Of a DNA stretch of 64,000 nucleotides, positions 1-64,000 are shown piece by piece. Positions within the stretch are counted from its first letter, which is position 1, and each line of letters begins with the position of its first letter. A program made the position numbers and the translations under genes. The stretch lies in contig JBAYIQ010000002.1 of assembly GCA_041665545.1 (NCBI GenBank), forward strand, positions 2,369-66,368. The letters run 5' to 3'. Origin of the DNA: Patescibacteria group bacterium (GTDB lineage Bacteria > Patescibacteriota > Patescibacteriia > UBA1558 > GWA2-36-10). The notes below the pieces were generated by a model, which was not told the origin of the DNA, ran no database searches, and saw only the letters and a list, made by a program, of their open reading frames with translations.

Positions 1-149
1 AACTGCCGATGATTTATAACGGCGTCTTTGGCTAATTTTTTTCGGGCCAAGTAGCCAGCCACAATAATGGCCGATACCAATATAACCCCATACCAATTGA
101 CATCGATGTTACCGATGTGGAATATTTGCGCCTGAGGACTATATTCTTG
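1..149 (-). CDS. lgt: prolipoprotein diacylglyceryl transferase, N-terminal part (gene continues beyond window start)
   Basis: Reverse-strand translation from ATG at 149-147 gives MWWQEYSPQAQIFHIGNIDVNWYGVILVSAIIVAGYLARKKL..., matching the conserved Lgt N-terminus (HxGPIxIxWYGxxxxxG...). It is not in the ORF track because it is truncated by the window edge. Confidence 0.6.
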
Positions 150-157
150 CCACCACA

Positions 158-940
158 TTATTGTTGATTCTTTAATATAAAGCCAACGACTTCTTCCCAG
201 ACGGCAAATTTTATTTCACCCTCGATAAGAGATCCGTTGACGACATAGCTAGGCGTGCCAACCACCTTGACATTATAACCGCTAGCCACATCCTGCTTGA
301 TTTCTTGCAAATATTTTTCTGAGTCAAGACAATTTTTAAACTGAGTATTGTTGACACCAACTTGTCTGGACAAAGTTACTAAATTTTCCTTGGTAAAACG
401 CTCTGGGTTGGCATCAGTGGCTTGGTTGGCATACAACAAATCTCGGTACTCCCAGTATTTTCCTTGCTCATTGGCGCAATTGGCCGCCAAATGGGCATTC
501 AAGACATTGGGGTGCAGGCCTTCAGTCGGGAAATCTTTGGACACAAAACGCACTACAGAGCCAAACTTAGCTATCAATTGCCTAATGTCTGGCTGATTGT
601 CTTTACAAAATGGACAGCCAAAAGACTCGTAAGCCACCACATAAATCACTGGATCTTCTGCGCCCAGCCAAGGATCATCATCAGTAATTGATTCTAATAT
701 TTTTTCCCTACCATCTTCAAATTGAGCTTTGGTAATCCAAGTACCACTCGCCTCTATATAAGTATCACCATTTTTTAAATGCTGATATTGATTGGCCACT
801 CTCACGACCAAATAAATTGTCGAAGCTAAAGCTAAAAATAAAAAAAATATAATCAGACGCCCCCACCAGCGTTTATACCAACGCCGATAATAACTTTTAC
901 TAACTGCTTGCGACAGTCGCTTTTTTATTTCTTGATCCAT
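158..940 (-). CDS. DsbA-like thiol:disulfide oxidoreductase with N-terminal membrane anchor
   Basis: 260 aa with an N-terminal TM helix, a thioredoxin-fold CPFC active-site motif (FGCPFCKD), and DsbA-family architecture. Confidence 0.75.
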   Translation of the reverse strand: MDQEIKKRLSQAVSKSYYRRWYKRWWGRLIIFFLFLALASTIYLVVRVANQYQHLKNGDTYIEASGTWITKAQFEDGREKILESITDDDPWLGAEDPVIYVVAYESFGCPFCKDNQPDIRQLIAKFGSVVRFVSKDFPTEGLHPNVLNAHLAANCANEQGKYWEYRDLLYANQATDANPERFTKENLVTLSRQVGVNNTQFKNCLDSEKYLQEIKQDVASGYNVKVVGTPSYVVNGSLIEGEIKFAVWEEVVGFILKNQQ

Positions 941-1013
941 ATGTTTTAAGTTGAAAGTATAAAGTTAAAAGTTTCACCCACAGGGCGACCGCCCCCTGGG
1001 CGGTAAAGTAATT

Positions 1014-1149
1014 GTCATTCTGGAGGGACCCTGAGCGACTTGTGGTGAGCGTAGCCGAACCAAGTCGAAGGGGACCGATAGAATCCACGGCATTAAAATT
1101 GGTAGATTCTATCGCTACCCGAGCTAAGCTCGGTTCGCCCCAGAATGAC
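1014..1149. repeat. ~135-nt nested palindromic repeat, copy 1 (outer stem GTCATTCTGG/CCAGAATGAC, inner stem CGATAGAATC/GATTCTATCG, GAGCTAAGCTC mini-palindrome)
   Basis: Inverted repeats read directly from the sequence. It shares both stem sequences with the copies at 24733-24870 and 60606-60767. Intergenic between dsbA-like and gatA. Confidence 0.65.
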
Positions 1150-1165
1150 AGCAAATATAATCTTT

Positions 1166-2617
1166 CTATGTTGTTTTTGCATTAATAATTTTTTCAATGT
1201 ATGATCCGACTTGAAAAAGTTTTTCCTCTTGCCAATAATTAGCCAACAGTTGCAAACCAATGGGCAAATTATTTTTGTCACGCCCGATTGGCAAGGATAG
1301 TCCTGGAATGCCAGCAATATTGGCACCGACTGTAAAAGCATCAGAAAGATACATGGACAAAGGATCGCTGGTTTTTTCACCCAAACGAAAAGCAGTTGTT
1401 GGAGTCGTTGGCGTCAATATAACATCAACTTGAGCAAAAGCTTGACTAAAATCCTCTTTCACTAGGGTGCGTACTTTTTGCGCTTGCTTGTAATAAGCAT
1501 CATAATAGCCGGCCGACAATATATAAGTACCCAACATAATACGGCGTTTAGTTTCTTCACCAAAACCCACTGATCGCACAGATTTGTACCAATCATCTAG
1601 AGATAATTTTTTTTCTTTCCTCAAACCATAGAGCAAGCCGTCAAACTTGGCTAAATTAGAACTCACCTCAGCTGGCATTATCAAATAATAAGCGGCCAAA
1701 GCATAATCCATGTTTGGCAAACTGACCACACTAACTTTCCAACCATCTTTTTTTAATTTAGCAACCACATCATTAATAGCTGTTGTAATTTCGGGTTGTA
1801 TTTTTTGATTGGCATATTCTTTGACCACGCCTAAACGCAAATTTTTTTCTTTTTTTTCACAAGCGCGTGGAAAATCTGGCACCGATCTATCAGCGCTAGT
1901 GCTATCATATTCATCAAAACCAGCCATAGCTTGCAACAAATAAGCGCTATCTTTGACTGTATTGGTCAGTGGACCAACCTGATCCAAGGACGAGGCCATG
2001 GCAATCAAACCATAACGCGATACACGGCCGTAAGTTGGTTTCACGCCCACTACTCCACAAAAAGCCGCTGGCTGTCTAATAGAACCACCAGTATCCGTGC
2101 CCAAAGCCACTGGCGCCAGATTGGCGGCTACAGCAGCGGCTGAGCCACCAGAAGAGCCACCCGGCACGCGAGTAAAGTCACTCGGATTCTTGACCGGGCC
2201 AAAACCAGAATTTTCATTGGACGAGCCCATGGCAAATTCATCACAATTTGTCTTGCCCAAAATAATCACTCCAGCTTTTTTCAAACGCTCCACCGCGGTC
2301 GATGAATATGGCGCAATATAATTTTCCAGCATCTTTGACCCAGCTGTAGCTCTTAAGCCCTCCACCACAATAGTATCTTTGATGGCTATGGGCAGACCCA
2401 AAAGTTTGTTAGGTTTCTTTTTGGCTAAAATAGCATCCACTTTCTTGGCTTCGGCTAGAGCATTTTCATTAATACTAATAAAAGAATTAGTTTTATCTTT
2501 TTTTATATTACTCAAAAAAGCCAAGGTCAATTCCTGAGCGGAAAATTCCTTTTTCTGATAGCCCTTATTTATTTTTTCAATGTCAAATTTTTTTATATCC
2601 ATGCCTTTATTTATCAA
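1166..2617 (-). CDS. gatA: Glu/Asp-tRNA(Gln/Asn) amidotransferase subunit A
   Basis: 483 aa with the amidase signature (GGSSGGSAAAVAA), characteristic GatA length, and gatC immediately upstream and overlapping. Confidence 0.9.
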   Translation of the reverse strand: MINKGMDIKKFDIEKINKGYQKKEFSAQELTLAFLSNIKKDKTNSFISINENALAEAKKVDAILAKKKPNKLLGLPIAIKDTIVVEGLRATAGSKMLENYIAPYSSTAVERLKKAGVIILGKTNCDEFAMGSSNENSGFGPVKNPSDFTRVPGGSSGGSAAAVAANLAPVALGTDTGGSIRQPAAFCGVVGVKPTYGRVSRYGLIAMASSLDQVGPLTNTVKDSAYLLQAMAGFDEYDSTSADRSVPDFPRACEKKEKNLRLGVVKEYANQKIQPEITTAINDVVAKLKKDGWKVSVVSLPNMDYALAAYYLIMPAEVSSNLAKFDGLLYGLRKEKKLSLDDWYKSVRSVGFGEETKRRIMLGTYILSAGYYDAYYKQAQKVRTLVKEDFSQAFAQVDVILTPTTPTTAFRLGEKTSDPLSMYLSDAFTVGANIAGIPGLSLPIGRDKNNLPIGLQLLANYWQEEKLFQVGSYIEKIINAKTT

Positions 2618-2909
2618 ATACTTTTGGTACTACTAACAAATCACCGCTTTTTTTACCCTGATTTAAGTGCTGACCTTTAAAAATTTTTACTTTATCCTCC
2701 CGCCAAACTGATTTTTCCGTACTTACTCCAGTCAAACTTTCGGCAACATTTTCCAGTTTAAGCTTATTTATTTTATCAACATAGGCCATGATCTTACCTA
2801 GCTGTTTGGGGAAACTCAAAAACTCTTTAGCTGATAAATTTAATTTAGCTAGATCCGCAATTTTTTGAATTGTTTTTTTGTCTAAAGCCATAATTATTTT
2901 TTCTTCCAA
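2607..2909 (-). CDS. gatC: Glu/Asp-tRNA amidotransferase subunit C
   Basis: 100 aa, MALDKKTIQKIADLAKLNLS... is typical of GatC, and it is translationally coupled to gatA. Confidence 0.8.
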   Translation of the reverse strand: MEEKIIMALDKKTIQKIADLAKLNLSAKEFLSFPKQLGKIMAYVDKINKLKLENVAESLTGVSTEKSVWREDKVKIFKGQHLNQGKKSGDLLVVPKVFDK

Positions 2910-3481
2910 CTATCAATGTCTAATACCCAAAAAGTGAAAGCCACCAAAACTAGGGTTTCCAAACCAAACAACAAAACATTGAATAGCCACCAATTAATAA
3001 TATACCAGTCGTGCCTAGCACTTACTAGTGGTAATAGTATTATACCAGATAATAAAACACTACCATAATAATCAACTGGCGCAAAAGCCAGCCATCTTTT
3101 GTGCCACCAAATATGCTCTTTTTTGAACTTTTTCAAAGGATAGTGGGGATTCAAAACAAACCACAAAAAATCCCACAACACTACAAAAATAAGAAAAAAA
3201 GATAAAGTCTTAAGCCAATGTTCCCAGGATATGTCTAGACCAAATACATAGGGCAAATGAAAAATCAAAAATACAAAAGTGAACATAGTAATATGATAGC
3301 CAGTTGCCTCTCGCCCACTCATAAAATTTACATACAATTTGATATACCACTTATTGGAGTCTGGACGCCAAGTTGGCAAATTTTTGGCCCAGCCATTGGG
3401 ACCCTCAATCTGAATTTCCAAAATTGCTAAAACTGTAGCAAGAATAAAAATATAAATGTTGGTCAAAATTATTTCTGACAT
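2894..3481 (-). CDS. hypothetical polytopic membrane protein
   Basis: 195 aa with several hydrophobic segments and no recognisable catalytic motif. It overlaps the gatC start by 16 nt. Confidence 0.45.
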   Translation of the reverse strand: MSEIILTNIYIFILATVLAILEIQIEGPNGWAKNLPTWRPDSNKWYIKLYVNFMSGREATGYHITMFTFVFLIFHLPYVFGLDISWEHWLKTLSFFLIFVVLWDFLWFVLNPHYPLKKFKKEHIWWHKRWLAFAPVDYYGSVLLSGIILLPLVSARHDWYIINWWLFNVLLFGLETLVLVAFTFWVLDIDSWKKK

Positions 3482-3485
3482 AATT

Positions 3486-5489
3486 TTATTTATTTTTAAT
3501 TAATTCTATAAACTCCTGTTCATTAATTATTTTAATACTTTTAAATTCTTTAGCTTTTTTTAGCTTGGAGCCCGCCTCAGATCCGGCCACCAGATAATCA
3601 AGATTCTGACTAACACTAGACAAAATCTTGCCACCATTTTGGCGCACTAGAGCTTCGGCCTCGTCTCTAGCCATAGATATTGTACCAGTAAATAAAAATG
3701 TTTGCCCAGCTAGCTGGCCCTTGATTTTATCAATATTTTTTATACTAACACCCAATGACCACAAATGTTGCAATAATTTTTTGTTTTGTTCGTCAGCAAA
3801 CCACTCTACTAATGACTTGGCCATTTCTGGCCCAATATCCGGCAAATCTTCCAGCTCTTCTTGCTTGGCTTGGCTTAATTTATCAATACTATTAAAATGC
3901 TGAGCCAAAGAAATGGCTGTTTCTTCTCCGACATGCCTAATACCCAAAGCATAAATAAAGTTGGCTAGTGGCACTTTTTTACTTTTGGCAATTGACTGTA
4001 ATAAATTATTTATTTTCTTGTCGGCAAAACCCGGTAAACCGCGCAAATCGCCATCACAAAGCTCAAAAATATCAGCGCCAGTCAGCAACAAATTGCGTTC
4101 CGCCAAAAGCTTAACAATACTATTACCCAAGCCCTCAATATTGAATCCCTTTTTGGAAACAAAATGTATCAAGCCCTCTACATTTTTGGCAAAACATTTT
4201 TTGTTAGTACAATAAAAGGCCACCTCGCCTTCTTTTTTGTAAACCGCGCTATGACAGACTGGACATTTTTTTGGAAAAATAAATTTTTTTTCGCGACCAG
4301 TACGCAATTTTGGCAAAACCTGCACAATTTCCGGAATAACATCACCGGCTTTTTGCAAAATAACTGTGTCACCAATACGCACATCTTTGCGCTCAATCTC
4401 ATCTTGGTTGTGCAAAGTAGCGCGAGACACAATCGAGCCAGCCACGGCCACCGGCTGCAAAATAGCCACTGGCGTCAGCGCGCCCGTACGACCAACTTGC
4501 ACTTCAATATCAAGCACGCTAGTTGTCACCTGTTCAGCCGGAAACTTGTAAGCCAGCATCCAGCGTTCGGCTTTGCCGATATGACCCAATTTTTTTTCTT
4601 GAGTAAGTTGGTTGACTACAATCACACTGCCGTCAGTCATAAAATCAAGCTTTTTTCTCTTTTCCTGCCATTTGGCCAAATACTGACCCACGGCCTCTAT
4701 ATCCTGACAAAATTCATTATAGGGACTGGTTTTGAAACCCAATTTTTTTAATATGTCATGCGACTCTTGATGAGTTTTTTGCCCCAAGTCACTAATCAGC
4801 TCAAAAGCAAAACATTGTAATTGTCGGCTAGCCATTATTTTGGGGTCTAGCTGACGGATAGAGCCAGCCGCAATATTGCGCGGATTGGCATAGGGAGCTA
4901 ATCCTTTTTTTTCTTGCTCTTTGTTTATTTTATCAAAAATATTTTTGGTCATGACTGCCTCACCACGCACTTCAATAATATTTAGCAACTTGACCCCGGG
5001 CAAGTCATTCAGCACAAGCGGAATACTTTCAATAGTGCGTAAATTATTTGTCACATCTTCGCCAATTGTGCCATCACCACGAGTCGCTCCTTGTGCAAAA
5101 ATATTTTTCTGATAAGTAAGCACCACCGTCAGACCATCAAGCTTTAACTCACAATAATAACCTTTTATTTTTTCTTTTAATATTTTTTCATTCCTCTCTT
5201 CCCAATCTTTAATATCTTGAGCATCAAAAGCATCTACTAATGACAAAATCTTGGTAGAATGTTGAACTTTTTTAAATTTATCAAGGGCTATTCCGCCGAT
5301 TCGCTGACTAGGAGAATCAGCCCGCAACAAATCCGGCCACTCTTGTTCCAATTTGGCTAACTCATTTTTCAGCGAATCCAAAGCCGCGTCAGATATCTCC
5401 TGACGGTCCAAAACATGGTATAGATAGCGATGATGATTTATCTCTGTGATCAGTTTATCTATTCTTTCCTGAATTTGAGCTTTGGTCAT
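3486..5489 (-). CDS. ligA: NAD-dependent DNA ligase
   Basis: 667 aa with the adenylation motif KLDG (CELKLDGLTV), a Zn-finger Cys cluster (CPVCHS...C), a C-terminal BRCT-like region, and LigA-type length. Confidence 0.92.
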   Translation of the reverse strand: MTKAQIQERIDKLITEINHHRYLYHVLDRQEISDAALDSLKNELAKLEQEWPDLLRADSPSQRIGGIALDKFKKVQHSTKILSLVDAFDAQDIKDWEERNEKILKEKIKGYYCELKLDGLTVVLTYQKNIFAQGATRGDGTIGEDVTNNLRTIESIPLVLNDLPGVKLLNIIEVRGEAVMTKNIFDKINKEQEKKGLAPYANPRNIAAGSIRQLDPKIMASRQLQCFAFELISDLGQKTHQESHDILKKLGFKTSPYNEFCQDIEAVGQYLAKWQEKRKKLDFMTDGSVIVVNQLTQEKKLGHIGKAERWMLAYKFPAEQVTTSVLDIEVQVGRTGALTPVAILQPVAVAGSIVSRATLHNQDEIERKDVRIGDTVILQKAGDVIPEIVQVLPKLRTGREKKFIFPKKCPVCHSAVYKKEGEVAFYCTNKKCFAKNVEGLIHFVSKKGFNIEGLGNSIVKLLAERNLLLTGADIFELCDGDLRGLPGFADKKINNLLQSIAKSKKVPLANFIYALGIRHVGEETAISLAQHFNSIDKLSQAKQEELEDLPDIGPEMAKSLVEWFADEQNKKLLQHLWSLGVSIKNIDKIKGQLAGQTFLFTGTISMARDEAEALVRQNGGKILSSVSQNLDYLVAGSEAGSKLKKAKEFKSIKIINEQEFIELIKNK

Positions 5490-5493
5490 AAGA

Positions 5494-6339
5494 TTACAAG
5501 TCCTTGATAAGCTCTTCTTCTGAAAATATTACATAGCTAAAAATATCCGAAGTGGGCTTGAGAGCAGACATTTTGGCTTGCAAAAGATATTCCGAATTTT
5601 TATATTTTCCTTTTACCTGAGTGAGTGTTTCTGAAAAAATGCTTTCAGTTTGCAAAGAAAAATTTAAGTTACTAACCTCGCCATCAAGTGGCCTAAAAAC
5701 AAACTTATAATATTTATTTGGAGAAAGATTAGTTAAATTTAAATAACTACAATAATCTATAAACGAATCACTACGACAGTCACAAACACTTATGGTTTTT
5801 TGGACATCGGGAGCTGTAAAATTATTAGCAAAAGAATATATTGTTGTTTCTATTCTGTCTGAGGCATGCTCGGGAAAGCAATTATCAATCCTCCACTTAA
5901 GAAAGCTTTCGACTGGGCCAGTGACATACCAGGGCCAAGAAATACCCGTAATACTACCACGAGGATCAACAATGTTAACATGAGCTGGATTGGTATTACT
6001 AACATTAGTAGCCGAAAACTCAGCTGCCCGCAATGAGGTGGTAGCATAAGTATAACTAGCGCCACTACCCAAATCATAAGAATTATTAGTTACGCTCAAA
6101 CCTTCATAAATATCAATATTATTACTCAACTGATCGGTAGTCAAATAATACAGGGCTCTTTCAATGCCGCTTTCAGCTGCATAATAAGAGTTGACCACAT
6201 TGGCCGTATTCAAAGAAACACGTACTTCACCAACAATAATACTATTAATAAAAAGACCGGTCAGCATAGCCACAGACAAAATCATCAAGGTCATGATCAG
6301 TGCAAATCCTTTATTTTTTTTTCTTAGTACCTTAAACAT
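5494..6339 (-). CDS. PilX-like type IV pilus minor pilin / assembly protein
   Basis: 281 aa; the N-terminus MFKVLRKKNKGFALIMTLMILSV...NTANVVNSYYAAESGIERALYY resembles the PilX N-terminal domain, and it is the last gene of the minor-pilin block. Confidence 0.5.
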   Translation of the reverse strand: MFKVLRKKNKGFALIMTLMILSVAMLTGLFINSIIVGEVRVSLNTANVVNSYYAAESGIERALYYLTTDQLSNNIDIYEGLSVTNNSYDLGSGASYTYATTSLRAAEFSATNVSNTNPAHVNIVDPRGSITGISWPWYVTGPVESFLKWRIDNCFPEHASDRIETTIYSFANNFTAPDVQKTISVCDCRSDSFIDYCSYLNLTNLSPNKYYKFVFRPLDGEVSNLNFSLQTESIFSETLTQVKGKYKNSEYLLQAKMSALKPTSDIFSYVIFSEEELIKDL

Positions 6340-6341
6340 AT

Positions 6342-7103
6342 TTATCTTTTGTACACCCGCGAAGAAACCGTAGTTTGTAAGTGGTGACTGGCCTGTTCAA
6401 TTGGCTGAGTGCTAAAATATTTTACCACTAAATTAACCGTCACTTTTGGTTGCTGATTGTTCAAGCCAGTGTCGTCAAAATAGGGATTAGTGGTTGGTGT
6501 CAAATTAAAATCCAAACTAGTTATCTGAACTTTATTATAACTTTGAGACAATAATACGACTGGTGCCTGGCCAGTAGCGATACTACAATTTGAGTAAACA
6601 TTATCAAGATAGAAGCAATCCAATTGAACATAATCAATCTCTATTTCAGTATTATCACTGACGCCATCATATGTGCCATCGTAGAAAAAACCCGCTGTTT
6701 CACCATTTTCTCTAACAAACATCAAGCATTTGGTGTATCTAGCATCAACCGACGAGCAAGCCGAAGTGTCAAAACTAATAATTTCATTATTCTTGATTTC
6801 TCTGCTGATTATTTCCAAAACGTACTGAGCGTTGTTTAATAATACTTGCGAACTCTGAGTTCTTTTTTGGTTGTTGGCAAAAGTACTAAACATCGAAGAA
6901 GCTATGGTGGCAATCACAGAAAAAATTGACACAGCAATCAGCATCTCCACCAAAGAAAACCCAGTACGAGAAACCGTAACATTATTCTTTAAAATCAATA
7001 ATTTTTTAATAATCTTAACCACTCTGGGTGACCAACTTAAACTTATTGGTTTCTCTGACTGGGCAAGCCCATTTTTATTATTAACTTTAATCATTGTCGC
7101 CAA
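6342..7103 (-). CDS. type IV minor pilin (prepilin-type N-terminal domain)
   Basis: Class III signal ...SRTG|FSLVEMLIAVSIFSVIA. The true start may be an internal TTG giving a ~13-aa leader. PilW-like position. Confidence 0.65.
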   Translation of the reverse strand: MATMIKVNNKNGLAQSEKPISLSWSPRVVKIIKKLLILKNNVTVSRTGFSLVEMLIAVSIFSVIATIASSMFSTFANNQKRTQSSQVLLNNAQYVLEIISREIKNNEIISFDTSACSSVDARYTKCLMFVRENGETAGFFYDGTYDGVSDNTEIEIDYVQLDCFYLDNVYSNCSIATGQAPVVLLSQSYNKVQITSLDFNLTPTTNPYFDDTGLNNQQPKVTVNLVVKYFSTQPIEQASHHLQTTVSSRVYKR

Positions 7104-7723
7104 TTATAAATATTTTCTACCACATCAATATGGCTGGTCTTGCTACCATAAGTATATTGGACTCGAGAAGTGACCTGTAAGCCAATTTTTTCTAAACCAA
7201 CACAAAACAGGTCGCTGGATACAGTTTCTATAGGAGCCACTGCGCTTGGAGCTGTGTTGAGGCAAATCGCTTTCAAATTTATCACTCGGCGAAAAACAGT
7301 CTCTTGGCTACTCGCACTATCACTAGTATAAAAACCATTTTTAACATACAGCTTAGACAAAGGATTATTTATAGCATCATCAAAATTACTCTCAACTATT
7401 TGGACTGTATTATTTCCGGTAGAACTGGCATAAGAATAATTAAAATTCAAACCACTATCCCAGTCATACAAATCTATGTCTAGATCGCTTGTATCAATAT
7501 CAATATTGGCCTCACGCGCTAGCCAATTACTGTCGCGAATATTACGCATAATCTCAATACCCTCTCTGGCTAAATCCGCGGCTACCACCCTATTATAATT
7601 TTCTTTAACTGTATTTAAATTATTCAAGGACAAAGAAAAAGCCGCTAAAATGCCAATAAAAAACACCGCAATAGCGATCAATAACTCGACCAAAGTAAAC
7701 CCGGTTAGAGAATCACGACCCAT
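7091..7723 (-). CDS. type IV minor pilin (prepilin-type N-terminal domain)
   Basis: Start refined to the ATG at 7723: MGRDSLTG|FTLVELLIAIAVFFIGILAAF, a canonical prepilin cleavage/methylation motif. PilV-like position. Confidence 0.7.
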   Translation of the reverse strand: MGRDSLTGFTLVELLIAIAVFFIGILAAFSLSLNNLNTVKENYNRVVAADLAREGIEIMRNIRDSNWLAREANIDIDTSDLDIDLYDWDSGLNFNYSYASSTGNNTVQIVESNFDDAINNPLSKLYVKNGFYTSDSASSQETVFRRVINLKAICLNTAPSAVAPIETVSSDLFCVGLEKIGLQVTSRVQYTYGSKTSHIDVVENIYNWRQ

Positions 7724-7914
7724 AAAAATTTTTATACTAGAAAATTTATTTGTAATTTTATTTACTTGCTTACACAAATTAAAATTAATAAAATTCTCTA
7801 ACTGGGTAAAGCCCGTCATGGAGTCGCTAAATTTAAAAATATTTATTCCTGCTAATTTTTTACCCACCATTATTATTACTTTAATATAAAGCCGTAAAAA
7901 TTAATTATTTTTTC

Positions 7915-8856
7915 TTAAATACACGGTAGTGGATCAATATCTCCCAACCATTGACAATCCAGACAGTACCCGTGTACGTGGCTAGGGCAACAATTTGGCG
8001 GATCAACAAGACCACCGCAATCACCGTGTGAATTTATATCAAGACATGAATAAAGCCAACCGATATTAGGACATTCCAGATAATTATCTCTGTCCAGACC
8101 ATCAACTATTTCACATGTTTCAGACTGCATGATATAGCTATCACCGCAAGTGTTAATAATACAGTCTGGCCGGCAACTAGGATCAGACACGCCGTTTACA
8201 GTTGGTTCACAAGCTTCCCCAAGCTCTATAACGTCATTGCCACAAACTGGCCGGTTGGTGTCATAGGTAGTAGACAAATTGCTCCAAGTAAAATCATCGC
8301 TAGTTTTCTGACCGATAGTTATGGTTGATTTATAATAAATAGGCAGTGACTCTTCAAGAAATCCGTAATATATATCTATTTGATATTCACCTGTAGCGCT
8401 AGCATAAAAACCGGCTGGCTCAAAAATATTCTCAGTTTTAAAAACAAATCGTTTTTCACCTGTTGCACCCGTTGCATTAATCGCCGCTTCATAGCCATTA
8501 TAATAATTCGGATCAACCAAGCGAAAAGCCACATTGGCTAAGGTGACTGTTTTTAAAACATTAGAAGTACTACCAGCATATAATTTATAATAGCTTTTAT
8601 CGCCCGCCGTGCCATCACCATTGTGGAAAAAAATGCCATAGCCATTGCTTGGGAAGCTGCCGTTGTAGGTGGCCCTGGTAGCGGCCATGCTTCGCACATA
8701 GCGAATATCAGCCGCCAATCTAGTGGTATCCATCCTTAGTAAGGCAATAGTATCTGGTCTCATGTTGACCACAAAAAAAACAGACATTATGCCAATAATT
8801 ACTATCACAGCCATAACCTCAATCAAAGTAAACGCTGAACTATTATTCCAACGCAT
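7915..8856 (-). CDS. type IV minor pilin with Cys-rich C-terminal domain
   Basis: Start refined to the ATG at 8856: MRWNNSS|AFTLIEVMAVIVIIGIM. The C-terminal 90 aa carry more than 12 Cys. FimT/GspH-like position after pilD. Confidence 0.65.
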   Translation of the reverse strand: MRWNNSSAFTLIEVMAVIVIIGIMSVFFVVNMRPDTIALLRMDTTRLAADIRYVRSMAATRATYNGSFPSNGYGIFFHNGDGTAGDKSYYKLYAGSTSNVLKTVTLANVAFRLVDPNYYNGYEAAINATGATGEKRFVFKTENIFEPAGFYASATGEYQIDIYYGFLEESLPIYYKSTITIGQKTSDDFTWSNLSTTYDTNRPVCGNDVIELGEACEPTVNGVSDPSCRPDCIINTCGDSYIMQSETCEIVDGLDRDNYLECPNIGWLYSCLDINSHGDCGGLVDPPNCCPSHVHGYCLDCQWLGDIDPLPCI

Positions 8857-8860
8857 ATTA

Positions 8861-9640
8861 TTAAAACAATAATAAATTAAAATACCATTTGATAATTTCA
8901 CTGCCATATAGCAAACTAGCAAACGTCGCCACAGTCAAAAAAGTACCAAAAGGCACCCTGTCACTCCACTGTTTTCTTTTGCTCAAAATCAGAAAAATAC
9001 TAATAATACTGCCCAAGGTATAGGCCAAGATCAAAGCCAATAGCACCTGTGGCCAGCCAAGTAGCGCGCCCATCAAAAGCCCAATGCGTATATCTCCCCC
9101 GCCAATCCAACGGCCTTTGGACACCACAAACTGCATTAAGAAAAATCCTGCTCCCACTAGGCAAGCCAGTAAAACTTTAAAAATATTGCCACCCAAAATA
9201 ATATTGAACACAAAGGCAATAACGGCCGCCGGTAAAACTACGGCATCAGCCACCAGATAATATTTCCAATCAAAAACAAAAATTATAATCAAAAAAGCCG
9301 TGGCTACCCACCAGTTGAGCAGTGCCAAGTACTGCCAATAAGTGGCCTGATAAATATCAGGGGGCATGACGCTGGTATACACCAAAACCAAGCTCAGGGC
9401 TGTAAATAACTCCACCAAAGGATATTGGATGGAAAATTTGTGCTTACAATGCCGACACTTGCCTCTTAGATAAAAATAGCTAAAAAAAGGCACCAAATCT
9501 CTGACCATGAGCTGATGCTGACAAAAAAGGCACTTGGATCTTCCCTTAACAAAGGTCTCTTGGCGATGCAAACGAAAAACTACCACATTCAAGAAACTCC
9601 CTAAAAATAGACCAAAAATAAAAATTAAAGCTATTAACAT
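8861..9640 (-). CDS. pilD: prepilin peptidase (A24 family)
   Basis: 259 aa; the N-terminal Cys pairs C-x-x-C...C-x-x-C (CLFCQHQ...CRHCKH) and a polytopic membrane body are typical of PilD/GspO. Confidence 0.85.
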   Translation of the reverse strand: MLIALIFIFGLFLGSFLNVVVFRLHRQETFVKGRSKCLFCQHQLMVRDLVPFFSYFYLRGKCRHCKHKFSIQYPLVELFTALSLVLVYTSVMPPDIYQATYWQYLALLNWWVATAFLIIIFVFDWKYYLVADAVVLPAAVIAFVFNIILGGNIFKVLLACLVGAGFFLMQFVVSKGRWIGGGDIRIGLLMGALLGWPQVLLALILAYTLGSIISIFLILSKRKQWSDRVPFGTFLTVATFASLLYGSEIIKWYFNLLLF

Positions 9641-9688
9641 AATAGCTTTATTATAACATATTTAAGGGCTTGTGGGCTAATGACCTAC

Positions 9689-9794
9689 TTTTGTTCGAGC
9701 AAGGTTACGCAAAGCGGAACCGCATCGAGAACTCTAGTGCAGTCGAAAATTGCATTTCATGGATTTCTCGACTCGCTCCGCTCGCTCGAAGAAA
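9689..9794. repeat. GIY-YIG-associated nested hairpin repeat (TTCGAGC...TCGAGAA...TTCTCGA...GCTCGAA), 3' flank of the GIY-YIG gene
   Basis: Nested inverted repeats are visible; it is near-identical to the solo copy at 24887-24993. Confidence 0.65.
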
Positions 9795-10070
9795 TTACAT
9801 AATTTTACCCCACTGTCCATTAATGAGTTTTTCTTTTTTGATCCTGCTCCAATCTTTTATTTCTTTTTCTCTATATCTCGCACAATCAAAATCATCATAT
9901 TCCTCAACATAGATCAATTTTTTAATCCCATGCTTAGCTGTAAATTTAGAACCTAAACCACTTAAATGTTGATCAAGCCTTTTACTGACATCATTAGTTA
10001 AACCAACGTAATAAAGATCATCCTTGCAGAGGATAATATAAACAAACCATGATTTTTCTTTTTTAGACAT
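9795..10070 (-). CDS. small GIY-YIG nuclease family protein (UPF0213/YhbQ-like)
   Basis: 91 aa; WFVYIILCKDDLYYVGLTNDVSKRLDQH is a GIY-YIG motif. A second, interrupted copy lies at 28537-28815. Confidence 0.75.
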   Translation of the reverse strand: MSKKEKSWFVYIILCKDDLYYVGLTNDVSKRLDQHLSGLGSKFTAKHGIKKLIYVEEYDDFDCARYREKEIKDWSRIKKEKLINGQWGKIM

Positions 10071-10113
10071 CGCTTTTCTTAATAACGATTAGTATGTTTA
10101 TTTGGGTTCTGCT

Positions 10114-10236
10114 TTTTGTTCGAGCGAAGTCGAGAACTAATATTTTATAAACTTCTCGACTCCCCCTTCGGTGTCGCTCGAAGAAATAAGCTTTTGTTCG
10201 AGTAAGGTTATGCGAATCATAACCGCATCGAGAACT
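10114..10236. repeat. GIY-YIG-associated nested hairpin repeats (5' flank unit 10114-10190 plus partial unit 10192-10236)
   Basis: Outer stem TTCGAGCG/CGCTCGAA and inner stem GTCGAGAA/TTCTCGAC. It is the reverse complement of the repeat upstream of the pseudogene copy (28453-28536). Confidence 0.65.
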
Positions 10237-10244
10237 AACAAATC

Positions 10245-10682
10245 TTACAAATCCACGCAATACAGCAACGCTTCTTTCAGGATCCGACAACGGCCACCTT
10301 TGAACTTATTCACACCCCAAGCTGGCCAAGAATTATTCACCGAAAAATCTAGCTGATAATCATCATTCTGAATAGCCAAAGTAGTGTCCTCTGGCCAGAC
10401 AACATTATTAACATAAAATATCTGCGAACCACTTTCATTGACTCCTTGATCAGAAATATACTTAAGCTTATCAATAGTGATTTTGTCAATCTCCGGATAA
10501 GAACGATAAAGAGAATAATATTTTTCCAAAGCCCCGACTAGCAGTCTGGCATTGACTGCTGTCTGCACATCACGACTGCGACTATTGTTGTAATTAGTAA
10601 CTAGTACAATACCAATAATAGCCAAGACCATCAGCCCAATAAAAATTGCTTTAGTTTTTAAACTATATCTATCTAGTATCAT
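10245..10682 (-). CDS. hypothetical membrane-anchored protein, possibly degenerate pilin-like
   Basis: 145 aa with an N-terminal TM helix followed by SRSRDVQTAVNARLLVGALEKYY, which resembles the post-helix region of type IV pilins. There is no canonical G-F-T-L-I-E site. Confidence 0.35.
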   Translation of the reverse strand: MILDRYSLKTKAIFIGLMVLAIIGIVLVTNYNNSRSRDVQTAVNARLLVGALEKYYSLYRSYPEIDKITIDKLKYISDQGVNESGSQIFYVNNVVWPEDTTLAIQNDDYQLDFSVNNSWPAWGVNKFKGGRCRILKEALLYCVDL

Positions 10683-10733
10683 ATTTCTAAATTATTCGAC
10701 CCAGCGTGTCGGCCCGACCTCGCGGGTCTATCC

Positions 10734-11138
10734 TCATATGTCAGTTTTAGTACAGCCATCCTGAGTACAAGTCACAGTCGCAATATCAGTAATAGCACTA
10801 AAAGAAAAACTATTGGCCCCCTGATCACTGTCACAAAGGCCTTCGTCTACACCCATGGGGACGCGTGGCCACTCACTGTCAGAGCCATTACACAAAAGAT
10901 CTTCCTCTTGCCAAACTCGCGTGCCGTCACAAGCCACACCAGTACTATCTCTCAAATCCTGTTGAGCATCCTGACACAAAACAGCGGCCGAAATAAGACC
11001 AGACAAGGCCTTCTCAGCAGCCGCCACGCGCGCCAGCTTCCTGGCTCTATCCATACGCACCACTTGATAAGCCCCTAAGATACCAATAATGGCTATAACT
11101 ACCAATATTTCTATTAAACCAAAACCTTTTCTCTGCAT
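10734..11138 (-). CDS. type IV major pilin (PilA-like), paralog 2
   Basis: Start refined to the ATG at 11138: MQRKG|FGLIEILVVIAIIGILG. It shares an LCQD motif and a Cys pair with the neighbouring pilin. Confidence 0.8.
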   Translation of the reverse strand: MQRKGFGLIEILVVIAIIGILGAYQVVRMDRARKLARVAAAEKALSGLISAAVLCQDAQQDLRDSTGVACDGTRVWQEEDLLCNGSDSEWPRVPMGVDEGLCDSDQGANSFSFSAITDIATVTCTQDGCTKTDI

Positions 11139-11224
11139 ATAATATATTATACCATAATATTTGGAGTAACAAAAAACCCTACGCGAAATAGCGAGGGAAT
11201 TTTGTTTTTGAACTATAATAAATG

Positions 11225-11647
11225 CTACGAACAATAAGTAGCAGTTTGATTGGTAGCAGAAACACAACCATTTTGATTACATGTTATGCTCTCCCATGAA
11301 CCAGGTGTACCTGATTCTAAACCAATCTCCCATGTGCCATTTTGCGGATCCGCCTCAATGACGCAAGGTGTATAACCAGTTGGTGCTGTTGGCCATAATT
11401 GACCAATGGCATTACCAGCCGCTAATCCACAAATATCTGCAGTAACAAGATAAGGATTTAATACAGCAGTGGTGTCTTTATCTTGACACAAAACAATAGC
11501 GCCAGAAAGACTGGAACCCCAAGCTTTGGCAGCGGCTACTTTGGCTTTGTTTCTAGCTTGGTTCAAGTTAACAACGGCCACGACTGACAAAATACCGATA
11601 ATGGCAATAACCACTAACAACTCAATTAAAGTAAAACCTTTTTTCAT
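11225..11647 (-). CDS. type IV major pilin (PilA-like), paralog 1
   Basis: Start refined to the ATG at 11647, preceded by a GGAGGTG RBS: MKKG|FTLIELLVVIAIIGILSVVAVVNLNQARNKAKVAAAKA. Confidence 0.85.
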   Translation of the reverse strand: MKKGFTLIELLVVIAIIGILSVVAVVNLNQARNKAKVAAAKAWGSSLSGAIVLCQDKDTTAVLNPYLVTADICGLAAGNAIGQLWPTAPTGYTPCVIEADPQNGTWEIGLESGTPGSWESITCNQNGCVSATNQTATYCS

Positions 11648-11760
11648 TGTTGTTTCACCTCCCTTCAAATACCCAAGGCAATAATCTATAGCTTGAGATC
11701 CCCAAAGCTCTAAATAAATCCTTGGTTTTTTTAATTATTAAATTAATAAATACTTCTTAT

Positions 11761-11769
11761 ATTATATCA
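11761..11769 (-). promoter_or_regulatory. candidate extended -10 promoter element (TGATATAAT on minus strand) upstream of the major pilin gene
   Basis: The reverse complement of 11761-11769 reads TGATATAAT. A ~110-nt leader with a CCAAGG...CCTTGG palindrome precedes the RBS. Confidence 0.3.
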
Positions 11770-11793
11770 CAAAATAAGCCGAGCAACAATTTG

Positions 11794-13002
11794 CTAATCA
11801 ATATTTTGGGCTACTTTGTACATAGGCAACATAATAGCCGCTACTATACCACCCACACCCACACCCATCAGTATCAAAATTAGTGGCTCAATCAAAGTGG
11901 TCATATTGGCTACCATAGTATTGATTTCTCGACTATAAAAATCACTTAAGCGCTCCAAAATAGTGTCAATGCGACCGGTCTTTTCACCCACAATCATCAT
12001 CTGGGAAAGCATTTTGGGTACAAGGGGAGACTTGGCAAACAAAGTAGAAATAGAATTACCGGCCTCTACCTCAGCCACGGTCTTCATAATCAAATCAGCG
12101 TAAGCTTTGTTGTCCACCACCTCAGCCGTAATACGCAAGGCCATAGAAATCGGCACTCCGCCTTTGATCAGCGTATGCAAGCTCCTCGTAAAACGCACTA
12201 AATATATTTTCTTAAACAGTCCACCAAAGATGGGAATTTTGATCTTGATAGAGTCCCACATATTTTTACCACTTTGGCTCTTGGTCCAATACACAAAAAT
12301 AAAAGCTAATATTAATAATATAAAAAGAATATAATACCAAGAGCTGACCATAAAATCAGAAATAGCAATCAGCCAATTGGTGATAGCTGGCAATTCGGCG
12401 CCGCTTTCTTTGAGCATGGGCGTCAATTTGGGCAAAATATAGACCATCATCAAGACACTGACCCCAACCAAACCCACCAGAATCACCACTGGATAAATCA
12501 TGGCGCCTTTGATGCGAGCCACCAGATCATAATCTTTTTCCATTTGGTCGGCTAGGTACTCCAAGACCTCCTCCAGACGGCCAGAAGTCTCACCGCTTTT
12601 TATCATGGCCACAAAAAAATTGCTGAATATCTTGCTGTGCTTACTCATGGCATCAGATAGCTTCATGCCACCATCCACATCATTGGCAATTTCTATTATC
12701 TTGTCGGTGAACACTGGGTTACTAGTCTGCTGGGACAAAATACGCAAGGCCTGCACAATCGGAATAGTAGCGCTGATCATCACCGCCAACTGCCGAGAAA
12801 ATATCACCAAATCTTTTTGGTTGACTCCGCCGAGATTGATATTGATGCCTTTGAAATTCTTTTTCTTGCCCGCCACCAGTGACAAGACAATCAAACCGCG
12901 CTCACCCAAAAGCTCGGCGGCCTCGTTTTCTCCGGGCGCCTCTACGATGCCCGACAGTGACTCGCCATCCATGCTCCTAGCTCTGTATTTATAAGTGGCC
13001 AT
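11794..13002 (-). CDS. pilC: type IV pilus assembly platform protein (GspF family)
   Basis: 402 aa with two T2SS-F-like domains and polytopic membrane topology; operon position between pilT and the pilins. Confidence 0.88.
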   Translation of the reverse strand: MATYKYRARSMDGESLSGIVEAPGENEAAELLGERGLIVLSLVAGKKKNFKGININLGGVNQKDLVIFSRQLAVMISATIPIVQALRILSQQTSNPVFTDKIIEIANDVDGGMKLSDAMSKHSKIFSNFFVAMIKSGETSGRLEEVLEYLADQMEKDYDLVARIKGAMIYPVVILVGLVGVSVLMMVYILPKLTPMLKESGAELPAITNWLIAISDFMVSSWYYILFILLILAFIFVYWTKSQSGKNMWDSIKIKIPIFGGLFKKIYLVRFTRSLHTLIKGGVPISMALRITAEVVDNKAYADLIMKTVAEVEAGNSISTLFAKSPLVPKMLSQMMIVGEKTGRIDTILERLSDFYSREINTMVANMTTLIEPLILILMGVGVGGIVAAIMLPMYKVAQNID

Positions 13003-13004
13003 AA

Positions 13005-14072
13005 TTATTGTTTGAAATTCTGCTTAAATACTTGCGGGTTTCCTGCTACCTTCATAGCATCTTCAGGGTTGACCTCTCCGGCTTTGACTAGGTCAGACAG
13101 TGATTTGTCAAAATAGACCATACCCTCTTCCCGCGAAGTCTGCATGATGCTATTGAGTTGATAAAGATGATTATCCTTAATACTGGATCTGACGGCTGGG
13201 GTGTTGGTCAGCACTTCGCAAGCCAATCGTAAGCCCCCGCCCACTCGAGGCAATAGTCGCTGGCCAATAGCTACCAACAATACTTCGGCTAGCAGATTCT
13301 GACCCCAAGCTTTTTTGTCCGGCCCCAAGTTGCTGATAAAGCGGTCTAGACTGGAGATGATAGACTCGGTTTCCATGACTATAATGACTAATTTTCCGCT
13401 TTCGACTAGCTCGAGCGCCGACTCTTCCAAACCATCTTCTACCATACCACCGATAAATACCACATCAACATCCTCTTCTTTTATGGCCTCTAGGCCTTTG
13501 AGGTAGCTGGGCGTGTCGCGGCCGACTTGGCGCTGTTCGATGATTGATTGGTTGTTGACAAACAAATATTCAATGGGATTTTCCAATATTTGGATATGGA
13601 GGCCGCGATTGTGATTGAGAGTTTCTATTAAAGAAGCCGCGGTAGTGGTGCGTCCACTGCCAAATGGTCCAGTGATGATGATTAGGCCGGAATTTTTGGT
13701 CAATGCCTGTGTCACTGCTTGGGGTATGCCCAAATCTTTGGGTGACATAATAAAAGGCGGTATCATCCGAAAAGACAGGGCCAAAAATCCTTTTTGATAA
13801 AAAACTTTGGCTCGGTATCTGGCGCGCTCATTCCAAGTATAGACAGTGACCACTTCCCGCTCCTTGGTCAGTCGCTCTAATTCGTCTTTGCTCAAAAATG
13901 ACTCCGCCAAACCATTGATAATATCTGGTGTCATCACCTGCTCTTCACTAACTGTTGATAATTTGCCATCTATCCGCAAAACTGGATTATTGCCAGCCAC
14001 AAGATGCACATCAGTCGCCTTGCGCTCTGAAGCAATGTTTAATATTTTATTGATTAACAAGGTGTCAGTCAT
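13005..14072 (-). CDS. PilT-like retraction ATPase homolog with degenerate catalytic motifs (probable pseudo-ATPase)
   Basis: 355 aa and alignable to PilT along its length, but Walker A is GPFGSGRTT (K->R), the Asp box is LENPIE (D->N), Walker B is FIGGMVED (catalytic E->G), and the His box is GKLVIIVMET (both His lost). Confidence 0.8.
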   Translation of the reverse strand: MTDTLLINKILNIASERKATDVHLVAGNNPVLRIDGKLSTVSEEQVMTPDIINGLAESFLSKDELERLTKEREVVTVYTWNERARYRAKVFYQKGFLALSFRMIPPFIMSPKDLGIPQAVTQALTKNSGLIIITGPFGSGRTTTAASLIETLNHNRGLHIQILENPIEYLFVNNQSIIEQRQVGRDTPSYLKGLEAIKEEDVDVVFIGGMVEDGLEESALELVESGKLVIIVMETESIISSLDRFISNLGPDKKAWGQNLLAEVLLVAIGQRLLPRVGGGLRLACEVLTNTPAVRSSIKDNHLYQLNSIMQTSREEGMVYFDKSLSDLVKAGEVNPEDAMKVAGNPQVFKQNFKQ

Positions 14073-14078
14073 GCTTTA

Positions 14079-14453
14079 TTATTTGTCTAAAATCTTTTTT
14101 ATTTTACCTACTACCTCTGATGGCACAAAATGGGCCTTGATTAGATAATCAGCGGCTCCCAAAGCAAAACATTGATCAATGTGCTCTTTTTCAGAATAAT
14201 TAGTCAGCACAATGACTGGTATCTTACTAGTTTCTTGGCTGGCTTTGATGTTTTTTAACACTTCAAAACCATCCATTTCTGGCAATTTCAAATCCAGCAG
14301 AACCAAATCAGGCAAATCTTTGGCAATCATTTTTAAAGCTTGCACGCCAGTGGTGGCCTGTATGACTTTATAATTTTCCAAATTTAGTTTGGTGGCATAC
14401 ATAGATAATAAAAATCCATCATCCTCTACCACCAGTATCATTTTTTGTTCCAT
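14079..14453 (-). CDS. single-domain response regulator receiver (CheY/PilH-like)
   Basis: 124 aa; MILVVEDDGFL...DLVLLDLKLPEMDG with conserved acidic pocket and phospho-acceptor Asp. It sits inside the pilus operon. Confidence 0.8.
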   Translation of the reverse strand: MEQKMILVVEDDGFLLSMYATKLNLENYKVIQATTGVQALKMIAKDLPDLVLLDLKLPEMDGFEVLKNIKASQETSKIPVIVLTNYSEKEHIDQCFALGAADYLIKAHFVPSEVVGKIKKILDK

Positions 14454-14468
14454 AAAAATTTCTTAATA

Positions 14469-16205
14469 TTAAGATTTGCTGACCCTCATTACTTCTTCCA
14501 AGGTAGTCCAACCCAAAGCAACTTTTATCAAGCCATCTTGCTCCATGGTGATAAAATGCTGTTTTTGTAACTCCGCTTCGGCTTGACGCCTATCAAAGCC
14601 CTTGGCTACTATTTCTTGAAGCTCACGATCAATACTCATGGCCTCGACTATTGATAAACGGCCTTTGTAGCCAGTCTGGCTACAGTTGGGACAGCCCACG
14701 GCTTTATAAAATTTTATATTTTCCACCTTGAAACCACTATAATAAGCTTCCTTGGGTATGGTAGCTAGCTTGCTCTGCACCTGTGCGCTAAGATCGGCTG
14801 GCAACTGACTTTCTACCTTGCAACTATTACACAATTTCCTGACCAAGCGTTGAGCCACGACGGCGTTTAAAGTATTAGCCAGCAAAAATGGCTCCACTTT
14901 CATATCAAACAAACGGGGTATAGCACCCATGCAGTCATTGGTGTGCAAAGTGGTTAAGACTGAGTGTCCAGTCAAACCAGCATGAATGGCTAACTCAGCT
15001 GTTTCATTGTCGCGAATTTCTCCCACCATGATAATATCAGGATCTTGCCTCAAGAGTGAACGCAAACCAGTGGCAAAAGTAAAATTAACCTCGGGCTTGA
15101 TCTGGGCCTGATTGACTCCGGGAATATAGTACTCCACTGGATCTTCCAAGGTAGCAATATTTATATCTTCTTTATTTAAAAAACTCAAAGCCGCATAAAG
15201 AGTGGTTGATTTACCGCTACCGGTAGGCCCTGTCACTAGAAATAGCCCGTGGGGCTCATTGATGCTTTCCATGACAATCTTGGCCTGCAAACCAAAAAAT
15301 CCTAAGTCAGCAAAAGTCGGCGCTTTATCAGGAGTTTCCAAAAGCCGCATAACTACTTTTTCTTGACCCATCAAGGGCAAAGTAGAAACGCGAATATCAA
15401 TTTCTTTGTTGTGGACATTGATGCGAATACGACCATCTTGCGGTATGCGAGTTTCATCAATTTTCAAGTTGGCCATGACTTTGATTCTGGATATCAAGGC
15501 GGCGTGCACATAAATAGGCAAGACAATGGTCGTGTGCAAAATACCGTCAATTCTATATCTAACTCGACTTTGTTTGTTCACTGGCTCAATATGAATATCC
15601 GAAGCGCGCCCTTCAATAGCGTGCCTCAGCACCACCGAAACAATTTTGGAAACTGGAGCGCTTTTGACTACCTCAGATACATCGGTCTGAGCGCCGGTCT
15701 CAACATCCATGGTACCAAATATCTCTTCGGCTGTACCCAGGGCCTCGCCTACTTCATGCCCCAAGGTCTCATATTGCTTGATAGCGCTACGATAGCTGTC
15801 CTGGGAGATGATATAGTACTTGACGCCATATTGTCGCTTGCGAGCCAAAAAATTAAGGGCTTCAACCGCTTTAAGGTCAGTGGGGTCTACTAGGCCGGCT
15901 GATAGATTATCCCCTTCCCGACCAAAAACTACCATATGATAATTATCAGCTAAATCTTGAGGAAAAATATTTAATATTTCACTGGAAATGACTACGCCCA
16001 TCAAAGAACGATATTCCAAACCATAGAAAATACCCTTGGCCTGCGTCCAATCCTCTTCCGATAAAATAACCATCTGCCTGATGGCATTTTCCATATCAGT
16101 AAAAGAAGCGAATTGTTGGTTAGACAATTCGTTGCGTTGAATATCGGTAATATATTGATGGCTAGCCAGCCAGGCCAGTAATTTGTCTGTTTCTTTTTTT
16201 ATCAT
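14469..16205 (-). CDS. pilB: type IV pilus assembly ATPase (GspE family)
   Basis: 578 aa with intact Walker A (GPTGSGKST), Asp box (LEDPVEY), Walker B (MVGEIRD) and His box (GHSVLTTLHTND), plus a tetracysteine CNSC...CPNC. Confidence 0.9.
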   Translation of the reverse strand: MIKKETDKLLAWLASHQYITDIQRNELSNQQFASFTDMENAIRQMVILSEEDWTQAKGIFYGLEYRSLMGVVISSEILNIFPQDLADNYHMVVFGREGDNLSAGLVDPTDLKAVEALNFLARKRQYGVKYYIISQDSYRSAIKQYETLGHEVGEALGTAEEIFGTMDVETGAQTDVSEVVKSAPVSKIVSVVLRHAIEGRASDIHIEPVNKQSRVRYRIDGILHTTIVLPIYVHAALISRIKVMANLKIDETRIPQDGRIRINVHNKEIDIRVSTLPLMGQEKVVMRLLETPDKAPTFADLGFFGLQAKIVMESINEPHGLFLVTGPTGSGKSTTLYAALSFLNKEDINIATLEDPVEYYIPGVNQAQIKPEVNFTFATGLRSLLRQDPDIIMVGEIRDNETAELAIHAGLTGHSVLTTLHTNDCMGAIPRLFDMKVEPFLLANTLNAVVAQRLVRKLCNSCKVESQLPADLSAQVQSKLATIPKEAYYSGFKVENIKFYKAVGCPNCSQTGYKGRLSIVEAMSIDRELQEIVAKGFDRRQAEAELQKQHFITMEQDGLIKVALGWTTLEEVMRVSKS

Positions 16206-16549
16206 GGATTGACCTCAACTTTTGGTTTGTTAAATGGCTCAGGATTCCCCACGCCCTCTTCTATATTTATATTGACACTAAAACCCTGCAATTGCTTGTA
16301 TTGCTCACTATTAAATAAATCGTCCAAACTATTACTACGCACAAAATTTTTATAATTTTCCTCGGTCAAAATCCGCTCTCGCTGAGCATCAACTTTTTGT
16401 TGATTGATTGGCTTGATTTGTCCCATTATTTTCCCCCAAACTTCTATCACTGATATATTTTTTTGCTGTAAATATATAAAGCCGCCAGCCAGAACAATGA
16501 CTAGACCCAAAGTAATTAATTCCCAAGATAATCTTTTTTTACTTTCCAT
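16202..16549 (-). CDS. small membrane-anchored protein (PilP-like position)
   Basis: 115 aa with an N-terminal TM helix; assignment rests on operon position after the pilO-like gene only. Confidence 0.35.
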   Translation of the reverse strand: MESKKRLSWELITLGLVIVLAGGFIYLQQKNISVIEVWGKIMGQIKPINQQKVDAQRERILTEENYKNFVRSNSLDDLFNSEQYKQLQGFSVNINIEEGVGNPEPFNKPKVEVNP

Positions 16550-16552
16550 ATT

Positions 16553-17284
16553 TTATCGATAATATGTCTGGACTGAAAATTGAAATTGCGGTGGAGTTTT
16601 TGAATCTTCCTGCAAAGAAGCAAAATTTACTGTTTGGATATCAGTCAAGCGTAAATTTTTCTCCAAGGCATCCAAAAATTCTTTGAATGACTCATAATAT
16701 GTTTTGTTTTGGCCACCATTGGCTTCTTCCATAGTTACTTCACCATCTGTAGCTTGAGGGCTTATTTTGAAGGCCACCACCAAAGTCTTCAGTGCTATAA
16801 TATTTTTACTTTTCGTGGTGGTGGCAACTTGAGTAGTAGTATTACCATCTTCATCGCTGACTACTACTTGGGGACTAGACTTTTTTTTGTCCTCGCCGTC
16901 AGTGATACTAATATCCAAAAGTTGGAAGCCATATTCCAAGGCCAATCTATCACTCAAAACAAAAAGCTCAGCAATTTGCGGATTGTTGGGTACAATTTCT
17001 TTCAAGCGCTCTAAATCAGCCTGACGATTACTCATAATACCTTCATAAGTAGTCTTCAGGGTCTCTAGATTTTTTAATAATTGCTGACTTTTATCTTTAT
17101 CTACCGAGGTCTGCAGAGCACCCTCGCGTAAAGTATCATTGCTTTTTATTTTTTGTTGAATAAGTATATAGTAACCGCCCAATAGCAAAACTCCCACTAA
17201 AATCGCAGTAATAATAATCCAAAAACGATTGAAGAAAAGCAACAATTGTGAGGGCTGTTCAAATTGTACTTGTTTGTCTGGCAT
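16553..17284 (-). CDS. PilO-like pilus assembly protein
   Basis: 243 aa with an N-terminal TM helix then a coiled-coil region; position after the pilN-like gene. Confidence 0.45.
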   Translation of the reverse strand: MPDKQVQFEQPSQLLLFFNRFWIIITAILVGVLLLGGYYILIQQKIKSNDTLREGALQTSVDKDKSQQLLKNLETLKTTYEGIMSNRQADLERLKEIVPNNPQIAELFVLSDRLALEYGFQLLDISITDGEDKKKSSPQVVVSDEDGNTTTQVATTTKSKNIIALKTLVVAFKISPQATDGEVTMEEANGGQNKTYYESFKEFLDALEKNLRLTDIQTVNFASLQEDSKTPPQFQFSVQTYYR

Positions 17285-17289
17285 AAATA

Positions 17290-18762
17290 TTAGTTTTCTT
17301 GACTATAATAAAATAAGTCTTGATTGAGCGATAAAATAATTTGAAAACTGACCGCACCATCTTTATCTTGTTTGGCACTGGTGATACTGGCCTCCTCCAC
17401 AAATTCTTGAGCTTTTTCAGAATTCAAAACTTTGAGCTGTTTGGCCACACTATCATAGCTATTAGTAGAGGCGTTTAGTGTCAAACCGCCATTAGTACCA
17501 ACTGCCAGGCCCGAATAATAAACATCGCTGACTGTATATTTTTCTAATAAGCTGAAAAAGTGTGTCCAATAAATATGCTTATTTAGGGCATCCTGAACTA
17601 CTCTAATTTCTTGGCCCAGGGTGTTAATATTTTTGTTTAATTCCGAAAAAGTTAATATCTTTTTTTCAATTTCAGATATTTGCTGTTTCTGATTATTTTG
17701 ATTACCTATAATCTTCTGTTGTTCCAACATCAAGTAGCCATAAAGGCCGCCTAATATTGCCAATGACAAGACCAGTCCAAAAGCCAGCAATGAGCCAATT
17801 TGTTTCCAGCTCCTGACTTTGGCGGCAACAGGAATCAAGTCCACTATACCACTAAGCAAAGAATTTTTTTCACCAACTTCCGGCATGTGAAATTTCGGCC
17901 CAGTGGTCAATGGCTTGGGGATGTCGGTGTTGTCTTCTATGGATGCCATTTTCGGTTCTGGCTCTACTGCTTTTGGCGCAATCGGCATGGCAAAATCATT
18001 GACGATTGGCTGGGCTTCAGCTTTTGGTAATTCTGACGTCTGGCTAACTGGCCAGAGTGGAGCGGCACTGACTGGTTGAAGTGGAGCTAAACCCACTTCT
18101 TCACTGACTTTTTTGGTCAGATCAAAATTTGTTTCTGGCTGTGTCGTGACACTTACCTGATCATTTATTTTTTTTGGCTTTAGATCATTGCTGTCAGCGC
18201 TTTCAGCTGACTTATTCAATTCTTGAAGAACCTTGATGCTTGGCTTGGCTTCTGGCTGATGCACACCATTGCCATTGTATTTCAGGCCATTGCTAAGAGC
18301 TGAACTGTCTGATTTTTTGGCTTTTGGCTTTGATTTGAACATGGCCAAAAATCTAGACCAAAAAGACGGACCGTGGGGCTTATTTTCTTTTGACAATTTG
18401 GCTTTTTCCGGCACAAAATCCTGAATATGCTCTTCTATTTTAGCTGACATTTTTTCCGGTACTCGCATATCAATGGAAACAACTTTTGGTTGACTATTGG
18501 TCTTGTCGTCATTATTGTATTTTATACCCTGACCCAAGGCCGAAACAGTCGGCGTGTCTGAAGTGGCTTTTTTGGGCTTTTGATCATGCTTAAATAATTT
18601 TGACCACCAAGAAACTTGCCCACCGCTGAGTTTTGGCTCTTTAAATTTTTCTTTTTTACCAGATATTTTGAAGTCCGGATCAAATTTAAAAATGGGGCGC
18701 TTGGATTTATCCTCTCTAGAGCGTAAATTTTCTGGCATTAGATTAATTTTCTTGTCGTCCAT
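17290..18762 (-). CDS. PilN-like pilus assembly protein with long disordered N-terminal extension
   Basis: 490 aa; a Lys/Pro-rich low-complexity N-terminal half, then a TM helix and a C-terminal PilN-like domain; immediately after pilM. Confidence 0.45.
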   Translation of the reverse strand: MDDKKINLMPENLRSREDKSKRPIFKFDPDFKISGKKEKFKEPKLSGGQVSWWSKLFKHDQKPKKATSDTPTVSALGQGIKYNNDDKTNSQPKVVSIDMRVPEKMSAKIEEHIQDFVPEKAKLSKENKPHGPSFWSRFLAMFKSKPKAKKSDSSALSNGLKYNGNGVHQPEAKPSIKVLQELNKSAESADSNDLKPKKINDQVSVTTQPETNFDLTKKVSEEVGLAPLQPVSAAPLWPVSQTSELPKAEAQPIVNDFAMPIAPKAVEPEPKMASIEDNTDIPKPLTTGPKFHMPEVGEKNSLLSGIVDLIPVAAKVRSWKQIGSLLAFGLVLSLAILGGLYGYLMLEQQKIIGNQNNQKQQISEIEKKILTFSELNKNINTLGQEIRVVQDALNKHIYWTHFFSLLEKYTVSDVYYSGLAVGTNGGLTLNASTNSYDSVAKQLKVLNSEKAQEFVEEASITSAKQDKDGAVSFQIILSLNQDLFYYSQEN

Positions 18763-18772
18763 TTCAAAAAAA

Positions 18773-19873
18773 TTATATATCGCGCATACCTAGGCCAATA
18801 GCCACGGACATGCGTGGACCAATCTCATGCAAAACTGGCTTCAAATCCAAAGGATAAATCACTCTGTCCCAAGGATCACCAATCACCACTGGCAAATTCA
18901 AGATGGTGTTCAAATACTGTGGTAAATTTGGTAAAAAAGCGCTACCACCAGTCAAGACAATCTTATCAATCATGGAATTACCTAGGCGCTGATAACTGTC
19001 AAAAATAAATTTTATTTCATTGATAACTGGTGTCAAAGATTTTTCAATAACCTCTGGAATGTTTTGGGTATTGCCAGCTGACAAACCAAAATCTCGCTTG
19101 AATTGCTCGGCTCGATCTTGGTTGATATTCAAGCTGTTCATAATAGCCTTGGTGATTGACTCACCACCAGTGTCAATACCGCGGTTTAAGACCGGCACTC
19201 CTTCTTCAATAATACAAATATCCGAATTACTGGCGCCAATATCCACTACCATGACCGTGGACAAATCATTGCCAATCAAAGAACGCGACAAGGCAAAGGC
19301 CTCAGTTTCCAAGCTCAATAAATTAAGCTTGGCTTTTCTAAATATATCAATATAGCGGGCTACTAAATTTTTTGGCGCCGCCGTTAATAAAATACGATAA
19401 TTTTTGTCATCATCTTTTTTGGCGGCACTTTGATTTTTTACCAAATCAATACCGGCTACTGGCGTGGCTGTGGCCGCTGATTTTTTCCTCTTACCTAATA
19501 TCTTGTGATCCAAAATCATTTCTTCAATTGGCACGGGAATAAATTTCTTAGCTTCCCACTTGATAGCCGCTTGTAAATCTTTTTTGGGCATGGGTGGCAA
19601 AGTGATAATAAAATTGAACACCGAAAAAGTAGGCAAGGCGGCTACTACCTGCTTGGTTTCCATTTTGGATTTGTGAGCGATCAAATTGATATAATCAGCA
19701 ATAGCTTGGTTATTTTTTTCGGCTGAACCACGCAAAATATTGGCCGCCACCTCAGCGTAACCATAAGTTTTGAGCTTGGCCTGGCCCTTGAAATTTTCCA
19801 GCTCCACCAGCTTGATGCTGGAGGTGCCTATATCAACGCCTAAATAGCTAGTAGTATTAGAAAATAAACCCAT
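18773..19873 (-). CDS. pilM: type IV pilus assembly ATPase-fold protein PilM (actin-like)
   Basis: 366 aa; GVDIGTSSIKLVEL... and ...MVVDIGASNSDICI are actin/FtsA-like phosphate motifs typical of PilM. Confidence 0.85.
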   Translation of the reverse strand: MGLFSNTTSYLGVDIGTSSIKLVELENFKGQAKLKTYGYAEVAANILRGSAEKNNQAIADYINLIAHKSKMETKQVVAALPTFSVFNFIITLPPMPKKDLQAAIKWEAKKFIPVPIEEMILDHKILGKRKKSAATATPVAGIDLVKNQSAAKKDDDKNYRILLTAAPKNLVARYIDIFRKAKLNLLSLETEAFALSRSLIGNDLSTVMVVDIGASNSDICIIEEGVPVLNRGIDTGGESITKAIMNSLNINQDRAEQFKRDFGLSAGNTQNIPEVIEKSLTPVINEIKFIFDSYQRLGNSMIDKIVLTGGSAFLPNLPQYLNTILNLPVVIGDPWDRVIYPLDLKPVLHEIGPRMSVAIGLGMRDI

Positions 19874-19953
19874 AATATTTAAAACAATTTTGTTCCTGCT
19901 TGCTTATCATTCAACTCACATATTATAACACATTTTTTACTCTCCCACCAAAT

Positions 19954-22860
19954 TTAATAACTAGAAAATCTGGGTATAACTCTACTCATGTCCGTCAAGC
20001 CCAATGGCGGATTGGATTGCAGACGTCCATCATTAATAAACCTCTCAGCTGGATCACCGTCAGTATTCACAGAAACTCTACCCAAGACAAACTGTCGAGC
20101 TAAAACACTACCTTTAACTTTTAAAAATTTATCATCATCAATAGGAGTCGAAGCTGTTGTGGATTTAAATCGCCCACAACCAGAAGCGGGACAAGCCGTT
20201 GATCCATTACCCAAAACAATAAATGTGCCTGCAATCTCTGTAACATCTGAATCTACGGAAACATCACCTTTAACTATCCAAACCAAGGAAGGAATTTTTT
20301 TTAAATTATCTATAACACAAGACTCATATCTAATGTCATTTTCTATTTTCATACTACCCTCAACAACGATAATACCAGCCCCGCTTGAACTACTAGCATC
20401 ACCACACTTCACTACCAAATCAGTACCATCACCAAATTTTACTCCATACCCCAAGTTAAATGGGACGCCAGTCACATGAAATACCTGATTATTAAAAGGA
20501 TTATTAAATATGTCATTATTAGCATAATTATTAGAACCAACTGTTTTTTCTTCTATGGCTCCACCGTATTTATTATAATCAACTAAGCCAACAGTTTTAG
20601 CTACGGTAATCAGACCAGTGTAGTCTAGTTTACCCAAAGCATTTGTGTATTTGGTACTACCCAAATTACTCAAAAAATTAATCAGTGGCCTACTCTCCAA
20701 CTCACCTTGATACTTTTCAGTCTTTGACACCTCGCTGACAAAGTTTGTAATAGTGCCACCAGATTCTATCAAATAAGAAGCATTGTATTTATTGATTGGT
20801 GGCTGATAGCGAGTTACTATCCTATTTTTAGAATAAATATTCCCCTTGTCCACTGAAAAATAGGGCTTGGTACTAGTAGAAATACGTGGCGAAAAATTGA
20901 CCCAGCCAAAACCTCTGTTGCCAGACGCACTGGACCAGGCATTGTAGCCCCAGCCACACAAAGTGCTGGCGCTAGATAGACCGTGTTGATTATCATAAAT
21001 CACCCCTCCATCACGATAAAGAGTGGATTTGATGCCAGAACCATCGTCTATCTCACATTTACTACAACGATTGTTATTAAGACCAGAAGCATTGAGAGTG
21101 CAGGAATTAGCTAAATTTTCGATTGTACAGTCTGTGCAGTTAAAACCAGATAAAACCTTTTTTAAATCTCCGGCTTGATGAGCAATACACTTGTCACCAG
21201 TTATGAAACCGTTACACTGAGCATCTGTTGTACAGGTAGTATCTGGCTGTAGTTGGCAAGTCGAACTATTAGCTGAATAATAAAAATATTCCTGACAATT
21301 TTCACAAGTGGACAGAAGATCATCAACCACACAAATATCAGTATTATCAATGCATCCATTCTGGGTAAAGTCGCTACAAGAATTAACACTTTGATCACAA
21401 ATACAACTACCACCAGAAGTTGCGCATTTATATGTTTTTTCTCTATAACAATTAAAGCAACCCCTCAAAGGATTGTTGGTACTAGTGGCTAAGTTGGGAT
21501 TATCATCGTCGTGAGTAATTTGAGTAGATAGAATTGTTGCATTGTCTATATAAAATTTTATAGGAAAACCCAGACGATTGGCTTGACTATATCCATTAGT
21601 GGTAGTGACTGACTCCATTTTGACGATACTGGCGTAACCTTCGTTATCTGAGCCATAGGGATTTAGGGCATTTATGTATTCGGTTGGTGAGTTTGTATAA
21701 TTGTACGGCTCATAGCCCTCCTTACAAATATTTACATCACAACTATTAGGAACATCTAACCAACTCAAGGGAGCGTTGAGCCCGCAATAAAAAAGATCCC
21801 GATCGCCACAGTCAAAATCATAAGCGCAATTTTTTGCTGGAAACGTTGGGTCGTCTGAGCTTATGTCATAGCAAACGCCAGTACCTAAAGCCGAAGAATC
21901 CAAACTAGCCTGCGGGAAAACACACTCCGCGCCACTTGAACAATTTTTATCAAGATAGCACGAAGTCATGGCCGGATCAACAGCCGTAATATCATCAAAA
22001 GGTGGCTTATGACCACGAAAATCATTGAGCACGGCTGTTTGCTTTGGAGAATTATCAAAACAAACTCCTTTTAATAAAAAATATTGATCAGCATCATTTT
22101 CACAGGCAAATTCACAATCATCGTCATTATTGCAAGAACCACCTGATACCAAGCAAGTATTAGCGACGCACGGGTTACCACAATCATTATCATCATTGCA
22201 AGAACTATGTGATATCTGACACTCCTTAGTAATGGTATTACACGAGTTACCACTCGAACAATAATTAGAACTGGAACATGATCCTGAATTAAGACTACCA
22301 GATTCACAGGTTCCCGTAACCATAGTGCACTGACAATAGCTAACATCAACTGTGGCGTTACTCATCAAAACGCCATTTTTCGGAGCATTCGTGCCACCAG
22401 AGTCAGGATCAGAAAAACAAATCCAACCGGGAGTAGTGTAGTTGGACCCAGCAGGAAGATTACCATCCTCATCTGGCTCCAGAGCCGTACTACCGGCCCA
22501 AGCGCAACCTTTTATATAATCCAAATCAACACTCGGTGTGGCTGGATCATTATCGTGATCAACGTTGGGCATGATAGTCATTTTCAAACCCCAAGGACTG
22601 GGTGATGCGCAAGAGCCAGTCCCTAAAGCATAGTTACCATCCGGCTCGCCATCACCATCAAAATCATTGGCACAGCTCAAGGCAATCCAGCCCATAGCGT
22701 CATTCCAAGCCCAACCAACAATTGGCGTGTTATCTTGATAAACATTTTGTATCAGGGCCTTGGTATCCACGGATTTTTGTAACAAAAAAAAGCCAAAAAC
22801 AAAAATCAGCATACTTATCACAATACGACTATAAAAATGATAGTGAAAATCAACTTTCAT
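19954..22860 (-). CDS. large Cys-rich secreted/membrane-anchored protein (putative pilus-associated adhesin)
   Basis: 968 aa with an N-terminal TM anchor and more than 60 Cys in a CxxC / C-rich extracellular body; first large gene upstream of pilM in the same operon. Confidence 0.55.
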   Translation of the reverse strand: MKVDFHYHFYSRIVISMLIFVFGFFLLQKSVDTKALIQNVYQDNTPIVGWAWNDAMGWIALSCANDFDGDGEPDGNYALGTGSCASPSPWGLKMTIMPNVDHDNDPATPSVDLDYIKGCAWAGSTALEPDEDGNLPAGSNYTTPGWICFSDPDSGGTNAPKNGVLMSNATVDVSYCQCTMVTGTCESGSLNSGSCSSSNYCSSGNSCNTITKECQISHSSCNDDNDCGNPCVANTCLVSGGSCNNDDDCEFACENDADQYFLLKGVCFDNSPKQTAVLNDFRGHKPPFDDITAVDPAMTSCYLDKNCSSGAECVFPQASLDSSALGTGVCYDISSDDPTFPAKNCAYDFDCGDRDLFYCGLNAPLSWLDVPNSCDVNICKEGYEPYNYTNSPTEYINALNPYGSDNEGYASIVKMESVTTTNGYSQANRLGFPIKFYIDNATILSTQITHDDDNPNLATSTNNPLRGCFNCYREKTYKCATSGGSCICDQSVNSCSDFTQNGCIDNTDICVVDDLLSTCENCQEYFYYSANSSTCQLQPDTTCTTDAQCNGFITGDKCIAHQAGDLKKVLSGFNCTDCTIENLANSCTLNASGLNNNRCSKCEIDDGSGIKSTLYRDGGVIYDNQHGLSSASTLCGWGYNAWSSASGNRGFGWVNFSPRISTSTKPYFSVDKGNIYSKNRIVTRYQPPINKYNASYLIESGGTITNFVSEVSKTEKYQGELESRPLINFLSNLGSTKYTNALGKLDYTGLITVAKTVGLVDYNKYGGAIEEKTVGSNNYANNDIFNNPFNNQVFHVTGVPFNLGYGVKFGDGTDLVVKCGDASSSSGAGIIVVEGSMKIENDIRYESCVIDNLKKIPSLVWIVKGDVSVDSDVTEIAGTFIVLGNGSTACPASGCGRFKSTTASTPIDDDKFLKVKGSVLARQFVLGRVSVNTDGDPAERFINDGRLQSNPPLGLTDMSRVIPRFSSY

Positions 22861-22867
22861 TAATTAT

Positions 22868-24013
22868 TTAATTTAGCACAACCTTCTTCCAAATATAACC
22901 ACCAAGAGTATTAGTGCTACAAATATACAACTCTCCTGTGTCAGCTCTAAACCAAACTCGGCCTCGTTCAATATTACTATCACAATCAGTGACTAACGGA
23001 TTAGCGATATTACTAACTAACTTGAAAAAATTACTAGTCATTGTCAAATTGCCACCAATATTAACTGCGCCGGTAAATTGCCCAGCCAAACTGCCCGTGT
23101 CTTCAGCCACACCGTTAATCGCTATACCTCCACCGGCAGCTGTACCATAAACTCCATAGGTGCTAACAGCACTACCACGACCCCACAAACCATAAGTGCC
23201 ACCCTCTCCTTTCACCCCGTAGTATCCCCTGCCATAAACACCGGCTCCGCCAACAAAAATAGCGGTATTAGCTTCACCTCTTACTCCGGCTCCATTATTT
23301 GGAAAACCAGAAAAATCGTTGTAACCAGAAATAGCCGGCACAATTCCTGATGTTGTTGAAGCGTAAATTCCTGTTTTAGTATTGCCCCTGACTAATAATT
23401 GATAAGCAGTATCTAGGGTTGTGTTTATGGCTACTTCTCCGGTATCTGCAAAAGTGACTCGGTTTTCATTGCCTTTCCAAAAACGCAAATCATTGGAAGC
23501 GCTATCATGATATATGCCCCAATGACTATCATCGCCTCCTGCCCCACCAGTTTGAATGTCTATTTCTGCATTTTGTGCGGTCGCTAAAACATGCAACCTG
23601 TGGCTCGGAGAATTCGTGCCAATACCGACATTACCACTTGCACTGGGGGTGGTGGTAGTGTAATAAAGTGCCCGGCTAGCAGAATAGTTAATTGCCCAGT
23701 CACTAGCCAAGCTAGCCCCACCGCCACTGACGCCATTGATTGTGCCACTGACCAACAAATTACCATTAACACTGACGTCGTCATTCAAAGTAATAGGACC
23801 ATCAGCGTCAACAATTGTACGAGTGCCTAAATCAAGATCTTGGGCTAAGGGCGTAAAAACAAAATTCTGAAGCAAGCTTGTATTGCTTGGTAAATAATTC
23901 GGCTCAACCCAAGCAGCTTGAACCTGTCTAAGAACTACCAAAACGCTCAAAAAAGAAACAATAACAATCAAGGTAGAAAGTGGCCAATTGGCCATCTGTT
24001 TTTTCTTTAGCAT
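22868..24013 (-). CDS. secreted Gly-rich protein with phage tail-fibre-like repeat motif
   Basis: 381 aa with a signal anchor; GNVGIGTNSPSHRLHV matches the tail-fibre repeat motif (G.vGIGT..P...LhV). It also has a GYG-rich segment and a C-terminal ELYICS...GGYIWKK region. Confidence 0.5.
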   Translation of the reverse strand: MLKKKQMANWPLSTLIVIVSFLSVLVVLRQVQAAWVEPNYLPSNTSLLQNFVFTPLAQDLDLGTRTIVDADGPITLNDDVSVNGNLLVSGTINGVSGGGASLASDWAINYSASRALYYTTTTPSASGNVGIGTNSPSHRLHVLATAQNAEIDIQTGGAGGDDSHWGIYHDSASNDLRFWKGNENRVTFADTGEVAINTTLDTAYQLLVRGNTKTGIYASTTSGIVPAISGYNDFSGFPNNGAGVRGEANTAIFVGGAGVYGRGYYGVKGEGGTYGLWGRGSAVSTYGVYGTAAGGGIAINGVAEDTGSLAGQFTGAVNIGGNLTMTSNFFKLVSNIANPLVTDCDSNIERGRVWFRADTGELYICSTNTLGGYIWKKVVLN

Positions 24014-24171
24014 ATTATTATATTTTTTATTTTTTAACTCTTATATTATAACATATTTGGAAAGCCAATACTAGATTTGTGGATAAATAATAAAATAAAA
24101 CTCTATTTGCCAAAAGAGTCATTATTTTATACAATAAAGAGTGGTATTATAAATATTAAAAATAAACACTT
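24014..24171. promoter_or_regulatory. AT-rich divergent promoter region (pilus operon leftward, lemA rightward)
   Basis: 158-bp AT-rich spacer between divergent genes. Plus-strand candidates are TTGCCA at 24107-24112, a 17-nt spacer and TACAAT at 24130-24135; an alternative is TGgTATTAT at 24144-24152. Confidence 0.4.
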
Positions 24172-24729
24172 ATGCCAACTATCGCTATTATTATCTTGGT
24201 CGTTGTCGTGGCCTTGATACTTTGGGCCATCGGCATCTACAACGGTTTGATCACTCTCAAAAACCGAGTCAAAGAAGCTTGGTCAGACATTGATGTCCAG
24301 CTCAAAAGACGCTATGACTTGATCCCCAACTTGGTTGAGACAGTCAAGGGCTACATGAAGCATGAAGCTGGAGTTTTTGTCAAAGTGACCGAAGCCCGAT
24401 CGACAGCTATGCAAGCCAAGGGCACAGCCGAAAAAGCCAAGGCCGAAAATGCCTTGTCTGAATCACTAAAAAGCTTGTTTGCCGTGGCCGAGGGCTATCC
24501 AGATCTCAAGGCCTCACAAAACTTTTTGCAACTACAAGACGAGATCTCTGACACCGAAAACAAAATTCAGGCCTCTCGCCGCTTCTACAATGGACAGGTG
24601 CGCGACTTCAACACCAAAATCCAGGTCTTCCCTAATAATTTTTTTGCCAACCTGATGCACTTTGTGGCTTTTGAATTTTTTGGAATAGAAAACAAAGAAG
24701 AAAAAGAAAACGTCAAAGTTCAGTTTTAA
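24172..24729 (+). CDS. lemA: LemA family protein
   Basis: 185 aa; N-terminal TM plus the LemA signature region ([38 protein letters not shown]). Confidence 0.85.
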
Positions 24730-24732
24730 TTT

Positions 24733-24870
24733 AAAAAAACCGCCTACCAATTGTCATTCTGGAGCGAAATCCGCAGGACGAAGCGATAGAATCTACAGTT
24801 TGATTAAAACCCGTAGATTCTATCGGTCGCTCCGCTCCCTCCAGAATGACGACGAAACAGGCGGTTTTTT
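24733..24870. repeat. ~135-nt triple-nested palindromic repeat, copy 2 (A7CCGCCT...AGGCGGT6 outermost stem; GTCATTCTGGAG/CTCCAGAATGAC; GCGATAGAATCTAC/GTAGATTCTATCG)
   Basis: All three stem levels were read directly. It is flanked by an A-run and a T-run and so looks like a bidirectional intrinsic terminator, directly downstream of lemA. Confidence 0.7.
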
Positions 24871-24886
24871 ATTTTTAACAACTCTG

Positions 24887-25026
24887 TTTTTGTTCGAGTA
24901 AGGTTACGCGAAGCGAAACCGCATCGAGAACTATAGTGCAGTCGAAAATTATATTTCATGGACTTCTCGACTCCCTACGGTCGCTCGAAGAAAAAAAGTT
25001 ATTATGGATCGCTCAAAGAAATAAGC
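24887..25026. repeat. solo copy of the GIY-YIG-associated nested hairpin repeat (no nuclease gene)
   Basis: Near-identical to 9689-9794 (TTTTGTTCGAGTAAGGTTACGCGAAGCGAAACCGCATCGAGAACT...TTCTCGACTCC...GCTCGAAGAAA), followed by a short terminal motif resembling the 5'-flank repeat. Confidence 0.65.
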
Positions 25027-25089
25027 CCCCCGCAAATTGACACCAAACATCAATAATGTTATATTATCGTAACTATAATCTAAAAAACT

Positions 25090-25968
25090 ATGTATAAGCA
25101 AATTGCTAGTAACAAACGAAAAAGCTACTTATTAATGCTTTTATTTTTCGTGGTTTTGGTAGGCATTGTTTGGGTCTATTCCCAATATTTTGGTACAGAT
25201 TCGGGCTATAGTATGGTTATTTTTGCTGTAATATTGGCCACAGGCATGAACCTAGTCAGCTTTTATGCTGGAGACTCTATTGCCTTGAGTATAGCTGGTG
25301 CTAAGCCAATCAACAAAGAAAAAAATCCTTATGTCTATAGAATGGTAGAAAACCTCAGTATCACAGCTGGACTGCCGATGCCCAAAATATATATTATTTC
25401 TGACCCAGCCATGAATGCTTTTGCTACTGGACGCGACCCCAAGCACGCCTCCATTGCTCTGACCTCTGGCATTATCGAGGGCTTGGAAAATGAAGAGCTA
25501 GAAGGCGTCATTGCTCATGAACTTTCACATGTCAAAAATTATGACATCCGCCTGATGATGATAGTAATAGTCTGTGTTGGCGTCATTGCTCTGCTAGCCG
25601 ACTGGATGACTCGCAGTTTGTTTTGGCGTAACAGGGACAACAATGAACGCGGAAATAACGGAATATTTCTAATTATTGGTTTGGTTTTGGCTATATTATC
25701 TCCAATTTTTGCTAAACTCATCCAGCTAGCTATTTCCCGCAAGCGTGAATTTCTAGCTGATGCTTCGGGTGCGCTTTTGACTCGCTACCCAGAGGGATTG
25801 GCACGCGCTTTGGAGAAAATATCTAGCCAAAAAAAAGCCCTACGCCACGCCAACAAAGCCACCGCCCATCTCTACATTGCCAATCCTTTTGGTAGTGAGA
25901 AAATGGCTAATTTGTTTTCCACACATCCACCGGTGGCAGCACGACTAGCGGCCTTAAGATCTATGTAA
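25090..25968 (+). CDS. htpX: zinc metalloprotease HtpX (M48 family)
   Basis: 292 aa with HELSHV (HExxH) and membrane topology typical of HtpX. Confidence 0.85.
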   Translation: MYKQIASNKRKSYLLMLLFFVVLVGIVWVYSQYFGTDSGYSMVIFAVILATGMNLVSFYAGDSIALSIAGAKPINKEKNPYVYRMVENLSITAGLPMPKIYIISDPAMNAFATGRDPKHASIALTSGIIEGLENEELEGVIAHELSHVKNYDIRLMMIVIVCVGVIALLADWMTRSLFWRNRDNNERGNNGIFLIIGLVLAILSPIFAKLIQLAISRKREFLADASGALLTRYPEGLARALEKISSQKKALRHANKATAHLYIANPFGSEKMANLFSTHPPVAARLAALRSM

Positions 25969-25972
25969 AAAA

Positions 25973-28450
25973 ATGAGTACTCAACCACAAAATATCTTAA
26001 ATAAATTTACTTACCACTTTAAGCGTGTTTTGATTAACGCCCAGAATTTGGCTTTGGCCAAAAAAAATACTGAAATAGAGCCGGAAGATTTGCTAGTTTC
26101 GCTATTTACTACCAAAGGCGCCTTGGGCTCTGATATTTTGATAAAACATAATGTCAAAATTGATTTAGGCAACCCCAATAATAGTATTGATTTTGAAATT
26201 GTAGCTACTGTGGATCCAAGTCATTTACCACAACCCTCTACCCTAGCCCAACGGGTTATTGAACGAGCGGTTATTGCGGCTTACAAATTTCAGCACAAAT
26301 ATGTGGGCACTGAACACTTGCTCTACGGCTTCATGGACACGGCTGATGAAAATATTGCTGTTATTTTACAAAAGGCCAATATCAATTCCCACAATTTGAA
26401 ACAGCACTTGAATATGGTGCTAAAAAGCAACAACAAATTCAATGATTTAAGCGCCGAAGAAAATACTGTCAAAGACTTGGACGCTCTCTTTGATGAAAAC
26501 GCACCCGAGCCAAATCCCCTGGACATCTACACTATCAATCTGACTAGCGCCGAGGTGCAAAAAGACATTGACCCAGTCATCGGTCGCCAAAAAGAATTGG
26601 ATAGATTGATTGAGATCCTATCACGGCGCACAAAAAATAATCCCGTGCTTTTGGGTGATGCTGGCGTGGGCAAAACCGCCATCATTGAAGGTTTGGCCAA
26701 AAGAATTTTGGAAGGCCAAGTGCCTGATGTTTTGCTAAACAAAACTATCTTGAATTTGGATCTATCTGCCCTGATTGCCGGCACTATGTACAGAGGCGAG
26801 TTTGAAAATCGCCTCAAGCAAGTCATTAATGAAATAAAAAACAACCCCAATATAATTATTTTTATTGACGAATTGCACACCATCATGGGCGCAGGAGCGA
26901 CTGCTGGCTCACTGGACGCGGCCAATATCTTGAAGCCGGCTCTGGCCAGGGGCTACTTGCGCTGTATTGGTGCCACTACTTTTGAGGAATACAAAAAACA
27001 CATTGAAACTGACCGCGCTTTGGAAAGACGCTTTCAGTCTGTAGTCATCAATGAATCCAGTGAAAAAGAAACCTTGGAAATTCTCAAGGGTTTGAAAAAA
27101 AATTACGAAAAATTCCACCAAGTCAACATCAAAGACGAGGCCTTGGAGGCGGCTGTACTTTTGAGCAAACGATTTTTGCCAGACAAAAAACTACCAGACA
27201 AGGCCATTGATTTGATTGACGAAGCTTCGGCTCGACTCAAGGTCAGGCAAACCAAACGCAGTCTAGCTAAAGAAATCAGAAAACTAGAAGAACAAGCGCA
27301 AAATTGCCAAAACAATAAACGCCAAGCTATTTTGTCTGAAGATTATTTGGACGCTCTCAAATACCGCGATGAAGAAGAAGTGATATTAACCCAATTGGTC
27401 GGCCTACAAGCCCAAGAAGACAAACAAAAACAATCTAGTCTTGGCGAAATCACAAGCATTGATATTGCCGAAATAATTTCGGAAATGAGCCAAGTACCTG
27501 TAGGCGATCTAACAGCCACTGATCAGCAAAACCTCATCCAATTGGAAGAAAAAATTGGTCGCTATGTTTTTGGTCAAGAAAATGCTCTACAAACCATTGC
27601 TCAAACCATCCGCCAAGCCAAAGCGGGCTTAACTGACAAAAACAAGCCATTGGCTTCATTTATGTTTTTGGGACCATCCGGAGTCGGTAAAACCGAAACT
27701 GCTAAGCAATTAGCCAATTTTGTTTTTGGTGGCAAACATAATTTATTGCGCATTGACATGTCAGAGTTTTCTGAAAGCTTCAATATTTCCAAATTGATTG
27801 GCTCTCCGGCTGGCTATGTGGGCTATCGCGAAGGCAATAAATTGACTGACACCATAAAAAATAAACCCTACACTTTAATATTGTTTGATGAAATTGAAAA
27901 AGCTCACGCTGATATTTTTAATCTGTTATTACCGATCTTAGAGGAGGGCGAATTGACTGATGCTACTGGTCGGACCATAAATTTCCGCAATTGTGTTATT
28001 ATCATGACCTCCAACATTGGCCTGCCAGAATTCAATCACGAAGCAATCATGGGCTTTGATCTTGGTAATGAAAACAACAGCCAGTTCAAACATGTGTCCA
28101 ACAAAGTATTGAGCAGTTTGAGCAAACATTTTCCCCCGGAGTTTATCAACCGCTTAAATGGGGCCGTAGTTTTTGACCCCATCAGCAAAGAAGCGGCCAA
28201 CAAAATAATCAAACAAGAAATCAAACAATTGTCCCAAACCTTGTCTGACCAGGATATACGGCTGACTATACCAGTTAGCGTCACTAATAAATTGCTGACT
28301 ATGGCGCCAGAGTACATTCAGACTGGCGCTCGTGGCTTGAAAAAAATAGTTGATCAGGAATTAGCCAATCCTATAGCTAAAATATTGCTAAGTAAAAAAA
28401 CCAAAAATATCCGCGCCAGCTTGATAAAAGAAAAAATAGTTTTGAAATAA
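25973..28450 (+). CDS. Clp-family AAA+ chaperone, ClpC/ClpB-like (two ATPase domains)
   Basis: 825 aa with an N-terminal Clp repeat region, two Walker A sites (GDAGVGKTAI, GPSGVGKTETA) and a short middle region, so more ClpC-like than ClpB-like. Confidence 0.85.
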   Translation: MSTQPQNILNKFTYHFKRVLINAQNLALAKKNTEIEPEDLLVSLFTTKGALGSDILIKHNVKIDLGNPNNSIDFEIVATVDPSHLPQPSTLAQRVIERAVIAAYKFQHKYVGTEHLLYGFMDTADENIAVILQKANINSHNLKQHLNMVLKSNNKFNDLSAEENTVKDLDALFDENAPEPNPLDIYTINLTSAEVQKDIDPVIGRQKELDRLIEILSRRTKNNPVLLGDAGVGKTAIIEGLAKRILEGQVPDVLLNKTILNLDLSALIAGTMYRGEFENRLKQVINEIKNNPNIIIFIDELHTIMGAGATAGSLDAANILKPALARGYLRCIGATTFEEYKKHIETDRALERRFQSVVINESSEKETLEILKGLKKNYEKFHQVNIKDEALEAAVLLSKRFLPDKKLPDKAIDLIDEASARLKVRQTKRSLAKEIRKLEEQAQNCQNNKRQAILSEDYLDALKYRDEEEVILTQLVGLQAQEDKQKQSSLGEITSIDIAEIISEMSQVPVGDLTATDQQNLIQLEEKIGRYVFGQENALQTIAQTIRQAKAGLTDKNKPLASFMFLGPSGVGKTETAKQLANFVFGGKHNLLRIDMSEFSESFNISKLIGSPAGYVGYREGNKLTDTIKNKPYTLILFDEIEKAHADIFNLLLPILEEGELTDATGRTINFRNCVIIMTSNIGLPEFNHEAIMGFDLGNENNSQFKHVSNKVLSSLSKHFPPEFINRLNGAVVFDPISKEAANKIIKQEIKQLSQTLSDQDIRLTIPVSVTNKLLTMAPEYIQTGARGLKKIVDQELANPIAKILLSKKTKNIRASLIKEKIVLK

Positions 28451-28452
28451 TT

Positions 28453-28536
28453 TTTCTTCGAGCGATCCCGAGCAAAGCCGAGGGAGAGTCGAGAAGTTCT
28501 CGACTGCGCTCGAACAAATATTATATAAGAAAAGCG
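28453..28536. repeat. GIY-YIG-associated nested hairpin repeat (upstream of pseudogene copy)
   Basis: TTTCTTCGAGCGA...GAGTCGAGAAGTTCTCGACTG CGCTCGAACAAA...TAAGAAAAGCG-ATG, with outer and inner palindromes. Confidence 0.65.
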
Positions 28537-28815
28537 ATGATTCCCGTTAGAAATTCCCAATGGTTTGTTTATATTATCCTGTGCAAGGATGATCTTTATT
28601 ATGTTGGCCTAACCAATGACATTAGTAAGAGATTTGATCAACACTTGAGTGGCCTGGGATCAAAATTTACCGCTAAACACGGGGTGAAAGAGTTAGTTTA
28701 TGTGGAGTAATATGATGATTTTGATTGTGCGAGATATAGAGAAAAAGAAATAAAAGATTGGAGCAGGATCAAAAAAGAAAAACTCATTAATGGGCAGTGG
28801 GGTAAAATTATGTAA
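28537..28815 (+). pseudogene. GIY-YIG nuclease family gene interrupted by an in-frame TAA (codon 58; GAA in the intact paralog)
   Basis: Translation MIPVRNSQWFVYIILCKDDLYYVGLTNDISKRFDQHLSGLGSKFTAKHGVKELVYVE*YDDFDCARYREKEIKDWSRIKKEKLINGQWGKIM is ~90% identical to the 9795-10070 product apart from the stop. Confidence 0.7.
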
Positions 28816-28900
28816 TTTCTTCGAGCGACCATGGGGAGTCGAGAAGTTAATGAAATACTAGTTCTCGACTGCGCTCGAACAAATATTATTTAAGAAAACA
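28816..28900. repeat. GIY-YIG-associated nested hairpin repeat (second copy, immediately upstream of the comF-like gene)
   Basis: Same architecture as 28453-28536. Both copies end in ...TAAGAAAA[GCG/CA]ATGATTCC, so the repeat plus ~20 nt of the gene 5' end are duplicated. Confidence 0.65.
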
Positions 28901-29566
28901 ATGATTCCTTTTAGCCAATATCTAAATAATTTTTTAGATTATATATTCCCTCAATTTTGTTTGGGCTGTAAGCAAGAAGGAAATATATTTTGTGATTCTT
29001 GTCTAAACAAATTAGAATTACTACCCGACAACCAGAAACCCTGGCCTGAGGAAAATTTTTTGTTTGATGAGTGCCATATTTGCCTTGATTATCACGATCC
29101 AGTTGTCAAAAAATTAATTAAAAAATATAAATATGGCTATTTTGACAACTTGGCCAATCCAATTGCCGCGGTCTATATCAAAAAAATAAACAATTTAAAT
29201 TTAAATAATGCTTTTATTATCTGCAATGTTCCTCTGCACAAACGCAAAAAGAAAAAACGTGGCTTTGACCAAACCGAATTAATTGCCAAAAAAATTAGTG
29301 CTAATACTCAAATCCCCTATTTTGATTTATTAAACCGCCAGCGTTTCACCAAAGCACAAGCCGAGCTTGATAAAGAGCAACGACAAAAAAATATGTCGCA
29401 AGCTTTTGTGATTAACAAAAAAATTAACTCACTGGAGTTAATTAATCACCCTGTATTATTGATTGACGATATTGCCACCACTGGCACCACTCTGAATGAG
29501 GCCTCTCGTGCCCTCCAACAAGCTGGTTTTAAACAAATTATTTGCCTAGCCTTAGCTAAAAACTAA
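28901..29566 (+). CDS. comFC: ComF-family protein (phosphoribosyltransferase-domain competence protein)
   Basis: 221 aa with an N-terminal Zn-finger (CLGCKQEGNIFCDSC) and a C-terminal PRTase motif (VLLIDDIATTGTTL). Confidence 0.75.
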   Translation: MIPFSQYLNNFLDYIFPQFCLGCKQEGNIFCDSCLNKLELLPDNQKPWPEENFLFDECHICLDYHDPVVKKLIKKYKYGYFDNLANPIAAVYIKKINNLNLNNAFIICNVPLHKRKKKKRGFDQTELIAKKISANTQIPYFDLLNRQRFTKAQAELDKEQRQKNMSQAFVINKKINSLELINHPVLLIDDIATTGTTLNEASRALQQAGFKQIICLALAKN

Positions 29567-29601
29567 AAACGCAGCCTATACAATTTTTTCTGGTGATTCC
29601 A

Positions 29602-30153
29602 TTATTTAAATTCACTAAAGGTAATTACAGAAAGATTGTCCATATTGTGGCCATAGTGCTTGAAAACTTCCCGCGCATCGCCATCAAATCTTTTTTCCCA
29701 ATCAATCTCTAGTTGATTACAGATATTTTTTAGAGATTCCACTGACGCTCCTTCCAGCTCCACATAAGCTGGTGTCTTTGGCCAGGTGTCAATATCAATA
29801 ATTACATCGCCAAGTTGGAATGTGTGTCGATATTTTTCTATTTGTCGTATAGCCCTTAATCCAATTTTATTAAAAAGTTCCGAACATTTATTTAAATCCG
29901 ATACTTCCAGTTCAATTTCCTCAGCACTGTCTACTGTCTGTTTTTCGTTACTTTTATAGGTCAGCTTTATTTTACCTTTGGTTTTTCGGAGTCGTACAAA
30001 TTTATTCTTCCCCTTCCATGACATAGCTTGATCATAGAAAATTATTTCCTCCAGTTTTTCCTCATCTTTATCAATAGCGCCAAGCGAAACGAGTTTTTTC
30101 ATGAGCTCGTCTTTGTTTATATCAAGAAATCTTGTTTCTATTTCTTTTTCCAT
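29602..30153 (-). CDS. CYTH-domain protein (CyaB/ThTPase-like)
   Basis: 183 aa; the N-terminal EIETRFL motif and the alternating acidic/basic beta-strand pattern of CYTH domains. Confidence 0.6.
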   Translation of the reverse strand: MEKEIETRFLDINKDELMKKLVSLGAIDKDEEKLEEIIFYDQAMSWKGKNKFVRLRKTKGKIKLTYKSNEKQTVDSAEEIELEVSDLNKCSELFNKIGLRAIRQIEKYRHTFQLGDVIIDIDTWPKTPAYVELEGASVESLKNICNQLEIDWEKRFDGDAREVFKHYGHNMDNLSVITFSEFK

Positions 30154-30248
30154 AATATCTGTTTAAAAAACTTGGCGGAGAGTGAAGCCCGCCGTCGCTT
30201 CGCTTTGGCGGTACTTTGGCGGGTAAAGATTCTCACCGATAAATAATC

Positions 30249-30338
30249 TGGCGGAGAGTGAGGGATTCGAACCCCCGATCCCCTTGCAGGGATAACAGTT
30301 TTCAAGACTGTCGCATTCGACCGCTCTGCCAACTCTCC
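30249..30338 (-). tRNA. tRNA-Ser (anticodon TGA), 90 nt including encoded CCA
   Basis: Manual cloverleaf: acceptor GGAGAGT/ACTCTCC, anticodon stem ACAGT/ACTGT, loop CTTGAAA, long variable arm, T-loop TTCGAAT, 3' GCCA. Confidence 0.8.
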
Positions 30339-30445
30339 GGGTCTATAATAAATTGTAAGCTTTGTTGTTTTTTATTAGTAAGTGGTTGAGGGTTTGAAAA
30401 ACCCGAAACCACGAGCGAGCCCAAGCTATGCTTGGGCGAGTCGAG

Positions 30446-30521
30446 TGGTGACCCCGGCAGGAATCGAACCTGCAACCTTTTGGACCGCAACCAAACGCTC
30501 TATCCATTGAGCTACGAGGCC
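30446..30521 (-). tRNA. tRNA-Arg (anticodon GCG), 76 nt including CCA
   Basis: Manual cloverleaf: D-stem GCTC/GAGC, anticodon stem TTTGG/CCAAA, loop TTGCGGT, 5-nt variable loop, T-arm GCAGG TTCGATT CCTGC, 3' ACCA. Confidence 0.7.
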
Positions 30522-30533
30522 ATGTTAAAAAAA

Positions 30534-31145
30534 TTATTGGTTTATTTTTGTTTTACGAAATTTTTTGCGGAAGTAATAAAAAATTAAAGCCAGAACCGCA
30601 ATTATTAAAATAACATCTAACACTTCGCTGTATTTACGAACCAAAGCCCAATTATCTCCTAAAGAGTAGCCAGCATAAGCCAATATTGAATTCCAAAGGC
30701 CAGCTCCCAAAGTGGTGTAGATAATAAATTTTCCTAATTTCATTTTGCCAGTGCCAGCGGGAATGGAAATCAAGTGTCTAACTATTGGAATAAAACGGCT
30801 AATAAAAATTGTTTTATCCCCAAATTTATTAAAAAAATTTTCAGTTTTTACTAAATGATGTTCATTGAGTAAAAACCATTTACCGTATTTAATTATCAAA
30901 GGGCGTCCACCATATAGACCCAAGCCATAGGAAAGCAGTGAGCCGATAATACTACCAATGGTGCTGCTAATAACAATTAAGACAAAAGACATCTGTCCAG
31001 AATGCCACAGGAAGCCAGCAAAAGGCATGACCGCCTCACTGGGCACGGGCAGTATCATGCTCTCCAAAACCATCAAAAATCCTAAGCCATAATAAGAACC
31101 AGCCGAAATAATATTAGTGAAAAGATCAACCAGGTATTCAACCAT
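30534..31145 (-). CDS. dedA: DedA family membrane protein
   Basis: 203 aa; GLGFLMVLESMILPVPSE is the DedA/SNARE-associated signature. Confidence 0.8.
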   Translation of the reverse strand: MVEYLVDLFTNIISAGSYYGLGFLMVLESMILPVPSEAVMPFAGFLWHSGQMSFVLIVISSTIGSIIGSLLSYGLGLYGGRPLIIKYGKWFLLNEHHLVKTENFFNKFGDKTIFISRFIPIVRHLISIPAGTGKMKLGKFIIYTTLGAGLWNSILAYAGYSLGDNWALVRKYSEVLDVILIIAVLALIFYYFRKKFRKTKINQ

Positions 31146-31181
31146 TTTTTATTTTTTAATTTAAACTAGTTTATTCGACAC

Positions 31182-31273
31182 TAAATTATGGTGGCGGAGA
31201 GGGCGAGATTCGAACTCGCGGACCAGTTTAACCCGGTCAACAACTTAGCAGGTTGCTGCTTTAAGCCACTCAG
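31182..31273 (-). tRNA. tRNA-Ser (anticodon GCT), 92 nt including CCA
   Basis: Manual cloverleaf: acceptor GGAGAGG/CCTCTCC, anticodon loop CTGCTAA, long variable arm TGACCGGGTTAAACTGGTC, T-loop TTCGAAT. Confidence 0.8.
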
Positions 31274-31487
31274 CCACCTCTCCACAGTAATACATCAATT
31301 AAATTTCCCGAAAAAATTTATTACAAATAAAATATAAATTGGCAATTAAGCCCCGTATATGAGCGTAGCGAATTGTACGGGGCACCTCTCCGTGCATAAA
31401 TCAGCTTATATAGTAATATATTTTGTTGATTTTGGCAAGGGTGCTAATGTTCAAAATAAACAGCCTATTTTTTGTTTACCAAACATA

Positions 31488-31516
31488 TTGACACTGCATT
31501 TTGGCTGTGATATATT
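31488..31516 (+). promoter_or_regulatory. near-consensus sigma70 promoter (TTGACA, 17 nt, TATATT with TGn extension)
   Basis: TTGACA at 31488-31493, a 17-nt spacer, and TGaTATATT ending at 31516, about 50 nt upstream of the GGGAGG RBS and ATG at 31568. Confidence 0.6.
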
Positions 31517-31567
31517 GCCTTGTTATCAATCAGAACCTACCACCATCAACCCTTGGGAGGCGTGCAA

Positions 31568-32101
31568 ATGTCTAGGGTCAAAAAGGTGTGCCTGATCGTT
31601 CCCTTGGCCTGTGATCTGGCTGAGCAAGGCCGCAAGCTTGGACCCGAATCAATCTGGCGCTTGAGAAAAGCGCTCGGAGTCTATTACTCAAAACTAGCCG
31701 ACGGCTGGCAGGTCATGTTCACCTTCAGCGCTGGCATGGCTCCGCCCAAAAGCTGTCCCAATCAGACCATGTCCATGAGTTTTCTTCAGCGGCAATTCTT
31801 AAGCTATTTAGGAGTTGCCGACCAACACATGGGCTACACCACCAAACCAAGCTGGGGAAGCCGTGCCGAAATGGCCGAGGCCTTGACTCAGGCCAACACC
31901 ATGGGTCAAGGAGAAATCGAAGTCATCTTCGTCTCCAGCTGGTACCACCTGCCCCGCCTGCGCCTACTTCTCCGCCAGCACCTTGGGGCTGAAAAGGCCA
32001 GACTCAACATCACTATCAGCTTCAATGCTTCTCGCGGTCGGCTCATCAACGCCCTCAAGGAGCCAGCCAAGTTGTTGGTGCAGTTCTTGGGCCTAGCGTG
32101 A
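31568..32101 (+). CDS. DUF218 (YdcF/ElyC/SanA-like) domain protein encoded by a GC-rich (~55-60%) gene
   Basis: Start refined to the ATG at 31568 after a GGGAGG RBS; SSWYHLPR resembles the DUF218 signature. Composition is strongly atypical for this window. Confidence 0.55.
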   Translation: MSRVKKVCLIVPLACDLAEQGRKLGPESIWRLRKALGVYYSKLADGWQVMFTFSAGMAPPKSCPNQTMSMSFLQRQFLSYLGVADQHMGYTTKPSWGSRAEMAEALTQANTMGQGEIEVIFVSSWYHLPRLRLLLRQHLGAEKARLNITISFNASRGRLINALKEPAKLLVQFLGLA

Positions 32102-32117
32102 GCCCTCGTTGTGTGTG

Positions 32118-32155
32118 CGGCGGCGATCCATCGGGATCGCCGCCGCCTTTTTTAT
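32118..32155 (+). terminator. Rho-independent terminator (13-bp GC stem GCGGCGGCGATCC/GGATCGCCGCCGC, 4-nt loop, T7 tail)
   Basis: Read directly from the sequence, 17 nt after the stop of the GC-rich gene. Confidence 0.85.
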
Positions 32156-32196
32156 TTTCCGGCTAATATGTTATAATATAGGCATAATATAAAAAT

Positions 32197-32793
32197 ATGG
32201 CTAATGAAAAAAAAGAACCAACAGATGCTAAGGAAACTAGCAACCAAATCGGTAATTATGTCGATTATGGACAAATTTTGGCTTCCTGGCAGTTTCCCGA
32301 ACACATAAAACACGAACGTAGCTTAAAGTGGTATGTTTTCTTTTTTCTGATACTAGCGGCCATTATTTTGGTCTCAATAGTTGGACTAGACATTACTTTT
32401 TTTAGGATCGCCGGCGGACCATTTGCCCTGACCATTGATAAAGGTAATTATTTATTCGTGATTTTGATTGTTTTGTTCCTGATACTGTATTTTTACTATG
32501 AACGCAAAGAAATAGAAAATATAGTTATATTTTTGACTGAAGATGGTGTGGTTATCAACAACAAATTAATTGAATATAGCTCCTTGGACCACTTTTATAT
32601 TGTCTATTATCCACCAAAAATACAAAATCTATACTTACAGCCCAAAAATATACTACGACCAGTGATTGTCGTACCCTTGGAAAATGAAAATCCAATTGAA
32701 GTCCGAGAAATTTTACTGCGCTACCTCGAAGAAAATCTAGAAAAGGAAGAAATGCCAGCCAGCGAGTCCTTATCAAAAGTTTTAAAATTATAA
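32197..32793 (+). CDS. hypothetical membrane protein
   Basis: 198 aa with two hydrophobic segments and no recognised motif. Confidence 0.4.
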   Translation: MANEKKEPTDAKETSNQIGNYVDYGQILASWQFPEHIKHERSLKWYVFFFLILAAIILVSIVGLDITFFRIAGGPFALTIDKGNYLFVILIVLFLILYFYYERKEIENIVIFLTEDGVVINNKLIEYSSLDHFYIVYYPPKIQNLYLQPKNILRPVIVVPLENENPIEVREILLRYLEENLEKEEMPASESLSKVLKL

Positions 32794-32852
32794 TTACTAA
32801 TACACCCTTCTAACAATAAGCTGAACCTCGCGTTCAGCTTATTTGGCCTAAT

Positions 32853-34985
32853 ATGGCAAAAAATTTTTTTTATCATACTCCTCTCTCTGAATTGCACGCT
32901 ATAACTTCTGGCCTGCAAAAAGATTTTAATAAATTAGAAATAAAAACAGTCGGCGATCTGCTGTGGTATTTTCCTTTTAGATATGACGACTTAAGTGAAG
33001 TAAAAAAAATTAGCGAGCTGACTGATGACGAGCTAACTACTATCAAAGTAAGTATTTTAAAAATACGCTCTTTTCGCTCTTGGAAAAGAAAAATAATGAT
33101 TACCGAAATCGTAGTCACTGATGGTGAGGAACAATTGACCGCTACTTGGTTTAATCAAAAATTTGTCAGCCAAATATTAAAAATCGGCGATGAAGTTTTT
33201 TTGAACGGCAAACTGCAAATGAAGGGCACCAAATATCTAATGTCCAATCCTAGCTATGAAAAAGTCAAAGACCGACCTCTGCATAGCGCCCGCTTGGTGC
33301 CCAACTATCATCTCAGTGGGAAAATAACCCAAAAACAATTGCGTTTTGTGATTGATAAGGCCCTAAAAATAGCCCCTAGCGTCGAAGACCCCTTTCCCGT
33401 GGAAATATTAAACAAAGAAAAATACCCCTGGCTGTTTGAAGCCCTAGAGCAAATTCATTTTCCCGGTGATTTAGTTCATTTGGAAAAAGCCATTCAAAGA
33501 CTAAAATTTCAAGAGCTATTTTATCTGCAACTCAAATACCAGCTAGCCAAAAAAGATTACCAAAACAACCCCACTTATCAAATACCAACTGCTAAAATAT
33601 TTTTAAATAAAATAATCAAAAATTTACCATTCCGACTGACCGCTGATCAGCTAGAATCCTTAGATGAAGTATTGAGCGATATTGCTAAAACCCAACCCAT
33701 GAATCGACTGTTGGAGGGCGATGTTGGCTCGGGCAAGACAATAGTGGCCATGCTATCTGCTTTTAGCGTCATAAAAAACGGACAGCAAGTGGCTTTCATG
33801 GCGCCCACTGAAATATTGGCCCGCCAACACTACCTAAATGCTCTGAAATTATGGCCCACGCTTTTAGCCAAAAATACCGCCCTATTGAGCAGTAGCCAAC
33901 AATTAGTGGGCTTGGAAGAAAAATCAACTAAACAAAATATTTCTAAATTATTAGCCAATGGCAAAATAAAATTAATTTTTGGCACCCATAGCTTGATTCA
34001 AGATAATATTTCTTTTAAAGATTTGGCTCTAGTAATTATCGACGAACAGCATCGTTTTGGCGTCAAACAAAGACAGGCCTTGAAAACAAAAAATAATAAC
34101 AATTTTGTGCCACATCTTTTGTCTATGACCGCCACACCCATTCCTCGCACTCTGTCACTCACTCTCTATGGCGATCTAGATATTTCTTTGATTAAAAGCA
34201 AACCACTAGGTAGACAAATTGTAAAAACTTTTCTAGTGCCAGAAAAAAAACGGCTTGATGCTTATAATTTTATCCGCGAAAAAATAAAAGCCGGTCAACA
34301 AGCTTTTATTATCTGTCCGCTAATAGATGAAAGTGACCCGTCTCGCCAACCAGCTTCGCCAGCGAAGCTGGGCGAGGGCAAGGCCGAGGCGGACAAACTG
34401 GGCGCCAAATCAGTACTTAAAGAATACGAAAAAATAAAAAATGAAATTTTCCCAGATTTAAATATTGCCATGCTCCATGGCCAGATGTCAGCCGAAGAAA
34501 AAAATGCTGTCATGACTGATTTCAAAGCCAAAAAAAGCTCCATATTGGTAGCCACCTCTGTCATTGAGGTTGGGGTGGATATACCGGGTGCAACTTTGAT
34601 GCTTATCGAAAGCGCCGAAAGATTCGGACTGTCACAACTGCATCAATTCCGTGGCCGAGTTGGTCGTAATGATTTGGAAAGTTTTTGCCTGCTTTTTACT
34701 AGCGACCCCACCAAACAAACCACTAAACGACTCCAAATTTTGACATCAGAAAATGATGGTTTCAAGCTAGCGGAATTGGACTTGGAGCTCCGAGGCAGTG
34801 GCTCGATATTTGGTACCAAACAAACCGGCTTGATGCCCTTAAAAATTGCCACTCTTACCGACACTGTCTTATTAAAAAAAGCCCAAGAGTGGGCTCGGAA
34901 AATAATAACTAATAAAAAGTATCGCTCACAAACTCAGGTCGTAAAACTGCTTGAGGATCTAAAAACCGAAATGCATTTGGAATAA
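32853..34985 (+). CDS. recG: ATP-dependent DNA helicase RecG
   Basis: 710 aa with an N-terminal wedge/OB region and helicase motifs GDVGSGKT, DEQHRFG and QLHQFRGRVGR. Confidence 0.9.
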   Translation: MAKNFFYHTPLSELHAITSGLQKDFNKLEIKTVGDLLWYFPFRYDDLSEVKKISELTDDELTTIKVSILKIRSFRSWKRKIMITEIVVTDGEEQLTATWFNQKFVSQILKIGDEVFLNGKLQMKGTKYLMSNPSYEKVKDRPLHSARLVPNYHLSGKITQKQLRFVIDKALKIAPSVEDPFPVEILNKEKYPWLFEALEQIHFPGDLVHLEKAIQRLKFQELFYLQLKYQLAKKDYQNNPTYQIPTAKIFLNKIIKNLPFRLTADQLESLDEVLSDIAKTQPMNRLLEGDVGSGKTIVAMLSAFSVIKNGQQVAFMAPTEILARQHYLNALKLWPTLLAKNTALLSSSQQLVGLEEKSTKQNISKLLANGKIKLIFGTHSLIQDNISFKDLALVIIDEQHRFGVKQRQALKTKNNNNFVPHLLSMTATPIPRTLSLTLYGDLDISLIKSKPLGRQIVKTFLVPEKKRLDAYNFIREKIKAGQQAFIICPLIDESDPSRQPASPAKLGEGKAEADKLGAKSVLKEYEKIKNEIFPDLNIAMLHGQMSAEEKNAVMTDFKAKKSSILVATSVIEVGVDIPGATLMLIESAERFGLSQLHQFRGRVGRNDLESFCLLFTSDPTKQTTKRLQILTSENDGFKLAELDLELRGSGSIFGTKQTGLMPLKIATLTDTVLLKKAQEWARKIITNKKYRSQTQVVKLLEDLKTEMHLE

Positions 34986-34986
34986 A

Positions 34987-35916
34987 CTAATCACCTCCAC
35001 AACGACTAGCGTCTATACCCCACTCACCTCCTACTGGCGCACACTTATCAGCACGATAAGGTATGTCCTCACAACACCAGGTTCTAGAATCTGGATTATT
35101 TTCAATTTGACAATCACTATTACTAGAACATGATTTTGTTCTTAAATCTGAACAAATTGTGCTCCAATAACAAACCTCACCTAGTGGAGAGGTGCCATTT
35201 TTAAAATTTTTACCATAACAGGCATTAACGCGGCAGTTTGGTTCATCCAAAGCATCCATGAAATATCTAATACCTTCATAACCACTTGAGGAGTAGGTTC
35301 TTTCTGATGAAATGGGAAATTCTATTTGCAGACAATCTATAACCGTACTTGGTGCTGTGGCAGCTACTGCTGTTGTATCTAGGCATTTGCCAGTAGCCGT
35401 GGCATCAAGGGCTATCTGTTCTGGAGTGGCCTTTACCCACTTACAACTAGGTGCTGGACAAGATTTTTCTATAGTAAACACCGAACAAGTAAGTTTTGGT
35501 AAATCCCTGTTCAGTGGCTCAAAAGATACTAAACGCTGACTAATTAGTGATAACAATATATAGCCCCCAAACAAAAGAGCCAAACCAATCAAGGTGCTAT
35601 TGATCTTGTCTCGAGCACTAGATATTTTGGATGAATTACCACCAGCCAGTAACCACTCCCAGCCAGCATAGACCAACATAAACATAGCCACCACCCCAGC
35701 AAACATACCGCCATAGCGGTATATACCAACAATGTATTTGGCTAAAGATGAGCCATCAACTAAAAATGGCTCTCCGGCTGTATAAAGCCCAGGAATAGTC
35801 ATGGATGGTATAAACTCTAGTGGCGTAGTATTTTCCTTATCAGCGGCTATTACAATATTGGCCAACACAAAACCAAGAGAAAAAATCAGCAATAAAATTA
35901 TTTTTTTATTTTTCAT
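34987..35916 (-). CDS. VirB2/TrbC-like pilin-fold membrane protein with Cys-rich C-terminal domain (paralog A)
   Basis: 309 aa with a signal peptide and two hydrophobic helices separated by a short polar loop (GMFAGVVAMFMLVYAGWEWLLAGG-NSSKISSARDKIN-STLIGLALLFGGYILLSLIS). The C-terminus has ~18 Cys. The N-terminal 150 aa are near-identical to 35932-36978. Confidence 0.45.
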   Translation of the reverse strand: MKNKKIILLLIFSLGFVLANIVIAADKENTTPLEFIPSMTIPGLYTAGEPFLVDGSSLAKYIVGIYRYGGMFAGVVAMFMLVYAGWEWLLAGGNSSKISSARDKINSTLIGLALLFGGYILLSLISQRLVSFEPLNRDLPKLTCSVFTIEKSCPAPSCKWVKATPEQIALDATATGKCLDTTAVAATAPSTVIDCLQIEFPISSERTYSSSGYEGIRYFMDALDEPNCRVNACYGKNFKNGTSPLGEVCYWSTICSDLRTKSCSSNSDCQIENNPDSRTWCCEDIPYRADKCAPVGGEWGIDASRCGGD

Positions 35917-35931
35917 GAAAAAATTCTATAA

Positions 35932-36978
35932 TCAATTTAATTGAAAGTGCCACCATTCGGTATCAAGTTGTTTAAAACCAGCACTACGCATTGTTTGAAG
36001 CAAAACCCATTGAGCATCATACAATCCAGGTACTCCGGCGCAAGGAGCAGGATTGGAGTGATTGTCCATGGCGCAATTGTATGCTTTGTTAATATACCCA
36101 CAGGTATCAACCGTGGAATTCTTAATGCAAATATCCACCGCTGTTCCAGTTTGGTGAGGAGCATCACAACCTGGTTTAGCCGCTTCATTACACGAGCGAC
36201 AACCAGTGGGACAAGTATTACCATCCTTATTAATATAACAATCATACAACTCCTTTTGTAAGGCCGTTGTACGATAAGCGCTATTTATTTGTAAACTATG
36301 CCCAGGATAGGCATTCAAAAATATTACTGCACTTCCTAGAGCTGAAATTGTCGGGCCAGTCAACCTGCAATCGGTGCACTCCGAACTAAGAATAATACCA
36401 CTAACTTGTATCGGCTTAACCAATGACTCTGAAGGACAAGCCGTAGACGCCAACGACAAAGCGTCTTTACAAAAACCCAAAACTTTTGGATCTTTTGCCA
36501 ACTCCTCGGCTGTAGCTGGAATCCAAAAACATCTAGCTTTGGTGCATTCATCTGGTTTACTAAAAGCCATACAAATTGCTTTCACATCAGGCAAAGCTGT
36601 ATTCAGTGGTTTAAATTTTACTAAATTTTCGCTAATCAAAGAAAGCAAAATATAGCCACCAAATAAAAGTGCTAAGCCAATCAGCGTGCCATTGATCTTG
36701 TCTCGAGCACTAGATATTTTGGATGAGTTACCCCCAGCCAGTAGCCATTCCCAGCCAGCATAGACCAGCATAAACATAGCCACCACGCCAGCAAACATAC
36801 CACCATAACGGTAAATGCCAACAATATATCTGGCTAAAGTTCCTCCATCTACCGTAACTTCCTTTGTGAATTCACTACCGGGTATATCGATGCTCGGTTT
36901 GAATTCTATAGCCATTACTAAAAGCGGCAAAAATATTGCTGTTACAAAATAAAAAGTTATTAAAAACTTTTTTAACAT
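35932..36978 (-). CDS. fusion protein: VirB2/TrbC-like membrane module plus C-terminal peptidase M15 (VanY/D-Ala-D-Ala carboxypeptidase-like) domain (paralog B)
   Basis: 348 aa with the same N-terminal module as paralog A. The C-terminus carries LAS/M15 zinc-hydrolase motifs SAYRTTALQKELY, HQTGTAVDI and EWWHFQ. Confidence 0.55.
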   Translation of the reverse strand: MLKKFLITFYFVTAIFLPLLVMAIEFKPSIDIPGSEFTKEVTVDGGTLARYIVGIYRYGGMFAGVVAMFMLVYAGWEWLLAGGNSSKISSARDKINGTLIGLALLFGGYILLSLISENLVKFKPLNTALPDVKAICMAFSKPDECTKARCFWIPATAEELAKDPKVLGFCKDALSLASTACPSESLVKPIQVSGIILSSECTDCRLTGPTISALGSAVIFLNAYPGHSLQINSAYRTTALQKELYDCYINKDGNTCPTGCRSCNEAAKPGCDAPHQTGTAVDICIKNSTVDTCGYINKAYNCAMDNHSNPAPCAGVPGLYDAQWVLLQTMRSAGFKQLDTEWWHFQLN

Positions 36979-38213
36979 TATTTTAATCTTATGCCTTGCA
37001 AAGTCCCACTATTTCTATCCATAAAATACAACATAGTGCCATCAGCCGAAACTGATAAATTGTAAGCAGAGTAGGCACCCTCAGAGCCGACTGGACTAGC
37101 TAGTAAAGTTTTTACACCAGAATTCAAATCCACACGATAAAAATTGTCTGGATACTGATAGGATATTTCTGGATAAATACCGGCTCCGCGGGGTAGACCT
37201 TGAGGCACTGCACAAAACATAGTTGATTCGTCAGTATAGGTGCATTTATCTGGCCAAGTATTGATGCTAAGTGATACTTTGAGATCTCCCATTTCTCCGG
37301 TCTTACCACTAGTCACCCACAAATTAGGCAAATAATCAGTCTGCGTATTGTACACGCTATAAACCAAGGAATTGCCGGCTGGTGACCACTTGGAAACAAA
37401 ACCAGAACCAGCGACCTCAAAAGCTTTGAGACTTTCGCCATTCAAGCCAATGGGGTACACCATTTGTCGCAAATTATCAATACTTTTTTCATGCAAAGCG
37501 GCAACTTGGTTGTCCGGCGAATAAACTATTTGCGTACTGTATGACTTGTCGCCAAGTTTTTCTACCAAAGCCAAACCCGAGCCATCATCTTTGGCTGATA
37601 TAATCCAATTATTATCTGAATCATTTTGACTGGCGTCACTAAACCATTTAGCGGTTATGGCATCGCCCTGTTTGCTAAAAGAAAATTCCTCCATTTCTTT
37701 GGGCAAGGTCACTTGTTTTTCTTGCTTAAAATTATACAAAACATTGGCACCATCTGGATACTCAATAATTGCTTTTTCTCCGCTATTGCTCCAAGTAACG
37801 TTAGACACACCATAAAATAACTTGTCACTCAACAATTCTATTTGACCATTGGCGTTTATCTTAAAAAATTGCTGTTTGGTCTGATCATAAAAATTTATAC
37901 CACTAGTGCTTTTGACCAAACCAACCACTGAATCGGCTATGACTTTGTTGACCTCAGTCAGTCCGCCACTAGCTACTTTGGAAACCTTGCTATTATCAAA
38001 CTGCTGCCCCGGCAAAATCGGTATAGTGTTGGTATTACCATTGGTCGTCTGTGGAGTACCTGTGGCAATATTTGGCAAATTACCACCACTGATATTGTTA
38101 TTATTCTGATTAGCTGGTGGAACTGATCGAAAAAATACCCAGTACAGGGCAAAACCCAAACCCAAAACCGCTAGCACAAACAAAGTCACAATCAATATTT
38201 TTTTTAGACTCAT
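36978..38213 (-). CDS. membrane-anchored extracellular PD40/TolB-like beta-propeller protein
   Basis: 411 aa with an N-terminal TM helix and repeated YSPDNQ..., WSPAGNSLVY, SADGTMLYF motifs typical of PD40 repeats. Confidence 0.4.
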   Translation of the reverse strand: MSLKKILIVTLFVLAVLGLGFALYWVFFRSVPPANQNNNNISGGNLPNIATGTPQTTNGNTNTIPILPGQQFDNSKVSKVASGGLTEVNKVIADSVVGLVKSTSGINFYDQTKQQFFKINANGQIELLSDKLFYGVSNVTWSNSGEKAIIEYPDGANVLYNFKQEKQVTLPKEMEEFSFSKQGDAITAKWFSDASQNDSDNNWIISAKDDGSGLALVEKLGDKSYSTQIVYSPDNQVAALHEKSIDNLRQMVYPIGLNGESLKAFEVAGSGFVSKWSPAGNSLVYSVYNTQTDYLPNLWVTSGKTGEMGDLKVSLSINTWPDKCTYTDESTMFCAVPQGLPRGAGIYPEISYQYPDNFYRVDLNSGVKTLLASPVGSEGAYSAYNLSVSADGTMLYFMDRNSGTLQGIRLK

Positions 38214-38257
38214 CGGGTTAGAAATTAATTTATATTATTATTTTTTTTAATCATTTT

Positions 38258-38821
38258 TTATTCACCCTTTAAAATACCCCAAAATACTTTCCAGAAAATA
38301 CTACTCAAATTACTAAGCGTCTCTAATGGATTTTCATAAACTTGAACCATGAGGGTAATGCCCAGCATTATCATGTTAAAAATCGTAAAAATCACCAACA
38401 AGCCAATGAGCCACAATATTATTTCCCCCATACCCAATTTCGGAATAATCTTGGAGCCGAAAATGTTGCCAGCGATAAACTGCACGGTCCAAATCAAAAC
38501 CGTCAAGAATGCCAGAATGACCGTAGCCCCCATAGCCATGTTGACCGCTCGCCAAGTCAATTTTTGGGCTATTTCTTTTTTTATTTTTTCTTCGGCCTGT
38601 TGTTGTAAAACATTGCCATCCTTCTCGCCTTCTTGCTGTTTGGCCTTACCACGCAAAGATTCCAAACGTCGACGCAAAAATCCCTGACTTTTTTCCTCTT
38701 GTTCGGCTACTGGGTCTAGCTCCTCTGCTGTATCCGGCACAGAACTAGAAGCTACTCGACGAGCCGCTGCTAAATCCCTTTGATAATTTGCCTGTAAAAC
38801 TTCGGCCATAATTATTGCCAA
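38258..38821 (-). CDS. hypothetical membrane protein (cytoplasmic N-terminus, 3 C-terminal TM helices)
   Basis: 187 aa; hydrophobicity pattern only. Confidence 0.35.
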   Translation of the reverse strand: MAIIMAEVLQANYQRDLAAARRVASSSVPDTAEELDPVAEQEEKSQGFLRRRLESLRGKAKQQEGEKDGNVLQQQAEEKIKKEIAQKLTWRAVNMAMGATVILAFLTVLIWTVQFIAGNIFGSKIIPKLGMGEIILWLIGLLVIFTIFNMIMLGITLMVQVYENPLETLSNLSSIFWKVFWGILKGE

Positions 38822-39411
38822 TAAGCTGCGTCAACTAACCACTGCTTATCACTTTTTACTAAATTAACTTTTATATCTTGATATAATGTATTAGAAACTA
38901 ATTTACCATCCACCGACTTTGTTTCTTGTCTTTGAGTCTGGACCGTAATATCTGCCCGACTAGCAGAAATACTATTCACCTTCTGGGAAATACTCTTAGT
39001 GGTAATTCCTGTATAGCTTGTGGCCTTATAATCCATTTCTAAATTTTTTAAATAAATAGCCATCTTGTCAGTACACTGACCGAGAACTTGCTTGATATTT
39101 TCTCCTGGCAAGTCCGAGGAATAAGTGCCATAACGCTCAGCAAAATTCAGGGCTGTTTGGATGGCCAATAATTCGTCATTACTAACAATTGGCGACACTT
39201 CTTTGTATTGCAAATTGGCACTAGCCGGTTTAAACTCTGGCAATTGGTTACTATTTTTATCATTGGGCTTTTGTCCAAAATCAGTCAATTTGAAGGCCAA
39301 GAACAGAGCCACGGCAACTATTATAACCACCAAGGCAATTATAATTATTTTTTTTCTTTTTACTGCATCCATATATTTTATATTTACCCCGTTAAATAGA
39401 ATTAAAGCCAC
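38812..39411 (-). CDS. bitopic membrane protein (possible VirB8-like role, speculative)
   Basis: 199 aa with an N-terminal TM helix then a ~150-aa extracytoplasmic domain; directly downstream of the VirB4-like gene. Confidence 0.3.
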   Translation of the reverse strand: MALILFNGVNIKYMDAVKRKKIIIIALVVIIVAVALFLAFKLTDFGQKPNDKNSNQLPEFKPASANLQYKEVSPIVSNDELLAIQTALNFAERYGTYSSDLPGENIKQVLGQCTDKMAIYLKNLEMDYKATSYTGITTKSISQKVNSISASRADITVQTQRQETKSVDGKLVSNTLYQDIKVNLVKSDKQWLVDAAYWQ

Positions 39412-39519
39412 GCTTTAATTCTAAATTTATTTTATTAGTGTATTTTGTTTTCATAAAACCATTATTTATTTCTTGCTTAAATATATTACTTGGAAAATAA
39501 ATTTATTTAACGGGGTGAA

Positions 39520-41427
39520 TTATTTTTCTTCCGCGATCATAGATTCCTCAAACTCTTTTTTGGATTGCTCAATTTCCAACAACTGTCTAGGGTCAGAAGT
39601 GATGATTAGATGTTCAGCGTATGAGGCCTGCACTTTGATAGCGGCGTGCTTGGCTCCAGCAAAAAATATACCCTCGCCCACTCCTGATTCTAAGAGTAAA
39701 TATTTTTCCCCTTCAGTCAACATGAATGTCTTTTGGATCAAATTGACAGCGGCTGGTGACTGCTTGAGCAACAATTGCATTGAAGAGTTGGTGACGATGG
39801 CATTACCAAATGGCGAAGTCAAAAAGTCATTGACATCTTGAGTGATGGTAGTGACGCCAAGATAATACTTACGACAACGCTTGACCAGAGCAAACATAAA
39901 TTTGGCACTATCATCATGACGCATCATAATCCAAGCTTCGTCAACTACCAAAATGCGCCGTTTCAATTCACTACGAATAATATTCCAAATATAGTTCACA
40001 ATAACATACATGGCAATTGGCCGGAGCTCATCTTCCAAGTCCCTGATACAAAAGACGATCAATTGATTGTTGACCTTGACATTGGTTGGACTATTGAATA
40101 GACCGGAAAAAGTACCTTCAGTATATTTCTTGATCCTCAAAGCCATATCTTCTCCGCCCTCCATGCTGAGTAAAACCTCTTCCAAATCAGACATCAACGG
40201 TGGCTCAATATTACTCAAATCACTGGCTGGCGTAATATCTTTTTTGGCATAAGTCTCGATCAAGGCCCGATCCAATAAAGAATCCTCAGTATTGGTGACA
40301 TTACCTATCATCAAGCGAATCAAGCCTTTGAGAGTAATTACCGCGCTACGCAATATATCCTCTGGTTTGCTATCGCCACCAATACCACGCGGTAGATCAA
40401 AAGGATTGAGCTTGCTTTCGGAGTTCAAAGACACGTTGATATAGGCGCCGTTGACAGCTTCTGACAAGTGCTGATATTCATTCTCTGGGTCAATGATAAT
40501 CACATCAGTGCCCAACATCAAGGAACGCAATACTTCTAGCTTGATGGCGTAACTTTTGCCAGCACCCGAAGTAGCGAAAACGACCATATTGGCATTTTGC
40601 AAACTAAAACGATCAAATAATATCAAACTATTGTTGTGACGATTGATACCGTACAAAATTCCTTGATCAGAGGTCAGTTCAGAGGACACAAAGGGAAAAG
40701 ACGAAGCAATCGGTGAACTGTTCATGTTGGTGGTGATCCCCAGCTCGTCATTACCCAAAGGCAAAGTAGAGTTGAAGCCCTGTTCAGCTTGCCACAAAGC
40801 CCGGCGAGAATAAATCAACTGTGTGCCTAGTAAATTTTCAATGCGATCAGAGACAAGATCTAATTCTGTTTTGTCTTTGGCGTACAAAGTAATATAAAGG
40901 GCAAATTGAAAAAACTTTTCACTGCCTTGCGACAAGCTATCACGCAATCCCTCAATATCTCTCAAAGCAATTTCGGCAATAGGATCGCGTGGCGCTCCTT
41001 TTTCGGCATCAGCCATAATTTGCGCTTCCATGGTACCGACTTTGTTTCTCAATTGCTTCAAGACTAGCCGTATATTCATGGGATAAAAATACATGCTAAT
41101 GTCCAAAGTCAAACTTTCATTGATAATGGGCGCAAACCAACCAATAGACACATAACGCGGATAAGTGACCACAAATATTGTGCGTAAAAAAATATCATTG
41201 AGCTGCAAAAAAGTACTCTCAATTTTCATGGCCGCCGGAGCGATGATATCGCGCACTGAAACAATGCCTTCGCGCAAAACTTTTTCCGCTTCCAAAAGCT
41301 CTTTGTCACTCTCCTCTTTTTGCTTATGGCTGGCTTGGGCCTTTAGGGCTTGAAAACGTGCCGCTCCTTCTTCAGCGTTCTTATCGGCGGCTTGTTTTAT
41401 TTGGTTGGCTTCAAACATTGGTCTCAA
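39520..41427 (-). CDS. VirB4/TrbE/CagE-family type IV secretion ATPase, ATPase domain ORF
   Basis: 635 aa with Walker A FATSGAGKSY, Walker B ILVVDEAW and GVTTITQDVNDF, plus the conserved YPRYVSIGWF region of VirB4. Confidence 0.75.
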   Translation of the reverse strand: MRPMFEANQIKQAADKNAEEGAARFQALKAQASHKQKEESDKELLEAEKVLREGIVSVRDIIAPAAMKIESTFLQLNDIFLRTIFVVTYPRYVSIGWFAPIINESLTLDISMYFYPMNIRLVLKQLRNKVGTMEAQIMADAEKGAPRDPIAEIALRDIEGLRDSLSQGSEKFFQFALYITLYAKDKTELDLVSDRIENLLGTQLIYSRRALWQAEQGFNSTLPLGNDELGITTNMNSSPIASSFPFVSSELTSDQGILYGINRHNNSLILFDRFSLQNANMVVFATSGAGKSYAIKLEVLRSLMLGTDVIIIDPENEYQHLSEAVNGAYINVSLNSESKLNPFDLPRGIGGDSKPEDILRSAVITLKGLIRLMIGNVTNTEDSLLDRALIETYAKKDITPASDLSNIEPPLMSDLEEVLLSMEGGEDMALRIKKYTEGTFSGLFNSPTNVKVNNQLIVFCIRDLEDELRPIAMYVIVNYIWNIIRSELKRRILVVDEAWIMMRHDDSAKFMFALVKRCRKYYLGVTTITQDVNDFLTSPFGNAIVTNSSMQLLLKQSPAAVNLIQKTFMLTEGEKYLLLESGVGEGIFFAGAKHAAIKVQASYAEHLIITSDPRQLLEIEQSKKEFEESMIAEEK

Positions 41428-42097
41428 TATTTAATTTACTTATATCTTCTAGGGGTTGTTTTTGAAATAAATTTGGATTGTAGCTATTGTAATAAACTTC
41501 AATTAATTCCTGCGTCTTGAGCCGTTCACTGCGCAAACCCAAACTAGCTAAACCAGACTGGATGAAACTACAACGCTTGTCTAGTTGGGCGCTAAATTCA
41601 TCAAGTCGCTTGCGACTTAAACGCACTATTTTAGCTGAGGAAAAAACTGCTCCAAAACGATTGACAAATTTGCGACCCTTGTCGCTTACTGGATTATAGG
41701 GCACCACCACATAAAATCTTTTGCTCATGATTTTTTCTAGGGTCAAAAGCTCTAGCACAAACTGTCGATAATCAGCGGTTTGGATGCGCAATAATTCATT
41801 GGTCTGCTCTTTTTCTACTTTTTTTAGACGATTAAGATAATCATCAATATTAAGTGGCCGTGACTGAATCAATACTTGCAAAGGATAGTCCAAGGTATTC
41901 AAAAAACTCACATAGCCAGAAATAATAGCCGCTTGCTCGTCTTCTGATTTGAGATCAAAATTTATAGAGGAAACCAAGAGTACTCCCCGCACCGTGCCAT
42001 CATTCAAAATCACCAAGTCATCACGCACCTCGGCAATGTCCAAAAATCTTTGAGTGGAAACTTGTGGCTTATTACCAGCCAACTTTTTACTACGCAT
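41411..42097 (-). CDS. VirB4 N-terminal (CagE_TrbE_VirB-like) domain encoded as a separate ORF
   Basis: 228 aa; FLDIAEVRDDLVILNDGTVRGVLLVSSINFDLKSEDEQAAIISGYVSFLNTL matches the VirB4 N-domain pattern. It overlaps the ATPase ORF by 17 nt in a different frame. Confidence 0.5.
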   Translation of the reverse strand: MRSKKLAGNKPQVSTQRFLDIAEVRDDLVILNDGTVRGVLLVSSINFDLKSEDEQAAIISGYVSFLNTLDYPLQVLIQSRPLNIDDYLNRLKKVEKEQTNELLRIQTADYRQFVLELLTLEKIMSKRFYVVVPYNPVSDKGRKFVNRFGAVFSSAKIVRLSRKRLDEFSAQLDKRCSFIQSGLASLGLRSERLKTQELIEVYYNSYNPNLFQKQPLEDISKLNIETNV

Positions 42098-42101
42098 ATT
42101 A

Positions 42102-42572
42102 TTATTTATTTATTTTTCCGTTTGGTAAATTATTCATGGTATTGGCCAACAGTTCTCCTTGATATACTCCGCCAGTATCAATAATCAATGATAGTTCTGA
42201 TAATTTTTTGCCGGTCACCATTGTTTTGGGAGCTATTGTTTGCACTACTAAATTTTCATCTTTATTTTTGCGCTCTTCAATTTTAATATATTCTTTTTTC
42301 CAAATCCGCAATCTCGGTCTTTTCAAAGTCTGGATAAGGGACAACAAAAACATAGGAAAAATAGCACCATTTATTTTAACAAAACCAAAGATTACTATTA
42401 ACAAAATAATAACTATAGTCTGCGTCAAAAACAAAGCAAAATCAGCCAAACGATAACTAATAAATATAAAAAGAGCCCCAACGATAACAATGGCAAACTG
42501 CCGGACAGTAATCGGTCCCCAGATTCTATCCTCGGCATCAATAAATTGTGGCACAATAAAACGATTTTGCAT
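42102..42572 (-). CDS. PrgI/VirB3-like two-TM membrane protein
   Basis: 156 aa with two adjacent TM helices near the N-terminus; located immediately upstream of the VirB4 ORFs, as VirB3 and PrgI are. Confidence 0.4.
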   Translation of the reverse strand: MQNRFIVPQFIDAEDRIWGPITVRQFAIVIVGALFIFISYRLADFALFLTQTIVIILLIVIFGFVKINGAIFPMFLLSLIQTLKRPRLRIWKKEYIKIEERKNKDENLVVQTIAPKTMVTGKKLSELSLIIDTGGVYQGELLANTMNNLPNGKINK

Positions 42573-42577
42573 AAAAG

Positions 42578-43789
42578 CTAAAAGCGTAATAATTTATTTA
42601 AATCGCCAATGGCGTTAAACTCTTCGATGGTCAAAACTTCTTGGCCGGCGGCTTTTTGTTCGGCAATCAGCTGGGATACCTCCTGACCCTTCATCAAGCT
42701 GGAAGCGCCTAGATCCAAATATAGCTTGTAGACTGGGCTTTTACGCCAAGCAGCAATACCCATTGTTTTTTTGGTTACTGACTCCTTTTCTAAAATATTG
42801 ATTTTCTGCAACAACTTCTGGGCTCTCTCAGATGCTGTATTACCATAGCGCCTAAAAGTAGACAAAAGCATATTTTCTAATTCCTGCACTGGGCCAGTCA
42901 AAACTGCTTTTTCTTTGCCCGAAGCTAAATTAGCTTTGGCCACCACATCAGACATCAGTGGCTTGACTGGACTAATCTGCTCCCCGCGCATGACTTTGGG
43001 CATAGATGGTGTACTGACTATCTCTGGAATCTGTTCCTCTACTTTTGGTTTAAGCTCAACTTTTATTGGTTCAATTTTTGGTGGCTCGGGTTTCTTTTCT
43101 TCCACAAAATCCGTGGCCATTTTGACTGGAGGAAAAGCATCTATAATCTCTGGTTTAGCTGGTTTTTTAGGTAATTCGGCCACGTCTTTTTTGATATCAC
43201 TCTGCCTGACTACCAAGCCACCTTCAGCCTCTATCCTTTCTTTGATGCCTTTGACTATAGAACCAATGTGGTCAATCACTTGATTGGATAAATTGTGGCC
43301 ATTGGAAAACACCTTTTCAATCAAGTATCCTCTACTAATAATATAATTCTTTCGATTGCGAAAATAATCAAACAAAATATTATTAAAAATTTCTTGATTA
43401 TTTTTGTCCAAAAGTAAATTATTTTTTTCCGCTATTCTTTGAGTGATTTTTTCCAAACTATACTTCTTACTCTCATCCGTGGGTAAATTTAAATTAAAAT
43501 TTTCAATCTGTTCGTGGTCTTCCGGATGAAAAACAAAAATAGCCGGCTCGTGCGCCTGTCCGCCACCATGAAAAAAATCAAAATTAGCATCAAGCGGAGC
43601 AACATTGAGGGTGGTCAATTCATGTGGAGGAGCTATTTCCAAAACAGTCCTACTATCTACGGGCCTGATGTCACTGGGTGGAGTATTTTTTGTCTGGTGA
43701 TAGGGTTTTAGACGCCCAGACAAATCTCTAACCAATAAATCATCAACCCAAGGTACACTGGTGCTTGTTTGGCTTAAAAAATCAGGCAT
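42578..43789 (-). CDS. hypothetical protein with Pro/Lys-rich linker (first gene of the VirB4 operon)
   Basis: 403 aa with no TM helix and a PEPPKIEPIKVELKPKVEE low-complexity segment. Confidence 0.35.
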   Translation of the reverse strand: MPDFLSQTSTSVPWVDDLLVRDLSGRLKPYHQTKNTPPSDIRPVDSRTVLEIAPPHELTTLNVAPLDANFDFFHGGGQAHEPAIFVFHPEDHEQIENFNLNLPTDESKKYSLEKITQRIAEKNNLLLDKNNQEIFNNILFDYFRNRKNYIISRGYLIEKVFSNGHNLSNQVIDHIGSIVKGIKERIEAEGGLVVRQSDIKKDVAELPKKPAKPEIIDAFPPVKMATDFVEEKKPEPPKIEPIKVELKPKVEEQIPEIVSTPSMPKVMRGEQISPVKPLMSDVVAKANLASGKEKAVLTGPVQELENMLLSTFRRYGNTASERAQKLLQKINILEKESVTKKTMGIAAWRKSPVYKLYLDLGASSLMKGQEVSQLIAEQKAAGQEVLTIEEFNAIGDLNKLLRF

Positions 43790-44056
43790 TGGCTGTCATT
43801 TATATTGTTATATTATAACATATTTTAGGTCCATAAGCCAATGGAATACTTTTCGCCTCGCGCTTGAGCGCGAGGCGTCTAAATTGTTCATTTCATCCCT
43901 CGAAGCATTGTTCTATTTTTCTGCCAAGTGAGATTAAAAAAATTCACTTGGCCGTTTTTTCAAAACAAAAACTTGAAAAACTAGGCAAAGAGGGATAATA
44001 AAATTCTCCCCAAGTGCCTGACTTAAAAGGAGAATTTTATTTAGTAAAAAATTATA

Positions 44057-44614
44057 TTAAGCTCGAGATACGTATTCGCCTGTTTCCGTATTTATGATCA
44101 ATGTATCGCCACTTTTTATAAAAAGCGGTGTCCGGACTTCCAAACCAGTTTCCAAAATCACAGCTTTGGTCACAGCTCCGGCGCTATTGCCCTTGACTCC
44201 TTCGGGAGCAGAAACGACTTTTAGATTAATCTTGGCTGGCAAGGATACAGCCACTGGCTTGTCATTGAAAACCATAACATCAACCTCTTGGCCTTCTTTC
44301 AAATATTTTTCCATGTCATTCAGCTCTTTTTTGTTGAACTGAAATTGCTCAAAGTCGGCGGCATCCATAAAAAAATAATCATCACCCTGAGCATAAAGAT
44401 AGCTGGCATGACGTCGAGCGGTATCGGCAATTTCCACAGTATCAGATCCGGAAAAAGATTTTTCCAAAGTATTGCCATTGACCAAATTCTTCAACTTGGT
44501 TTTGACTACTGCTCCACCTCTAGCCACCTTGATGTGCTGATTGGAAACAATCTGGTAAGGGTCATTGTTGACCACAATAATCTTACCGACTTTTAAATCG
44601 CTTAAACTACCCAT
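44057..44614 (-). CDS. efp: elongation factor P
   Basis: Start refined to the ATG at 44614 (MGSLSDLKVGKII...); KOW-like N-terminal domain plus two OB domains, and EF-P length. Confidence 0.85.
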   Translation of the reverse strand: MGSLSDLKVGKIIVVNNDPYQIVSNQHIKVARGGAVVKTKLKNLVNGNTLEKSFSGSDTVEIADTARRHASYLYAQGDDYFFMDAADFEQFQFNKKELNDMEKYLKEGQEVDVMVFNDKPVAVSLPAKINLKVVSAPEGVKGNSAGAVTKAVILETGLEVRTPLFIKSGDTLIINTETGEYVSRA

Positions 44615-44618
44615 AATA

Positions 44619-44840
44619 TTATCGTGAAACAAAAGGCAATAAAGCCATAAATCTGGCTCGCTTGATTACTTGAGCTAATTTGCGTTGGTGTTTGGAACAA
44701 ACGCCATTTCTCCTCTTGGGAGTAATTTTCCCGTAAGAAGAAACATATTTCTGTATTTGTTGCCAATCTTTGTAATCAATCTCTAATTGATTATTGACGC
44801 AAAAATTGCAGTGTTTAGTGTTACTTTGCTTATTATGCAT
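44619..44840 (-). CDS. rpsR: 30S ribosomal protein S18
   Basis: Start refined to the ATG at 44840; CNFCVNN...[41 protein letters not shown] is the S18 signature. Confidence 0.85.
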
Positions 44841-44974
44841 ATATTTTAGTTTAAAGTTACAAGTTGAAAGTTGCAAGTACCACCCCTGTGGCAGTAGAGT
44901 AAAAGTTAATTACTTTATCACCCAGAGGGCGATCACCCTTTGGGTGATACTTTTTACTTGCTACTTTTTACTAT

Positions 44975-45460
44975 TTAGAATGGTATATCCTCGATACTAA
45001 TTTCTTCCTCATTGGACTCGGGCGCGGGTTGAACACCTTCGGACACGTTGGGCATATTGTTGGTGTAACTTGCTTGCCGATCAGTGGCGCGCGGAGCGCT
45101 TGGAACTTGGTAATCCTGATTGCTATTGCCACCAGCGCGATCAAGCATGATCATGTTTTCAGCAATAATCTCTGTGCGATAACGCTTGACGCCATTGGGA
45201 TCATCCCAAGACCTGGTCTGCATCCGACCTTCGATGTAGACTTTGGAGCCCTTTTTCAAATATTGGCTAGTGATCTCCGCCAAACGACGCCAGGCCACAA
45301 CATTGTGAAACTCCGCTTTTTCTTGGCGTACTCCAGCTTGATCTTTCCAGACAAAATTGGTAGCCACAGAAAAACTAGTGACATTTTGGCCACCAGTAGT
45401 GGAGCGCATTTCTGGATCACGCACCACATTACCGATAATCATTGCTTTGTTGAGATTCAT
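44975..45460 (-). CDS. ssb: single-stranded DNA-binding protein
   Basis: 161 aa with an OB fold (MNLNKAMIIGNVVRDPEMR...) and the C-terminal acidic tail ending DIPF. Confidence 0.9.
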   Translation of the reverse strand: MNLNKAMIIGNVVRDPEMRSTTGGQNVTSFSVATNFVWKDQAGVRQEKAEFHNVVAWRRLAEITSQYLKKGSKVYIEGRMQTRSWDDPNGVKRYRTEIIAENMIMLDRAGGNSNQDYQVPSAPRATDRQASYTNNMPNVSEGVQPAPESNEEEISIEDIPF

Positions 45461-45471
45461 ATTTTTTATGA

Positions 45472-45975
45472 TTAATCAACTTTTGGCTCTTTGGCCAATA
45501 TCGCATCCAGTTGTTTATCAATGTCATCCAAAACAACTTTCGGCTTAACCACGGGCTTATCCTCTGCCTTCTTGACCTGAGCCATTGGTCGCAAAGGGCG
45601 AGTCATTGGTCGTCTGGCCTTCTTGGCAAAGTCTGGCTTAGTAGTCTGTTGCCAACGCAAAATTTCTGAGCTAGTAGCAACTTTTTGGCGCTTGACTATC
45701 AAGTGACGCAAAATGTTATTGTCTAGCTTCAAATCATGATCTAATAACTTAACAGCTTTTTGTTCTGTTTCGTCAAAAGAAAATTCCACGTAAAAATAAA
45801 AACCGTGCTTTTGTTTTTTAATCGGATAAGCTAGCTTTCGCCGGCCACCCGGATAAAAATCGTGCACAATTTTAGCGTTGATTTTTTTTAGATAGCCCAA
45901 AACCTGCTCCTGAACCTGTTTGTGTTCGGTTTCAGGAACATTAGGATTGACTATCAAACCTAATTCGTAGTGCAT
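45472..45975 (-). CDS. rpsF: 30S ribosomal protein S6 (with basic C-terminal extension)
   Basis: Start refined to the ATG at 45975 (MHYELGLIVNPN...); rpsF-ssb-rpsR synteny. Confidence 0.85.
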   Translation of the reverse strand: MHYELGLIVNPNVPETEHKQVQEQVLGYLKKINAKIVHDFYPGGRRKLAYPIKKQKHGFYFYVEFSFDETEQKAVKLLDHDLKLDNNILRHLIVKRQKVATSSEILRWQQTTKPDFAKKARRPMTRPLRPMAQVKKAEDKPVVKPKVVLDDIDKQLDAILAKEPKVD

Positions 45976-46194
45976 AGTATGGATCTTAATTACCTTAGCT
46001 GATAAATCAGGCAAGGGTCAACCGAGGCAAGCTCGGCCACATGGTTAATTAAATACCCAAATTTTTGAGCAATTTGGATTCGGCTACTTTACCACAATGA
46101 AAACTAAAAGTCAACACCCAAAACAACCCGCCGGGTAACCCGGCGGGTTGGCAAAAAGATTGCCTAATATACTATTTTTTACTATTATTAAGCC

Positions 46195-47376
46195 ATGCCA
46201 AAATATATTTTAATCACTGGCCAGTCGCGAGATCTAGCTCAAGCTGAGATCTGGTCTGTTTTCAATAAACAAGCAAAAAACTTAGAATTTCACCCTAATT
46301 ATTGCTTGTTGGAGCTTGATTTAGATGCTGAACAGCTAATGAACCGCTTAGGTGGCACTATCAAGATAGCTAAATATTTAGCTAGTTTTGACAATCTAAA
46401 TCAACTGACTACTGATTGGTGGGCAAAAAATTTGGATAAAAAAGATAATAAAATTAATTTTGGTTTTAGTCTTTATGGCGGACAAAATAAAAAATATTTA
46501 CCAATCAAAAAAATTGCGCTGTCTGTAAAAAAAGAATTATCAGCCCAAGGGTATAAGAGCCGTCTAGTCACCAGCCAAGAGTTAGAACTATCCTCAGTAG
46601 TGGTCAAAAAAAATAATTTATTGGGTAATGAACTATTAATTATCCCTGATTCCGACAAGTACATTATCGGGCTGACTCAGGCCGTGCAAGATTTTGAAGA
46701 CTATGCTGAACGCGATATGAATAGACCCGGACGCGACGATAGATCGGGTATGCTACCGCCCAAAGTAGCCAAAATGATGGTCAACTTGTTGGGAGCAGAA
46801 ACTAAAGAAATTTTACTAGACCCTTTTTGTGGCTCAGGTACGGTCTTACAAGAAGCTGTAATTTTGGGCTACAAAAAATTGTTAGGCACAGACAAGAGTG
46901 CCAAAGCCATTGAGGACAGCCAAAAAAATCTAGCCTGGCTAAAAAAACAATACCAATATTCTTTTGAGGCCAAAATTATAAAAGCTGACGCTGAAAATTT
47001 AAGCAAATATTTATCACCCCACTCGGCTGACTACTTGGTGAGCGAGCCGTTTATGGGCTCGGCTCCAGAAATTATGAAAAAAAATAATTTGAGCTACTTT
47101 CATGATTTGAGTCAAGAATTGGCTGGGCTTTATTTCTACTCTTTTCAAGAATTTTATAAAATATTAAAACCGGGTGGAAAAATAATTTTTGTTTTTCCAA
47201 TTTTCAATGTCCAAGATATAAAAATAGACACTCTAGATATAAAACGAATAGAAAAAATCGGTTTCAAAAATATTGGGCTACCAATAAATTTTAAATCAGC
47301 AAAAAACGGGCAGATTGTCTATCAACGCCCGCAACAAAAAGTGTCCCGCCAAATTACTATTTGGGAAAAAATATAA
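46195..47376 (+). CDS. SAM-dependent RNA methyltransferase, UPF0020/RlmL-like (putative N2-guanine or N6-adenine)
   Basis: 393 aa with SAM motif I DPFCGSGTVLQEA and motif IV SEPFMG ([DNS]PP[FY]-like). Confidence 0.6.
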   Translation: MPKYILITGQSRDLAQAEIWSVFNKQAKNLEFHPNYCLLELDLDAEQLMNRLGGTIKIAKYLASFDNLNQLTTDWWAKNLDKKDNKINFGFSLYGGQNKKYLPIKKIALSVKKELSAQGYKSRLVTSQELELSSVVVKKNNLLGNELLIIPDSDKYIIGLTQAVQDFEDYAERDMNRPGRDDRSGMLPPKVAKMMVNLLGAETKEILLDPFCGSGTVLQEAVILGYKKLLGTDKSAKAIEDSQKNLAWLKKQYQYSFEAKIIKADAENLSKYLSPHSADYLVSEPFMGSAPEIMKKNNLSYFHDLSQELAGLYFYSFQEFYKILKPGGKIIFVFPIFNVQDIKIDTLDIKRIEKIGFKNIGLPINFKSAKNGQIVYQRPQQKVSRQITIWEKI

Positions 47377-47387
47377 TTTTTGTCATT

Positions 47388-47645
47388 GCGCACATTATCT
47401 GTGCGTCACCCCGCACTGACCACGTTAAACGCGTCATCCCGCACTTGTTGCGGGATCTAACCAAAAATAATGACACGCTAGATTCCTGCCTGCGCCCCCT
47501 TCGCCGCGAGGCGAGCGGGAATGACGACAAAAAGCATGAGAATGACAACTTTAAGTATGTCATTGCGAGCGAACGTAGTGAGCGTGGCAATCTACAGCTT
47601 TTGGATTGCTTCGTCGCCTGCGGACTCCTCGCAATGACGAATCAT
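47388..47645. repeat. array of ~5 degenerate 35-45-bp hairpin repeat units (GTCATTGCGAGCGAAC...GCAATC / GTCATCCCGCACTTGTTGCGGGATC type), some in inverted orientation
   Basis: Read directly; the units at 47559-47593 and 47602-47637 are inverted copies. The array lies between convergent genes and generates the spurious ORFs 47357-47590(-) and 47361-47651(+). Confidence 0.6.
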
Positions 47646-47657
47646 GATTAACATAAA

Positions 47658-48899
47658 TCAATTATCCTGCCAGCTGAGCTGGTTTTTTGTCACTTGCAAA
47701 TTACGCCACTTGAGCTGACCATCTTTTTGATCAAGGTAAGTCACTTGACCAGATTGTGCCCACTGACTGGTCAGATAAAAAGCGGCCACGGCTGATTCTA
47801 GTTCTGACAAACGCAATTTTTCGGCTAAGATTAGCTCCAAAAACAAACGCCGACCCAAGAGCTTATCTTGATTGCTACCAAACCATAAGCCAATATCATT
47901 GCCATAGCGCACGCCAATAAATCTTTTCAAAATACTTATGAAGCGACTATCCTCACTAATCAAACTATCTAGGGCCTTGTGACTGACTAGTACTTTCAAA
48001 CAGCTCAATACTTTTTCTTTGTCATTCATAGCCACGGCATTCCACAAAATATCCCGCACTTTATAAATATCATTTCCCGCTTCTGATAAAACAAAACTTT
48101 CTGGCAAAAGCAATTGATCTAGTTTGTTGACATTATTATTGAGGTTGGCAATAGCTGTTTCGATATTAATTACTTCGGGAGCTTGTTCATCTTTTTCCTG
48201 CTTTAGCTCAGCCCACAAAACGCCCTCTTGATTCTCAATATCAATGGGCATATTTTCATCATAGGACAACAAGAAACAGCGCAAAGATTCTCGCTCTTTG
48301 GGATCAAGCTCTAGGGCATTGGGACTTTTGGCTAGATATTGCGCGCGTTGCAAGGAGTTGTGATAGCCAGCGCCAAGATAATGCACGTAGTCTTTGATCC
48401 AGTTGTCTAGAGTAGGCATCAAGCGCCGAAAATCAGTGCCCGCAATCTTTTTGGCTGAAATGCGTAACTCTACAAAATCATCATAATCGGACATAAATTG
48501 CTTGACTGTGCCGTGAGCATGCTCAGGAAATAATTTTTTTTGCAAAGTGACGCTTTTTAAATGTATTGCTTTGGGTACTTTGCCACCCAAACGCAAAATA
48601 AGACGATCAACATTACCTAAATAATCTTGGATAGGCCAAAAAATATTTAGAGCAATGTCTAATGAAATAGCTCTTAGGTCATAATAACTTGCCCGCTCCA
48701 TCTCTTCCAAGCGTACCGGAAAATCAAGTACAGATATTTTCTTTAAAAAAACTAAATTTACCAAGTCCATGATAAAAAAAGTCTGAGTATTGTTTAAAGG
48801 ATAACGTCCAAAAATCTGAATATTTTTATTAATCAGCTCATCACTGGAAATATATTCCCGAATTTCATCGGGAAGATTCTTTAGATCATCTATAAACAT
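47658..48899 (-). CDS. hypothetical cytoplasmic protein
   Basis: 413 aa with no TM helix and no recognised motif. Confidence 0.35.
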   Translation of the reverse strand: MFIDDLKNLPDEIREYISSDELINKNIQIFGRYPLNNTQTFFIMDLVNLVFLKKISVLDFPVRLEEMERASYYDLRAISLDIALNIFWPIQDYLGNVDRLILRLGGKVPKAIHLKSVTLQKKLFPEHAHGTVKQFMSDYDDFVELRISAKKIAGTDFRRLMPTLDNWIKDYVHYLGAGYHNSLQRAQYLAKSPNALELDPKERESLRCFLLSYDENMPIDIENQEGVLWAELKQEKDEQAPEVINIETAIANLNNNVNKLDQLLLPESFVLSEAGNDIYKVRDILWNAVAMNDKEKVLSCLKVLVSHKALDSLISEDSRFISILKRFIGVRYGNDIGLWFGSNQDKLLGRRLFLELILAEKLRLSELESAVAAFYLTSQWAQSGQVTYLDQKDGQLKWRNLQVTKNQLSWQDN

Positions 48900-48906
48900 T
48901 TAAAAA

Positions 48907-51435
48907 TTAGGTTATTCCTTGCTTCTCCTCTAGTAGCTTCAATTGAGCTGTAGTTAATCCCTTGTCAGCAATTGGCGAATGAGGAGTTCCAGCAACTACT
49001 GGATTCATCTTTACTAATCTTGTTAATTGACTTCTATCCAGTTTCAAAAGATCGTCAAACCTTAAGGTCTGAGCAAATTTTGATAAGTCTGCATCATTCA
49101 CTGCCCCCGAGTTAGGGTCAGCAAAAGCTAAATGTCCATACTTCAAATCATTATGAGCTAACTGCCCTTGAGCTGCAAATTTTGCATCAACAGCTGACAT
49201 TCCTTTGGCAACACCAACTTTTACTAAATCGGGTATTTGACTAACAAAGTTAGCTATAATATCTGACTCCTGAATATCACCCTTATTTATAGATGGTATA
49301 TTAATTATATTTTGGATGCGTCCCATTCTAATCTGATTATTAACAATCTCCTTTCGCTGGGTATCAGTATTTGATAGATTGTACATTTCGGCTGTCTTAC
49401 CAGGACTGGCATGACCAGCAACATCTCTAAATAGAGCTGATTTTTCGTCAATTTTAATCAAATCCTCTGCTTTGGTAGTTGTGGCCAAATTCTTAGCAAA
49501 TTTTGCTCGCTGTACATCATTGGCTTTAGCATATTCGGCATTAATACTACTCTTTGTCCCATCTTTCGCGTCAAATTTACCCAACAACAACATTGCTTTA
49601 CCAAAATCTGACTTATCGTCATCGATGGTGCCAACTAGCTTACCACTACGTACGTGCTTATCCAACTCATCCATAAAATAATCACGCATTTCTTTTGTCA
49701 TGGACTCTGCACCGCTAGTAACGGCCTTAAAATCCTCACTGAGTAATCTTTGGGTCTGTGCTAAACTCATGCCCTGAGGATTCATCTTGCTCAGTGTAGC
49801 GGCAACACCATTAGCAGTAATTTGTTTTTCAAAACTTTCAGGAGTGGCTACAGCCATACTTCTAGCACGCAACCTTTCTAGTGATTTGTAATCACCAGCT
49901 GCTTCAAAGTCTTTAGCCATGTCTTCAGCTCTTTTGGGATCAATGGCCTTTTTACCTTCTAAGTCAAGTTTTGCTAAATTTGCTTTAGCTTCACGCTTAC
50001 CCATAAATCCAACACCTTTAGCCACTGTCTCATTATATTCTTTAATTTGCTCATCAGACATGCCTTCAAACCGCTTGTCATATTTGGTCTGCTTTCTCTG
50101 CCTGCGACTAGATTCTTTGGCTTGCAGTGCTAGGCCAGTCCTTTGCATAGCGCCAATACCCAAAGCTCCACCCATAACTGCCAAACCCTTGCCCGTAAAA
50201 CCACCTGCTTGACCCACAAAACCTTTAGCTCCGCCTTCTCCGCTAGTGCCTTGCCAAGCTAGCCTGGTTGCTCCTCCAACTGCAAAACCAGCGGCGCCAA
50301 TAGTAGCACCCCGGCCAATGCGACTACCCCACTTCTGCAAGCTGTTTGAGGCCTTGCCAGCCACCGAGGCACCGGCGGCGCCTGAAGAAGCGGCAAACTT
50401 CAAGCCAGCCATAAGTAGCGTAATAGCAATCACAAAATTCAACATATTGGCTGTATCGGCTACTTCACTAACAACTGTATCGTATGTTTTAGTCTCATTT
50501 ACATATTTAGTACCATCTGGTGCTGTTGTATTTTCAGGAAAAGAACTGGCGATACTGCCCTGACCTACAATACTAAAAGCCAGCCACATAAAAAAAGCCA
50601 AAGCCGGACCAGTGGTCAAATTCTTGGATAACTCAGTTTCCCACTGCCCGTAATAGCTACTGGTTTTGGGAAAAGCGCGAGCCAAAAAAGCCATTGGCGC
50701 TAAAATAATCAAAATCCAAAAGCTAATAATACGCATAACAAACATAATCAGTATCACACCCATAATAACTGTAGTAATGATCATCATAATACCGCCCAAA
50801 ATCATGGCCATTAAATAAGATACTCCCGTATAAGTGCCAGTAACCCCACTAGGAAGATTCATTATTTTTTGCAAACCTAAAGCAACTACGTAATTACCAG
50901 CCAGATTCTCAAGAACTGGCGCTAGAAATGTCAAAGTTATGACTTGCGAAAAATCAATTAATAAAGCAACAATTGACTTGCTAAAATTTATCAAAATAGC
51001 CATAAGTAGTAGCTTTGACAAAAGCTGGCGATAGCCAAAACCCTGCACCTGTAAAATAGTACCAAAGGCCATAAGCAGGAGGATCAAAATAAAAAACATA
51101 TTAGCCAAATCACGCACTGTTACCCAAGCTTGTTTTACCTGATCTTGACCAGTAAAATTATTATAGGTTCCAACTGTATTAAACATTTTTATCTCCAACA
51201 GCAAAATGACACTGGGTAGCTTGATGGTAAAAAGATAAACAATGGTTCCAAGTTGTTTGGCTAGCCAATCGCCTGTATCGGCGGTAATTTTATTATTTAT
51301 AAATCCTTGCACCAAATTACCTGCGACATTTGTTGCATCTGCCTGAGCTTCAGCAAATTGCGGCACAAAAGTAACAAAAGTAAAACTGGCCAACAAAATC
51401 ATCAGCAAATACTTGGGCTTTTTAAATAAATTCAT
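48907..51435 (-). CDS. VirB6/TrbL-like polytopic membrane protein with Gly-rich hydrophilic C-terminal half
   Basis: 842 aa with a signal-like N-terminus, about 8 TM helices in the first ~340 aa, then a Gly/Ala-rich segment and a long hydrophilic tail. Confidence 0.4.
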   Translation of the reverse strand: MNLFKKPKYLLMILLASFTFVTFVPQFAEAQADATNVAGNLVQGFINNKITADTGDWLAKQLGTIVYLFTIKLPSVILLLEIKMFNTVGTYNNFTGQDQVKQAWVTVRDLANMFFILILLLMAFGTILQVQGFGYRQLLSKLLLMAILINFSKSIVALLIDFSQVITLTFLAPVLENLAGNYVVALGLQKIMNLPSGVTGTYTGVSYLMAMILGGIMMIITTVIMGVILIMFVMRIISFWILIILAPMAFLARAFPKTSSYYGQWETELSKNLTTGPALAFFMWLAFSIVGQGSIASSFPENTTAPDGTKYVNETKTYDTVVSEVADTANMLNFVIAITLLMAGLKFAASSGAAGASVAGKASNSLQKWGSRIGRGATIGAAGFAVGGATRLAWQGTSGEGGAKGFVGQAGGFTGKGLAVMGGALGIGAMQRTGLALQAKESSRRQRKQTKYDKRFEGMSDEQIKEYNETVAKGVGFMGKREAKANLAKLDLEGKKAIDPKRAEDMAKDFEAAGDYKSLERLRARSMAVATPESFEKQITANGVAATLSKMNPQGMSLAQTQRLLSEDFKAVTSGAESMTKEMRDYFMDELDKHVRSGKLVGTIDDDKSDFGKAMLLLGKFDAKDGTKSSINAEYAKANDVQRAKFAKNLATTTKAEDLIKIDEKSALFRDVAGHASPGKTAEMYNLSNTDTQRKEIVNNQIRMGRIQNIINIPSINKGDIQESDIIANFVSQIPDLVKVGVAKGMSAVDAKFAAQGQLAHNDLKYGHLAFADPNSGAVNDADLSKFAQTLRFDDLLKLDRSQLTRLVKMNPVVAGTPHSPIADKGLTTAQLKLLEEKQGIT

Positions 51436-51471
51436 AAATATGTTTTATTATTCTAATGATATTTTTTTCGA

Positions 51472-54400
51472 CTATTGAAGTACCACGATCCAGCCGGCAA
51501 AAGAGGTCCAAGCACTCCAGTTTCCCCAGTTGTCCTGTACCCTGACTGTCGGCTTATAGCATGAAGCATTATCAATGTAAGGCTCGTTCATTGGTGTGGA
51601 AATGTCACCGTCACACAAATCTCCCTGACCACCAAGCTGATAATCATGATAAAAAGTCTTGTAGGCCTCACGGCAAGCTCGCTCCGTGCCACCAAAACCC
51701 TGCTTAGTAGTAAGAATTTGGCCGGGCAGTGGAGCATCAACATTACAATCAGGTATATTGTTTTTGTACTTGCCGGGTATGGTGGTGATGGCGCTACCAT
51801 CTCCCCAGTCAACCTCGATACTTTTGACTGGCATGTGATCGGGGTGGGCATAATAATAAAACTTGAGCGAAGCAAAGAAAGATTGTTTAGCCTCAATACT
51901 GCCACCCTGCGCCTCGTTGACTGTCACACCATTAATCACTACTTTATTTGCGTCGCGACAAACATCCGAGCCACAAACTGTCAAAATCCGCGGTACAAAA
52001 TCTGGACCAGCCAGAGTGTTTTGGCCACGAGTTGCGGCCGCGCCAACATAAATATTATCTACTGTGTATGGCTCATAGACACTATTTGTATTATTCCACT
52101 GCATGTTATAAACCCGATAAAACATGTAAGCCAACTGAGTATGAGCTGCCGTCAAATCAGTTGATAAATTGCCTGTACCGGGCGCATAAAAAGTAGCGGC
52201 CGCTAGCGGTGAAAAAGTGCTGGCATTTACTGGCACGCGAACATTGACTACATCTTTGCCTAAATAGCCCAAAGCTGAACCAAAATGAGTAAATTTGTTA
52301 TTTTCACCAGTGATGCTGGCATAATTAACATTAGAATTTTGGATGAACCCAGACTTGTAATAATAGGACAGCCAAGTATTTGGCGTGGGATAATTGTTGC
52401 GTCCTGAATTGCCACTGCCGGTTTCATTGCGCCACCAAATATCCGTCCTAACCCAAGATTTGTCACCTTCAGAGTCAAGATCAACCACAATCTTACACTG
52501 CTGATAACAGGCCATGCCTGTACAGGTCCTGCCAGACATTTCGGCTGTATAAAATGCTGAATCTGCATCACATGGAACATCACACGACTTATCGGGAAAT
52601 GGTGTTGGATTTGAAACCGCTGTAACACCAGTAAATATATCTGACTGCAGACAGCCATCGATAGAGCTCTCATCCACCAACCAAGTATCAAGACCATCTT
52701 CTACTCTGGTCACATTGCCAAGGGCTTGGGCTATCAAGCCATTGTAAAGTGTATCATCAGGATCAACGCCTTGCCTTATTTTTAAACCACCGGTGGCGCT
52801 AGCTATACTTATTGGTTCGACACTTAGGATGTTACTAAGACAACCAGTTACTGAATTCACATCACGCATGGTTGTACCATCTGCTGACCAAGTGTCGCTA
52901 CCATAAATGATAGAGCCATAATCCACACACAAATAAGGAGAAGAAATATCTTCCACACAGTTCACAAAAGCGCAGCCCGGCACAGAGTCTGAGCCACATG
53001 AAGCTTCTAGAGCCCTATAGGGGTCTGAAGTCATCAAGCACGCTCGCCCTTTTGCTGGCGCTTCAGGCGCTCCACATATTGGCCCCGTGCCACTCACAAC
53101 ATCGGCTAATTCGGCTTTGACATAATAATTCCAAGATCCGGGATTACAAAACCCTTGATAAACTTGGTGATAAGGCCCATTAAGACATGTATCACTCGTA
53201 CTCGTGCAAGCATTTGACGCGTCATCTGGCCTATCAGGTTCGGCAGTGACTGAGCTAACACAGCCGGTAGTAGGATCGCTCGTTGTGTCACCGATATAAA
53301 TTCTGGCATCCTCATCACCATCTCCGAACCGGTCTATATTTTCATCATAATAAAACAAGTCTATTTTATTTGTTCCCGTATCAAAAAGATTCCTTAAGAC
53401 AGATTTATCAACAACTGGCATCTTGGATAAGTCATTACCCGGCGTCAGGACAAAATCTTCCACTGAAAACTTGGCCCCCTCATAAGAGACGCCCACGCTT
53501 AAGTCTCTTTTTTCTATATATTCAAAGGTGTAAGGTGGAGTGCTTGGTGGTGATGAGTCATAATGATTCATTTTCTCTGGCCGTAAATAGTTGTAGCTTA
53601 TCAAACTACTATTGCCAGCTATACTATTCGCTAAAATTTTTGAACCAGCTGGTATACGTATCAGCAGATTGCAATTCCGAGGGTCAGTACCACCACGACG
53701 ACCACAATATATTCTACTTTCCTGCAATATATAGGGCTCAGTCACTGAACAAAATAATGCCTCCCGACCACCCGGTTCATAATACCCAGCTTCACGGTAA
53801 TTATCATACAGTGAATTAGTACCACTTATCTGGTCAGCTGGATACCACTGGTTGCAATAATTAGTACCACCAGTGTCATTGACCACTTTGGAGTTGGCAT
53901 CATACTCTAGACAAATACCTGACCAATTAAATATAGTTTCGGCTTTTACTTTCTTATCACAAGTTCCATCACTTCTGGAAGTGCCATCGGTATTGTAAGT
54001 ATCACACAAATTATTTTGCGCAAAACCAGCACTGTCCACACAATCAACATTAGTATCAGTATTACCCGAACTACAAATACCTCCCGGACTGGGGAAATTC
54101 TTTGGATAATATCTGACCGTACCACCAGCGCCATAAGTCACCTTGATATAGGTAGCTTCACAGCCATTAGGTGAAGCCGTGATTGGTTCTACCTGATCAA
54201 CCTCACACATATTAGCACCAGCATAAGATTGGAGACGATCGAGACGACCAGAGTCTGGCGAGATAGATCCAGGGAAGGGCGAATCAGATTGGGCATAGCC
54301 CCTAGTTTCTACTCCCAAAGCTTTATTAGTATCAACTACCGGATTGAGTAAACAACGACTGCCACGACACACGCCATTAAACAAATCACCAGCAATGACT

Positions 54401-57400
54401 GCTGTACAATCCGTCCCCTCTCCGCTACAACCTGAGCCATTGTATACCAGTTGTGGCAATGGCGCAGTAGCTGAACCAGCATTGGTCACACCTAATGTGG
54501 CTATCGGCAACATATTTGGTATAGAGTAGCCGGTGTATTCCTCATCGCCAAACTGCATATGATTGTCTGCCCCTGTAGATCGATTTTGATAATTATCGAC
54601 AGTCAAGGCCTGGATTGTTGGCGTTGCCCATTCACCACACTTAGTAACATTATTTTTACTATCAAATTCTGTGCAAGTTCCTATATCAGCACAAACGACT
54701 TTGTATCTATTATTATCATTGTCCCAGACAACCGAAGAAGAGCGACAAGCCAGCCACTCGCTACACTGACGATCTTTGCGGACTTTAAGCAAAACATTGG
54801 AGTCAAGATTACAAGGTGGATCAAGAGTGGTGTCAGTCGGATCACAAGTCACCGGGCTAACTGCCGTGCCTTTAGAAACATTGAGATTATAACTTTGGAC
54901 AGCGTCATAGTTGAGATTCACCATGGTATGATCGCTGTTCCAATTATTGGCTTCCTTGAACAAAACGCAACCATTATTTTCATTGACTTGACCATTGCAA
55001 CTGGCCTTATCTATTTTTTCATTATTATAATAATAGTAGGGTTGACATTCTGCTGAATTGGGATTAAGGGTAAAGGTACCACCAGCCCCACTGCAATTTA
55101 ACTCATCAGTAATGCCTATACACTCGGTTGCTGCCAGTGTGGCACAATCACTACAAGTACCCACACCGCAACCAATAGGATCAGTTGGGTCATAAAAAGT
55201 TGTGCAGAGGTTTTTATCAGCTGGACAAGAGGCCACATTTTCGCCTAAGGCAAAGTCCGCCGCATCATAAGCATTGTCGGTATCCAAGCAACCCAAAGGC
55301 AGTGGGTCTTTGAGGTTGGCCGTCTTGAACCAACCAGTTATTATATTGTTACCAACAGTCACATTGGACTGGTAGGTACAGGTCTCAGTTCTCGGGTCTT
55401 TAAAATAATACGCTCCTTTATCAGAAGAATATTCTTCACAATACAAGTCATCACTGAAGCACAAAGATGAAACATATTGATCGGGATCGTTTATTTTGTA
55501 AACCGTTGGCAAATAGCTAGAAATGGTCCTATCGGGCAGACCCAAGGCCTGACAACCCTGATAGACTGCTGGACAGTATTTTCTATTATCTGGCACCAAG
55601 TAAGTAATGCTGTCAGCTGGCACTGTAATCTGCGAAGGATCAGTTGGGTTATTGTGAAATGTTTCCGTAAATGGATTGTCAGAATTATGAGTATCTACCA
55701 CCGCCATACAACCAATGGCCTCTACGCGACATAAATTCTGGAATGACTTTAAGTTATATTTATTGTTATTGGTGTCAGTGTATGTCTGGCAACCTAGATG
55801 ATAACCAACATAGGGGGTATCACAAGACACTGGTGTCTGCCAAGAATTCCTAATGACATAGATATTACCAGCTACTTCTTTGAGTATGATATTGTCCAGA
55901 AACACACTGCCGTTTTCATTGGCCGCATTACGCCCGGAAGAAAATACAATTTTTGCGCTATTGAGATTATAAGCTGTTGGATCAAGTTGATCGAAATATT
56001 GGGTAACAGTATAGTATTGCCAATTATTAGCTGGTATATTCTGTAATGAAGCATCAGTACCCATACTTATTGGAAATAAAACCTCTCCTCCCGAACTATT
56101 TGTCACCGATAGATTCCAGGCGACCTGTCCGAGCGATACTGATGGCTTCATCCACCAAGACAACTTATATTGCTTGTTATTTTGGATCGCCCCTACGGCA
56201 ACCTGAGCTACGCCATTGGTCCTGTCTAATTTTAGAGAGTGCCCATTTCTTTCCAATGATTCGCTGGACAAGTCTAACACTGTTCCCATCAAGCCCTGCC
56301 AAGGCGTATAAGCGGCGCGCTCAAAATCATCAGTAAATATATTACGGACATTGTTGGCGGTATTGCCATAGTAAGCACGACAACCGTTTTGAGCAGCTGA
56401 GCATTTGTTGCTCAACGACGGTGTAGCTCGATAAACGACATTGGGATTTAGTGTTCTTCGATAGTCGTGACAATCATCGCTGGCAAAAATTACCCGGTCT
56501 TGTAGACGATAAAAACTATTGCCAGCTGGATTAAAAAATTGTCGACAATTAGCGTTAACGCTTGGGTCATCAAGTAAGCTGGCTGTCTCTGTTCCGCAAG
56601 CAGCGACTGTCACCCCAACTCCATTATCATTACAAGCGTTACTACCCGACAAAATATTAGTGCATGGTGCATAAACAGTGCCAGTTGGTAATACTGTAGG
56701 CACATTGCTAGGCAAGGCCTTCCAAGCTCTGATTTGATAACCAGCCACATCAGTGCCTTCCCAAGTGATATAATCTTCTCCTTGATCAACAGACACACAT
56801 TGTCTTAGATAAGTATAATATTCTTTGCCCTCACCGCCAGCAGCCACAGCGTCAACATTGGTGAACTCTTCACAGCCAGCCACTGTCGCTGAACAAGATT
56901 TAGCTGTAGATGGTATAAAATTATAATAATTAAAATCAGCAGTTGGATTTTCAATTAAGTCAAAATTATCTGGCTCTTCGGCAAAACTAGCATAGCCCAC
57001 ACATTCGTTGGGACATAAATCGTTTTGCGAAATAACAGCTGGGATCATGGGGTCGCCATTTGAAGGAGTATAGCCCTGACAACCAATTTCTTGAGCAGTG
57101 CACATAAAGCGACTGCCATTCATATATATTTTTAAATCATTACCATAATTCGAATAAGCTGAAGCCGCGCGAGGTTCACTAACTGCTTCTATTTTAAAAT
57201 TGTCAAAATAAGAAGGCAAAAAACTAACATTGTTAGCATCATACGACCCGAAACCGATCATACATTTGACACTACTGCCAGTATTAAAAGTTCCACTAAT
57301 AACCGCATATTCCGTAGTACTAAGTTCACTGGCCGGTACCATTATATTAGCCTCATCAAACAAATTACCCGCCGAATCATTAGTTATACGGGTTGCCGGA

Positions 57401-59745
57401 ATTGAACCATCTGGAGAAAATATGCCACCATAATTATCATTGGCATCTTTGCAATCATCAATCATAATTCTAGCATATCCTGGATTCTCAGCTCCCGGGA
57501 CTCTCCTAACGGCTATGGACACAATATAATTAGTATTTGGTCGCACAGAAAATCTACCAGGACTAATTTGATCAATAAAAAAATAATCTTCATTAATATT
57601 AGCCAACAAAGCTTTTGAACCACTCACTCCCTCTCCATCCACCAAATTGTTTGGTATGAATGTGGTGGGATGTGCTCCTACGTTAACAAAGTTATCTGGT
57701 AAATTATCGTTGTTTGTGTCTGTTTCAAAATCACCATTAGCCACTAGATTCGCTCCAGTATCAACAGCCATGACCATATATTCAGAACAGCCCGCATAAT
57801 CAGCCGGACAAGTAGCTGATTTGTTGTTCAAAAATAAATCATTAGTATCGGTGGCTATATCTTGGAGAACCCAATCACCATCATTATTTTTTTCTTGCGA
57901 GTAGCGCTTGCAACCAGCTTGATCAGCCGAGCAATAGTCCAGTGATTGTTCCAGATAGGACGCCACTGGTAAATTATCATTTTGAAAAGTCAGACAGCCC
58001 GAATAAATATCACCATCCACACATTCATCACCAGTGAAACGCCAAATATTTTCAGACTTAGTGCAATAGCCATATTCACCAGCTAGACAATTACCCTGAT
58101 CATCCTCACGCAAACAAGTTTTGATATCAGCGCAGTACTGCTGACGATTGCTAGTATCTGGCGACTCTAAGACTGGGGAATAAACATAGGCATTACACAA
58201 GGCTGGCGGGGATTTCAATATCCAATAAGGGTCTATCAAATGATAATATGGATTATTTGTCTCGCCTACGGCTGGTTTAATTTTACATTTTCCAGTATTT
58301 TCCTCAAAACAATCCATGGCCTGTTGTAAAGTGGTCGGTGATGTCATTGGACTGCGTAGAGCGGCCATTTCCCAACCCGTCGGAATAATATTGGCTTTTC
58401 TTAATTTTACTAAATTGCTATAACACAAAGCGTCTTTGTAGCACTCTTTATTGGCATTACGTAAAGTTTCATCACTACCAATGAGTGGCAGACTGCCACT
58501 GATCAAACCATTGTCTATGGCTTCCTGTAAAGTAGTCCGACTAGCCAGAGCTTCTAGAAAATCCGCAGAAATTACACAGTTGTCTGGCTTACGAAAATCT
58601 ACTTCTTCGGGACAAATAGCAAATTCATCCAAAATATTATAGGCCTCCAAAGTTTCTGGCTGTATTTTTTGGAAATCCACAAATAAACCGCCACCACTTG
58701 TTTTATCAACACTAGCCCCGCCTCGAAGTTGAGCCAAAAGACTAGATCGCAAACTAGGATTAGTGGCTTTTTTGCCACCCAAGACTGACCACATGCCGTC
58801 CTTAATCCAACGGTTCATCAATTTGGAAGTAAAAGTATTAACAAAAATATTACCAGCCGTCTTCATAATCGTACCAATAACACCGACCTCTTTTTTTAGG
58901 GCACTATCAGTAACTTTACTGGTGTCTGTCTCAGCCACCACATTGAAAGTGACACCCTGCAGTTGTAAAATAGCCATACAACTAGTCTTTATTTCCTCAG
59001 TAATAGGCGTGGTATTGTCCAGATATCCCTGGCACTTTCTGGTTAATTCCTTTTTAGCCTCGATTGCCTCGGACTCTTTTTGCTCAGCTGACTGACTTAA
59101 CTTGGCAAAAACACCTAAATCAGTTTGCTCCAAAGAAAATCCATTAGCAAAAAAATCTTCCAAGCCCTGACTACCGCCCCTAGTATCAAGCTGGACTTTA
59201 ATCAAGTCAGCCGTAAAATTATCACCAAATTTGCTCCATTCTCTTTTTACCTTAGTCCAATCACAAGTTGGTCTAGGTGGAGCTTTGCTATCAATCAAAG
59301 ATAAGGTCAAAGATAACTTAACTGACAATGAGGGATCACAAAGATTAAAGCCCAAATCCTCAAAACTGTTCTGACTAATTTGACCAATAAATTCTCCCAA
59401 AGCCGCGTCCCGAGCAGTTTGCAAACTCTTGGTAAAACTTTCTCTTTCAAACAATGGTGTCCGGCCGGGTCCGCTGGTCGCCAAGTTGTTGGCCAAATCA
59501 TAAGCCAACTTGTTAGCAAAGGTTGACAAAGTTCTGTTGATAATTTGGGTGACTATAGAGCCTTGAGCTGCTTCTACGGCTGTTTTTGCCCTAGTCCAGA
59601 GCCACTCTTGATAACGAGGCCAATCATACATCACCCATACCGGACCACCGAAGCCAAAACCTTGAGCTGGTCTACTAACCAAAATCACTGAAGTAGCTAG
59701 TAATATCCCGATGATGACTAATATTAATTTTTTGTAACCCGACAT
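51472..59745 (-). CDS. giant (2757 aa) Cys-rich secreted/surface protein
   Basis: N-terminal signal/TM anchor (MSGYKKLILVIIGILLATSVILVS); more than 150 Cys spread through an otherwise hydrophilic, Asn/Thr/Gly/Asp-rich body; a single uninterrupted 8.3-kb ORF. Confidence 0.7.
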   Translation of the reverse strand: MSGYKKLILVIIGILLATSVILVSRPAQGFGFGGPVWVMYDWPRYQEWLWTRAKTAVEAAQGSIVTQIINRTLSTFANKLAYDLANNLATSGPGRTPLFERESFTKSLQTARDAALGEFIGQISQNSFEDLGFNLCDPSLSVKLSLTLSLIDSKAPPRPTCDWTKVKREWSKFGDNFTADLIKVQLDTRGGSQGLEDFFANGFSLEQTDLGVFAKLSQSAEQKESEAIEAKKELTRKCQGYLDNTTPITEEIKTSCMAILQLQGVTFNVVAETDTSKVTDSALKKEVGVIGTIMKTAGNIFVNTFTSKLMNRWIKDGMWSVLGGKKATNPSLRSSLLAQLRGGASVDKTSGGGLFVDFQKIQPETLEAYNILDEFAICPEEVDFRKPDNCVISADFLEALASRTTLQEAIDNGLISGSLPLIGSDETLRNANKECYKDALCYSNLVKLRKANIIPTGWEMAALRSPMTSPTTLQQAMDCFEENTGKCKIKPAVGETNNPYYHLIDPYWILKSPPALCNAYVYSPVLESPDTSNRQQYCADIKTCLREDDQGNCLAGEYGYCTKSENIWRFTGDECVDGDIYSGCLTFQNDNLPVASYLEQSLDYCSADQAGCKRYSQEKNNDGDWVLQDIATDTNDLFLNNKSATCPADYAGCSEYMVMAVDTGANLVANGDFETDTNNDNLPDNFVNVGAHPTTFIPNNLVDGEGVSGSKALLANINEDYFFIDQISPGRFSVRPNTNYIVSIAVRRVPGAENPGYARIMIDDCKDANDNYGGIFSPDGSIPATRITNDSAGNLFDEANIMVPASELSTTEYAVISGTFNTGSSVKCMIGFGSYDANNVSFLPSYFDNFKIEAVSEPRAASAYSNYGNDLKIYMNGSRFMCTAQEIGCQGYTPSNGDPMIPAVISQNDLCPNECVGYASFAEEPDNFDLIENPTADFNYYNFIPSTAKSCSATVAGCEEFTNVDAVAAGGEGKEYYTYLRQCVSVDQGEDYITWEGTDVAGYQIRAWKALPSNVPTVLPTGTVYAPCTNILSGSNACNDNGVGVTVAACGTETASLLDDPSVNANCRQFFNPAGNSFYRLQDRVIFASDDCHDYRRTLNPNVVYRATPSLSNKCSAAQNGCRAYYGNTANNVRNIFTDDFERAAYTPWQGLMGTVLDLSSESLERNGHSLKLDRTNGVAQVAVGAIQNNKQYKLSWWMKPSVSLGQVAWNLSVTNSSGGEVLFPISMGTDASLQNIPANNWQYYTVTQYFDQLDPTAYNLNSAKIVFSSGRNAANENGSVFLDNIILKEVAGNIYVIRNSWQTPVSCDTPYVGYHLGCQTYTDTNNNKYNLKSFQNLCRVEAIGCMAVVDTHNSDNPFTETFHNNPTDPSQITVPADSITYLVPDNRKYCPAVYQGCQALGLPDRTISSYLPTVYKINDPDQYVSSLCFSDDLYCEEYSSDKGAYYFKDPRTETCTYQSNVTVGNNIITGWFKTANLKDPLPLGCLDTDNAYDAADFALGENVASCPADKNLCTTFYDPTDPIGCGVGTCSDCATLAATECIGITDELNCSGAGGTFTLNPNSAECQPYYYYNNEKIDKASCNGQVNENNGCVLFKEANNWNSDHTMVNLNYDAVQSYNLNVSKGTAVSPVTCDPTDTTLDPPCNLDSNVLLKVRKDRQCSEWLACRSSSVVWDNDNNRYKVVCADIGTCTEFDSKNNVTKCGEWATPTIQALTVDNYQNRSTGADNHMQFGDEEYTGYSIPNMLPIATLGVTNAGSATAPLPQLVYNGSGCSGEGTDCTAVIAGDLFNGVCRGSRCLLNPVVDTNKALGVETRGYAQSDSPFPGSISPDSGRLDRLQSYAGANMCEVDQVEPITASPNGCEATYIKVTYGAGGTVRYYPKNFPSPGGICSSGNTDTNVDCVDSAGFAQNNLCDTYNTDGTSRSDGTCDKKVKAETIFNWSGICLEYDANSKVVNDTGGTNYCNQWYPADQISGTNSLYDNYREAGYYEPGGREALFCSVTEPYILQESRIYCGRRGGTDPRNCNLLIRIPAGSKILANSIAGNSSLISYNYLRPEKMNHYDSSPPSTPPYTFEYIEKRDLSVGVSYEGAKFSVEDFVLTPGNDLSKMPVVDKSVLRNLFDTGTNKIDLFYYDENIDRFGDGDEDARIYIGDTTSDPTTGCVSSVTAEPDRPDDASNACTSTSDTCLNGPYHQVYQGFCNPGSWNYYVKAELADVVSGTGPICGAPEAPAKGRACLMTSDPYRALEASCGSDSVPGCAFVNCVEDISSPYLCVDYGSIIYGSDTWSADGTTMRDVNSVTGCLSNILSVEPISIASATGGLKIRQGVDPDDTLYNGLIAQALGNVTRVEDGLDTWLVDESSIDGCLQSDIFTGVTAVSNPTPFPDKSCDVPCDADSAFYTAEMSGRTCTGMACYQQCKIVVDLDSEGDKSWVRTDIWWRNETGSGNSGRNNYPTPNTWLSYYYKSGFIQNSNVNYASITGENNKFTHFGSALGYLGKDVVNVRVPVNASTFSPLAAATFYAPGTGNLSTDLTAAHTQLAYMFYRVYNMQWNNTNSVYEPYTVDNIYVGAAATRGQNTLAGPDFVPRILTVCGSDVCRDANKVVINGVTVNEAQGGSIEAKQSFFASLKFYYYAHPDHMPVKSIEVDWGDGSAITTIPGKYKNNIPDCNVDAPLPGQILTTKQGFGGTERACREAYKTFYHDYQLGGQGDLCDGDISTPMNEPYIDNASCYKPTVRVQDNWGNWSAWTSFAGWIVVLQ

Positions 59746-59764
59746 AGAGTTATTTTATATTTAT

Positions 59765-60544
59765 TTATTTTTTTAATAAATTATCCCTAAACTCGGTTAA
59801 TTCCTGAGTAGTCATTTTATTGATGTCAGCTTCATTGGCTCCTGGTTGTAGTAACAAAAACTTCCTGACTTGCTCTGGAGTAGTGGTAGCTGTCCACGAT
59901 TCAGCCGGTATGATTTCGCTATCGGATATGGCCTGAAAAATTTCCATCAAATCATCATCAGTTAGATTATTCAACTCGTCTTGAGTCATGCCATTATCCA
60001 ACAAAAACTGCCTAAATTCATTGAGCGCCGCTGTACGCAAAGTCAAATCAGTGTTGATAGAGGTATCTTGTAAAATATCAGACAATCTGTTTTCTGGAGT
60101 AATTAGGGCCAGCAGACTACAATCCTCTCCCGGAGGACAGGTGGGATCAGCACCGCTTTTTACTTCTTCAAAATCAGAAACCCCGTCACTGTCAGTGTCT
60201 TCCAGAAAAATACTGGTCCTAGTCTGGTAGAGCTCAGTAAAGTCTGATAAGCCATCGCGATCGGTATCCTTATTTTTCAGTTCCTCCAGGGACACCTCAG
60301 TGTTTTGGTTGGTGTTTAATTCTTTTTGTATAAAGTCAGGAATGACATAACCAACATTTTTTTTGACATTGCCATACCAGTAGTTGACCACAAACAAAAA
60401 TAAAGCTCCAGCCACTAGTACTAGAACTAAAAATAAACCCTTTTTGGGCTTGGATCCAGAAAAATAATGCTCTTCTGAGGCATTAATCAAGTCACTGGTA
60501 TCAACCTCTTCATCGATGTTGATTCGATGCAATTGTTTGGCCAT
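59765..60544 (-). CDS. membrane-anchored protein with thrombospondin type-3-like Ca-binding repeats
   Basis: 259 aa with one TM helix (LFLVLVLVAGALFLFVV) and DTDRDGLSDFTE / DTDSDGVSDFEE repeats. Confidence 0.5.
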   Translation of the reverse strand: MAKQLHRINIDEEVDTSDLINASEEHYFSGSKPKKGLFLVLVLVAGALFLFVVNYWYGNVKKNVGYVIPDFIQKELNTNQNTEVSLEELKNKDTDRDGLSDFTELYQTRTSIFLEDTDSDGVSDFEEVKSGADPTCPPGEDCSLLALITPENRLSDILQDTSINTDLTLRTAALNEFRQFLLDNGMTQDELNNLTDDDLMEIFQAISDSEIIPAESWTATTTPEQVRKFLLLQPGANEADINKMTTQELTEFRDNLLKK

Positions 60545-60605
60545 TTATTCGCCTTTAAGTTTTTATAATTATAACATAAAAACCAAAATAAACCAAAATA
60601 AAAAA

Positions 60606-60767
60606 CCACTAACTTCTTTTGGTCATTCTGGAGCGCCGTCGAGCTAAGCTCGACAAGCGATAGAATCCAAAACTCTATTTAAAATTTGTAGATTCTATCG
60701 ATCGCTCCGCCTCCGCCAGCTGGCGGATAGCGGAGCTCTCTCCAGAATGACGACGCAAAGTGAGTGG
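60606..60767. repeat. ~135-nt nested palindromic repeat, copy 3 (GTCATTCTGGAG/CTCCAGAATGAC; GCGATAGAATC/GATTCTATCG; GAGCTAAGCTC; CCGCCAGCTGGCGG)
   Basis: Read directly; it shares both stems with copies 1 and 2 and has an additional outermost imperfect stem CCACTAACTT/AAGTGAGTGG. Confidence 0.65.
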
Positions 60768-60788
60768 TAATTTAAATAAATAAAATAA

Positions 60789-61631
60789 TTATTTTTCGTA
60801 CAACAATTCTGCCAATTTTACCCAAAGCTTAGCCTCCAAATTCTCAGCACGAACATTTTCGCTAAGACCCATTTTTTGAAAAGCTTTTGACAAAGATTCT
60901 TTATCCAAATCTTGGTCACTGAGCAAATTATTGACCAATTTTTTTCTTTTTTTGGCAAAGCCACGTTTAATCAATTGCCAGGTTTTCTTTTCATCCACTG
61001 GATAAGACCATTTTTTTATACCAAAAATATGAATTACAGCCGAATCAACTTTTGGCTCTGGCCAGAAACTTTTTTTACTGACCAGGCGCAAAATTTCCAC
61101 TTGTCCATAAAGTTGTACGGCTAGTGCCAGTAAACTCATTTTTTTGTCCTTGGCTTCTATTCTTTGAGCTACTTCTTTTTGGACCATCAGAGTCAGACTT
61201 TGGGGCACTGGATCAAAAGCTACAAATCTTTGGATAAATTTACCCGTCAGATAGTAGGGAATATTGGCTACAATCTTATAGTTGGTTTTTTTATATTGAG
61301 CTAGAATAGCTTGCCATTGTTTTGGACTCAAGGTCAAAATATCTTGCCATTGCAAATTAATATTATTATTCACTTTGGCAATTTTGGCTAAAGGTGTTTT
61401 AAAACTTTTTTCTATTTCAAAAGCCACTACTCCATCAGCTTTGGCTGCTAATTTTTGAGTCAAGGCCCCAAGCCCAGGCCCCACTTCCAAAACTAAATCA
61501 TCTTTACTAACCTTGGCTTTGACAACAATGTCATCCAACACTTCTTCATCCAGCAAAAAATTTTGACCGCGTAATTTATTGGGGGTCAAGTCATAGCGCT
61601 GAAGTAAATATTTTATTTCTTCTTTGGTCAT
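60789..61631 (-). CDS. rsmA: 16S rRNA (adenine1518/1519-N6)-dimethyltransferase
   Basis: 280 aa; GQNFLLD... and VLEVGPGLGALT (SAM motif I) are the KsgA signature. Confidence 0.85.
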   Translation of the reverse strand: MTKEEIKYLLQRYDLTPNKLRGQNFLLDEEVLDDIVVKAKVSKDDLVLEVGPGLGALTQKLAAKADGVVAFEIEKSFKTPLAKIAKVNNNINLQWQDILTLSPKQWQAILAQYKKTNYKIVANIPYYLTGKFIQRFVAFDPVPQSLTLMVQKEVAQRIEAKDKKMSLLALAVQLYGQVEILRLVSKKSFWPEPKVDSAVIHIFGIKKWSYPVDEKKTWQLIKRGFAKKRKKLVNNLLSDQDLDKESLSKAFQKMGLSENVRAENLEAKLWVKLAELLYEK

Positions 61632-62813
61632 TTAAAGTAGCATATATAACAAAGTCATGGCCCCAGCGAGCACAAATATGAGCTTGAAAGCTAAAATCTC
61701 ACTGGGTATAAAAAACAAAGCAACATAGATCAATAAAATAGCCAGCAATTTGCCAATCACTAAACTCATTTCAAAAAATACCACCCGCGTCATGATGTGT
61801 TGATGGCTGTCTGAAGTAATAATTTTGGCTCGATCATAGGTAATGGTGGTCAGTGGCACGCTCAAAGTATTTTTGCCTAGACGAGAAAAAGTGTCTAAGA
61901 AAAAAACGCCCGTAGCATTGACTATGAATATCCTAATAAACCAAGACAGTGAATAAAAAGCGCTACTTAAGGAAAGAATTTGTTTTTTATTATTTTTGTC
62001 AGTCAGTTTCCCCACATACAAAGTAACCATTGAGGTGACCAAGGTAGCTAGAGCCACTACCACGCCCAAATCAAAAACATCGCCTATTATTTTAGAAATA
62101 AAAACTGGCCAAATTACCAAAACCACAAATTCTTCGCCAAAGCCCAAATAAGCCAAAAATTCTTGCCGATGTTCTTTGCGAAACAGCGCTTTAAAGCTTT
62201 TGAAATAACTAAAGTGCTCACGCGTAAAAACTTCCTTGGTTATTAAAATCGGTATATTGGAAGCGAAAAAAATTATTGATACCAAGGCAAAAAGTATACC
62301 ATAACCAAACTGGACAATGATAAAACCAGCTAAAGCCGGGCCAATAATATATACCAAAGAAGTAGCCACGGTCATCAAACTAATTTCGCGACCCTCCTCG
62401 TCTTTTCCAATATACTTGGCAAAATTGGCATGATAAGCTGGCCAATAAAATAATTTTTGTAAAGTCAAAATAAAAGCCGCCACATAAAAAAATGGCGGAT
62501 AAAATTGCACAAAATAAAGGGAAATATAAAACAAAGCGTAAAGCGAGGTGCCAATCGCCAAGCTAGCTTCATAGCCATAACGTTTGGCAAATTTGGCGCC
62601 CAAGGGCATCAGCACCATATAGGCCACATAGGTGACCAAATAAAATGAGACTATTTTCTGCAATTGGTAGCCAATTTGATATAAATATACTGGCTCCCAA
62701 AACATGACCATGGCTAAACCAAAATTAACAATGATGGTAGAAAAATAAAGCTCGCGCACTTGCTGGCGAACTTTGCATGGTAGCCATGATGAAAAAAATC
62801 CCAAATTCAACAT
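61632..62813 (-). CDS. MFS-type transporter
   Basis: 393 aa with about 12 TM helices in a two-times-six arrangement. Confidence 0.55.
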   Translation of the reverse strand: MLNLGFFSSWLPCKVRQQVRELYFSTIIVNFGLAMVMFWEPVYLYQIGYQLQKIVSFYLVTYVAYMVLMPLGAKFAKRYGYEASLAIGTSLYALFYISLYFVQFYPPFFYVAAFILTLQKLFYWPAYHANFAKYIGKDEEGREISLMTVATSLVYIIGPALAGFIIVQFGYGILFALVSIIFFASNIPILITKEVFTREHFSYFKSFKALFRKEHRQEFLAYLGFGEEFVVLVIWPVFISKIIGDVFDLGVVVALATLVTSMVTLYVGKLTDKNNKKQILSLSSAFYSLSWFIRIFIVNATGVFFLDTFSRLGKNTLSVPLTTITYDRAKIITSDSHQHIMTRVVFFEMSLVIGKLLAILLIYVALFFIPSEILAFKLIFVLAGAMTLLYMLL

Positions 62814-62822
62814 ATTTTTGTT

Positions 62823-63431
62823 TTACTCTTTTATTATTATTTTTCCCTGACGAAGTATTTTTGTTTTACCAGCCTCACTCTTGATAATGGTAGAAGGCAA
62901 AGTCAATGGTAAATTTCCGGCATTGATAAGAAGATCCGGCTTTACATTACAATGACTAAATTGCTCTTTGATCTGTTCAATATTATAGATAGCTTTTTGC
63001 CCAGAAATATTAGCCGAGGTGCTGACAAGCGGATTAGCAAATATTTTGCTTAAGGCCAAACAAAAAATATTACTGGAAATTCGTAAAGCCAATGTTTCTG
63101 GAAAATAACTTTTTTGGCCAAATAATTTAAAAGGCAAAACCACGGTGAGCGGCCCAGGCCAGTACTGAGCTACCAATTGCCTAATTTTATCATCAAAAAT
63201 TACCAACTTTTCAGCAGCTTCTAAATCAGCCACAATGACTGGTAGCGGCTTGTCTGCCTGACGCTGTTTGATAGCACAAATTTTGTTGACCGCCTCTTCA
63301 TTAAAATAATCAGCACCCAAACCATAGGCCGTTTCGGTGGGATAAACAATCACTCCGCCTTGAGCCAGTACTTCTGCGGCCTGGGCCGCAGTACTTTCCA
63401 AATTATTTTCGCGTAAAAATATTTCCTGCAT
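62823..63431 (-). CDS. tsaC: L-threonylcarbamoyladenylate synthase (YrdC/Sua5 family)
   Basis: 202 aa; VIVYPTETAYGLGADYFNEEAVNKICAIKQRQADKPLPVIV is the YrdC signature. Confidence 0.8.
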   Translation of the reverse strand: MQEIFLRENNLESTAAQAAEVLAQGGVIVYPTETAYGLGADYFNEEAVNKICAIKQRQADKPLPVIVADLEAAEKLVIFDDKIRQLVAQYWPGPLTVVLPFKLFGQKSYFPETLALRISSNIFCLALSKIFANPLVSTSANISGQKAIYNIEQIKEQFSHCNVKPDLLINAGNLPLTLPSTIIKSEAGKTKILRQGKIIIKE

Positions 63432-64000
63432 TAAAAAACAATACTAATAATTTTATTTTTGATATAAATAAATTTTTTCACTTTATTATTGGCCAATATA
63501 TTTTGCACTTTTTGCCTGGCCAAAATTTGTTTTTGCAAATCAACACTATCTTCGGTATCCATTGGTAACTCTATTGTGTCGCGCACTTTGCCGTTGATCT
63601 GAATAGCAATGGTCAACAGTTGTTTTTTGACCAAATTCTCATCATATTTTGGCCAGGACTCATGGGCCAAACTATGCTTGTGACCCAAAAGTTGCCACAA
63701 TTCTTCAGCCATATGTGGCGCAAAAGGTGAAATCATGACAACTAATTTTGACCAAATATTTTGATCAATTTTGGCTTCCTTATCAAGCGCATTGGCCAAT
63801 ATCATAAGCTGAGAAATGGCGGTATTAAAATGCATTTGGCTAATGTCTTCACCAATTTTTTTTATACTTTGATTTAATAATTGCTCAATTTCAGTTGAAG
63901 TGTCGCTTTTTTTACTAAGCTTGGCTTGCAAATTCCAAACTTTATTAACAAAACGATAAGCCCCCACCACTCCCTGATCATCCCAAGCAATGGGTTGGTC
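63431..64000 (-). CDS. leuS: leucyl-tRNA synthetase, C-terminal anticodon-binding region (gene continues beyond window end)
   Basis: FNTAISQLMILANAL, PFAPHMAEELW and IQINGKVRD are LeuS C-terminal motifs; the ORF is open to the window edge. Confidence 0.8.
   Translation of the reverse strand, partial: DQPIAWDDQGVVGAYRFVNKVWNLQAKLSKKSDTSTEIEQLLNQSIKKIGEDISQMHFNTAISQLMILANALDKEAKIDQNIWSKLVVMISPFAPHMAEELWQLLGHKHSLAHESWPKYDENLVKKQLLTIAIQINGKVRDTIELPMDTEDSVDLQKQILARQKVQNILANNKVKKFIYIKNKIISIVF

Follow-up and report, generated by a model that had tools for sequence, protein, structure and literature searches.

A truncated GIY-YIG nuclease gene at a duplicated comF start in a Patescibacteria genome and its hairpin-associated relatives

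A pseudogene of a small GIY-YIG nuclease lies between clpC and comF in the stretch of Patescibacteria DNA analyzed here (64,000 nt, hereafter the window). Our reading, to which we assign a probability of about 0.7, is that a palindrome-borne nuclease gene became joined to the start of comF, that comF was kept by a second copy of this start, and that the nuclease gene spread via recombination. Alignment with related loci clearly indicates that 28453-28920 was inserted between clpC and comF specifically in this lineage, that the nuclease ORF continues in frame from what was originally the translation start of comF (leader TAAGAAAAGCG and codons 1-8, MIPVRNSQ), and that a downstream copy of the right hairpin arm, the leader and the first comF codons leaves comF intact. 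The features of the comF locus are as follows.

28453-28518, forward strand: ORF-less hairpin copy 1 (nhmmer E 3e-17; DNA fold -17.6 kcal/mol, z -3.9)
28454-28465, 28486-28496, 28496-28505 and 28507-28518, forward strand: arms A (TTCTTCGAGCGA), B (GAGTCGAGAAG), C (GTTCTCGACT) and D (CGCTCGAACAAA) of hairpin copy 1
28495-28560, forward strand: left direct repeat, consisting of the hairpin right half, the 7-nt junction TATTATA, a comF-type leader and comF codons 1-8
28526-28536, forward strand: comF-type leader TAAGAAAAGCG in the left direct repeat
28537-28560, forward strand: comF codons 1-8 (ATGATTCCCGTTAGAAATTCCCAA, encoding MIPVRNSQ) in the left direct repeat
28537-28815, forward strand: GIY-YIG pseudogene, comF codons 1-8 fused in frame to a UPF0213/Slx1-like nuclease ORF, with a stop at codon 58
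28561-28707, forward strand: old 5′ half of the nuclease ORF (W9-E57), with 80% DNA identity to the intact paralog and mostly synonymous differences
28708-28710, forward strand: in-frame TAA (GAA in the paralog and orthologs) at the edge of the homogenized tract
28711-28828, forward strand: recently homogenized tract, which spans the last 35 codons of the gene with its stop codon and extends 13 nt into the following hairpin
28816-28883, forward strand: ORF-less hairpin copy 2 (nhmmer E 4e-23; fold z -6.0)
28817-28828, 28836-28846, 28861-28870 and 28872-28883, forward strand: arms A, B, C and D of hairpin copy 2
28860-28918, forward strand: right direct repeat, consisting of the hairpin right half, junction, leader copy and codons 1-6 of the functional comF (MIPFSQ)
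28890-28900, forward strand: leader copy TTAAGAAAACA in the right direct repeat
28901-29566, forward strand: intact comF (ComFC-like, 221 aa), aligning over residues 1-221 with orthologs named ComFC in the source databases

The preliminary description of this locus had called for a comparison with comF loci lacking the insertion. Three close relatives (L014, L015 and L107; ComF 86-88% identical) provide it: in each, the clpC TAA is followed by a single 33-nt leader and comF, with no GIY-YIG gene and no hairpin at the site of copy 1 or elsewhere in the spacer. Given this bare spacer in the relatives, the window carries 457 extra bases, 28454-28910 standing in place of 39 nt of L015. The existence of such loci supports the earlier view of the segment as an insertion tied to a duplicated comF 5′ end; of the two routes offered for it, target duplication and recombination at the comF 5′ end, neither is favored by the comparison. 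That the segment arrived along with the 3′ end of clpC was considered and rejected, as clpC is native up to its stop codon (87% identical to L014 and L015 beside the insert vs. about 71% to remoter relatives). Since the gap in the relatives is only 33 nt, comF is probably co-transcribed with clpC; the duplicated leader, which had been said to contain a promoter, has no sigma-70-like site. The comF product comprises, over its full length, the N-terminal zinc ribbon and phosphoribosyltransferase-like domain of ComF/ComFC proteins (PF00156, Pribosyltran, 2.4e-9; the double zinc ribbon DZR_2 is weak, at 19.9 bits vs. a cut-off of 27).

Both copies of the leader and start run on into TAAGAAAA(GCG/CA)ATGATTCC, in agreement with the duplication originally noticed. 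When the two copies are aligned, the duplicated segment proves longer than claimed (28495-28560 vs. 28860-28918), with 55 of 59 aligned bases identical and gaps of 1 and 6 nt; this direct repeat of 59-66 nt flanks the nuclease core. The duplicated coding start, given as some 20 nt, is of comF origin as stated, and its comF-derived part measures 24 nt (8 codons). That the pseudogene N-terminus is the comF N-terminus is borne out by ComF orthologs, which begin MIPVRNSP, MIPARNSQ or MIPVKNSP: window positions 28526-28556 are identical at 31/31 nt to the leader and coding start of comF in L105, and the pseudogene 5′ coding end matches the comF starts of L106 and L108 at 22 of 24 nt. The fused codons belong to a “long” ComF type (232 aa), while comF of the window and its closest relatives is of a “short” type (221 aa); the fusion must therefore be older than the shortening or else have been imported.

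Translated past its stop, 28537-28815 reads MIPVRNSQWFVY...YVE*YDDFD...GKIM. As described earlier, it is ca. 90% identical to an intact paralog (tblastn, 88.6% over residues 5-92; paralog at 9798-10061, reverse strand). In the search for the Pfam GIY-YIG domain (PF01541), the intact copy (65.2 bits, 6.8e-18) and the 57-aa pseudogene fragment (47.3 bits, 2.6e-12) both pass the curated cut-off of 22.6 bits. Codon 58 reads TAA in place of the GAA of the paralog, a single G-to-T change. The TAA (28708-28710) is upheld by alignment and by independent assemblies, at the assembly/unitig level. Two long assemblies, L021 (ENA) and L023 (NCBI), are 100% identical across the pseudogene locus. Logan contig L024 from a separate run (SRR6484324) also has the TAA and ends exactly 30 nt past T28708; contig L022, from a further run (SRR18595301), begins 30 nt ahead of the first unique base, 28829. 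The Logan assembly setting is presumably k=31, and contig ends 30 nt (k-1) from the repeat edges are what such an assembly is expected to give at a true repeat. The stop cuts off the segment with the invariant Arg-Glu (R67 and E68 of the paralog), so that the truncated product does not have the complete catalytic set (two Tyr, Arg, Glu) that is present in full in the intact paralog; no in-frame restart was found downstream of the TAA. With the in-frame stop seen in an independent assembly as well, 28537-28815 is confirmed as a pseudogene. Neither 14 close homologs nor 10 inspected comF loci yielded an unbroken ortholog of the copy at comF, whose protein would begin MIPVRNSQW....

The intact paralog is located at a pilin locus, and a further hairpin lies elsewhere in the window.

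9687-9794, reverse strand: composite 108-nt hairpin, beginning directly after the stop codon of the intact paralog
9795-10070, reverse strand: intact GIY-YIG paralog (91 aa), syntenic with its orthologs between a pilin-like gene and a prepilin peptidase gene
10071-10103, reverse strand: copy of the comF leader (…ACTAATCGTTATTAAGAAAAGCG) preceding the paralog
10113-10239, reverse strand: hairpin copy (10113-10188) upstream of the paralog, accompanied by one more right-arm module (10190-10239)
24886-24995, reverse strand: solo hairpin of the same composite form as 9687-9794, between lemA and htpX

The intact copy is syntenic across genomes whose proteins are 82-100% identical, and the copies at the pilin locus of the window, of L001 and of L012 all bear the comF leader. 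Within the window, TAAGAAAAGCGATG is found only at the two GIY-YIG genes; we considered it as a general start signal of the genome and rejected this, as other genes have plain A/T-rich leaders.

As judged from the alignment of the two paralogs, the pseudogene is a mosaic of an old paralogous 5′ half and a 3′ half recently homogenized with the 9795-10070 copy. In the 5′ half, 118 of 147 bases are identical (pS 0.79, pN 0.047), and this half is as distant from the paralog as the L012 ortholog is; it is an old paralog kept under purifying selection. In the 3′ half, 106 of 108 bases over codons 57-92, TAA included, are identical (98%; pS 0.065), and the tract 28711-28828 differs from 9782-9899 (reverse strand) at one position, G28794. 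The divergence of the two halves differs significantly (Fisher p 4e-6), and the TAA sits exactly at the boundary between them. The tract can be assigned to the pseudogene locus because of G28794, where the paralog has A. The intact copy, being 87% identical to the L001 ortholog in both halves, is suggested as the donor. The “decay” of the nuclease gene proposed earlier comes down to a single lesion in a gene whose 5′ half bears the mark of long-term purifying selection and whose 3′ half was recently homogenized. As a cause of the conversion boundary we tried CTCGAAGAA, which complements the left arm and occurs internally at “YLEE” codons, and discarded it: it is present in only ca. 5 of 50 ORFs and is a coding by-product.

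The two hairpins that flank the pseudogene (28453-28518 and 28816-28883) were recovered, as first described, by repeat search and nhmmer. An 18-mer, TTCTCGACTGCGCTCGAA, has three matches in the window vs. none in 100 shuffles, and nhmmer detected five full hairpin copies in the 64 kb (E 3e-17 to 4e-23), the short forms of which fold with z = -3.9 to -6.0. The loop of copy 1 is almost nil; that of copy 2, TTAATGAAATACTA, resembles what is left of a start and a stop codon (ATG AAA TAC TAG). Beside the solo hairpin at 24886-24995 there is a left-arm fragment (25007-25023), and no such hairpin sequence is present at the same site in L015. No Rfam family matches the hairpins at gathering thresholds in the whole window or at E<=10 around both loci, and no intrinsic terminator was found at them. 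The hairpins do not belong to the comF leader: the comF loci of relatives do not have them, and the nuclease family has them as arms. Those in the window are ORF-less versions of the palindrome of the nuclease element, not of comF.

This palindrome was followed in a metagenomic set of 53 loci that encode proteins 50-67% identical and have both flanks present. In 33 loci, the start is closely preceded by TCGAGAA and the stop closely followed by TTCTCGA; a further 13 have the motif on one side only, none of 24 loci at <50% identity has both, and the background of arm motifs is 0.1-0.2 per kb. The same two-part palindrome, TATTCTTCGAG..GTCGAGAAG - ORF - GTTCTCGAC..CTCGAACAATA, surrounds the ORF in these 33 of 53 loci, with nested inverted repeats 266-330 nt apart confirmed by repeat search. 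In most canonical loci the inner left arm (GAGAAG) ends 3-16 nt ahead of the start codon. Neighboring ORFs (n=101) fall into 83 clusters, and the genomic contexts are therefore diverse. Arms are amplified in tandem in L030, L037 and L065, and L080/L081 contain a frameshifted nuclease copy. The arms are invariant in sequence, with conserved C:C and G:G mismatches, a few T:G combinations and almost no compensatory change; covariation was set aside as a proof of pairing, the test being uninformative with invariant cores. Recognition could be purely sequence-specific on duplex DNA. With no more than five hairpins over 64 kb, and with an intact copy that keeps its place from genome to genome, mobility is slow at best. 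No description of a palindrome-embedded UPF0213/GIY-YIG element was found in the searchable literature, whose silence does not prove novelty; a nuclease family with genes normally inside a conserved DNA hairpin is apparently undescribed. The pseudogene itself is ordinary; it is the element family that looks new.

The solved structures closest to the nuclease are the UPF0213 proteins 1zg2 (E 1.1e-16) and 1ywl (E 4.6e-12), matched over nearly the whole length, and no Pfam domain other than GIY-YIG was found in its 91 aa. As a stand-alone domain of ~90-100 aa, it is unambiguously assigned, at the sequence level, to the minimal UPF0213/Slx1-like proteins. With BH0048 (PDB 1zg2) and EF2693 (1ywl) it shares the same ~90-aa minimal GIY-YIG domain, with no extra domain, and the conserved Y, Y-G, R, H and E positions; E. 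coli YhbQ is another UPF0213 member. Both solved proteins are classed in the bacterial Slx1 family, with vertical inheritance and an unknown role ascribed to their genes (PMC1564403). Kinship with eukaryotic Slx1 suggests that the nuclease may cleave branched or hairpin DNA in a structure-specific manner (PMC1564403). In contrast to other UPF0213 genes, those of the present subfamily are enclosed by a conserved palindrome, occur in diverse contexts and leave ORF-less hairpins and pseudogenes.

Several known systems are similar in part. The genes of free-standing GIY-YIG homing endonucleases (T4 Seg proteins, I-TevI) pass through a cycle of gain, decay and loss. Like them, the genes studied here are small, seemingly selfish nuclease genes between or at the starts of conserved genes, patchy among close relatives, with gene-conversion tracts and inactivation by stop or frameshift: there are empty sites in relatives, a stop here and the frameshift in L080/L081. 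Unlike them, the 91-aa nuclease has no DNA-binding domain (TIGR01453 20 bits vs. a cut-off of 56) and belongs to the Slx1-like rather than the I-TevI/UvrC branch, palindromic arms are associated with its gene, and the 5′ end of the target gene is duplicated. REP/REPIN elements accompany genes of RAYTs, which are HUH tyrosine enzymes. There, too, a single-domain nuclease gene that is syntenic among related genomes is flanked by short palindromes also found alone in intergenic DNA; here, however, the gene is GIY-YIG and not HUH, the repeats are few (5 in 64 kb), and the canonical ORF is inside the palindrome. An ORF bounded by inverted repeats of ~27 nt, together with ORF-less copies made of two ends, recalls insertion sequences and their MITE derivatives. 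Such terminal repeats surround the ORF in the 33 of 53 related loci, while both window ORFs instead lie between two complete hairpins, neither inside one. A transposase of known class is absent (GIY-YIG is the sole domain), there is no fixed short target-site duplication, the ends carry conserved internal mismatches, and the flanking repeat has 59-66 nt and includes element sequence. The hydrolytic GIY-YIG domain cannot join strands. Phages and islands that integrate into tRNA genes bring a replacement end of the target gene. The doubling of a target end with the gene left intact is similar here, although it is the 5′ and not the 3′ end of comF that is doubled, there is no integrase, and the insert is only ~0.4 kb. 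In L105 and L108, a different GIY-YIG subfamily is flanked by duplicated 5′ ends of tRNA-Ser.

The proposed element would spread by recombination and not by transposition. The nuclease, a relative of structure-specific Slx1, would cut at or near the extruded palindrome, and repair from another copy would find its homology in the conserved arms or in gene starts that had been captured. Such a model would account for ORF-less hairpins, tandem arms, the doubling of target-gene 5′ ends and the termination of conversion tracts within an arm; insertions would survive selection only where they restore the host gene. At the mRNA level, translation could be restrained by base pairing between the left inner arm and the right arm. 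The arrangement in the window, with ORFs between complete hairpins, is not predicted in detail by the model. More broadly, and only tentatively, since we consider it possible rather than probable, the pseudogene may be a relic of an undescribed class of selfish elements widespread in Patescibacteria: a Slx1/UPF0213-type nuclease gene within a two-part palindrome, whose hairpin would be recognized and whose ORF host recombination would copy or delete, seeding ORF-less hairpins and capturing host 5′ ends (comF here; tRNA-Ser for the sister subfamily).

One can ask whether the comF-locus gene is really intact, with a TAA that arose as an error in the reads or in the consensus, or with a 98%-identical 3′ half that the assembler joined on from the paralog. 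The 3′ half is a near-exact repeat, the kind of site where assemblers go wrong, and the support for the TAA is at unitig level. Nevertheless, two long assemblies and the SRR6484324 unitig share the TAA, contigs break exactly k-1 from the repeat edges, the longest exact repeat (85 nt) does not reach k=141, the value to which the name of the ENA contig points, and G28794 sets the locus apart from the paralog, which makes an artefact highly improbable. It is also very unlikely that there was no duplication at all and that two hairpins inserted independently and site-specifically just upstream of TAAGAAAAGCG-type leaders, producing look-alike junctions. Hairpin modules are indeed present in the clpC-comF spacer of other lineages (L016, L106), and indels separate internal parts of the two hairpins. 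However, the hairpin-leader junction in L016 and L106 is elsewhere, 25-36 nt upstream, and both window copies contain an identical 30-nt sequence, AGTTCTCGACTGCGCTCGAACAAATATTAT, from which the likeness extends through the leader into coding sequence.

A more serious competitor, which we nonetheless regard as doubtful, places the insertion far back: the nuclease gene would have entered the comF start in the ancestor of the subclade, when ComF was of the 232-aa type, and the relatives would have lost it by recombination between the flanking repeats. The 11-codon shortening of ComF common to the window, L014, L015 and L107 would then be a scar, only the window lineage having kept the gene. Such a history fits the long-type MIPVRNSQ fused ahead of a short-type comF and the paralog 5′ halves, which are saturated at synonymous sites and as far apart as the L012 ortholog. 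It also fits the comF leader on the pilin-locus copies of the window, L001 and L012, from which it follows that contact with comF is older than the split of these genomes. On the other hand, were the repeats as they now stand to recombine, a hairpin would stay behind, and none is found in L014, L015 or L107; the gene must have been lost three times independently or once in a common ancestor; and the left repeat is still identical at 31/31 nt to the comF start of a distant relative. Less likely again, the hairpins could be RNA-level devices (mRNA 5′-3′ pairing, occlusion of the ribosome-binding site, processing or stability) and not ends of mobile DNA, the ORF-less ones being relics of ORFs that decayed in place. 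The position of GAGAAG 3-16 nt before most canonical start codons, the few T:G combinations between arms and the ATG...TAG remnants kept in hairpin loops are in line with this; the invariant arm cores with almost no compensatory change, solo hairpins at sites empty in a close relative, half-arms amplified in tandem, and window ORFs that are not enclosed by arms, the intact copy being conserved all the same, speak against it.

If the selfish-element reading is true, these nucleases are a GIY-YIG counterpart of the REPIN-RAYT partnership, and a first biological role is proposed for a bacterial UPF0213 subfamily; a dead copy of a selfish nuclease gene alone would be ordinary. With insertion-free alleles from three relatives, the locus is a clean natural experiment. 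It shows how a competence gene that looks essential can survive the arrival of a nuclease gene at its start: the nuclease ORF takes the old translation start, and the duplicate is left for the host gene. The architecture, with the ORF inside a conserved palindrome and ORF-less hairpins elsewhere, provides a testable hypothesis for the substrates of UPF0213/Slx1-like proteins. Finally, both nuclease copies in the window adjoin DNA-uptake genes (comF and type IV pilus genes), neighbors that would suit an element spreading by recombination with incoming DNA; this is an observation only.

The window comes from a Patescibacteria (CPR) genome; proteins identical to its own are listed in the source databases under 'Patescibacteria group bacterium'. 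The region reads htpX, clpC, an insert with the GIY-YIG pseudogene, comF and a CYTH gene. The following features are referred to below:

25973-28450, clpC, upstream neighbour of the pseudogene
28537-28815, GIY-YIG pseudogene, a 92-codon ORF if read through its stop, TAA at codon 58
28901-29566, comF, downstream neighbour of the pseudogene, followed by the CYTH gene
9795-10070 (-), intact GIY-YIG gene, the single paralog of the pseudogene within the window (88.6% identity by tblastn)

The in-frame TAA reported in the preliminary description was borne out: two long assemblies are identical at this site, and the codon is also present in a Logan unitig of another run, which ends exactly 30 nt past T28708. 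In a further run, a unitig begins 30 nt upstream of the first unique downstream base. Such 30-nt ends at repeat edges are the behaviour expected of assembly at k=31, which we take to be the setting behind the unitigs, at a genuine repeat. Truncation removes the invariant active-site Arg-Glu from the product. The only Pfam domain of the nuclease is GIY-YIG, and the group I intron endonuclease model scored far under threshold. The closest solved structures are UPF0213 proteins 1zg2 and 1ywl, which a superfamily survey (PMC1564403) classes as the Slx1 family's bacterial branch, the minimal version of the fold.

As had been described, two hairpins flank the pseudogene and share TAAGAAAA(GCG/CA)ATGATTCC; the direct repeats 28495-28560 and 28860-28918 are identical at 55 of 59 aligned bases, with gaps of 1 and 6 nt. 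Inspection of ten comF loci of relatives allowed comparison with three loci without the insert, those of the closest relatives L014, L015 and L107 (ComF 86-88% identical to that of the window). Between clpC and comF, these three loci contain neither hairpin nor nuclease gene; the spacer is 33 nt, TTTAAAYACACTAATCGTTACTAAGAAAAGCG, and comF follows at once. Window positions 28454-28910 stand in place of 39 nt of L015, and the clpC 3′ end is native as far as the stop codon. The pseudogene N-terminus is MIPVRNSQ, followed by the nuclease sequence WFVYII; ComF proteins of somewhat more distant relatives begin with MIPVRNSP, MIPARNSQ or MIPVKNSP. At the DNA level, window 28526-28556 matches the comF leader and start of relative L105 at 31 of 31 nt, and the 24 comF-type coding bases of the pseudogene are identical to those of L106 and L108 at 22 positions. 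It follows that in the pseudogene the translation start of comF is fused in frame to the nuclease ORF, and that comF itself now starts from the downstream copy.

The locus had been interpreted as a pseudogene whose insertion duplicated the promoter-leader and first ~20 nt of the comF-like gene. The pseudogene and the duplicated, fused comF start stand. The duplicated piece contains no σ70-like promoter, so this part of the interpretation has to be dropped. The view of whose hairpins these are has to change as well: they are part of the nuclease element. In 80 metagenomic loci that encode relatives, the density of the four core motifs is 8.2 per kb up to 400 nt from the gene, versus 0.67 per kb elsewhere. 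At loci with both flanks, the left inner arm before the start and the right inner arm after the stop were both found for 33 of 53 relatives with 50-67% protein identity to the query (one side only, 13; neither, 7); below 50% identity, none of 24 loci had both arms, 2 had one and 22 neither. The background of inner-arm motifs is 0.1-0.2 per kb. The hairpins have no match in Rfam.

The canonical element can be written as TATTCTTCGAG(CG)..(A)GTCGAGAAG - ATG..ORF..stop - GTTCTCGAC..(G)CTCGAACAATA, its arms forming a nested pair of inverted repeats separated by 266-330 nt. The five full hairpin copies in the window, four flanking the two GIY-YIG genes and one alone upstream of htpX, consist of the canonical arms with a short joining loop still resembling ATG AAA TAC TAG. 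In the window, each of the two ORFs sits between complete hairpins and is not enclosed by one; L040 and L003 have similar variants. The arm cores are invariant, one C:C and one G:G mismatch are conserved and compensatory change is almost nil; this pattern agrees with sequence recognition by a protein no less well than with selection for pairing. Genomic contexts are diverse (101 neighbouring ORFs form 83 clusters). Tandem half-arms, at least four left-arm copies of 32 nt or right-arm units of 47 nt, lie beside the nuclease gene in L065 (400-530), L037 (1-115) and L030 (2180-2440, 2790-3090).

The pseudogene is a mosaic. Codons 8-56 (paralog numbering) share 118/147 bases (80%) with the intact copy (pS 0.79, pN 0.047), versus 106/108 (98%) for codons 57-92 (pS 0.065, pN 0; p = 4e-6, Fisher's test), and the 3′ identity runs on for 13 nt into the following hairpin. 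The homogenised region begins with the G-to-T change that makes the TAA. The 5′ half has diverged from the resident paralog to the same degree as the L012 ortholog; it is an old copy that remained functional through most of its history. The intact copy and its L001 ortholog are 87% identical in each half, which hints that the 3′ tract was probably donated by the intact copy.

A pilin-like gene and a prepilin peptidase gene flank the intact paralog and likewise the orthologs of L001 (92% identical) and L012 (82%); the intact paralog has the comF leader upstream of it. Among 20 loci compared, the 23-mer ACTAATCGTTAYTAAGAAAAGCG occurs only upstream of these GIY-YIG genes and comF, and at both sites on one contig, home of L001 and L015; TAAGAAAAGCGATG was considered as a general start signal of this genome and rejected. 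This nuclease lineage therefore gained the start region of comF prior to the divergence of these genomes. The 33-nt nuclease leader at the pilin locus (window 10071-10103(-); L001 2968-3000) is nearly identical to the comF leader of the same genome (L015 3953-3985 for L001); it was either captured or kept alike by gene conversion. The 50 longest window ORFs start behind leaders that are A/T-rich and lack a Shine-Dalgarno-like motif. Each nuclease copy has DNA-uptake genes beside it: for the intact one the type IV pilus cluster (7-13 kb), for the pseudogene comF.

The fused codons of the pseudogene are of the 232-aa ComF type, versus 221 aa for ComF of the window and its closest relatives. The insertion may therefore be old and later lost in other lineages, the 11-codon ComF shortening possibly being its scar; alternatively, the fusion may have arisen in another lineage. 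ComF of the window and the three closest relatives is shorter at the N-terminus than in L105, L106 and L108 (221 vs 230-232 aa), and the missing codons are those after the nuclease fusion point. In L016 (977-1045) and L106 (2850-2965), which represent two other lineages, the clpC-comF spacer carries hairpin modules inside-out, right arm then left, with no nuclease gene; the site seems to have been occupied repeatedly.

To our knowledge, a 90-aa hydrolytic nuclease cannot by itself transpose DNA. Break-induced recombination between dispersed copies would leave all of the traces observed here: hairpins lacking an ORF, amplified arms, a conversion tract with its end in an arm, duplication of target 5′ ends and a pattern of gain and decay. 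On these grounds, we favour a homing-like, recombination-dependent element whose nuclease would act on the palindrome or close to it. Two routes could have produced the direct repeats at comF: integration, by a single crossover, of a copy (circular or ectopic) already carrying the comF start, or fill-in after staggered breaks. Taken singly, this locus is unremarkable; the family of elements that it brings to light appears to represent a novel variant among selfish nuclease elements, on which nothing was found in the searchable literature.

In L105 (3775-4115) and L108 (930-1370), a GIY-YIG gene of a different subfamily (85-101 aa) lies just downstream of comF, flanked by two and three copies, respectively, of the first 14 nt of tRNA-Ser(GCT) with upstream bases; L106 (3775-3892) retains an extra copy without the gene. 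This case, with the same signature as at comF, supports the generality of a duplicated gene start.

A frameshifted relative at L080/L081 (2501-2757), in the same neighbourhood as intact copies in L052/L053, is a second independent pseudogene of the family. In another Parcubacteria lineage (L003-L011, ~3001-3390), nuclease gene P0007 (73% identical; protein on at least 24 contigs) is likewise situated downstream of clpC, at a distance of a few hundred bases, and an ORF-less hairpin follows rather than encloses it. The solo composite hairpin of the window (24886-24995(-), fragment 25007-25023) separates the lemA terminator from the htpX promoter; since L015 has ~25 unrelated bases there, ORF-less hairpins are gained and lost independently of the nuclease gene. 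After lemA, a near-perfect inverted repeat of ~130 nt (24739-24870, AAAAAAACCGCCTACC...GGCGGTTTTTT), conserved in L015, has the appearance of either an oversized terminator or one more palindromic element.

Follow-up and report, generated by a model that had tools for sequence, protein, structure and literature searches.

A GC-rich gene of only 177 codons, equipped with its own promoter and terminator and situated next to tRNA genes of a patescibacterial genome of clearly lower GC content, raises the question whether it was recently acquired from a high-GC donor, as the original prediction for this locus had proposed, or whether such an island may have a longer history in its host lineage. The window considered here is the whole stretch of 64,000 nucleotides in which the locus lies, and all coordinates refer to it.

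The gene is part of a one-gene unit read from the sequence at positions 31466-32153, which consists of a promoter, a ribosome-binding site, an ORF for 177 amino acids and a terminator, and the self-contained cassette that had been predicted is present with all of its parts at or near the expected positions. Its left boundary is the motif TATTTTTTGTTTAC (31466-31479, forward strand like all further cassette features), as indicated by the junction sequences, a mismatch map and an alignment of four upstream regions, in which it represents the last stretch common to all relatives ahead of the allele-specific cassette. It is followed by a sigma-70-type promoter (31488-31516) composed of TTGACA (31488-31493), a 17-nt spacer and the extended -10 element TGaTATATT (31508-31516, with TG at 31508-31509 and TATATT at 31511-31516). 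As predicted, this promoter is near-perfect, matching the consensus in 11 of 12 positions plus the extended -10, and TG-extended sites of that quality are found only twice on both strands of the 64 kb, compared to 0.21 expected from shuffles. The -35 and extended -10 elements are invariant across the diverged allele classes in a four-allele alignment, while the spacer and the surroundings vary. The 5'UTR would be about 45 nt long, as estimated from the position of the -10 element, and contains the motif ATCAATCAGAACCTACCA (31525-31542), the columns of which are invariant or nearly so in the same alignment within otherwise diverged sequence; an Rfam search of this region gave no match, and folding gave no stable structure. 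The Shine-Dalgarno sequence GGGAGG, which had been correctly recognized, is read directly at 31555-31560, 7 nt upstream of the ATG, and has purine-rich counterparts in the upstream alignment of the other alleles. The coding sequence itself (31568-32101, 55% GC) starts with ATG, codes for a predicted cytoplasmic DUF218/YdcF-like protein of 177 amino acids and belongs to allele class A of those described below. The intrinsic terminator (32117-32153) contains the 13-bp stem that had been predicted (32117-32129 pairing with 32134-32146), which is perfect and includes 11 G-C pairs, a 4-nt loop (ATCG) and a subsequent T-run; its free energy amounts to -29.8 kcal/mol (z = -6.1), and equally good folds occurred in 0 of 200 shuffles. 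The stem is invariant in the relatives, where the loop is seen in flipped forms. The terminator constitutes the right boundary of the cassette, but its T-run is assigned to the ancestral flank, because the T-run and the TM198 promoter are also present in the empty slot of the related contig L013, as well as in L011 and L022. It should insulate the downstream operon of a membrane protein gene and recG. A structured RNA in place of a protein gene is ruled out by the lack of any Rfam match, at either the gathering or the E-value thresholds, together with a low dN/dS.

The compositional island is genuine, and the slot in which it lies, next to tRNA genes, is variable. The GC content of the ORF is 55.3% versus 40.0% for the window (z = 4.1 among windows of the same length), and the GC maximum of the entire window falls at this ORF; the value predicted for the gene (55-60%) was therefore about right, whereas the one given for the genome (about 37%) is below that of the window. 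The GC contents at the three codon positions are 0.54, 0.44 and 0.67, compared to means of 0.46, 0.34 and 0.37 for 52 ORFs, among which the second-highest GC3 is 0.54. With a Karlin codon bias of 0.64 against the others, the ORF also ranks at the top of the 52 (mean 0.31, sd 0.09), making it their strongest outlier in both composition and codon usage and bearing out the predicted use of GC-rich codons. The amino acids of the protein are likewise skewed to those with GC-rich codons (GARP 28% vs. 21%). An abundance of GC-rich, highly expressed genes, which had been named as an observation that would speak against a foreign origin, is not encountered in the window: neither ribosomal protein S6 (GC3 of 0.40) nor SSB (0.48) is GC-rich, so the deviation is not a signature of high expression, and codon bias of highly expressed genes is ruled out as the source of the high GC content.

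The tRNA gene closest to the cassette in the window, tRNA-Ser(GCT) (31192-31283, reverse strand, identified by ARAGORN and Rfam), adjoins it as predicted, but ends 284 bp ahead of the ATG, and the supposed tRNA cluster consists of three tRNAs with a DedA gene amid them. In L003, L007 and L008, the neighbor is tRNA-Ser(TGA) instead, because the tRNA-DedA block is inverted there. No convincing inverted repeats were found around this invertible block, for which TATTTTTTGTTTAC doubles as the right-hand breakpoint. The hairpin GCCCCGTA...TACGGGGC (31350-31383), which had been taken for the upstream edge of the cassette, is real but lies outside of it, in a 108-bp relic insert (31284-31391, no strand assigned). 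This insert, which is found in the window genome only and is missing from L004 and L014, is bounded by a direct repeat, CACCTCTCC (31275-31283 and 31383-31391), a duplication of the 5' end of tRNA-Ser(GCT). At its ends it can be aligned with an insertion of about 350 bp carrying a GIY-YIG gene at the same site of L009, and the hairpin is ruled out as a cassette edge, being part of a relic of this GIY-YIG insertion. The window, whose proteins are assigned at NCBI to "Patescibacteria group bacterium", also encodes type IV pili and ComF. No integrase was found among the neighbors of the cassette, and there is no clear target-site duplication at its edges, the sole candidate being the imperfect T-rich repeat TTTTTTGTTT / TTTTTTATTT; a signature of mobility, be it an integrase or recombinase, flanking direct repeats or an identifiable donor, is missing.

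A comparison with related genomes shows that the arrangement of DedA and tRNAs, cassette gene, a gene for a 198-aa membrane protein and the RecG gene is conserved in L003, L004, L007, L009 and L014. All close relatives sampled, with RecG at least 90% identical, have the cassette in this slot, where it is as GC-rich as in the window (52-55%). Conserved synteny across the lineage, which the original prediction had itself listed as a finding that would contradict it, is thus what these five relatives exhibit. The gene is missing from the slot in more distant siblings: L013 (RecG 78% identical) has nothing in the slot, tRNA-Ser(TGA) being located 72 bp before the next gene, in L011 (77%) the slot holds an unrelated GC-rich orphan gene for 131 amino acids on the opposite strand, and in L022 (61%) a gene for a Na/Ca exchanger. 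The GC-rich orphan gene, unrelated to the cassette, also fills the slot of L053 and L054; contig L053 looks chimeric at one end. Presence or absence at a defined site among relatives and deviating composition and codon usage are features of a horizontally acquired islet, and both are observed. Those of a recent acquisition, i.e., occurrence in one genome only and an ameliorating composition, are not, as the gene occurs clade-wide and the intact alleles show no net loss of GC.

The search for a donor lineage led back to the lineage of the window itself. A collection of 5.8 billion proteins contains no more than six close protein clusters, and all of those with recoverable DNA (i.e., all except P0006) belong to this lineage, while no homologue outside of it exceeds 47% identity in the same collection and the next relatives reach at most 106 bits among 1.84 billion representatives. 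The few distant relatives with readable DNA are located on contigs of 41-47% GC, with the gene 3.5-6 GC points above its surroundings; on short contigs, distant subfamily members show a weak GC elevation and no shared neighborhood. No relative was found in viral contigs, and a phage origin was dismissed on these grounds. Among JGI metagenome contigs, an exact terminator search for further alleles retrieved nothing, and a profile scan only distant partial matches. What stands of the proposed recent import from a high-GC donor is therefore the island in a variable slot, but neither its recency, which is contradicted by the presence of the gene in all sampled close relatives and the saturated dS between its alleles, nor the donor.

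The history of the gene becomes apparent from its alleles, six of which are available as DNA, all from metagenome assemblies. They form class A (window and L003), class B (L004 and L014) and class C (L007 and L009), and with a further class represented by the protein P0006 there are at least three or four classes. Samples from ENA, Logan, JGI and NCBI, assembled independently of one another, show the same junctions on either side. Between classes, the cassette is 47-69% identical, compared to 90-100% for the flanking genes; at the DNA level, the respective values are 42-70% for the cassette and 85-98% for the flanks. The saturated synonymous divergence between classes indicates that the gene predates the clade carrying it. 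The substitution patterns also show that purifying selection acts on the cassette protein, with dN/dS values of 0.11-0.26 between classes and pN exceeding pS in no 30-codon window of the coding sequence. In the pair L003 and L007, dS is 0.06 for RecG and 0.01 for DedA, whereas the cassette proteins are only 60% identical, with a dS of about 3. In the mismatch map of this pair, the count per 50 nt rises at the boundary motif from 0-1 to 15-33, and the map exhibits a sharp 5' edge and a mildly diverged 3' tail reaching into the next gene, a pattern typical of a homologous-recombination tract. Within classes, dS of the cassette (0.43, 0.35 and 0.18) equals that of the flanks (0.28-0.60, 0.33 and 0.16), arguing for old alleles and homologous recombination and against hypermutation. 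A locally raised mutation rate is not apparent: the differences between classes affect all bases and occur throughout the gene, and a repeat scan of 29500-32300 detected no second copy of any gene part. Classes B and C have a common promoter type and a common 3' third of the coding sequence, with pS values of 0.6-0.8 for codons 1-105 and 0.18-0.20 for codons 121-165, as expected of mosaic alleles arising by intragenic recombination. Divergent alleles reside between conserved flanks, and the tree of the alleles conflicts with that of the flanks.

Despite the saturated divergence, GC3 has remained at 0.58-0.68 across all classes. Polarised substitutions at third positions of the intact alleles comprise 20 changes from GC to AT and 16 from AT to GC, deviating from the 76% of GC-to-AT changes predicted by the spectrum of the flanks (binomial p = 0.0096), whereas the L014 allele, which contains an in-frame stop, shows 11 and 0 such changes, respectively (Fisher p = 0.0085); all of these counts are small and were obtained by parsimony with saturated outgroups. 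They suggest that high GC3 is maintained in the intact alleles and decays in the L014 allele. An error in assembly or sequencing could account for the in-frame stop of the latter.

As judged from profile searches and a structural model, the gene product is a divergent cytoplasmic DUF218/YdcF-like protein. The window protein alone scores 21.9 bits (E = 1.8e-4) with Pfam DUF218 (PF02698), below the curated cut-off of 27.6, and the assignment is derived not from this score but from the matches of all six alleles to DUF218 and to no other Pfam family (best E = 7e-7), from the distant subfamily members, of which 9 of 10 tested lie above the cut-off, and from the fold. P0006 has a precomputed match to PF02698, and hhalign with an annotated YdcF-family protein yielded a probability of 53% (E = 1.3e-4). 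An AF2 model built from 20 sequences (pLDDT 91.9) predicts an alpha/beta fold of the YdcF type, and the PDB entry matching it with the highest probability is YdcF itself (3CA8; probability 0.99, TM 0.50), with a Foldseek E-value of only 0.016-0.02. A first model from six sequences gave no meaningful match in Foldseek, and a sequence-profile search of the PDB returned only noise and did not reach 3CA8. The family motif Ser/Thr-x-x-His-x-x-Arg is kept in VSSWYHLPR, with an invariant Glu alongside; VSSWYHxPR represents the counterpart of (T/S)SxxHxxR of the family, and a YdcF-family protein has SSNYH where SSWYH is aligned to it. His127, Arg130 and Glu101 are invariant and S124 is nearly so across 20 subfamily members. 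A Thr-His-Glu triad has been reported as essential in SanA (PMC12176290). By homology, the cassette protein may be a soluble alpha/beta enzyme or a ligand-binding protein of the YdcF type. It shares the lack of a membrane anchor with YdcF and the predicted Rossmann-like alpha/beta fold with the DUF218/YdcF family, but is much shorter than E. coli YdcF (177 vs. about 260 residues) and differs from SanA and ElyC in lacking their periplasmic, membrane-anchored topology, so that the roles of the latter in peptidoglycan and enterobacterial common antigen are not simply transferable. The models of NCBIfam, PADLOC and PHROG gave no match, and a defence, phage or curated family label was discarded. 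The mentions of "DUF218" in the polymorphic-toxin and CBASS literature are irrelevant prefix matches to DUF2185 and DUF2188.

Taken together, the locus is likely to be an old accessory single-gene cassette with recombining, long-lived alleles, the GC content of which is held up in place. The cassette resides in a variable slot between the tRNA/DedA block and the membrane-protein-recG operon of one patescibacterial clade, and its arrival in this slot, or its assembly there, probably predates the divergence of the sampled clade. Long-lived allelic lineages would then have been exchanged among genomes through homologous recombination within the conserved flanks, and DNA uptake is plausible, since type IV pili and ComF are encoded in the window. 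The high GC content of the coding sequence would be held up by selection or biased gene conversion, rather than simply being a fading donor signature. A recent acquisition by the window genome from a high-GC donor is very improbable: the strong deviation in composition and codon usage, the adjoining tRNA genes and the siblings without the cassette would fit, but they are outweighed by the equally GC-rich gene in the same slot of all sampled close relatives, the saturated dS, the lack of closer homologues in the protein collections or on viral contigs, and a promoter that is AT-rich like the host and homologous across alleles, speaking for a divergence of the alleles within this gene pool. The same promoter, together with the equally homologous 5'UTR motif and terminator, also conflicts with a source-sink scenario, in which the classes arose in a reservoir not yet sampled, with about 55-60% GC (such as phages, plasmids or the bacteria on which these epibionts live), and were imported several times into the slot by recombination. 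Such a reservoir would explain the high GC3 of all classes in spite of their saturated divergence, the skewed amino acid composition and the uptake of an unrelated GC-rich orphan gene by the same slot in L011, L053 and L054; yet its sequence is absent from every collection searched, and divergence within classes tracks that of the flanks without a net loss of GC, which renders this scenario rather unlikely.

We also regard it as unlikely that the gene is a native, vertically inherited one which was lost in the siblings and is GC-rich only because its codon usage, its mRNA or the composition of its protein is under selection. Conserved synteny, purifying selection, very strong expression signals and a GC3 apparently kept in intact alleles and decaying in the interrupted one are all in line with this idea, but the conflict between the allele and flank trees, the recombination tract of L003 versus L007, the empty or otherwise filled slots of the siblings, the modest GC content of the highly expressed S6 and SSB genes and the raised values at GC1 and GC2 are not. 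Localised hypermutation or very fast evolution in place, for instance transcription-associated or driven by a retroelement, could be invoked for a cassette that is 30-45% diverged where its flanks are nearly identical and that carries a very strong promoter; it is hardly credible in view of cassette dS values equalling those of the flanks within classes, differences confined neither to certain bases nor to one variable region, a dN/dS that is low throughout, the lack of a second gene copy in the repeat scan of 29500-32300 and mosaic blocks pointing to recombination. That an assembly artefact, contamination or a chimeric contig gave rise to the pattern has a practically negligible probability, since both junctions were recovered in independent assemblies from four sources, even though all sequences stem from metagenome assemblies and L053 looks chimeric at one end. 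Starting from the preferred reading of an old cassette with recombining alleles, one may go further and speculate, with considerable doubt, that a cytoplasmic DUF218 enzyme is kept here in a long-term balanced polymorphism, that selection or biased gene conversion actively maintains a GC3 of about 30 points above the genome equilibrium in spite of saturating divergence, that the slot beside the tRNA genes is a dedicated landing site for single-gene cassettes of high GC content and strong expression (the unrelated orphan of L011, L053 and L054 among them), and that these cassettes take part in conflict with phages or the host bacterium.

tRNA-adjacent islets or islands gained by horizontal transfer have been reported in Patescibacteria (PMC12455944). 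The cassette resembles them in its deviating composition and codon usage, its adjacency to tRNA genes and the variable content of its slot, but differs in comprising a single gene without an integrase, clear direct repeats or an identified donor, and in being old, with a composition that is not visibly ameliorating. A second type of known system is represented by replacement-type hypervariable loci, where divergent alleles between conserved flanks are exchanged by homologous recombination, as in the "replacement flexible islands" for surface glycans or in pherotype or immunity loci. Conserved flanks, deeply divergent mosaic alleles, conflicting trees and a recombination tract ending in the neighboring gene on one side are shared with these, whereas the exchanged unit is one small cytoplasmic enzyme-like protein instead of a surface or recognition determinant, no toxin, receptor or signal partner gene co-varies with it, and no part of it shows pN above pS. 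The locus is a well-characterised and fairly ordinary accessory locus, which should be regarded as a modest evolutionary curiosity and not as a new kind of system. It illustrates that a textbook-looking foreign GC island beside a tRNA gene can have a long history and several alleles, and a composition that is apparently kept up, which makes GC deviation alone a poor clock of acquisition. In addition, it defines a small, rare subfamily of short DUF218 proteins, which comprises about 114 of 1.84 billion representatives, and provides a compact natural case of allele replacement through recombination in Patescibacteria. If the maintenance of GC content and the long-lived polymorphism hold true, the locus would be tractable for studying selection on base composition and the exchange of accessory genes in ultra-small bacteria.

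The cassette is a compact one-gene unit at window positions 31466-32153. Its promoter consists of TTGACA (31488-31493), a 17-nt spacer and TGaTATATT (31508-31516), matching 11 of 12 consensus positions plus the extended -10 TG, and only two sites of this standard occur on both strands of the 64 kb, against 0.21 expected from block shuffles. The second of these TG-extended 11/12 matches (25037-25065) lies just upstream of an M48 peptidase gene (25090-25968). The ribosome-binding site GGGAGG (31555-31560) is placed 7 nt ahead of the ATG of a 177-aa ORF (31568-32101), which is followed by a terminator consisting of a perfect 13-bp stem (32117-32129 and 32134-32146), a 4-nt loop and a T-run, with a free energy of -29.8 kcal/mol (z = -6.1). 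Across the divergent allele classes of the cassette (A, B and C), conservation extends to the -35 box, the extended -10, the terminator stem and, amid diverged surroundings, the 5'UTR motif ATCAATCAGAACCTACCA (31525-31542). Imperfect pairing between CCUACC of this motif and the GGGAGG site is conceivable, but neither a stable fold nor an Rfam match was found for it. The terminator loop (32130-32133) reads ATCG in the window, CGAT in the related DNA record L003, GCGT in L004, L009 and L014, and ACGC in L007, i.e., two pairs of reverse complements on an invariant 13-bp stem, and looks like a flip-flop through recombination inside the palindrome. At the level of sequence, these features show a self-sufficient, insulated unit with a single gene, which codes for a conserved YdcF-like protein and would be transcribed and translated strongly and constitutively.

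The original prediction had described the gene as an outlier in composition and codon usage, and this is borne out. Its GC content is 55.3% compared with 40.0% for the window (z = 4.1 among equal-length windows) and represents the GC maximum of the whole stretch, while its GC3 of 0.67 and its codon bias of 0.64 against the other ORFs (0.31 ± 0.09) are the highest of 52 ORFs, whose mean and next-highest GC3 values are 0.37 and 0.54. GC1 and GC2 are likewise raised, and the protein is rich in amino acids whose codons are GC-rich. Since neither the gene for ribosomal protein S6 nor that for SSB is GC-rich, the deviation is not a mark of high expression in general. The LemA gene (24172-24729), adjoining the M48 peptidase gene, ranks second in the window in both GC3 (0.54) and codon-usage deviation.

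Only six similar protein clusters were found among 5.8 billion. All but the sixth (P0006) have recoverable DNA and share the same order of tRNA/DedA block, cassette gene, a membrane protein of 195-198 aa and RecG, the GC content of the cassette gene being 52-55% where the background is 38-40%. In the species-representative genome collection, siblings with RecG proteins 93%, 90%, 78%, 77% and 61% identical were checked for presence or absence of the gene in this slot. The two closest carry it; in L013 (RecG 78%) the slot is empty, the membrane-protein gene starting 72 bp after tRNA-Ser(TGA), L022 (61%) contains a Na/Ca exchanger gene, and L011 (77%) an unrelated orphan ORF of 131 aa in the opposite orientation (3732-4127 (-), 55% GC). 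To the right of the slot, all these genomes have in common TTTTTTATTTT and then the TGTTATAAT promoter of the following gene, so that the cassette ends on this side with the terminator stem. Since the slot is empty or differently filled in siblings, its content is variable, and the gene is a true island. The recent acquisition from a high-GC donor that had been proposed is thus retained as far as a genuine island in a variable slot is concerned, but not in its recency, because synteny is kept across the close clade, the very observation that the original prediction had named as speaking against it.

The orphan ORF of L011 forms a second GC-rich single-gene cassette, equipped with a promoter-like region of its own and a terminator, GCCCCGAAT...ATTCGGGGC, with a GCCCCG stem. 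Its only homologue, which is 63% identical (L053 575-970; L054 414-809), is also located beside tRNA-Ser(TGA), and the adjoining tRNAs are identical although the two alleles are only 63% identical. The orphan protein has no match in Pfam, PADLOC or PHROG. The segment L053 1-357 has 55-71% GC in 100-nt windows and no counterpart in L054, which otherwise matches L053 at 98% identity; a chimeric join in the L053 assembly is the probable cause. Note that the records L010, L011, L013, L021 and L022 are titled "uncultured Gammaproteobacteria bacterium", while their gene content and similarity to the window indicate mislabelled taxonomy.

Among relatives, identity is 85-98% in the flanking DNA, whereas between classes it is only 42-70% in the cassette DNA, and protein identities are 90-100% for DedA, the membrane protein and RecG versus 47-69% between classes for the cassette protein. 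Class A comprises the window and L003, class B L004 and L014, and class C L007 and L009, these classes resting on six alleles with DNA, all from metagenome assemblies; P0006, known from its protein sequence, is a fourth protein with 47% identity. Between classes, dS ranges from 0.8 to >3 (saturated), dN from 0.19 to 0.34 and dN/dS from 0.11 to 0.26, and pN exceeds pS in no 30-codon window of the gene. The cassette protein is under purifying selection, without a sign of positive selection at 30-codon resolution. Hypermutation of the cassette, which would be another source of divergence, is ruled out by the within-class values: cassette and flank dS are 0.43 and 0.28-0.60 for the window and L003, 0.35 and 0.33 for L004 and L014, and 0.18 and 0.16 for L007 and L009, and the mutation rate of the cassette is therefore normal. 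The allele tree is in conflict with the flank tree, as L003 and L007 differ by a dS of only 0.01 in DedA and 0.06 in RecG, yet carry classes A and C, respectively. Their mismatches per 50 nt amount to 0-1 through DedA and the tRNAs, rise to 15-33 from TATTTTTTGTTTAC onward, stay high through the terminator and continue as a tail of 1-5 across the next gene, which in the aligned sequences is the pattern of a homologous-recombination tract. The alleles are mosaic, since classes B and C agree in promoter type and, with a pS of 0.18-0.20, in the last third of the coding sequence, but have a pS of 0.6-0.8 over codons 1-105. The whole cassette appears to be of single origin, its alleles having diverged within this gene pool. 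It appears to be swapped among related genomes through homologous recombination, the DNA plausibly being exchanged through natural transformation (pili and ComF are encoded), and the allele classes would persist for long times. Competence is known from Patescibacteria, the group given in the NCBI naming of the window's proteins ("Patescibacteria group bacterium"), and the window encodes type IV pilus and type IV secretion-like genes.

The neighboring block (~30172-31465) consists of tRNA-Ser(TGA) (30249-30338), tRNA-Arg (30446-30521), DedA (30534-31145) and tRNA-Ser(GCT) (31192-31283). It is inverted in L003, L007 and L008 relative to the window, L004, L009 and L014, so that the cassette adjoins tRNA-Ser(TGA) in the former genomes and tRNA-Ser(GCT) in the latter. 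Because both orientations are found inside class A and inside class C, the inversion is either recurrent or reshuffled by recombination. The right breakpoint coincides with the left boundary motif of the cassette, and long inverted repeats were not found at the ends of the block. The hairpin originally assigned to the upstream edge of the cassette lies inside a 108-bp relic of a GIY-YIG insertion (31284-31391), located at the 5' end of tRNA-Ser(GCT) between duplicated CACCTCTCC copies. Small GIY-YIG endonuclease genes occupy differing tRNA-adjacent positions among relatives (L009 943-1194; L014 2161-2457), and a 57-aa GIY-YIG-like ORF fragment (28537-28710) was recognized by eye from its motif. 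On the other side of the slot, a recG patch (34305-34424) is 42-45% identical to relatives versus 85-98% for the remainder, and RecG has 710 aa in the window compared with 691 aa in relatives, pointing to a lineage-specific insertion or replacement; L003 and L007 also differ in a small divergent recG patch (L003 3401-3850). The two genes after recG (34987-35916 and 35932-36978 (-)) encode proteins of 309 and 348 aa without strong Pfam match, the former with a Cys-rich C-terminus; they cross-match in tblastn and are therefore paralogues, and are far less conserved among relatives than recG.

Polarization of within-class differences by parsimony, with the other classes as outgroups, gave 36 GC-to-AT and 28 AT-to-GC changes in intact alleles (20 and 16 at third positions), small counts that are noisy because the outgroups are saturated. 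The substitution spectrum of the flanking genes (equilibrium GC3 0.34), applied to the cassette composition, predicts 76% GC-to-AT changes (binomial p = 0.0096). The class B allele of L014 (4666-5184) carries an in-frame TAG at about codon 27, corresponding to position 29 of the window protein, as well as an exchange of the otherwise invariant Cys15 to Arg; barring a misassembled stop codon, it is probably a pseudogene. It shows 15 GC-to-AT changes versus 2 in the opposite direction, and 11 versus none at third positions, where comparison with intact alleles gives a Fisher p of 0.0085. A 245-aa low-complexity ORF (L014 3767-4504) is inserted upstream of it. GC3 stays at 0.58-0.68 in all classes despite saturated divergence. 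It is suggestive only that high GC may be held while the gene is functional and decay once it is broken; codon or mRNA selection, residence in an unsampled GC-rich reservoir or, the site being prone to recombination, biased gene conversion could be responsible. A GC island maintained by selection together with a balanced polymorphism tied to conflict is considered improbable.

The cassette protein is best explained as a YdcF-like protein of the DUF218 superfamily that is short, divergent and cytoplasmic. The window protein alone scores 21.9 bits against Pfam DUF218, under the cut-off of 27.6, but DUF218 is the sole family matched by all six alleles (best E = 7e-7), and defence, phage and NCBIfam models gave no match. 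Among 1.84 billion representatives, searched exhaustively with a profile, only 114 relatives turned up, with a gap between its own clade (295 bits) and the next relatives (106 bits), and nine of ten distant short relatives tested (about 170-200 aa) pass the Pfam cut-off. G25, G56, W96, E101, V122, H127, R130 and E165 are invariant in a 20-sequence alignment, D16, Q66, S124, Y126 and K168 near-invariant, and the VSSWYHxPR motif lines up with SSNYH in a protein annotated to the YdcF family. An AlphaFold2 model based on this alignment (pLDDT 91.9) retrieved E. coli YdcF (3CA8) from the PDB by Foldseek with the highest probability (0.99) and TM score (0.50), at an E-value of only about 0.02. In the model, the N-terminus forms the first beta-strand of the alpha/beta fold and no membrane segment was noted; the predicted location is cytoplasmic. 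SanA and ElyC of E. coli are periplasmic regulators of envelope polymer synthesis, SanA function requiring a Thr-His-Glu triad, while YdcF is their cytosolic paralogue and binds S-adenosylmethionine (PMC12176290). Conserved residues and fold point to a YdcF-like enzyme or ligand binder; any more specific role would be conjecture. P0012, a distant member of the short DUF218 subfamily, is encoded alone between dnaJ and dnaK, opposite to them in orientation, on a groundwater contig (L051 2476-3057; L052 2389-2970), with its own TTGACA promoter-like site and GC-hairpin terminator. Its gene exceeds the GC content around it by only 3.5 points, and the context is another single-gene, insertion-like one.

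Divergent alleles between conserved flanks are a familiar pattern in bacteria. Unlike a classical genomic island, the cassette shows neither a mobility signature nor an identifiable donor, and it is not recent. Genomic islands and gene exchange have been documented in Patescibacteria (PMC12455944). The locus adds a new small example of such islands and gene exchange and of divergent alleles between conserved flanks, and its protein represents a new short branch of DUF218.

Follow-up and report, generated by a model that had tools for sequence, protein, structure and literature searches.

A probable Patescibacteria-clade type IV secretion system with long VirB2-family hairpin proteins, encoded at a chromosomal locus

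An operon of nine genes occupies positions 34987–43789 of the window, as we call the whole 64-kb stretch of DNA analyzed here, and all nine open reading frames are present at the coordinates given in the first-pass annotation. The genes are closely packed in a single minus-strand run with promoter-like and terminator-like ends. In the order of transcription, the features are as follows:

43812–43841, minus strand: promoter-like site TTGGCT-18 nt-TATAAT with a TG extension, about 20 nt 5' of the first gene
42578–43789, minus strand: cytoplasmic orphan protein, 403 aa, conserved first gene of the operon
42102–42572, minus strand: PrgI/VirB3-like protein, 156 aa, two TM segments (PF12666)
41411–42097, minus strand: TrsD/TraD-like protein, 228 aa, homologous to the VirB4 N-terminal domain
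39520–41427, minus strand: VirB4 ATPase, 635 aa from a TTG start (632 aa according to the gene caller)
38812–39411, minus strand: bitopic protein, 199 aa, one N-terminal TM segment, candidate VirB8/PrgL-like scaffold
38258–38821, minus strand: protein of 187 aa, N-terminus hydrophilic, two-TM hairpin (99–117, 134–152) at the C-terminal end
36978–38213, minus strand: membrane-anchored PD40-type beta-propeller, 411 aa, N-terminal TM segment 6–24
35932–36978, minus strand: VirB2-family hairpin with M15 (VanY/LdcB-type) peptidoglycan peptidase, 348 aa
34987–35916, minus strand: VirB2-family hairpin with Cys-rich C-terminal domain, 309 aa, 15 Cys
34879–34896, minus strand: terminator-like hairpin and T-run, 3' of the last gene

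Both end signals are putative and are consensus matches only: the promoter-like site agrees with the consensus scan at 10 of 12 positions, and the terminator-like hairpin has a 7 bp stem with four GC pairs, followed by TTTTT. For comparison we used 80 related loci, all from Patescibacteria MAGs (informative names were Kerfeld-, Komeili-, Magasanik- and Falkowbacteria). The core order, from the 403-aa gene through PrgI, TrsD and VirB4 to the 199-aa gene, is kept in 67–78 of them.

The 156-aa protein matches PF12666 above the cutoff (E=1.8e-8, 35.2 bits, cutoff 27), contains TM segments at 21–39 and 53–71 and was found in 73 of the 80 loci, so that its initial description as a PrgI/VirB3-like two-TM protein holds. 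The 635-aa ATPase had been called VirB4, and this was checked against HerA-type families: it scores 344 bits with the NCBIfam VirB4-like model conju_CD1110 (cutoff 325) versus only 32 bits with HerA/DUF87, and matches P-loop_TraG at 7.7e-29. Its motifs are intact (Walker A GAGKS, 288–292; Walker B ILVVDE, 492–497), and there is a weak similarity to CedB (2.4e-13). The 228-aa protein matches NCBIfam TrsD (3.1e-10), the N-terminus of VirB4_plasma (2.2e-10) and, as a precomputed assignment, the TraC-like family PF26593. VirB4 had previously been described as split between two ORFs. Both ORFs are indeed present, but the TrsD-like protein has an ORF of its own, about 226 aa long, in 77–78 of the 80 loci, which means a conserved two-gene arrangement without a frameshift. 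A disrupted gene was thus rejected in favor of the TrsD and VirB4 pair known from the pGO1/pIP501 subclass.

Of the two small membrane proteins reported downstream of VirB4, which are both real and have one (199 aa) and two (187 aa) TM segments, the first was found in 69–72 of the 80 loci. The top PDB match of its family profile, built from 46 sequences, is PrgL (7aed_A, E=0.0033, profile positions 63–190), and it is probably a VirB8/PrgL-like scaffold protein of marginal homology. The 187-aa protein gave no match in the Pfam search and has sequence homologues in only 6–8 close relatives; in many relatives its position is taken by a protein with two to three TM segments. Among less closely related ABY1 members, the VirB8-like gene is followed by a ComFC-like one (18 of 54 cases with Pribosyltran, 12 of 54 with DZR_2). 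The family of the 403-aa protein is large (about 2400 clusters) and has no counterpart in Pfam; the protein itself consists of a folded N-domain (about 85–200), a disordered Pro-rich linker (202–294) and a helical C-domain (300–403).

The last two genes encode paralogues that had been compared with VirB2/TrbC pilins, and this comparison was borne out: in both, a signal helix is followed by two hydrophobic helices, and the assignment is made at the family level, since the two window proteins are themselves sub-threshold for PF18895, whereas 57 of 61 homologues match it (best 3.5e-11). A search with the hairpin profile retrieves canonical short PF18895/PF04956 pilins; Foldseek gave no significant match of the hairpin model to solved pilins. 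The two proteins are 94% identical in the hairpin and 29% in the remainder, and generally the tandem paralogues within a genome have hairpins of 80–100% identity and divergent tails. In the 348-aa protein the hairpin (about 50–118) precedes an M15 domain (Peptidase_M15, 31.3 bits, cutoff 27; VanY, 26.7 bits, cutoff 25) with the motifs SAYR (233–236), HQTGTAVD (275–282) and EWWH (341–344), from which the peptidase appears to be active. The same hairpin-M15 fusion was found in about 20 database clusters, and hydrolase fusions among the 61 hairpin homologues comprise SLT (11), VanY/M15 (5) and M23 (1). The AF2 model of the 309-aa protein (pLDDT 73.6) contains a signal helix (3–24), helices 55–90 and 95–130 and small beta-rich Cys domains, for which no fold match was obtained in the PDB. 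It should be mentioned that neither the M15 domain nor the Cys-rich tail figured in the first-pass annotation. All 64 hairpin ORFs of the ABY1 loci are long (170–570 aa, truncated ones included); a plain pilin of about 100–140 aa does not occur among them. The PD40 propeller predicted beside these genes was confirmed through its orthologues, 22 of 40 of which match PD40 (best 4.2e-9); with E=0.09 the window protein itself falls below the threshold. It is encoded in 43 of the 80 loci and in each of them adjoins the pilin-like genes.

A second group of genes lies upstream of the operon:

47658–48899, minus strand: soluble protein, 413 aa, directly downstream of the VirB6-like gene
48907–51435, minus strand: polytopic membrane protein of an extended VirB6/TrbL-like type, 842 aa, C-terminal region large and hydrophilic
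51472–59745, minus strand: giant secreted or surface protein, 2757 aa, 102 Cys, with an N-terminal TM segment or signal

The 842-aa protein has seven predicted TM segments within residues 10–343, and 5 of its 39 orthologues match TrbL/VirB6 (PF04610, best 4.3e-5). In 38 of the 80 loci its gene lies 5' of the core operon. The giant protein has no Pfam match on record, and its homologues adjoin the VirB6-like gene in 12 loci. Since both genes directly adjoin the core operon in many relatives (the VirB6-like gene, for example, in L025, L036, L056, L071 and L080), the two proteins can be placed in the same system, in line with the earlier suggestion of a VirB6/TrbL-like protein and a large surface protein at a distance. 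The VirB6-like and VirB8-like assignments are weak ones, and the giant protein is a candidate adhesin of the T4SS by virtue of its position. The 413-aa protein, which is soluble and gave no match in family searches, was rejected as the VirB6-like component; its homologue adjoins the VirB6-like gene in 13–15 loci, and it is tentatively included in the system.

The locus is chromosomal and flanked by housekeeping genes, with recG on one side and efp/rpsR/ssb/rpsF on the other, and its GC content is uniform. recG is located immediately downstream of the operon and is also downstream in 31 of the related loci, and this synteny, being the same across many ABY1 lineages, indicates vertical inheritance. 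The neighbors also include a DNA methyltransferase-like gene and, located between the T4SS modules, ssb; a Pribosyltran ORF is located at 28901–29566. As stated at first, relaxase, coupling protein and VirB11 are missing from the window: no relaxase, T4CP or integrase family was detected on any called gene, and PF00437 (VirB11-superfamily) ATPases occur only as the PilB- and PilT-like members of a type IV pilus cluster. Likewise, no replication gene, plasmid backbone or GC shift was found in the 64 kb. Together with the gene order kept in the 80 MAG loci, these flanks agree with the initial view that this is not a conjugative plasmid module and suit an apparatus that is inherited with the lineage and does not conjugate, rather than one belonging to a plasmid or ICE. 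The genome outside these 64 kb may still encode a T4CP or relaxase.

We therefore consider it highly probable that the locus is a chromosomally inherited T4SS of the Patescibacteria clade, derived from MPF-FATA, in the gene arrangement of class ABY1; the clade placement follows the best matches and the taxonomy of the nearest homologues. According to papers from 2023–2025, most ultra-small CPR/Patescibacteria carry a relaxase-less chromosomal T4SS. The main text of the survey by Quinonero-Coronel et al. (2025; PMC12102498) describes the same repertoire, with TrsD as the most abundant component alongside VirB3, VirB4 and VirB2 arrays, no relaxase nearby, VirB8 matches almost only in ABY1, and a recG/comF/radA context in that class. 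In Southlakia, Tn-seq showed the T4SS, pilin genes included, to be essential (Wang et al., 2023; PMC10633639), and a review presents a pilus-capable monoderm T4SS (PMC12857230). The component set, initially judged unusual, is thus the published norm in Patescibacteria (PMC12102498; PMC10633639; PMC12857230) and does not represent a new kind of system: the earlier interpretation is supported but was already known. What goes beyond the main text of the survey is the length of the ABY1 'pilins' (240–570 aa), whose conserved hairpin is joined to an M15, SLT or M23 wall hydrolase or to Cys-rich domains, and the divergence of the tails behind hairpins that stay 80–100% identical in tandem paralogues; nor does that text name the PD40 propeller or the 403-aa family. 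The long hairpin proteins (M15; Cys-rich), the propeller, the 403-aa orphan and the 2757-aa surface protein are lineage-specific.

VirB4, the separate TrsD-like N-domain protein and PrgI/VirB3 can be assigned, by homology, to the membrane energizing center, with the extended 842-aa protein as a candidate channel, the bitopic PrgL/VirB8-like protein as a candidate wall-spanning scaffold and the two hairpin proteins as candidate subunits of a pilus or stalk. The ATPase complex would assemble these subunits into an envelope-spanning structure, and the fused hydrolase domains might open the wall in a VirB1-like manner, that of the cell itself and possibly that of the host. Such an apparatus could link epibiont and host and move macromolecules, by effector export or by import of host nucleic acid or nutrients, but not by DNA conjugation: the window has neither a relaxase or coupling protein nor an integrase or plasmid backbone to go with the T4SS. 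The role of a 'contact apparatus', like any particular substrate, is what we infer.

The pilus itself may be questioned, and it is quite possible that the hairpins are not pilins but membrane anchors that tether wall hydrolases and Cys-rich binding domains at the secretion site, in which case the system would have no pilus. A C-terminal domain of about 200 aa may, for steric reasons, keep a subunit from building a VirB2-type filament, the uniformly long ABY1 ORFs carry enzymes typical of VirB1-like accessory factors, and the Gram-positive T4SS hydrolases PrgK and TraG are membrane-anchored (PMC12102498). However, the homology between the hairpin profile and the short pilins of Patescibacteria is clear (E down to 5e-18), and nearly identical hairpins with divergent tails fit co-assembly at least as well as anchoring.

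As to the substrate, import of host DNA or RNA for nucleotide-auxotrophic metabolism or recombination, as in H. pylori ComB or archaeal Ced, is compatible with the Patescibacteria-clade identity, of which it is a sub-hypothesis, and we regard it as rather unlikely. It would agree with the DNA-handling neighbors (recG, ssb, the methyltransferase-like gene), with the ComFC-like gene of distant ABY1 relatives and the Pribosyltran ORF, with comF, recG and radA beside ABY1 T4SSs in the survey's main text, with the proposal of T4SS as a nucleotide-acquisition route (PMC11665869), with a 2026 preprint tying host RNA feeding to putative T4SS pili, and with the CedB similarity. Yet these neighbors have housekeeping functions and may be linked to the T4SS by chance, other relatives have the rpsF-ssb-rpsR-efp block inverted between the modules or lack it there, and the CedB match reflects only the P-loop common to VirB4/HerA-type ATPases. 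Moreover, the operon has no ComEC-like channel or DNA receptor, and no experiment ties any Patescibacteria T4SS to uptake. Export of proteins into or onto the host, either the wall hydrolases or unidentified effectors, is likewise doubtful. Protein exporters without relaxase and T4CP exist (Bordetella Ptl, Brucella VirB, as cited in the main text of PMC12102498), Wang et al. (PMC10633639) suggested protein export, and the locus encodes a secreted hydrolase, Cys-rich domains and the giant surface protein. Nevertheless, no candidate effector with a recognizable translocation signal was found, and export of the hydrolase and Cys-rich proteins does not depend on the T4SS channel, given their Sec-type signal peptides and hydrophobic membrane hairpins. 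That the locus is the DNA-transfer part of an integrated conjugative element whose relaxase and coupling protein genes lie beyond the window is very improbable: the recognizable components all descend from monoderm conjugation machinery, and according to PMC12102498 Patescibacteria commonly have VirD4-like genes at other sites, in most of them far from virB4, but the 64 kb lack every hallmark of such an element listed above, the recG synteny points to vertical inheritance, and the main text of PMC12102498 gives only 109 relaxases in 3035 genomes and a VirB4 tree that follows taxonomy.

Comparison of the Patescibacteria-clade T4SS proposed here with known systems revealed that: (i) it shares with the published Patescibacteria systems (main text of PMC12102498; Southlakia epibionticum SEML1_0006-0019, PMC10633639) the TrsD, VirB3/PrgI and VirB4 core, tandem VirB2-like genes adjoining virB4, a VirB6-like gene, the rare VirB8-like matches concentrated in ABY1, the lack of relaxase and T4CP nearby, and a place on the chromosome near recG and ksgA, while the VirB2 homologues of the survey's main text are small, without pilin-hydrolase fusions, and at most 54% identical in arrays, in contrast to the 309- and 348-aa proteins with their 94% identical hairpin; (ii) like the conjugative MPF-FATA systems of Gram-positive plasmids (pGO1/pIP501 TrsC-TrsD-TrsE; pCF10 PrgI, PrgJ, PrgL, PrgH, PrgK) it has collinear VirB3-like, TrsD and VirB4 genes, a VirB4 scoring best against the Firmicutes model conju_CD1110, a PrgL-like bitopic protein, a wall hydrolase in the operon and no outer-membrane core complex, but it is without relaxase, T4CP and oriT context, is not on a mobile element, possesses VirB2-family hairpin proteins missing in Gram-positive systems, and its hydrolase is an M15 domain fused to a hairpin rather than an SLT+CHAP protein; (iii) the VirB2/TrbC/TraA conjugative pilins known from Gram-negative T4SSs (PF04956) and the PF18895 T4SS_pilin family share the signal peptide, two hydrophobic helices, short polar loop and family-level HMM matches with the window hairpins, which differ from VirB2/TrbC/TraA pilins in their C-terminal extensions of 180–230 aa with globular domains, in putative polymerization and in the absence of a significant structural match to solved pilins; (iv) ComB and Ced are also relaxase-less and VirB4-based (theirs inward), and DNA-processing genes lie near the window locus, but homology is limited to the ATPase P-loop; and (v) PrgK and TraG of pIP501, membrane-anchored and VirB1-like, are likewise membrane-tethered peptidoglycan hydrolases inside a T4SS operon, whereas the window enzyme is an M15 LAS metallopeptidase (SLT or M23 in some relatives) and its anchor is a VirB2-type hairpin.

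The first-pass annotation had placed a type IV secretion system (T4SS)-like operon at 34987–43789, and its nine minus-strand ORFs were recovered with exactly the same limits. The genes overlap or are tightly spaced, and base composition is even along the whole window. The operon is flanked by recG on one side and by efp-rpsR-ssb-rpsF with a methyltransferase gene on the other. Upstream, beyond this housekeeping block, three further products are encoded: an orphan of 413 aa, a seven-TM protein of 842 aa and a Cys-rich surface protein of 2757 aa. The features around the operon are:

43841–43812, 5' of the first operon gene: promoter-like site TTGGCT-18-TATAAT, consensus match
34896–34879, 3' of the last operon gene: terminator-like hairpin, consensus match
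44057–47376: housekeeping block rpsF-ssb-rpsR-efp and methyltransferase gene

The 267-nt region between efp and the operon (43790–44056, minus strand) is predicted to fold unusually stably (MFE −78.9 kcal/mol, z = −6.1) and to form three strong hairpins ahead of the predicted promoter, of which the first resembles an efp terminator. Three tRNA genes, Ser-TGA, Arg-GCG and Ser-GCT, lie at 30249–31283 (minus strand); no integrase or repeat hinting at an integration site was found around them.

Among the operon products, the 156-aa protein was identified as PrgI/VirB3 (PF12666, E = 1.8e-8, over the gathering score; two TM segments) and the 635-aa protein as VirB4, with 344 bits against a cutoff of 325 for the NCBIfam conju_CD1110 VirB4-like model, 7.7e-29 for P-loop_TraG, and intact Walker A (288–292) and Walker B (492–497) motifs. 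A HerA/FtsK-type ATPase, the identity that the annotation itself had named as fatal to its VirB4 call, is rejected, as HerA/DUF87 scores 32 bits versus 344. The best curated model is of Firmicutes type, and a VirB4 query of the genome collection yielded 80 related loci (64–98% identity), every one of these nearest homologues in a Patescibacteria MAG. The 228-aa protein matches TrsD/TraD and the N-termini of VirB4, as well as PF26593 (TraC-like). The annotation had called the two genes a split VirB4. They are indeed two ORFs, but not a broken gene: a protein of about 226 aa is encoded by its own ORF in 77–78 of the 80 loci, which rules out a frameshifted pseudogene and identifies a conserved TrsD+VirB4 pair.

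The informatively named MAGs among the 80 are Kerfeld-, Komeili-, Magasanik- and Falkowbacteria, lineages of class ABY1 in GTDB. In many third-party-assembly (TPA) records the locus stands under the title "uncultured Gammaproteobacteria bacterium" (L005, L009, L012, L013 and others of the related loci) and in one under "Acutalibacteraceae"; these titles are apparently taxonomic mislabels in public records. The order o403 (the 403-aa first-gene product)-PrgI-TrsD-VirB4-o199 (the 199-aa product) is kept in 67–78/80 loci, and the TrsD-like and VirB3/PrgI-like genes are conserved beside virB4 in 73–78/80. Propeller and pilin-like genes were found in 41–43 loci, the VirB6-like gene in 38 and a downstream recG in 31. 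In more distant ABY1 relatives a ComFC-like gene directly follows the VirB8-like gene (L055, L057, L061, L064, L066–L068, L071, L074–L076 and L079–L081; Pribosyltran in 18/54, double zinc ribbon in 12/54), a connection between the T4SS core and a competence protein. The window has a Pribosyltran ORF at 28901–29566, about 5.4 kb past the end of the core operon.

The giant and VirB6-like genes directly adjoin the core operon in many related loci, while in the window's subclade the housekeeping block separates them from it. Comparison of L015, L016, L018 and L027 with L005, L009, L010 and L013 revealed that the rpsF-ssb-rpsR-efp block is flipped in some relatives and missing in others, where the modules are contiguous. 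Thus, the system consists of two modules and its limits are widened to approximately 34879–59745.

Several membrane and surface components could be assigned with varying confidence. The 199-aa protein is bitopic, and a profile of 46 orthologues gave as its top PDB match PrgL (7aed; E = 0.0033) over the extracytoplasmic domain. PrgL is the VirB8-like protein of pCF10; this marginal match, expected from the literature, weakly suggests a VirB8-like protein. The seven-TM 842-aa protein (48907–51435) may be a VirB6, a weak identification made through 5/39 orthologues that match TrbL/VirB6; a PDB profile search with this family gave only coiled-coil noise in the C-terminal region. The neighbouring 413-aa ORF was rejected as a VirB6-like candidate (one borderline TM segment, no family match). 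The 187-aa protein has a C-terminal 2-TM hairpin and sequence homologues only in close relatives; no family assignment was found for it, and many relatives carry a small protein with 2–3 TM segments at the same position. The 411-aa protein has an N-terminal TM anchor and itself falls below the PD40 cutoff (E = 0.09, 13.2 bits versus 20.9), while 22/40 of its orthologues match PD40 (best 4.2e-9) and 16/40 a propeller family; the PDB profile search with this family gave no match. The giant protein (51472–59745) contains 102 Cys, and neither internal repeats nor an LPXTG motif were detected in it. Just upstream, a 259-aa membrane-anchored protein (59765–60544) weakly matches bacterial TSP3 (calcium-binding) repeats. 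The minus-strand gene at 158–940 encodes a lipoprotein resembling thioredoxin (Rcas_1661 family, E = 7.5e-18), and one relative has a DsbA/thioredoxin gene within its T4SS locus; such genes may bear on how disulfides form in the numerous Cys-rich proteins that are exported.

The two tandem hairpin genes, encoding 348 and 309 aa (35932–36978 and 34987–35916), lie 3.5 kb from virB4. Each product combines a signal helix with a hydrophobic hairpin of two helices (in the 309-aa protein also seen in the AF2 model). Both fall below the Pfam cutoff for PF18895; their homologues from related loci match PF18895 in 57 of 61 cases (best 3.5e-11) and TrbC/VirB2 PF04956 in four. Moreover, a hairpin-only profile finds 109 canonical short pilins (76–139 aa, PF18895) with values down to E = 5e-18, which often match PF04956 too and some of which are named "pilin". 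A PDB profile search with the pilin family gave no match, and a Foldseek search of PDB with the model of the 309-aa protein returned no more than generic helical hairpins, each with E > 0.5, which says nothing for or against a VirB2 fold; its tail had no fold match either.

The C-termini of both proteins had been overlooked in the first-pass annotation. That of the 309-aa protein is a Cys-rich domain. The 348-aa protein carries a C-terminal M15 (VanY/LdcB-type) domain (PF01427, 31.3 bits versus 27; PF02557, 26.7 versus 25) with the zinc/catalytic motifs SAYR (233–236), HQTGTAVD (275–282) and EWWH (341–344), corresponding to SxxR, HxxGxAxD and ExxH, and is thus a predicted wall peptidase. All 64 pilin-like ORFs of the ABY1 loci are long (170–570 aa); the surrounding ±10 kb yielded no plain short pilin. 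Their tails are Cys-rich, with a minority of recognisable wall hydrolases (SLT in 11/61 homologues, VanY/M15 in 5/61, M23 in 1/61). Full-length fusions of hairpin and M15 make up about 20 database clusters, which are labelled only as M15 peptidases.

Between the two paralogues of the window, identity is 94% over a shared 71-residue hairpin and 29% in the remainder. Tandem pairs elsewhere (L005, L009, L010, L015, L016, L028, L038) likewise have cores 94–100% identical and tails 16–48% identical; across different clades, hairpin cores are only 30–63% identical. For the window, recent gene conversion as the sole cause is excluded, as the two cores differ synonymously at 23 codons and non-synonymously at 4; it does fit the L016 pair, whose cores have 0 nt differences. 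Within the closest subclade, orthologous and paralogous cores are about equally alike, so that the signal there is one of strong conservation, and a signal of concerted evolution is clear only across deeper divergence. Overall, the hairpin appears to be a shared module kept matched within a genome via gene conversion and/or selection. Such matching fits co-assembly or a common docking site, and its combination with diverging heads in tandem paralogues suggests co-assembly.

The first gene (42578–43789) encodes two confidently modelled domains with a disordered, Pro-rich linker between them. The product matched no known fold or family (Pfam included), and the PDB profile search was empty. Clustered at 50% identity, its own family nevertheless comprises 2426 clusters (E ≤ 1e-3), or 2062 at E ≤ 1e-10. 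Holding the first operon position, this unannotated family of about 2400 clusters is a candidate for the missing component that handles substrates in the cytoplasm.

None of the genes in the 64-kb window belongs to a relaxase, type IV coupling protein (T4CP) or integrase family. The VirB11 superfamily of ATPases is represented there only by the PilB- and PilT-like proteins of a type IV pilus cluster. This cluster is complete (5494–24013, minus strand), lies at most 11 kb from the T4SS, and also holds a response regulator, several N_methyl prepilins, PilX_N and large unannotated ORFs (968, 490 and 381 aa):

18773–19873, minus strand: PilM-like
14469–16205, minus strand: PilB-like, MshEN+T2SSE
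13005–14072, minus strand: PilT-like
11794–13002, minus strand: PilC/T2SSF
8861–9640, minus strand: prepilin peptidase A24

Homology thus indicates an ATPase/VirB3/TrsD membrane complex, VirB6-like polytopic and VirB8-like bitopic proteins, VirB2-family hairpins and a predicted wall peptidase. These components would assemble into an envelope-spanning apparatus where the host is contacted; the fused hydrolases would open peptidoglycan, and the propeller and giant Cys-rich protein would act extracellularly, possibly as scaffold and adhesin. Transport would be non-conjugative. Nucleic-acid import is hinted at by recG and ssb, by the ComFC-like neighbours in relatives and by the literature; effector export is equally possible. 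The fusion of pilin-like subunits to peptidoglycan hydrolases suggests that in ABY1 the mechanism includes breaching of the wall. The long hairpin proteins may polymerise or may instead only tether enzymes. If they polymerise, the ABY1 filament or stalk could be a co-polymer of long VirB2-type subunits, in which identical hairpins pack and varied C-terminal heads (M15, SLT and M23 wall hydrolases, Cys-rich binding domains) face outside. Such an enzyme-studded conjugative-type pilus would digest the host wall and become a feeding conduit, with the 403-aa family as a dedicated cytoplasmic partner replacing the coupling protein; we consider this joint reading speculative and rather improbable.

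In a survey of 3035 Patescibacteria genomes, VirB4 was found in 2417 and forms a monophyletic clade within MPF-FATA (Quinonero-Coronel et al., 2025; PMC12102498). Of the accessory components in that survey, TrsD was the commonest; genes for VirB3/PrgI and VirB6 and arrays of VirB2-like pilins in tandem sit near virB4, VirB8-like matches are nearly confined to ABY1, hardly any relaxases occur, T4CPs are seldom nearby, and the loci are chromosomal, with recG, radA and comF as ABY1 neighbours. By Tn-seq, the T4SS and pilin genes are essential in Southlakia, whose system was noted to lack a coupling protein and relaxase (Wang et al., 2023; PMC10633639); essentiality for epibiotic growth thus refers to the one species tested. 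The role of the Patescibacteria T4SS has been called completely unknown (PMC11665869), and the window locus, as one more ABY1 example, leaves that picture unaltered. Two leads are the hydrolase-bearing "pilins" with matched hairpins and the large orphan o403 family. Pilin-hydrolase fusions are not mentioned in the main text of the 2025 survey, which concludes that pilus biogenesis seems not to require VirB1. The fusions offer another reading, that a VirB1-like function rides on pilin-like proteins, and may account for the few VirB1 homologues reported there; together with the matched hairpins and the o403 family they may be new details.

The locus agrees feature by feature with the published description, so the T4SS interpretation was correct, yet the system is a known one. 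Judged by its gene content, it is a genuine, well-conserved T4SS, the ABY1 form of the kind described in 2023–2025. Comparison with known systems revealed that: (i) of the MPF-FATA conjugative set, VirB4, VirB3, VirB6 and a VirB8 fold are represented, VirB4 and VirB3 firmly and the others weakly, whereas the relaxase and T4CP of that set have no counterpart among the window genes; (ii) the TrsD+VirB4 pair is the arrangement of the pGO1/pIP501-type subclass; (iii) the hairpin proteins resemble VirB2/TrbC pilins in having a signal peptide, cleavable in those pilins, and two hydrophobic helices, with HMM support at family level, but are 309 and 348 aa long, in contrast to mature pilin subunits of about 70–120 aa; (iv) as in the Patescibacteria clade of the survey, TrsD-like and VirB3/PrgI-like genes adjoin virB4, VirB2-like genes (here two, at family level) lie nearby, and virB4 has a chromosomal setting with no relaxase or T4CP gene near it in the window.
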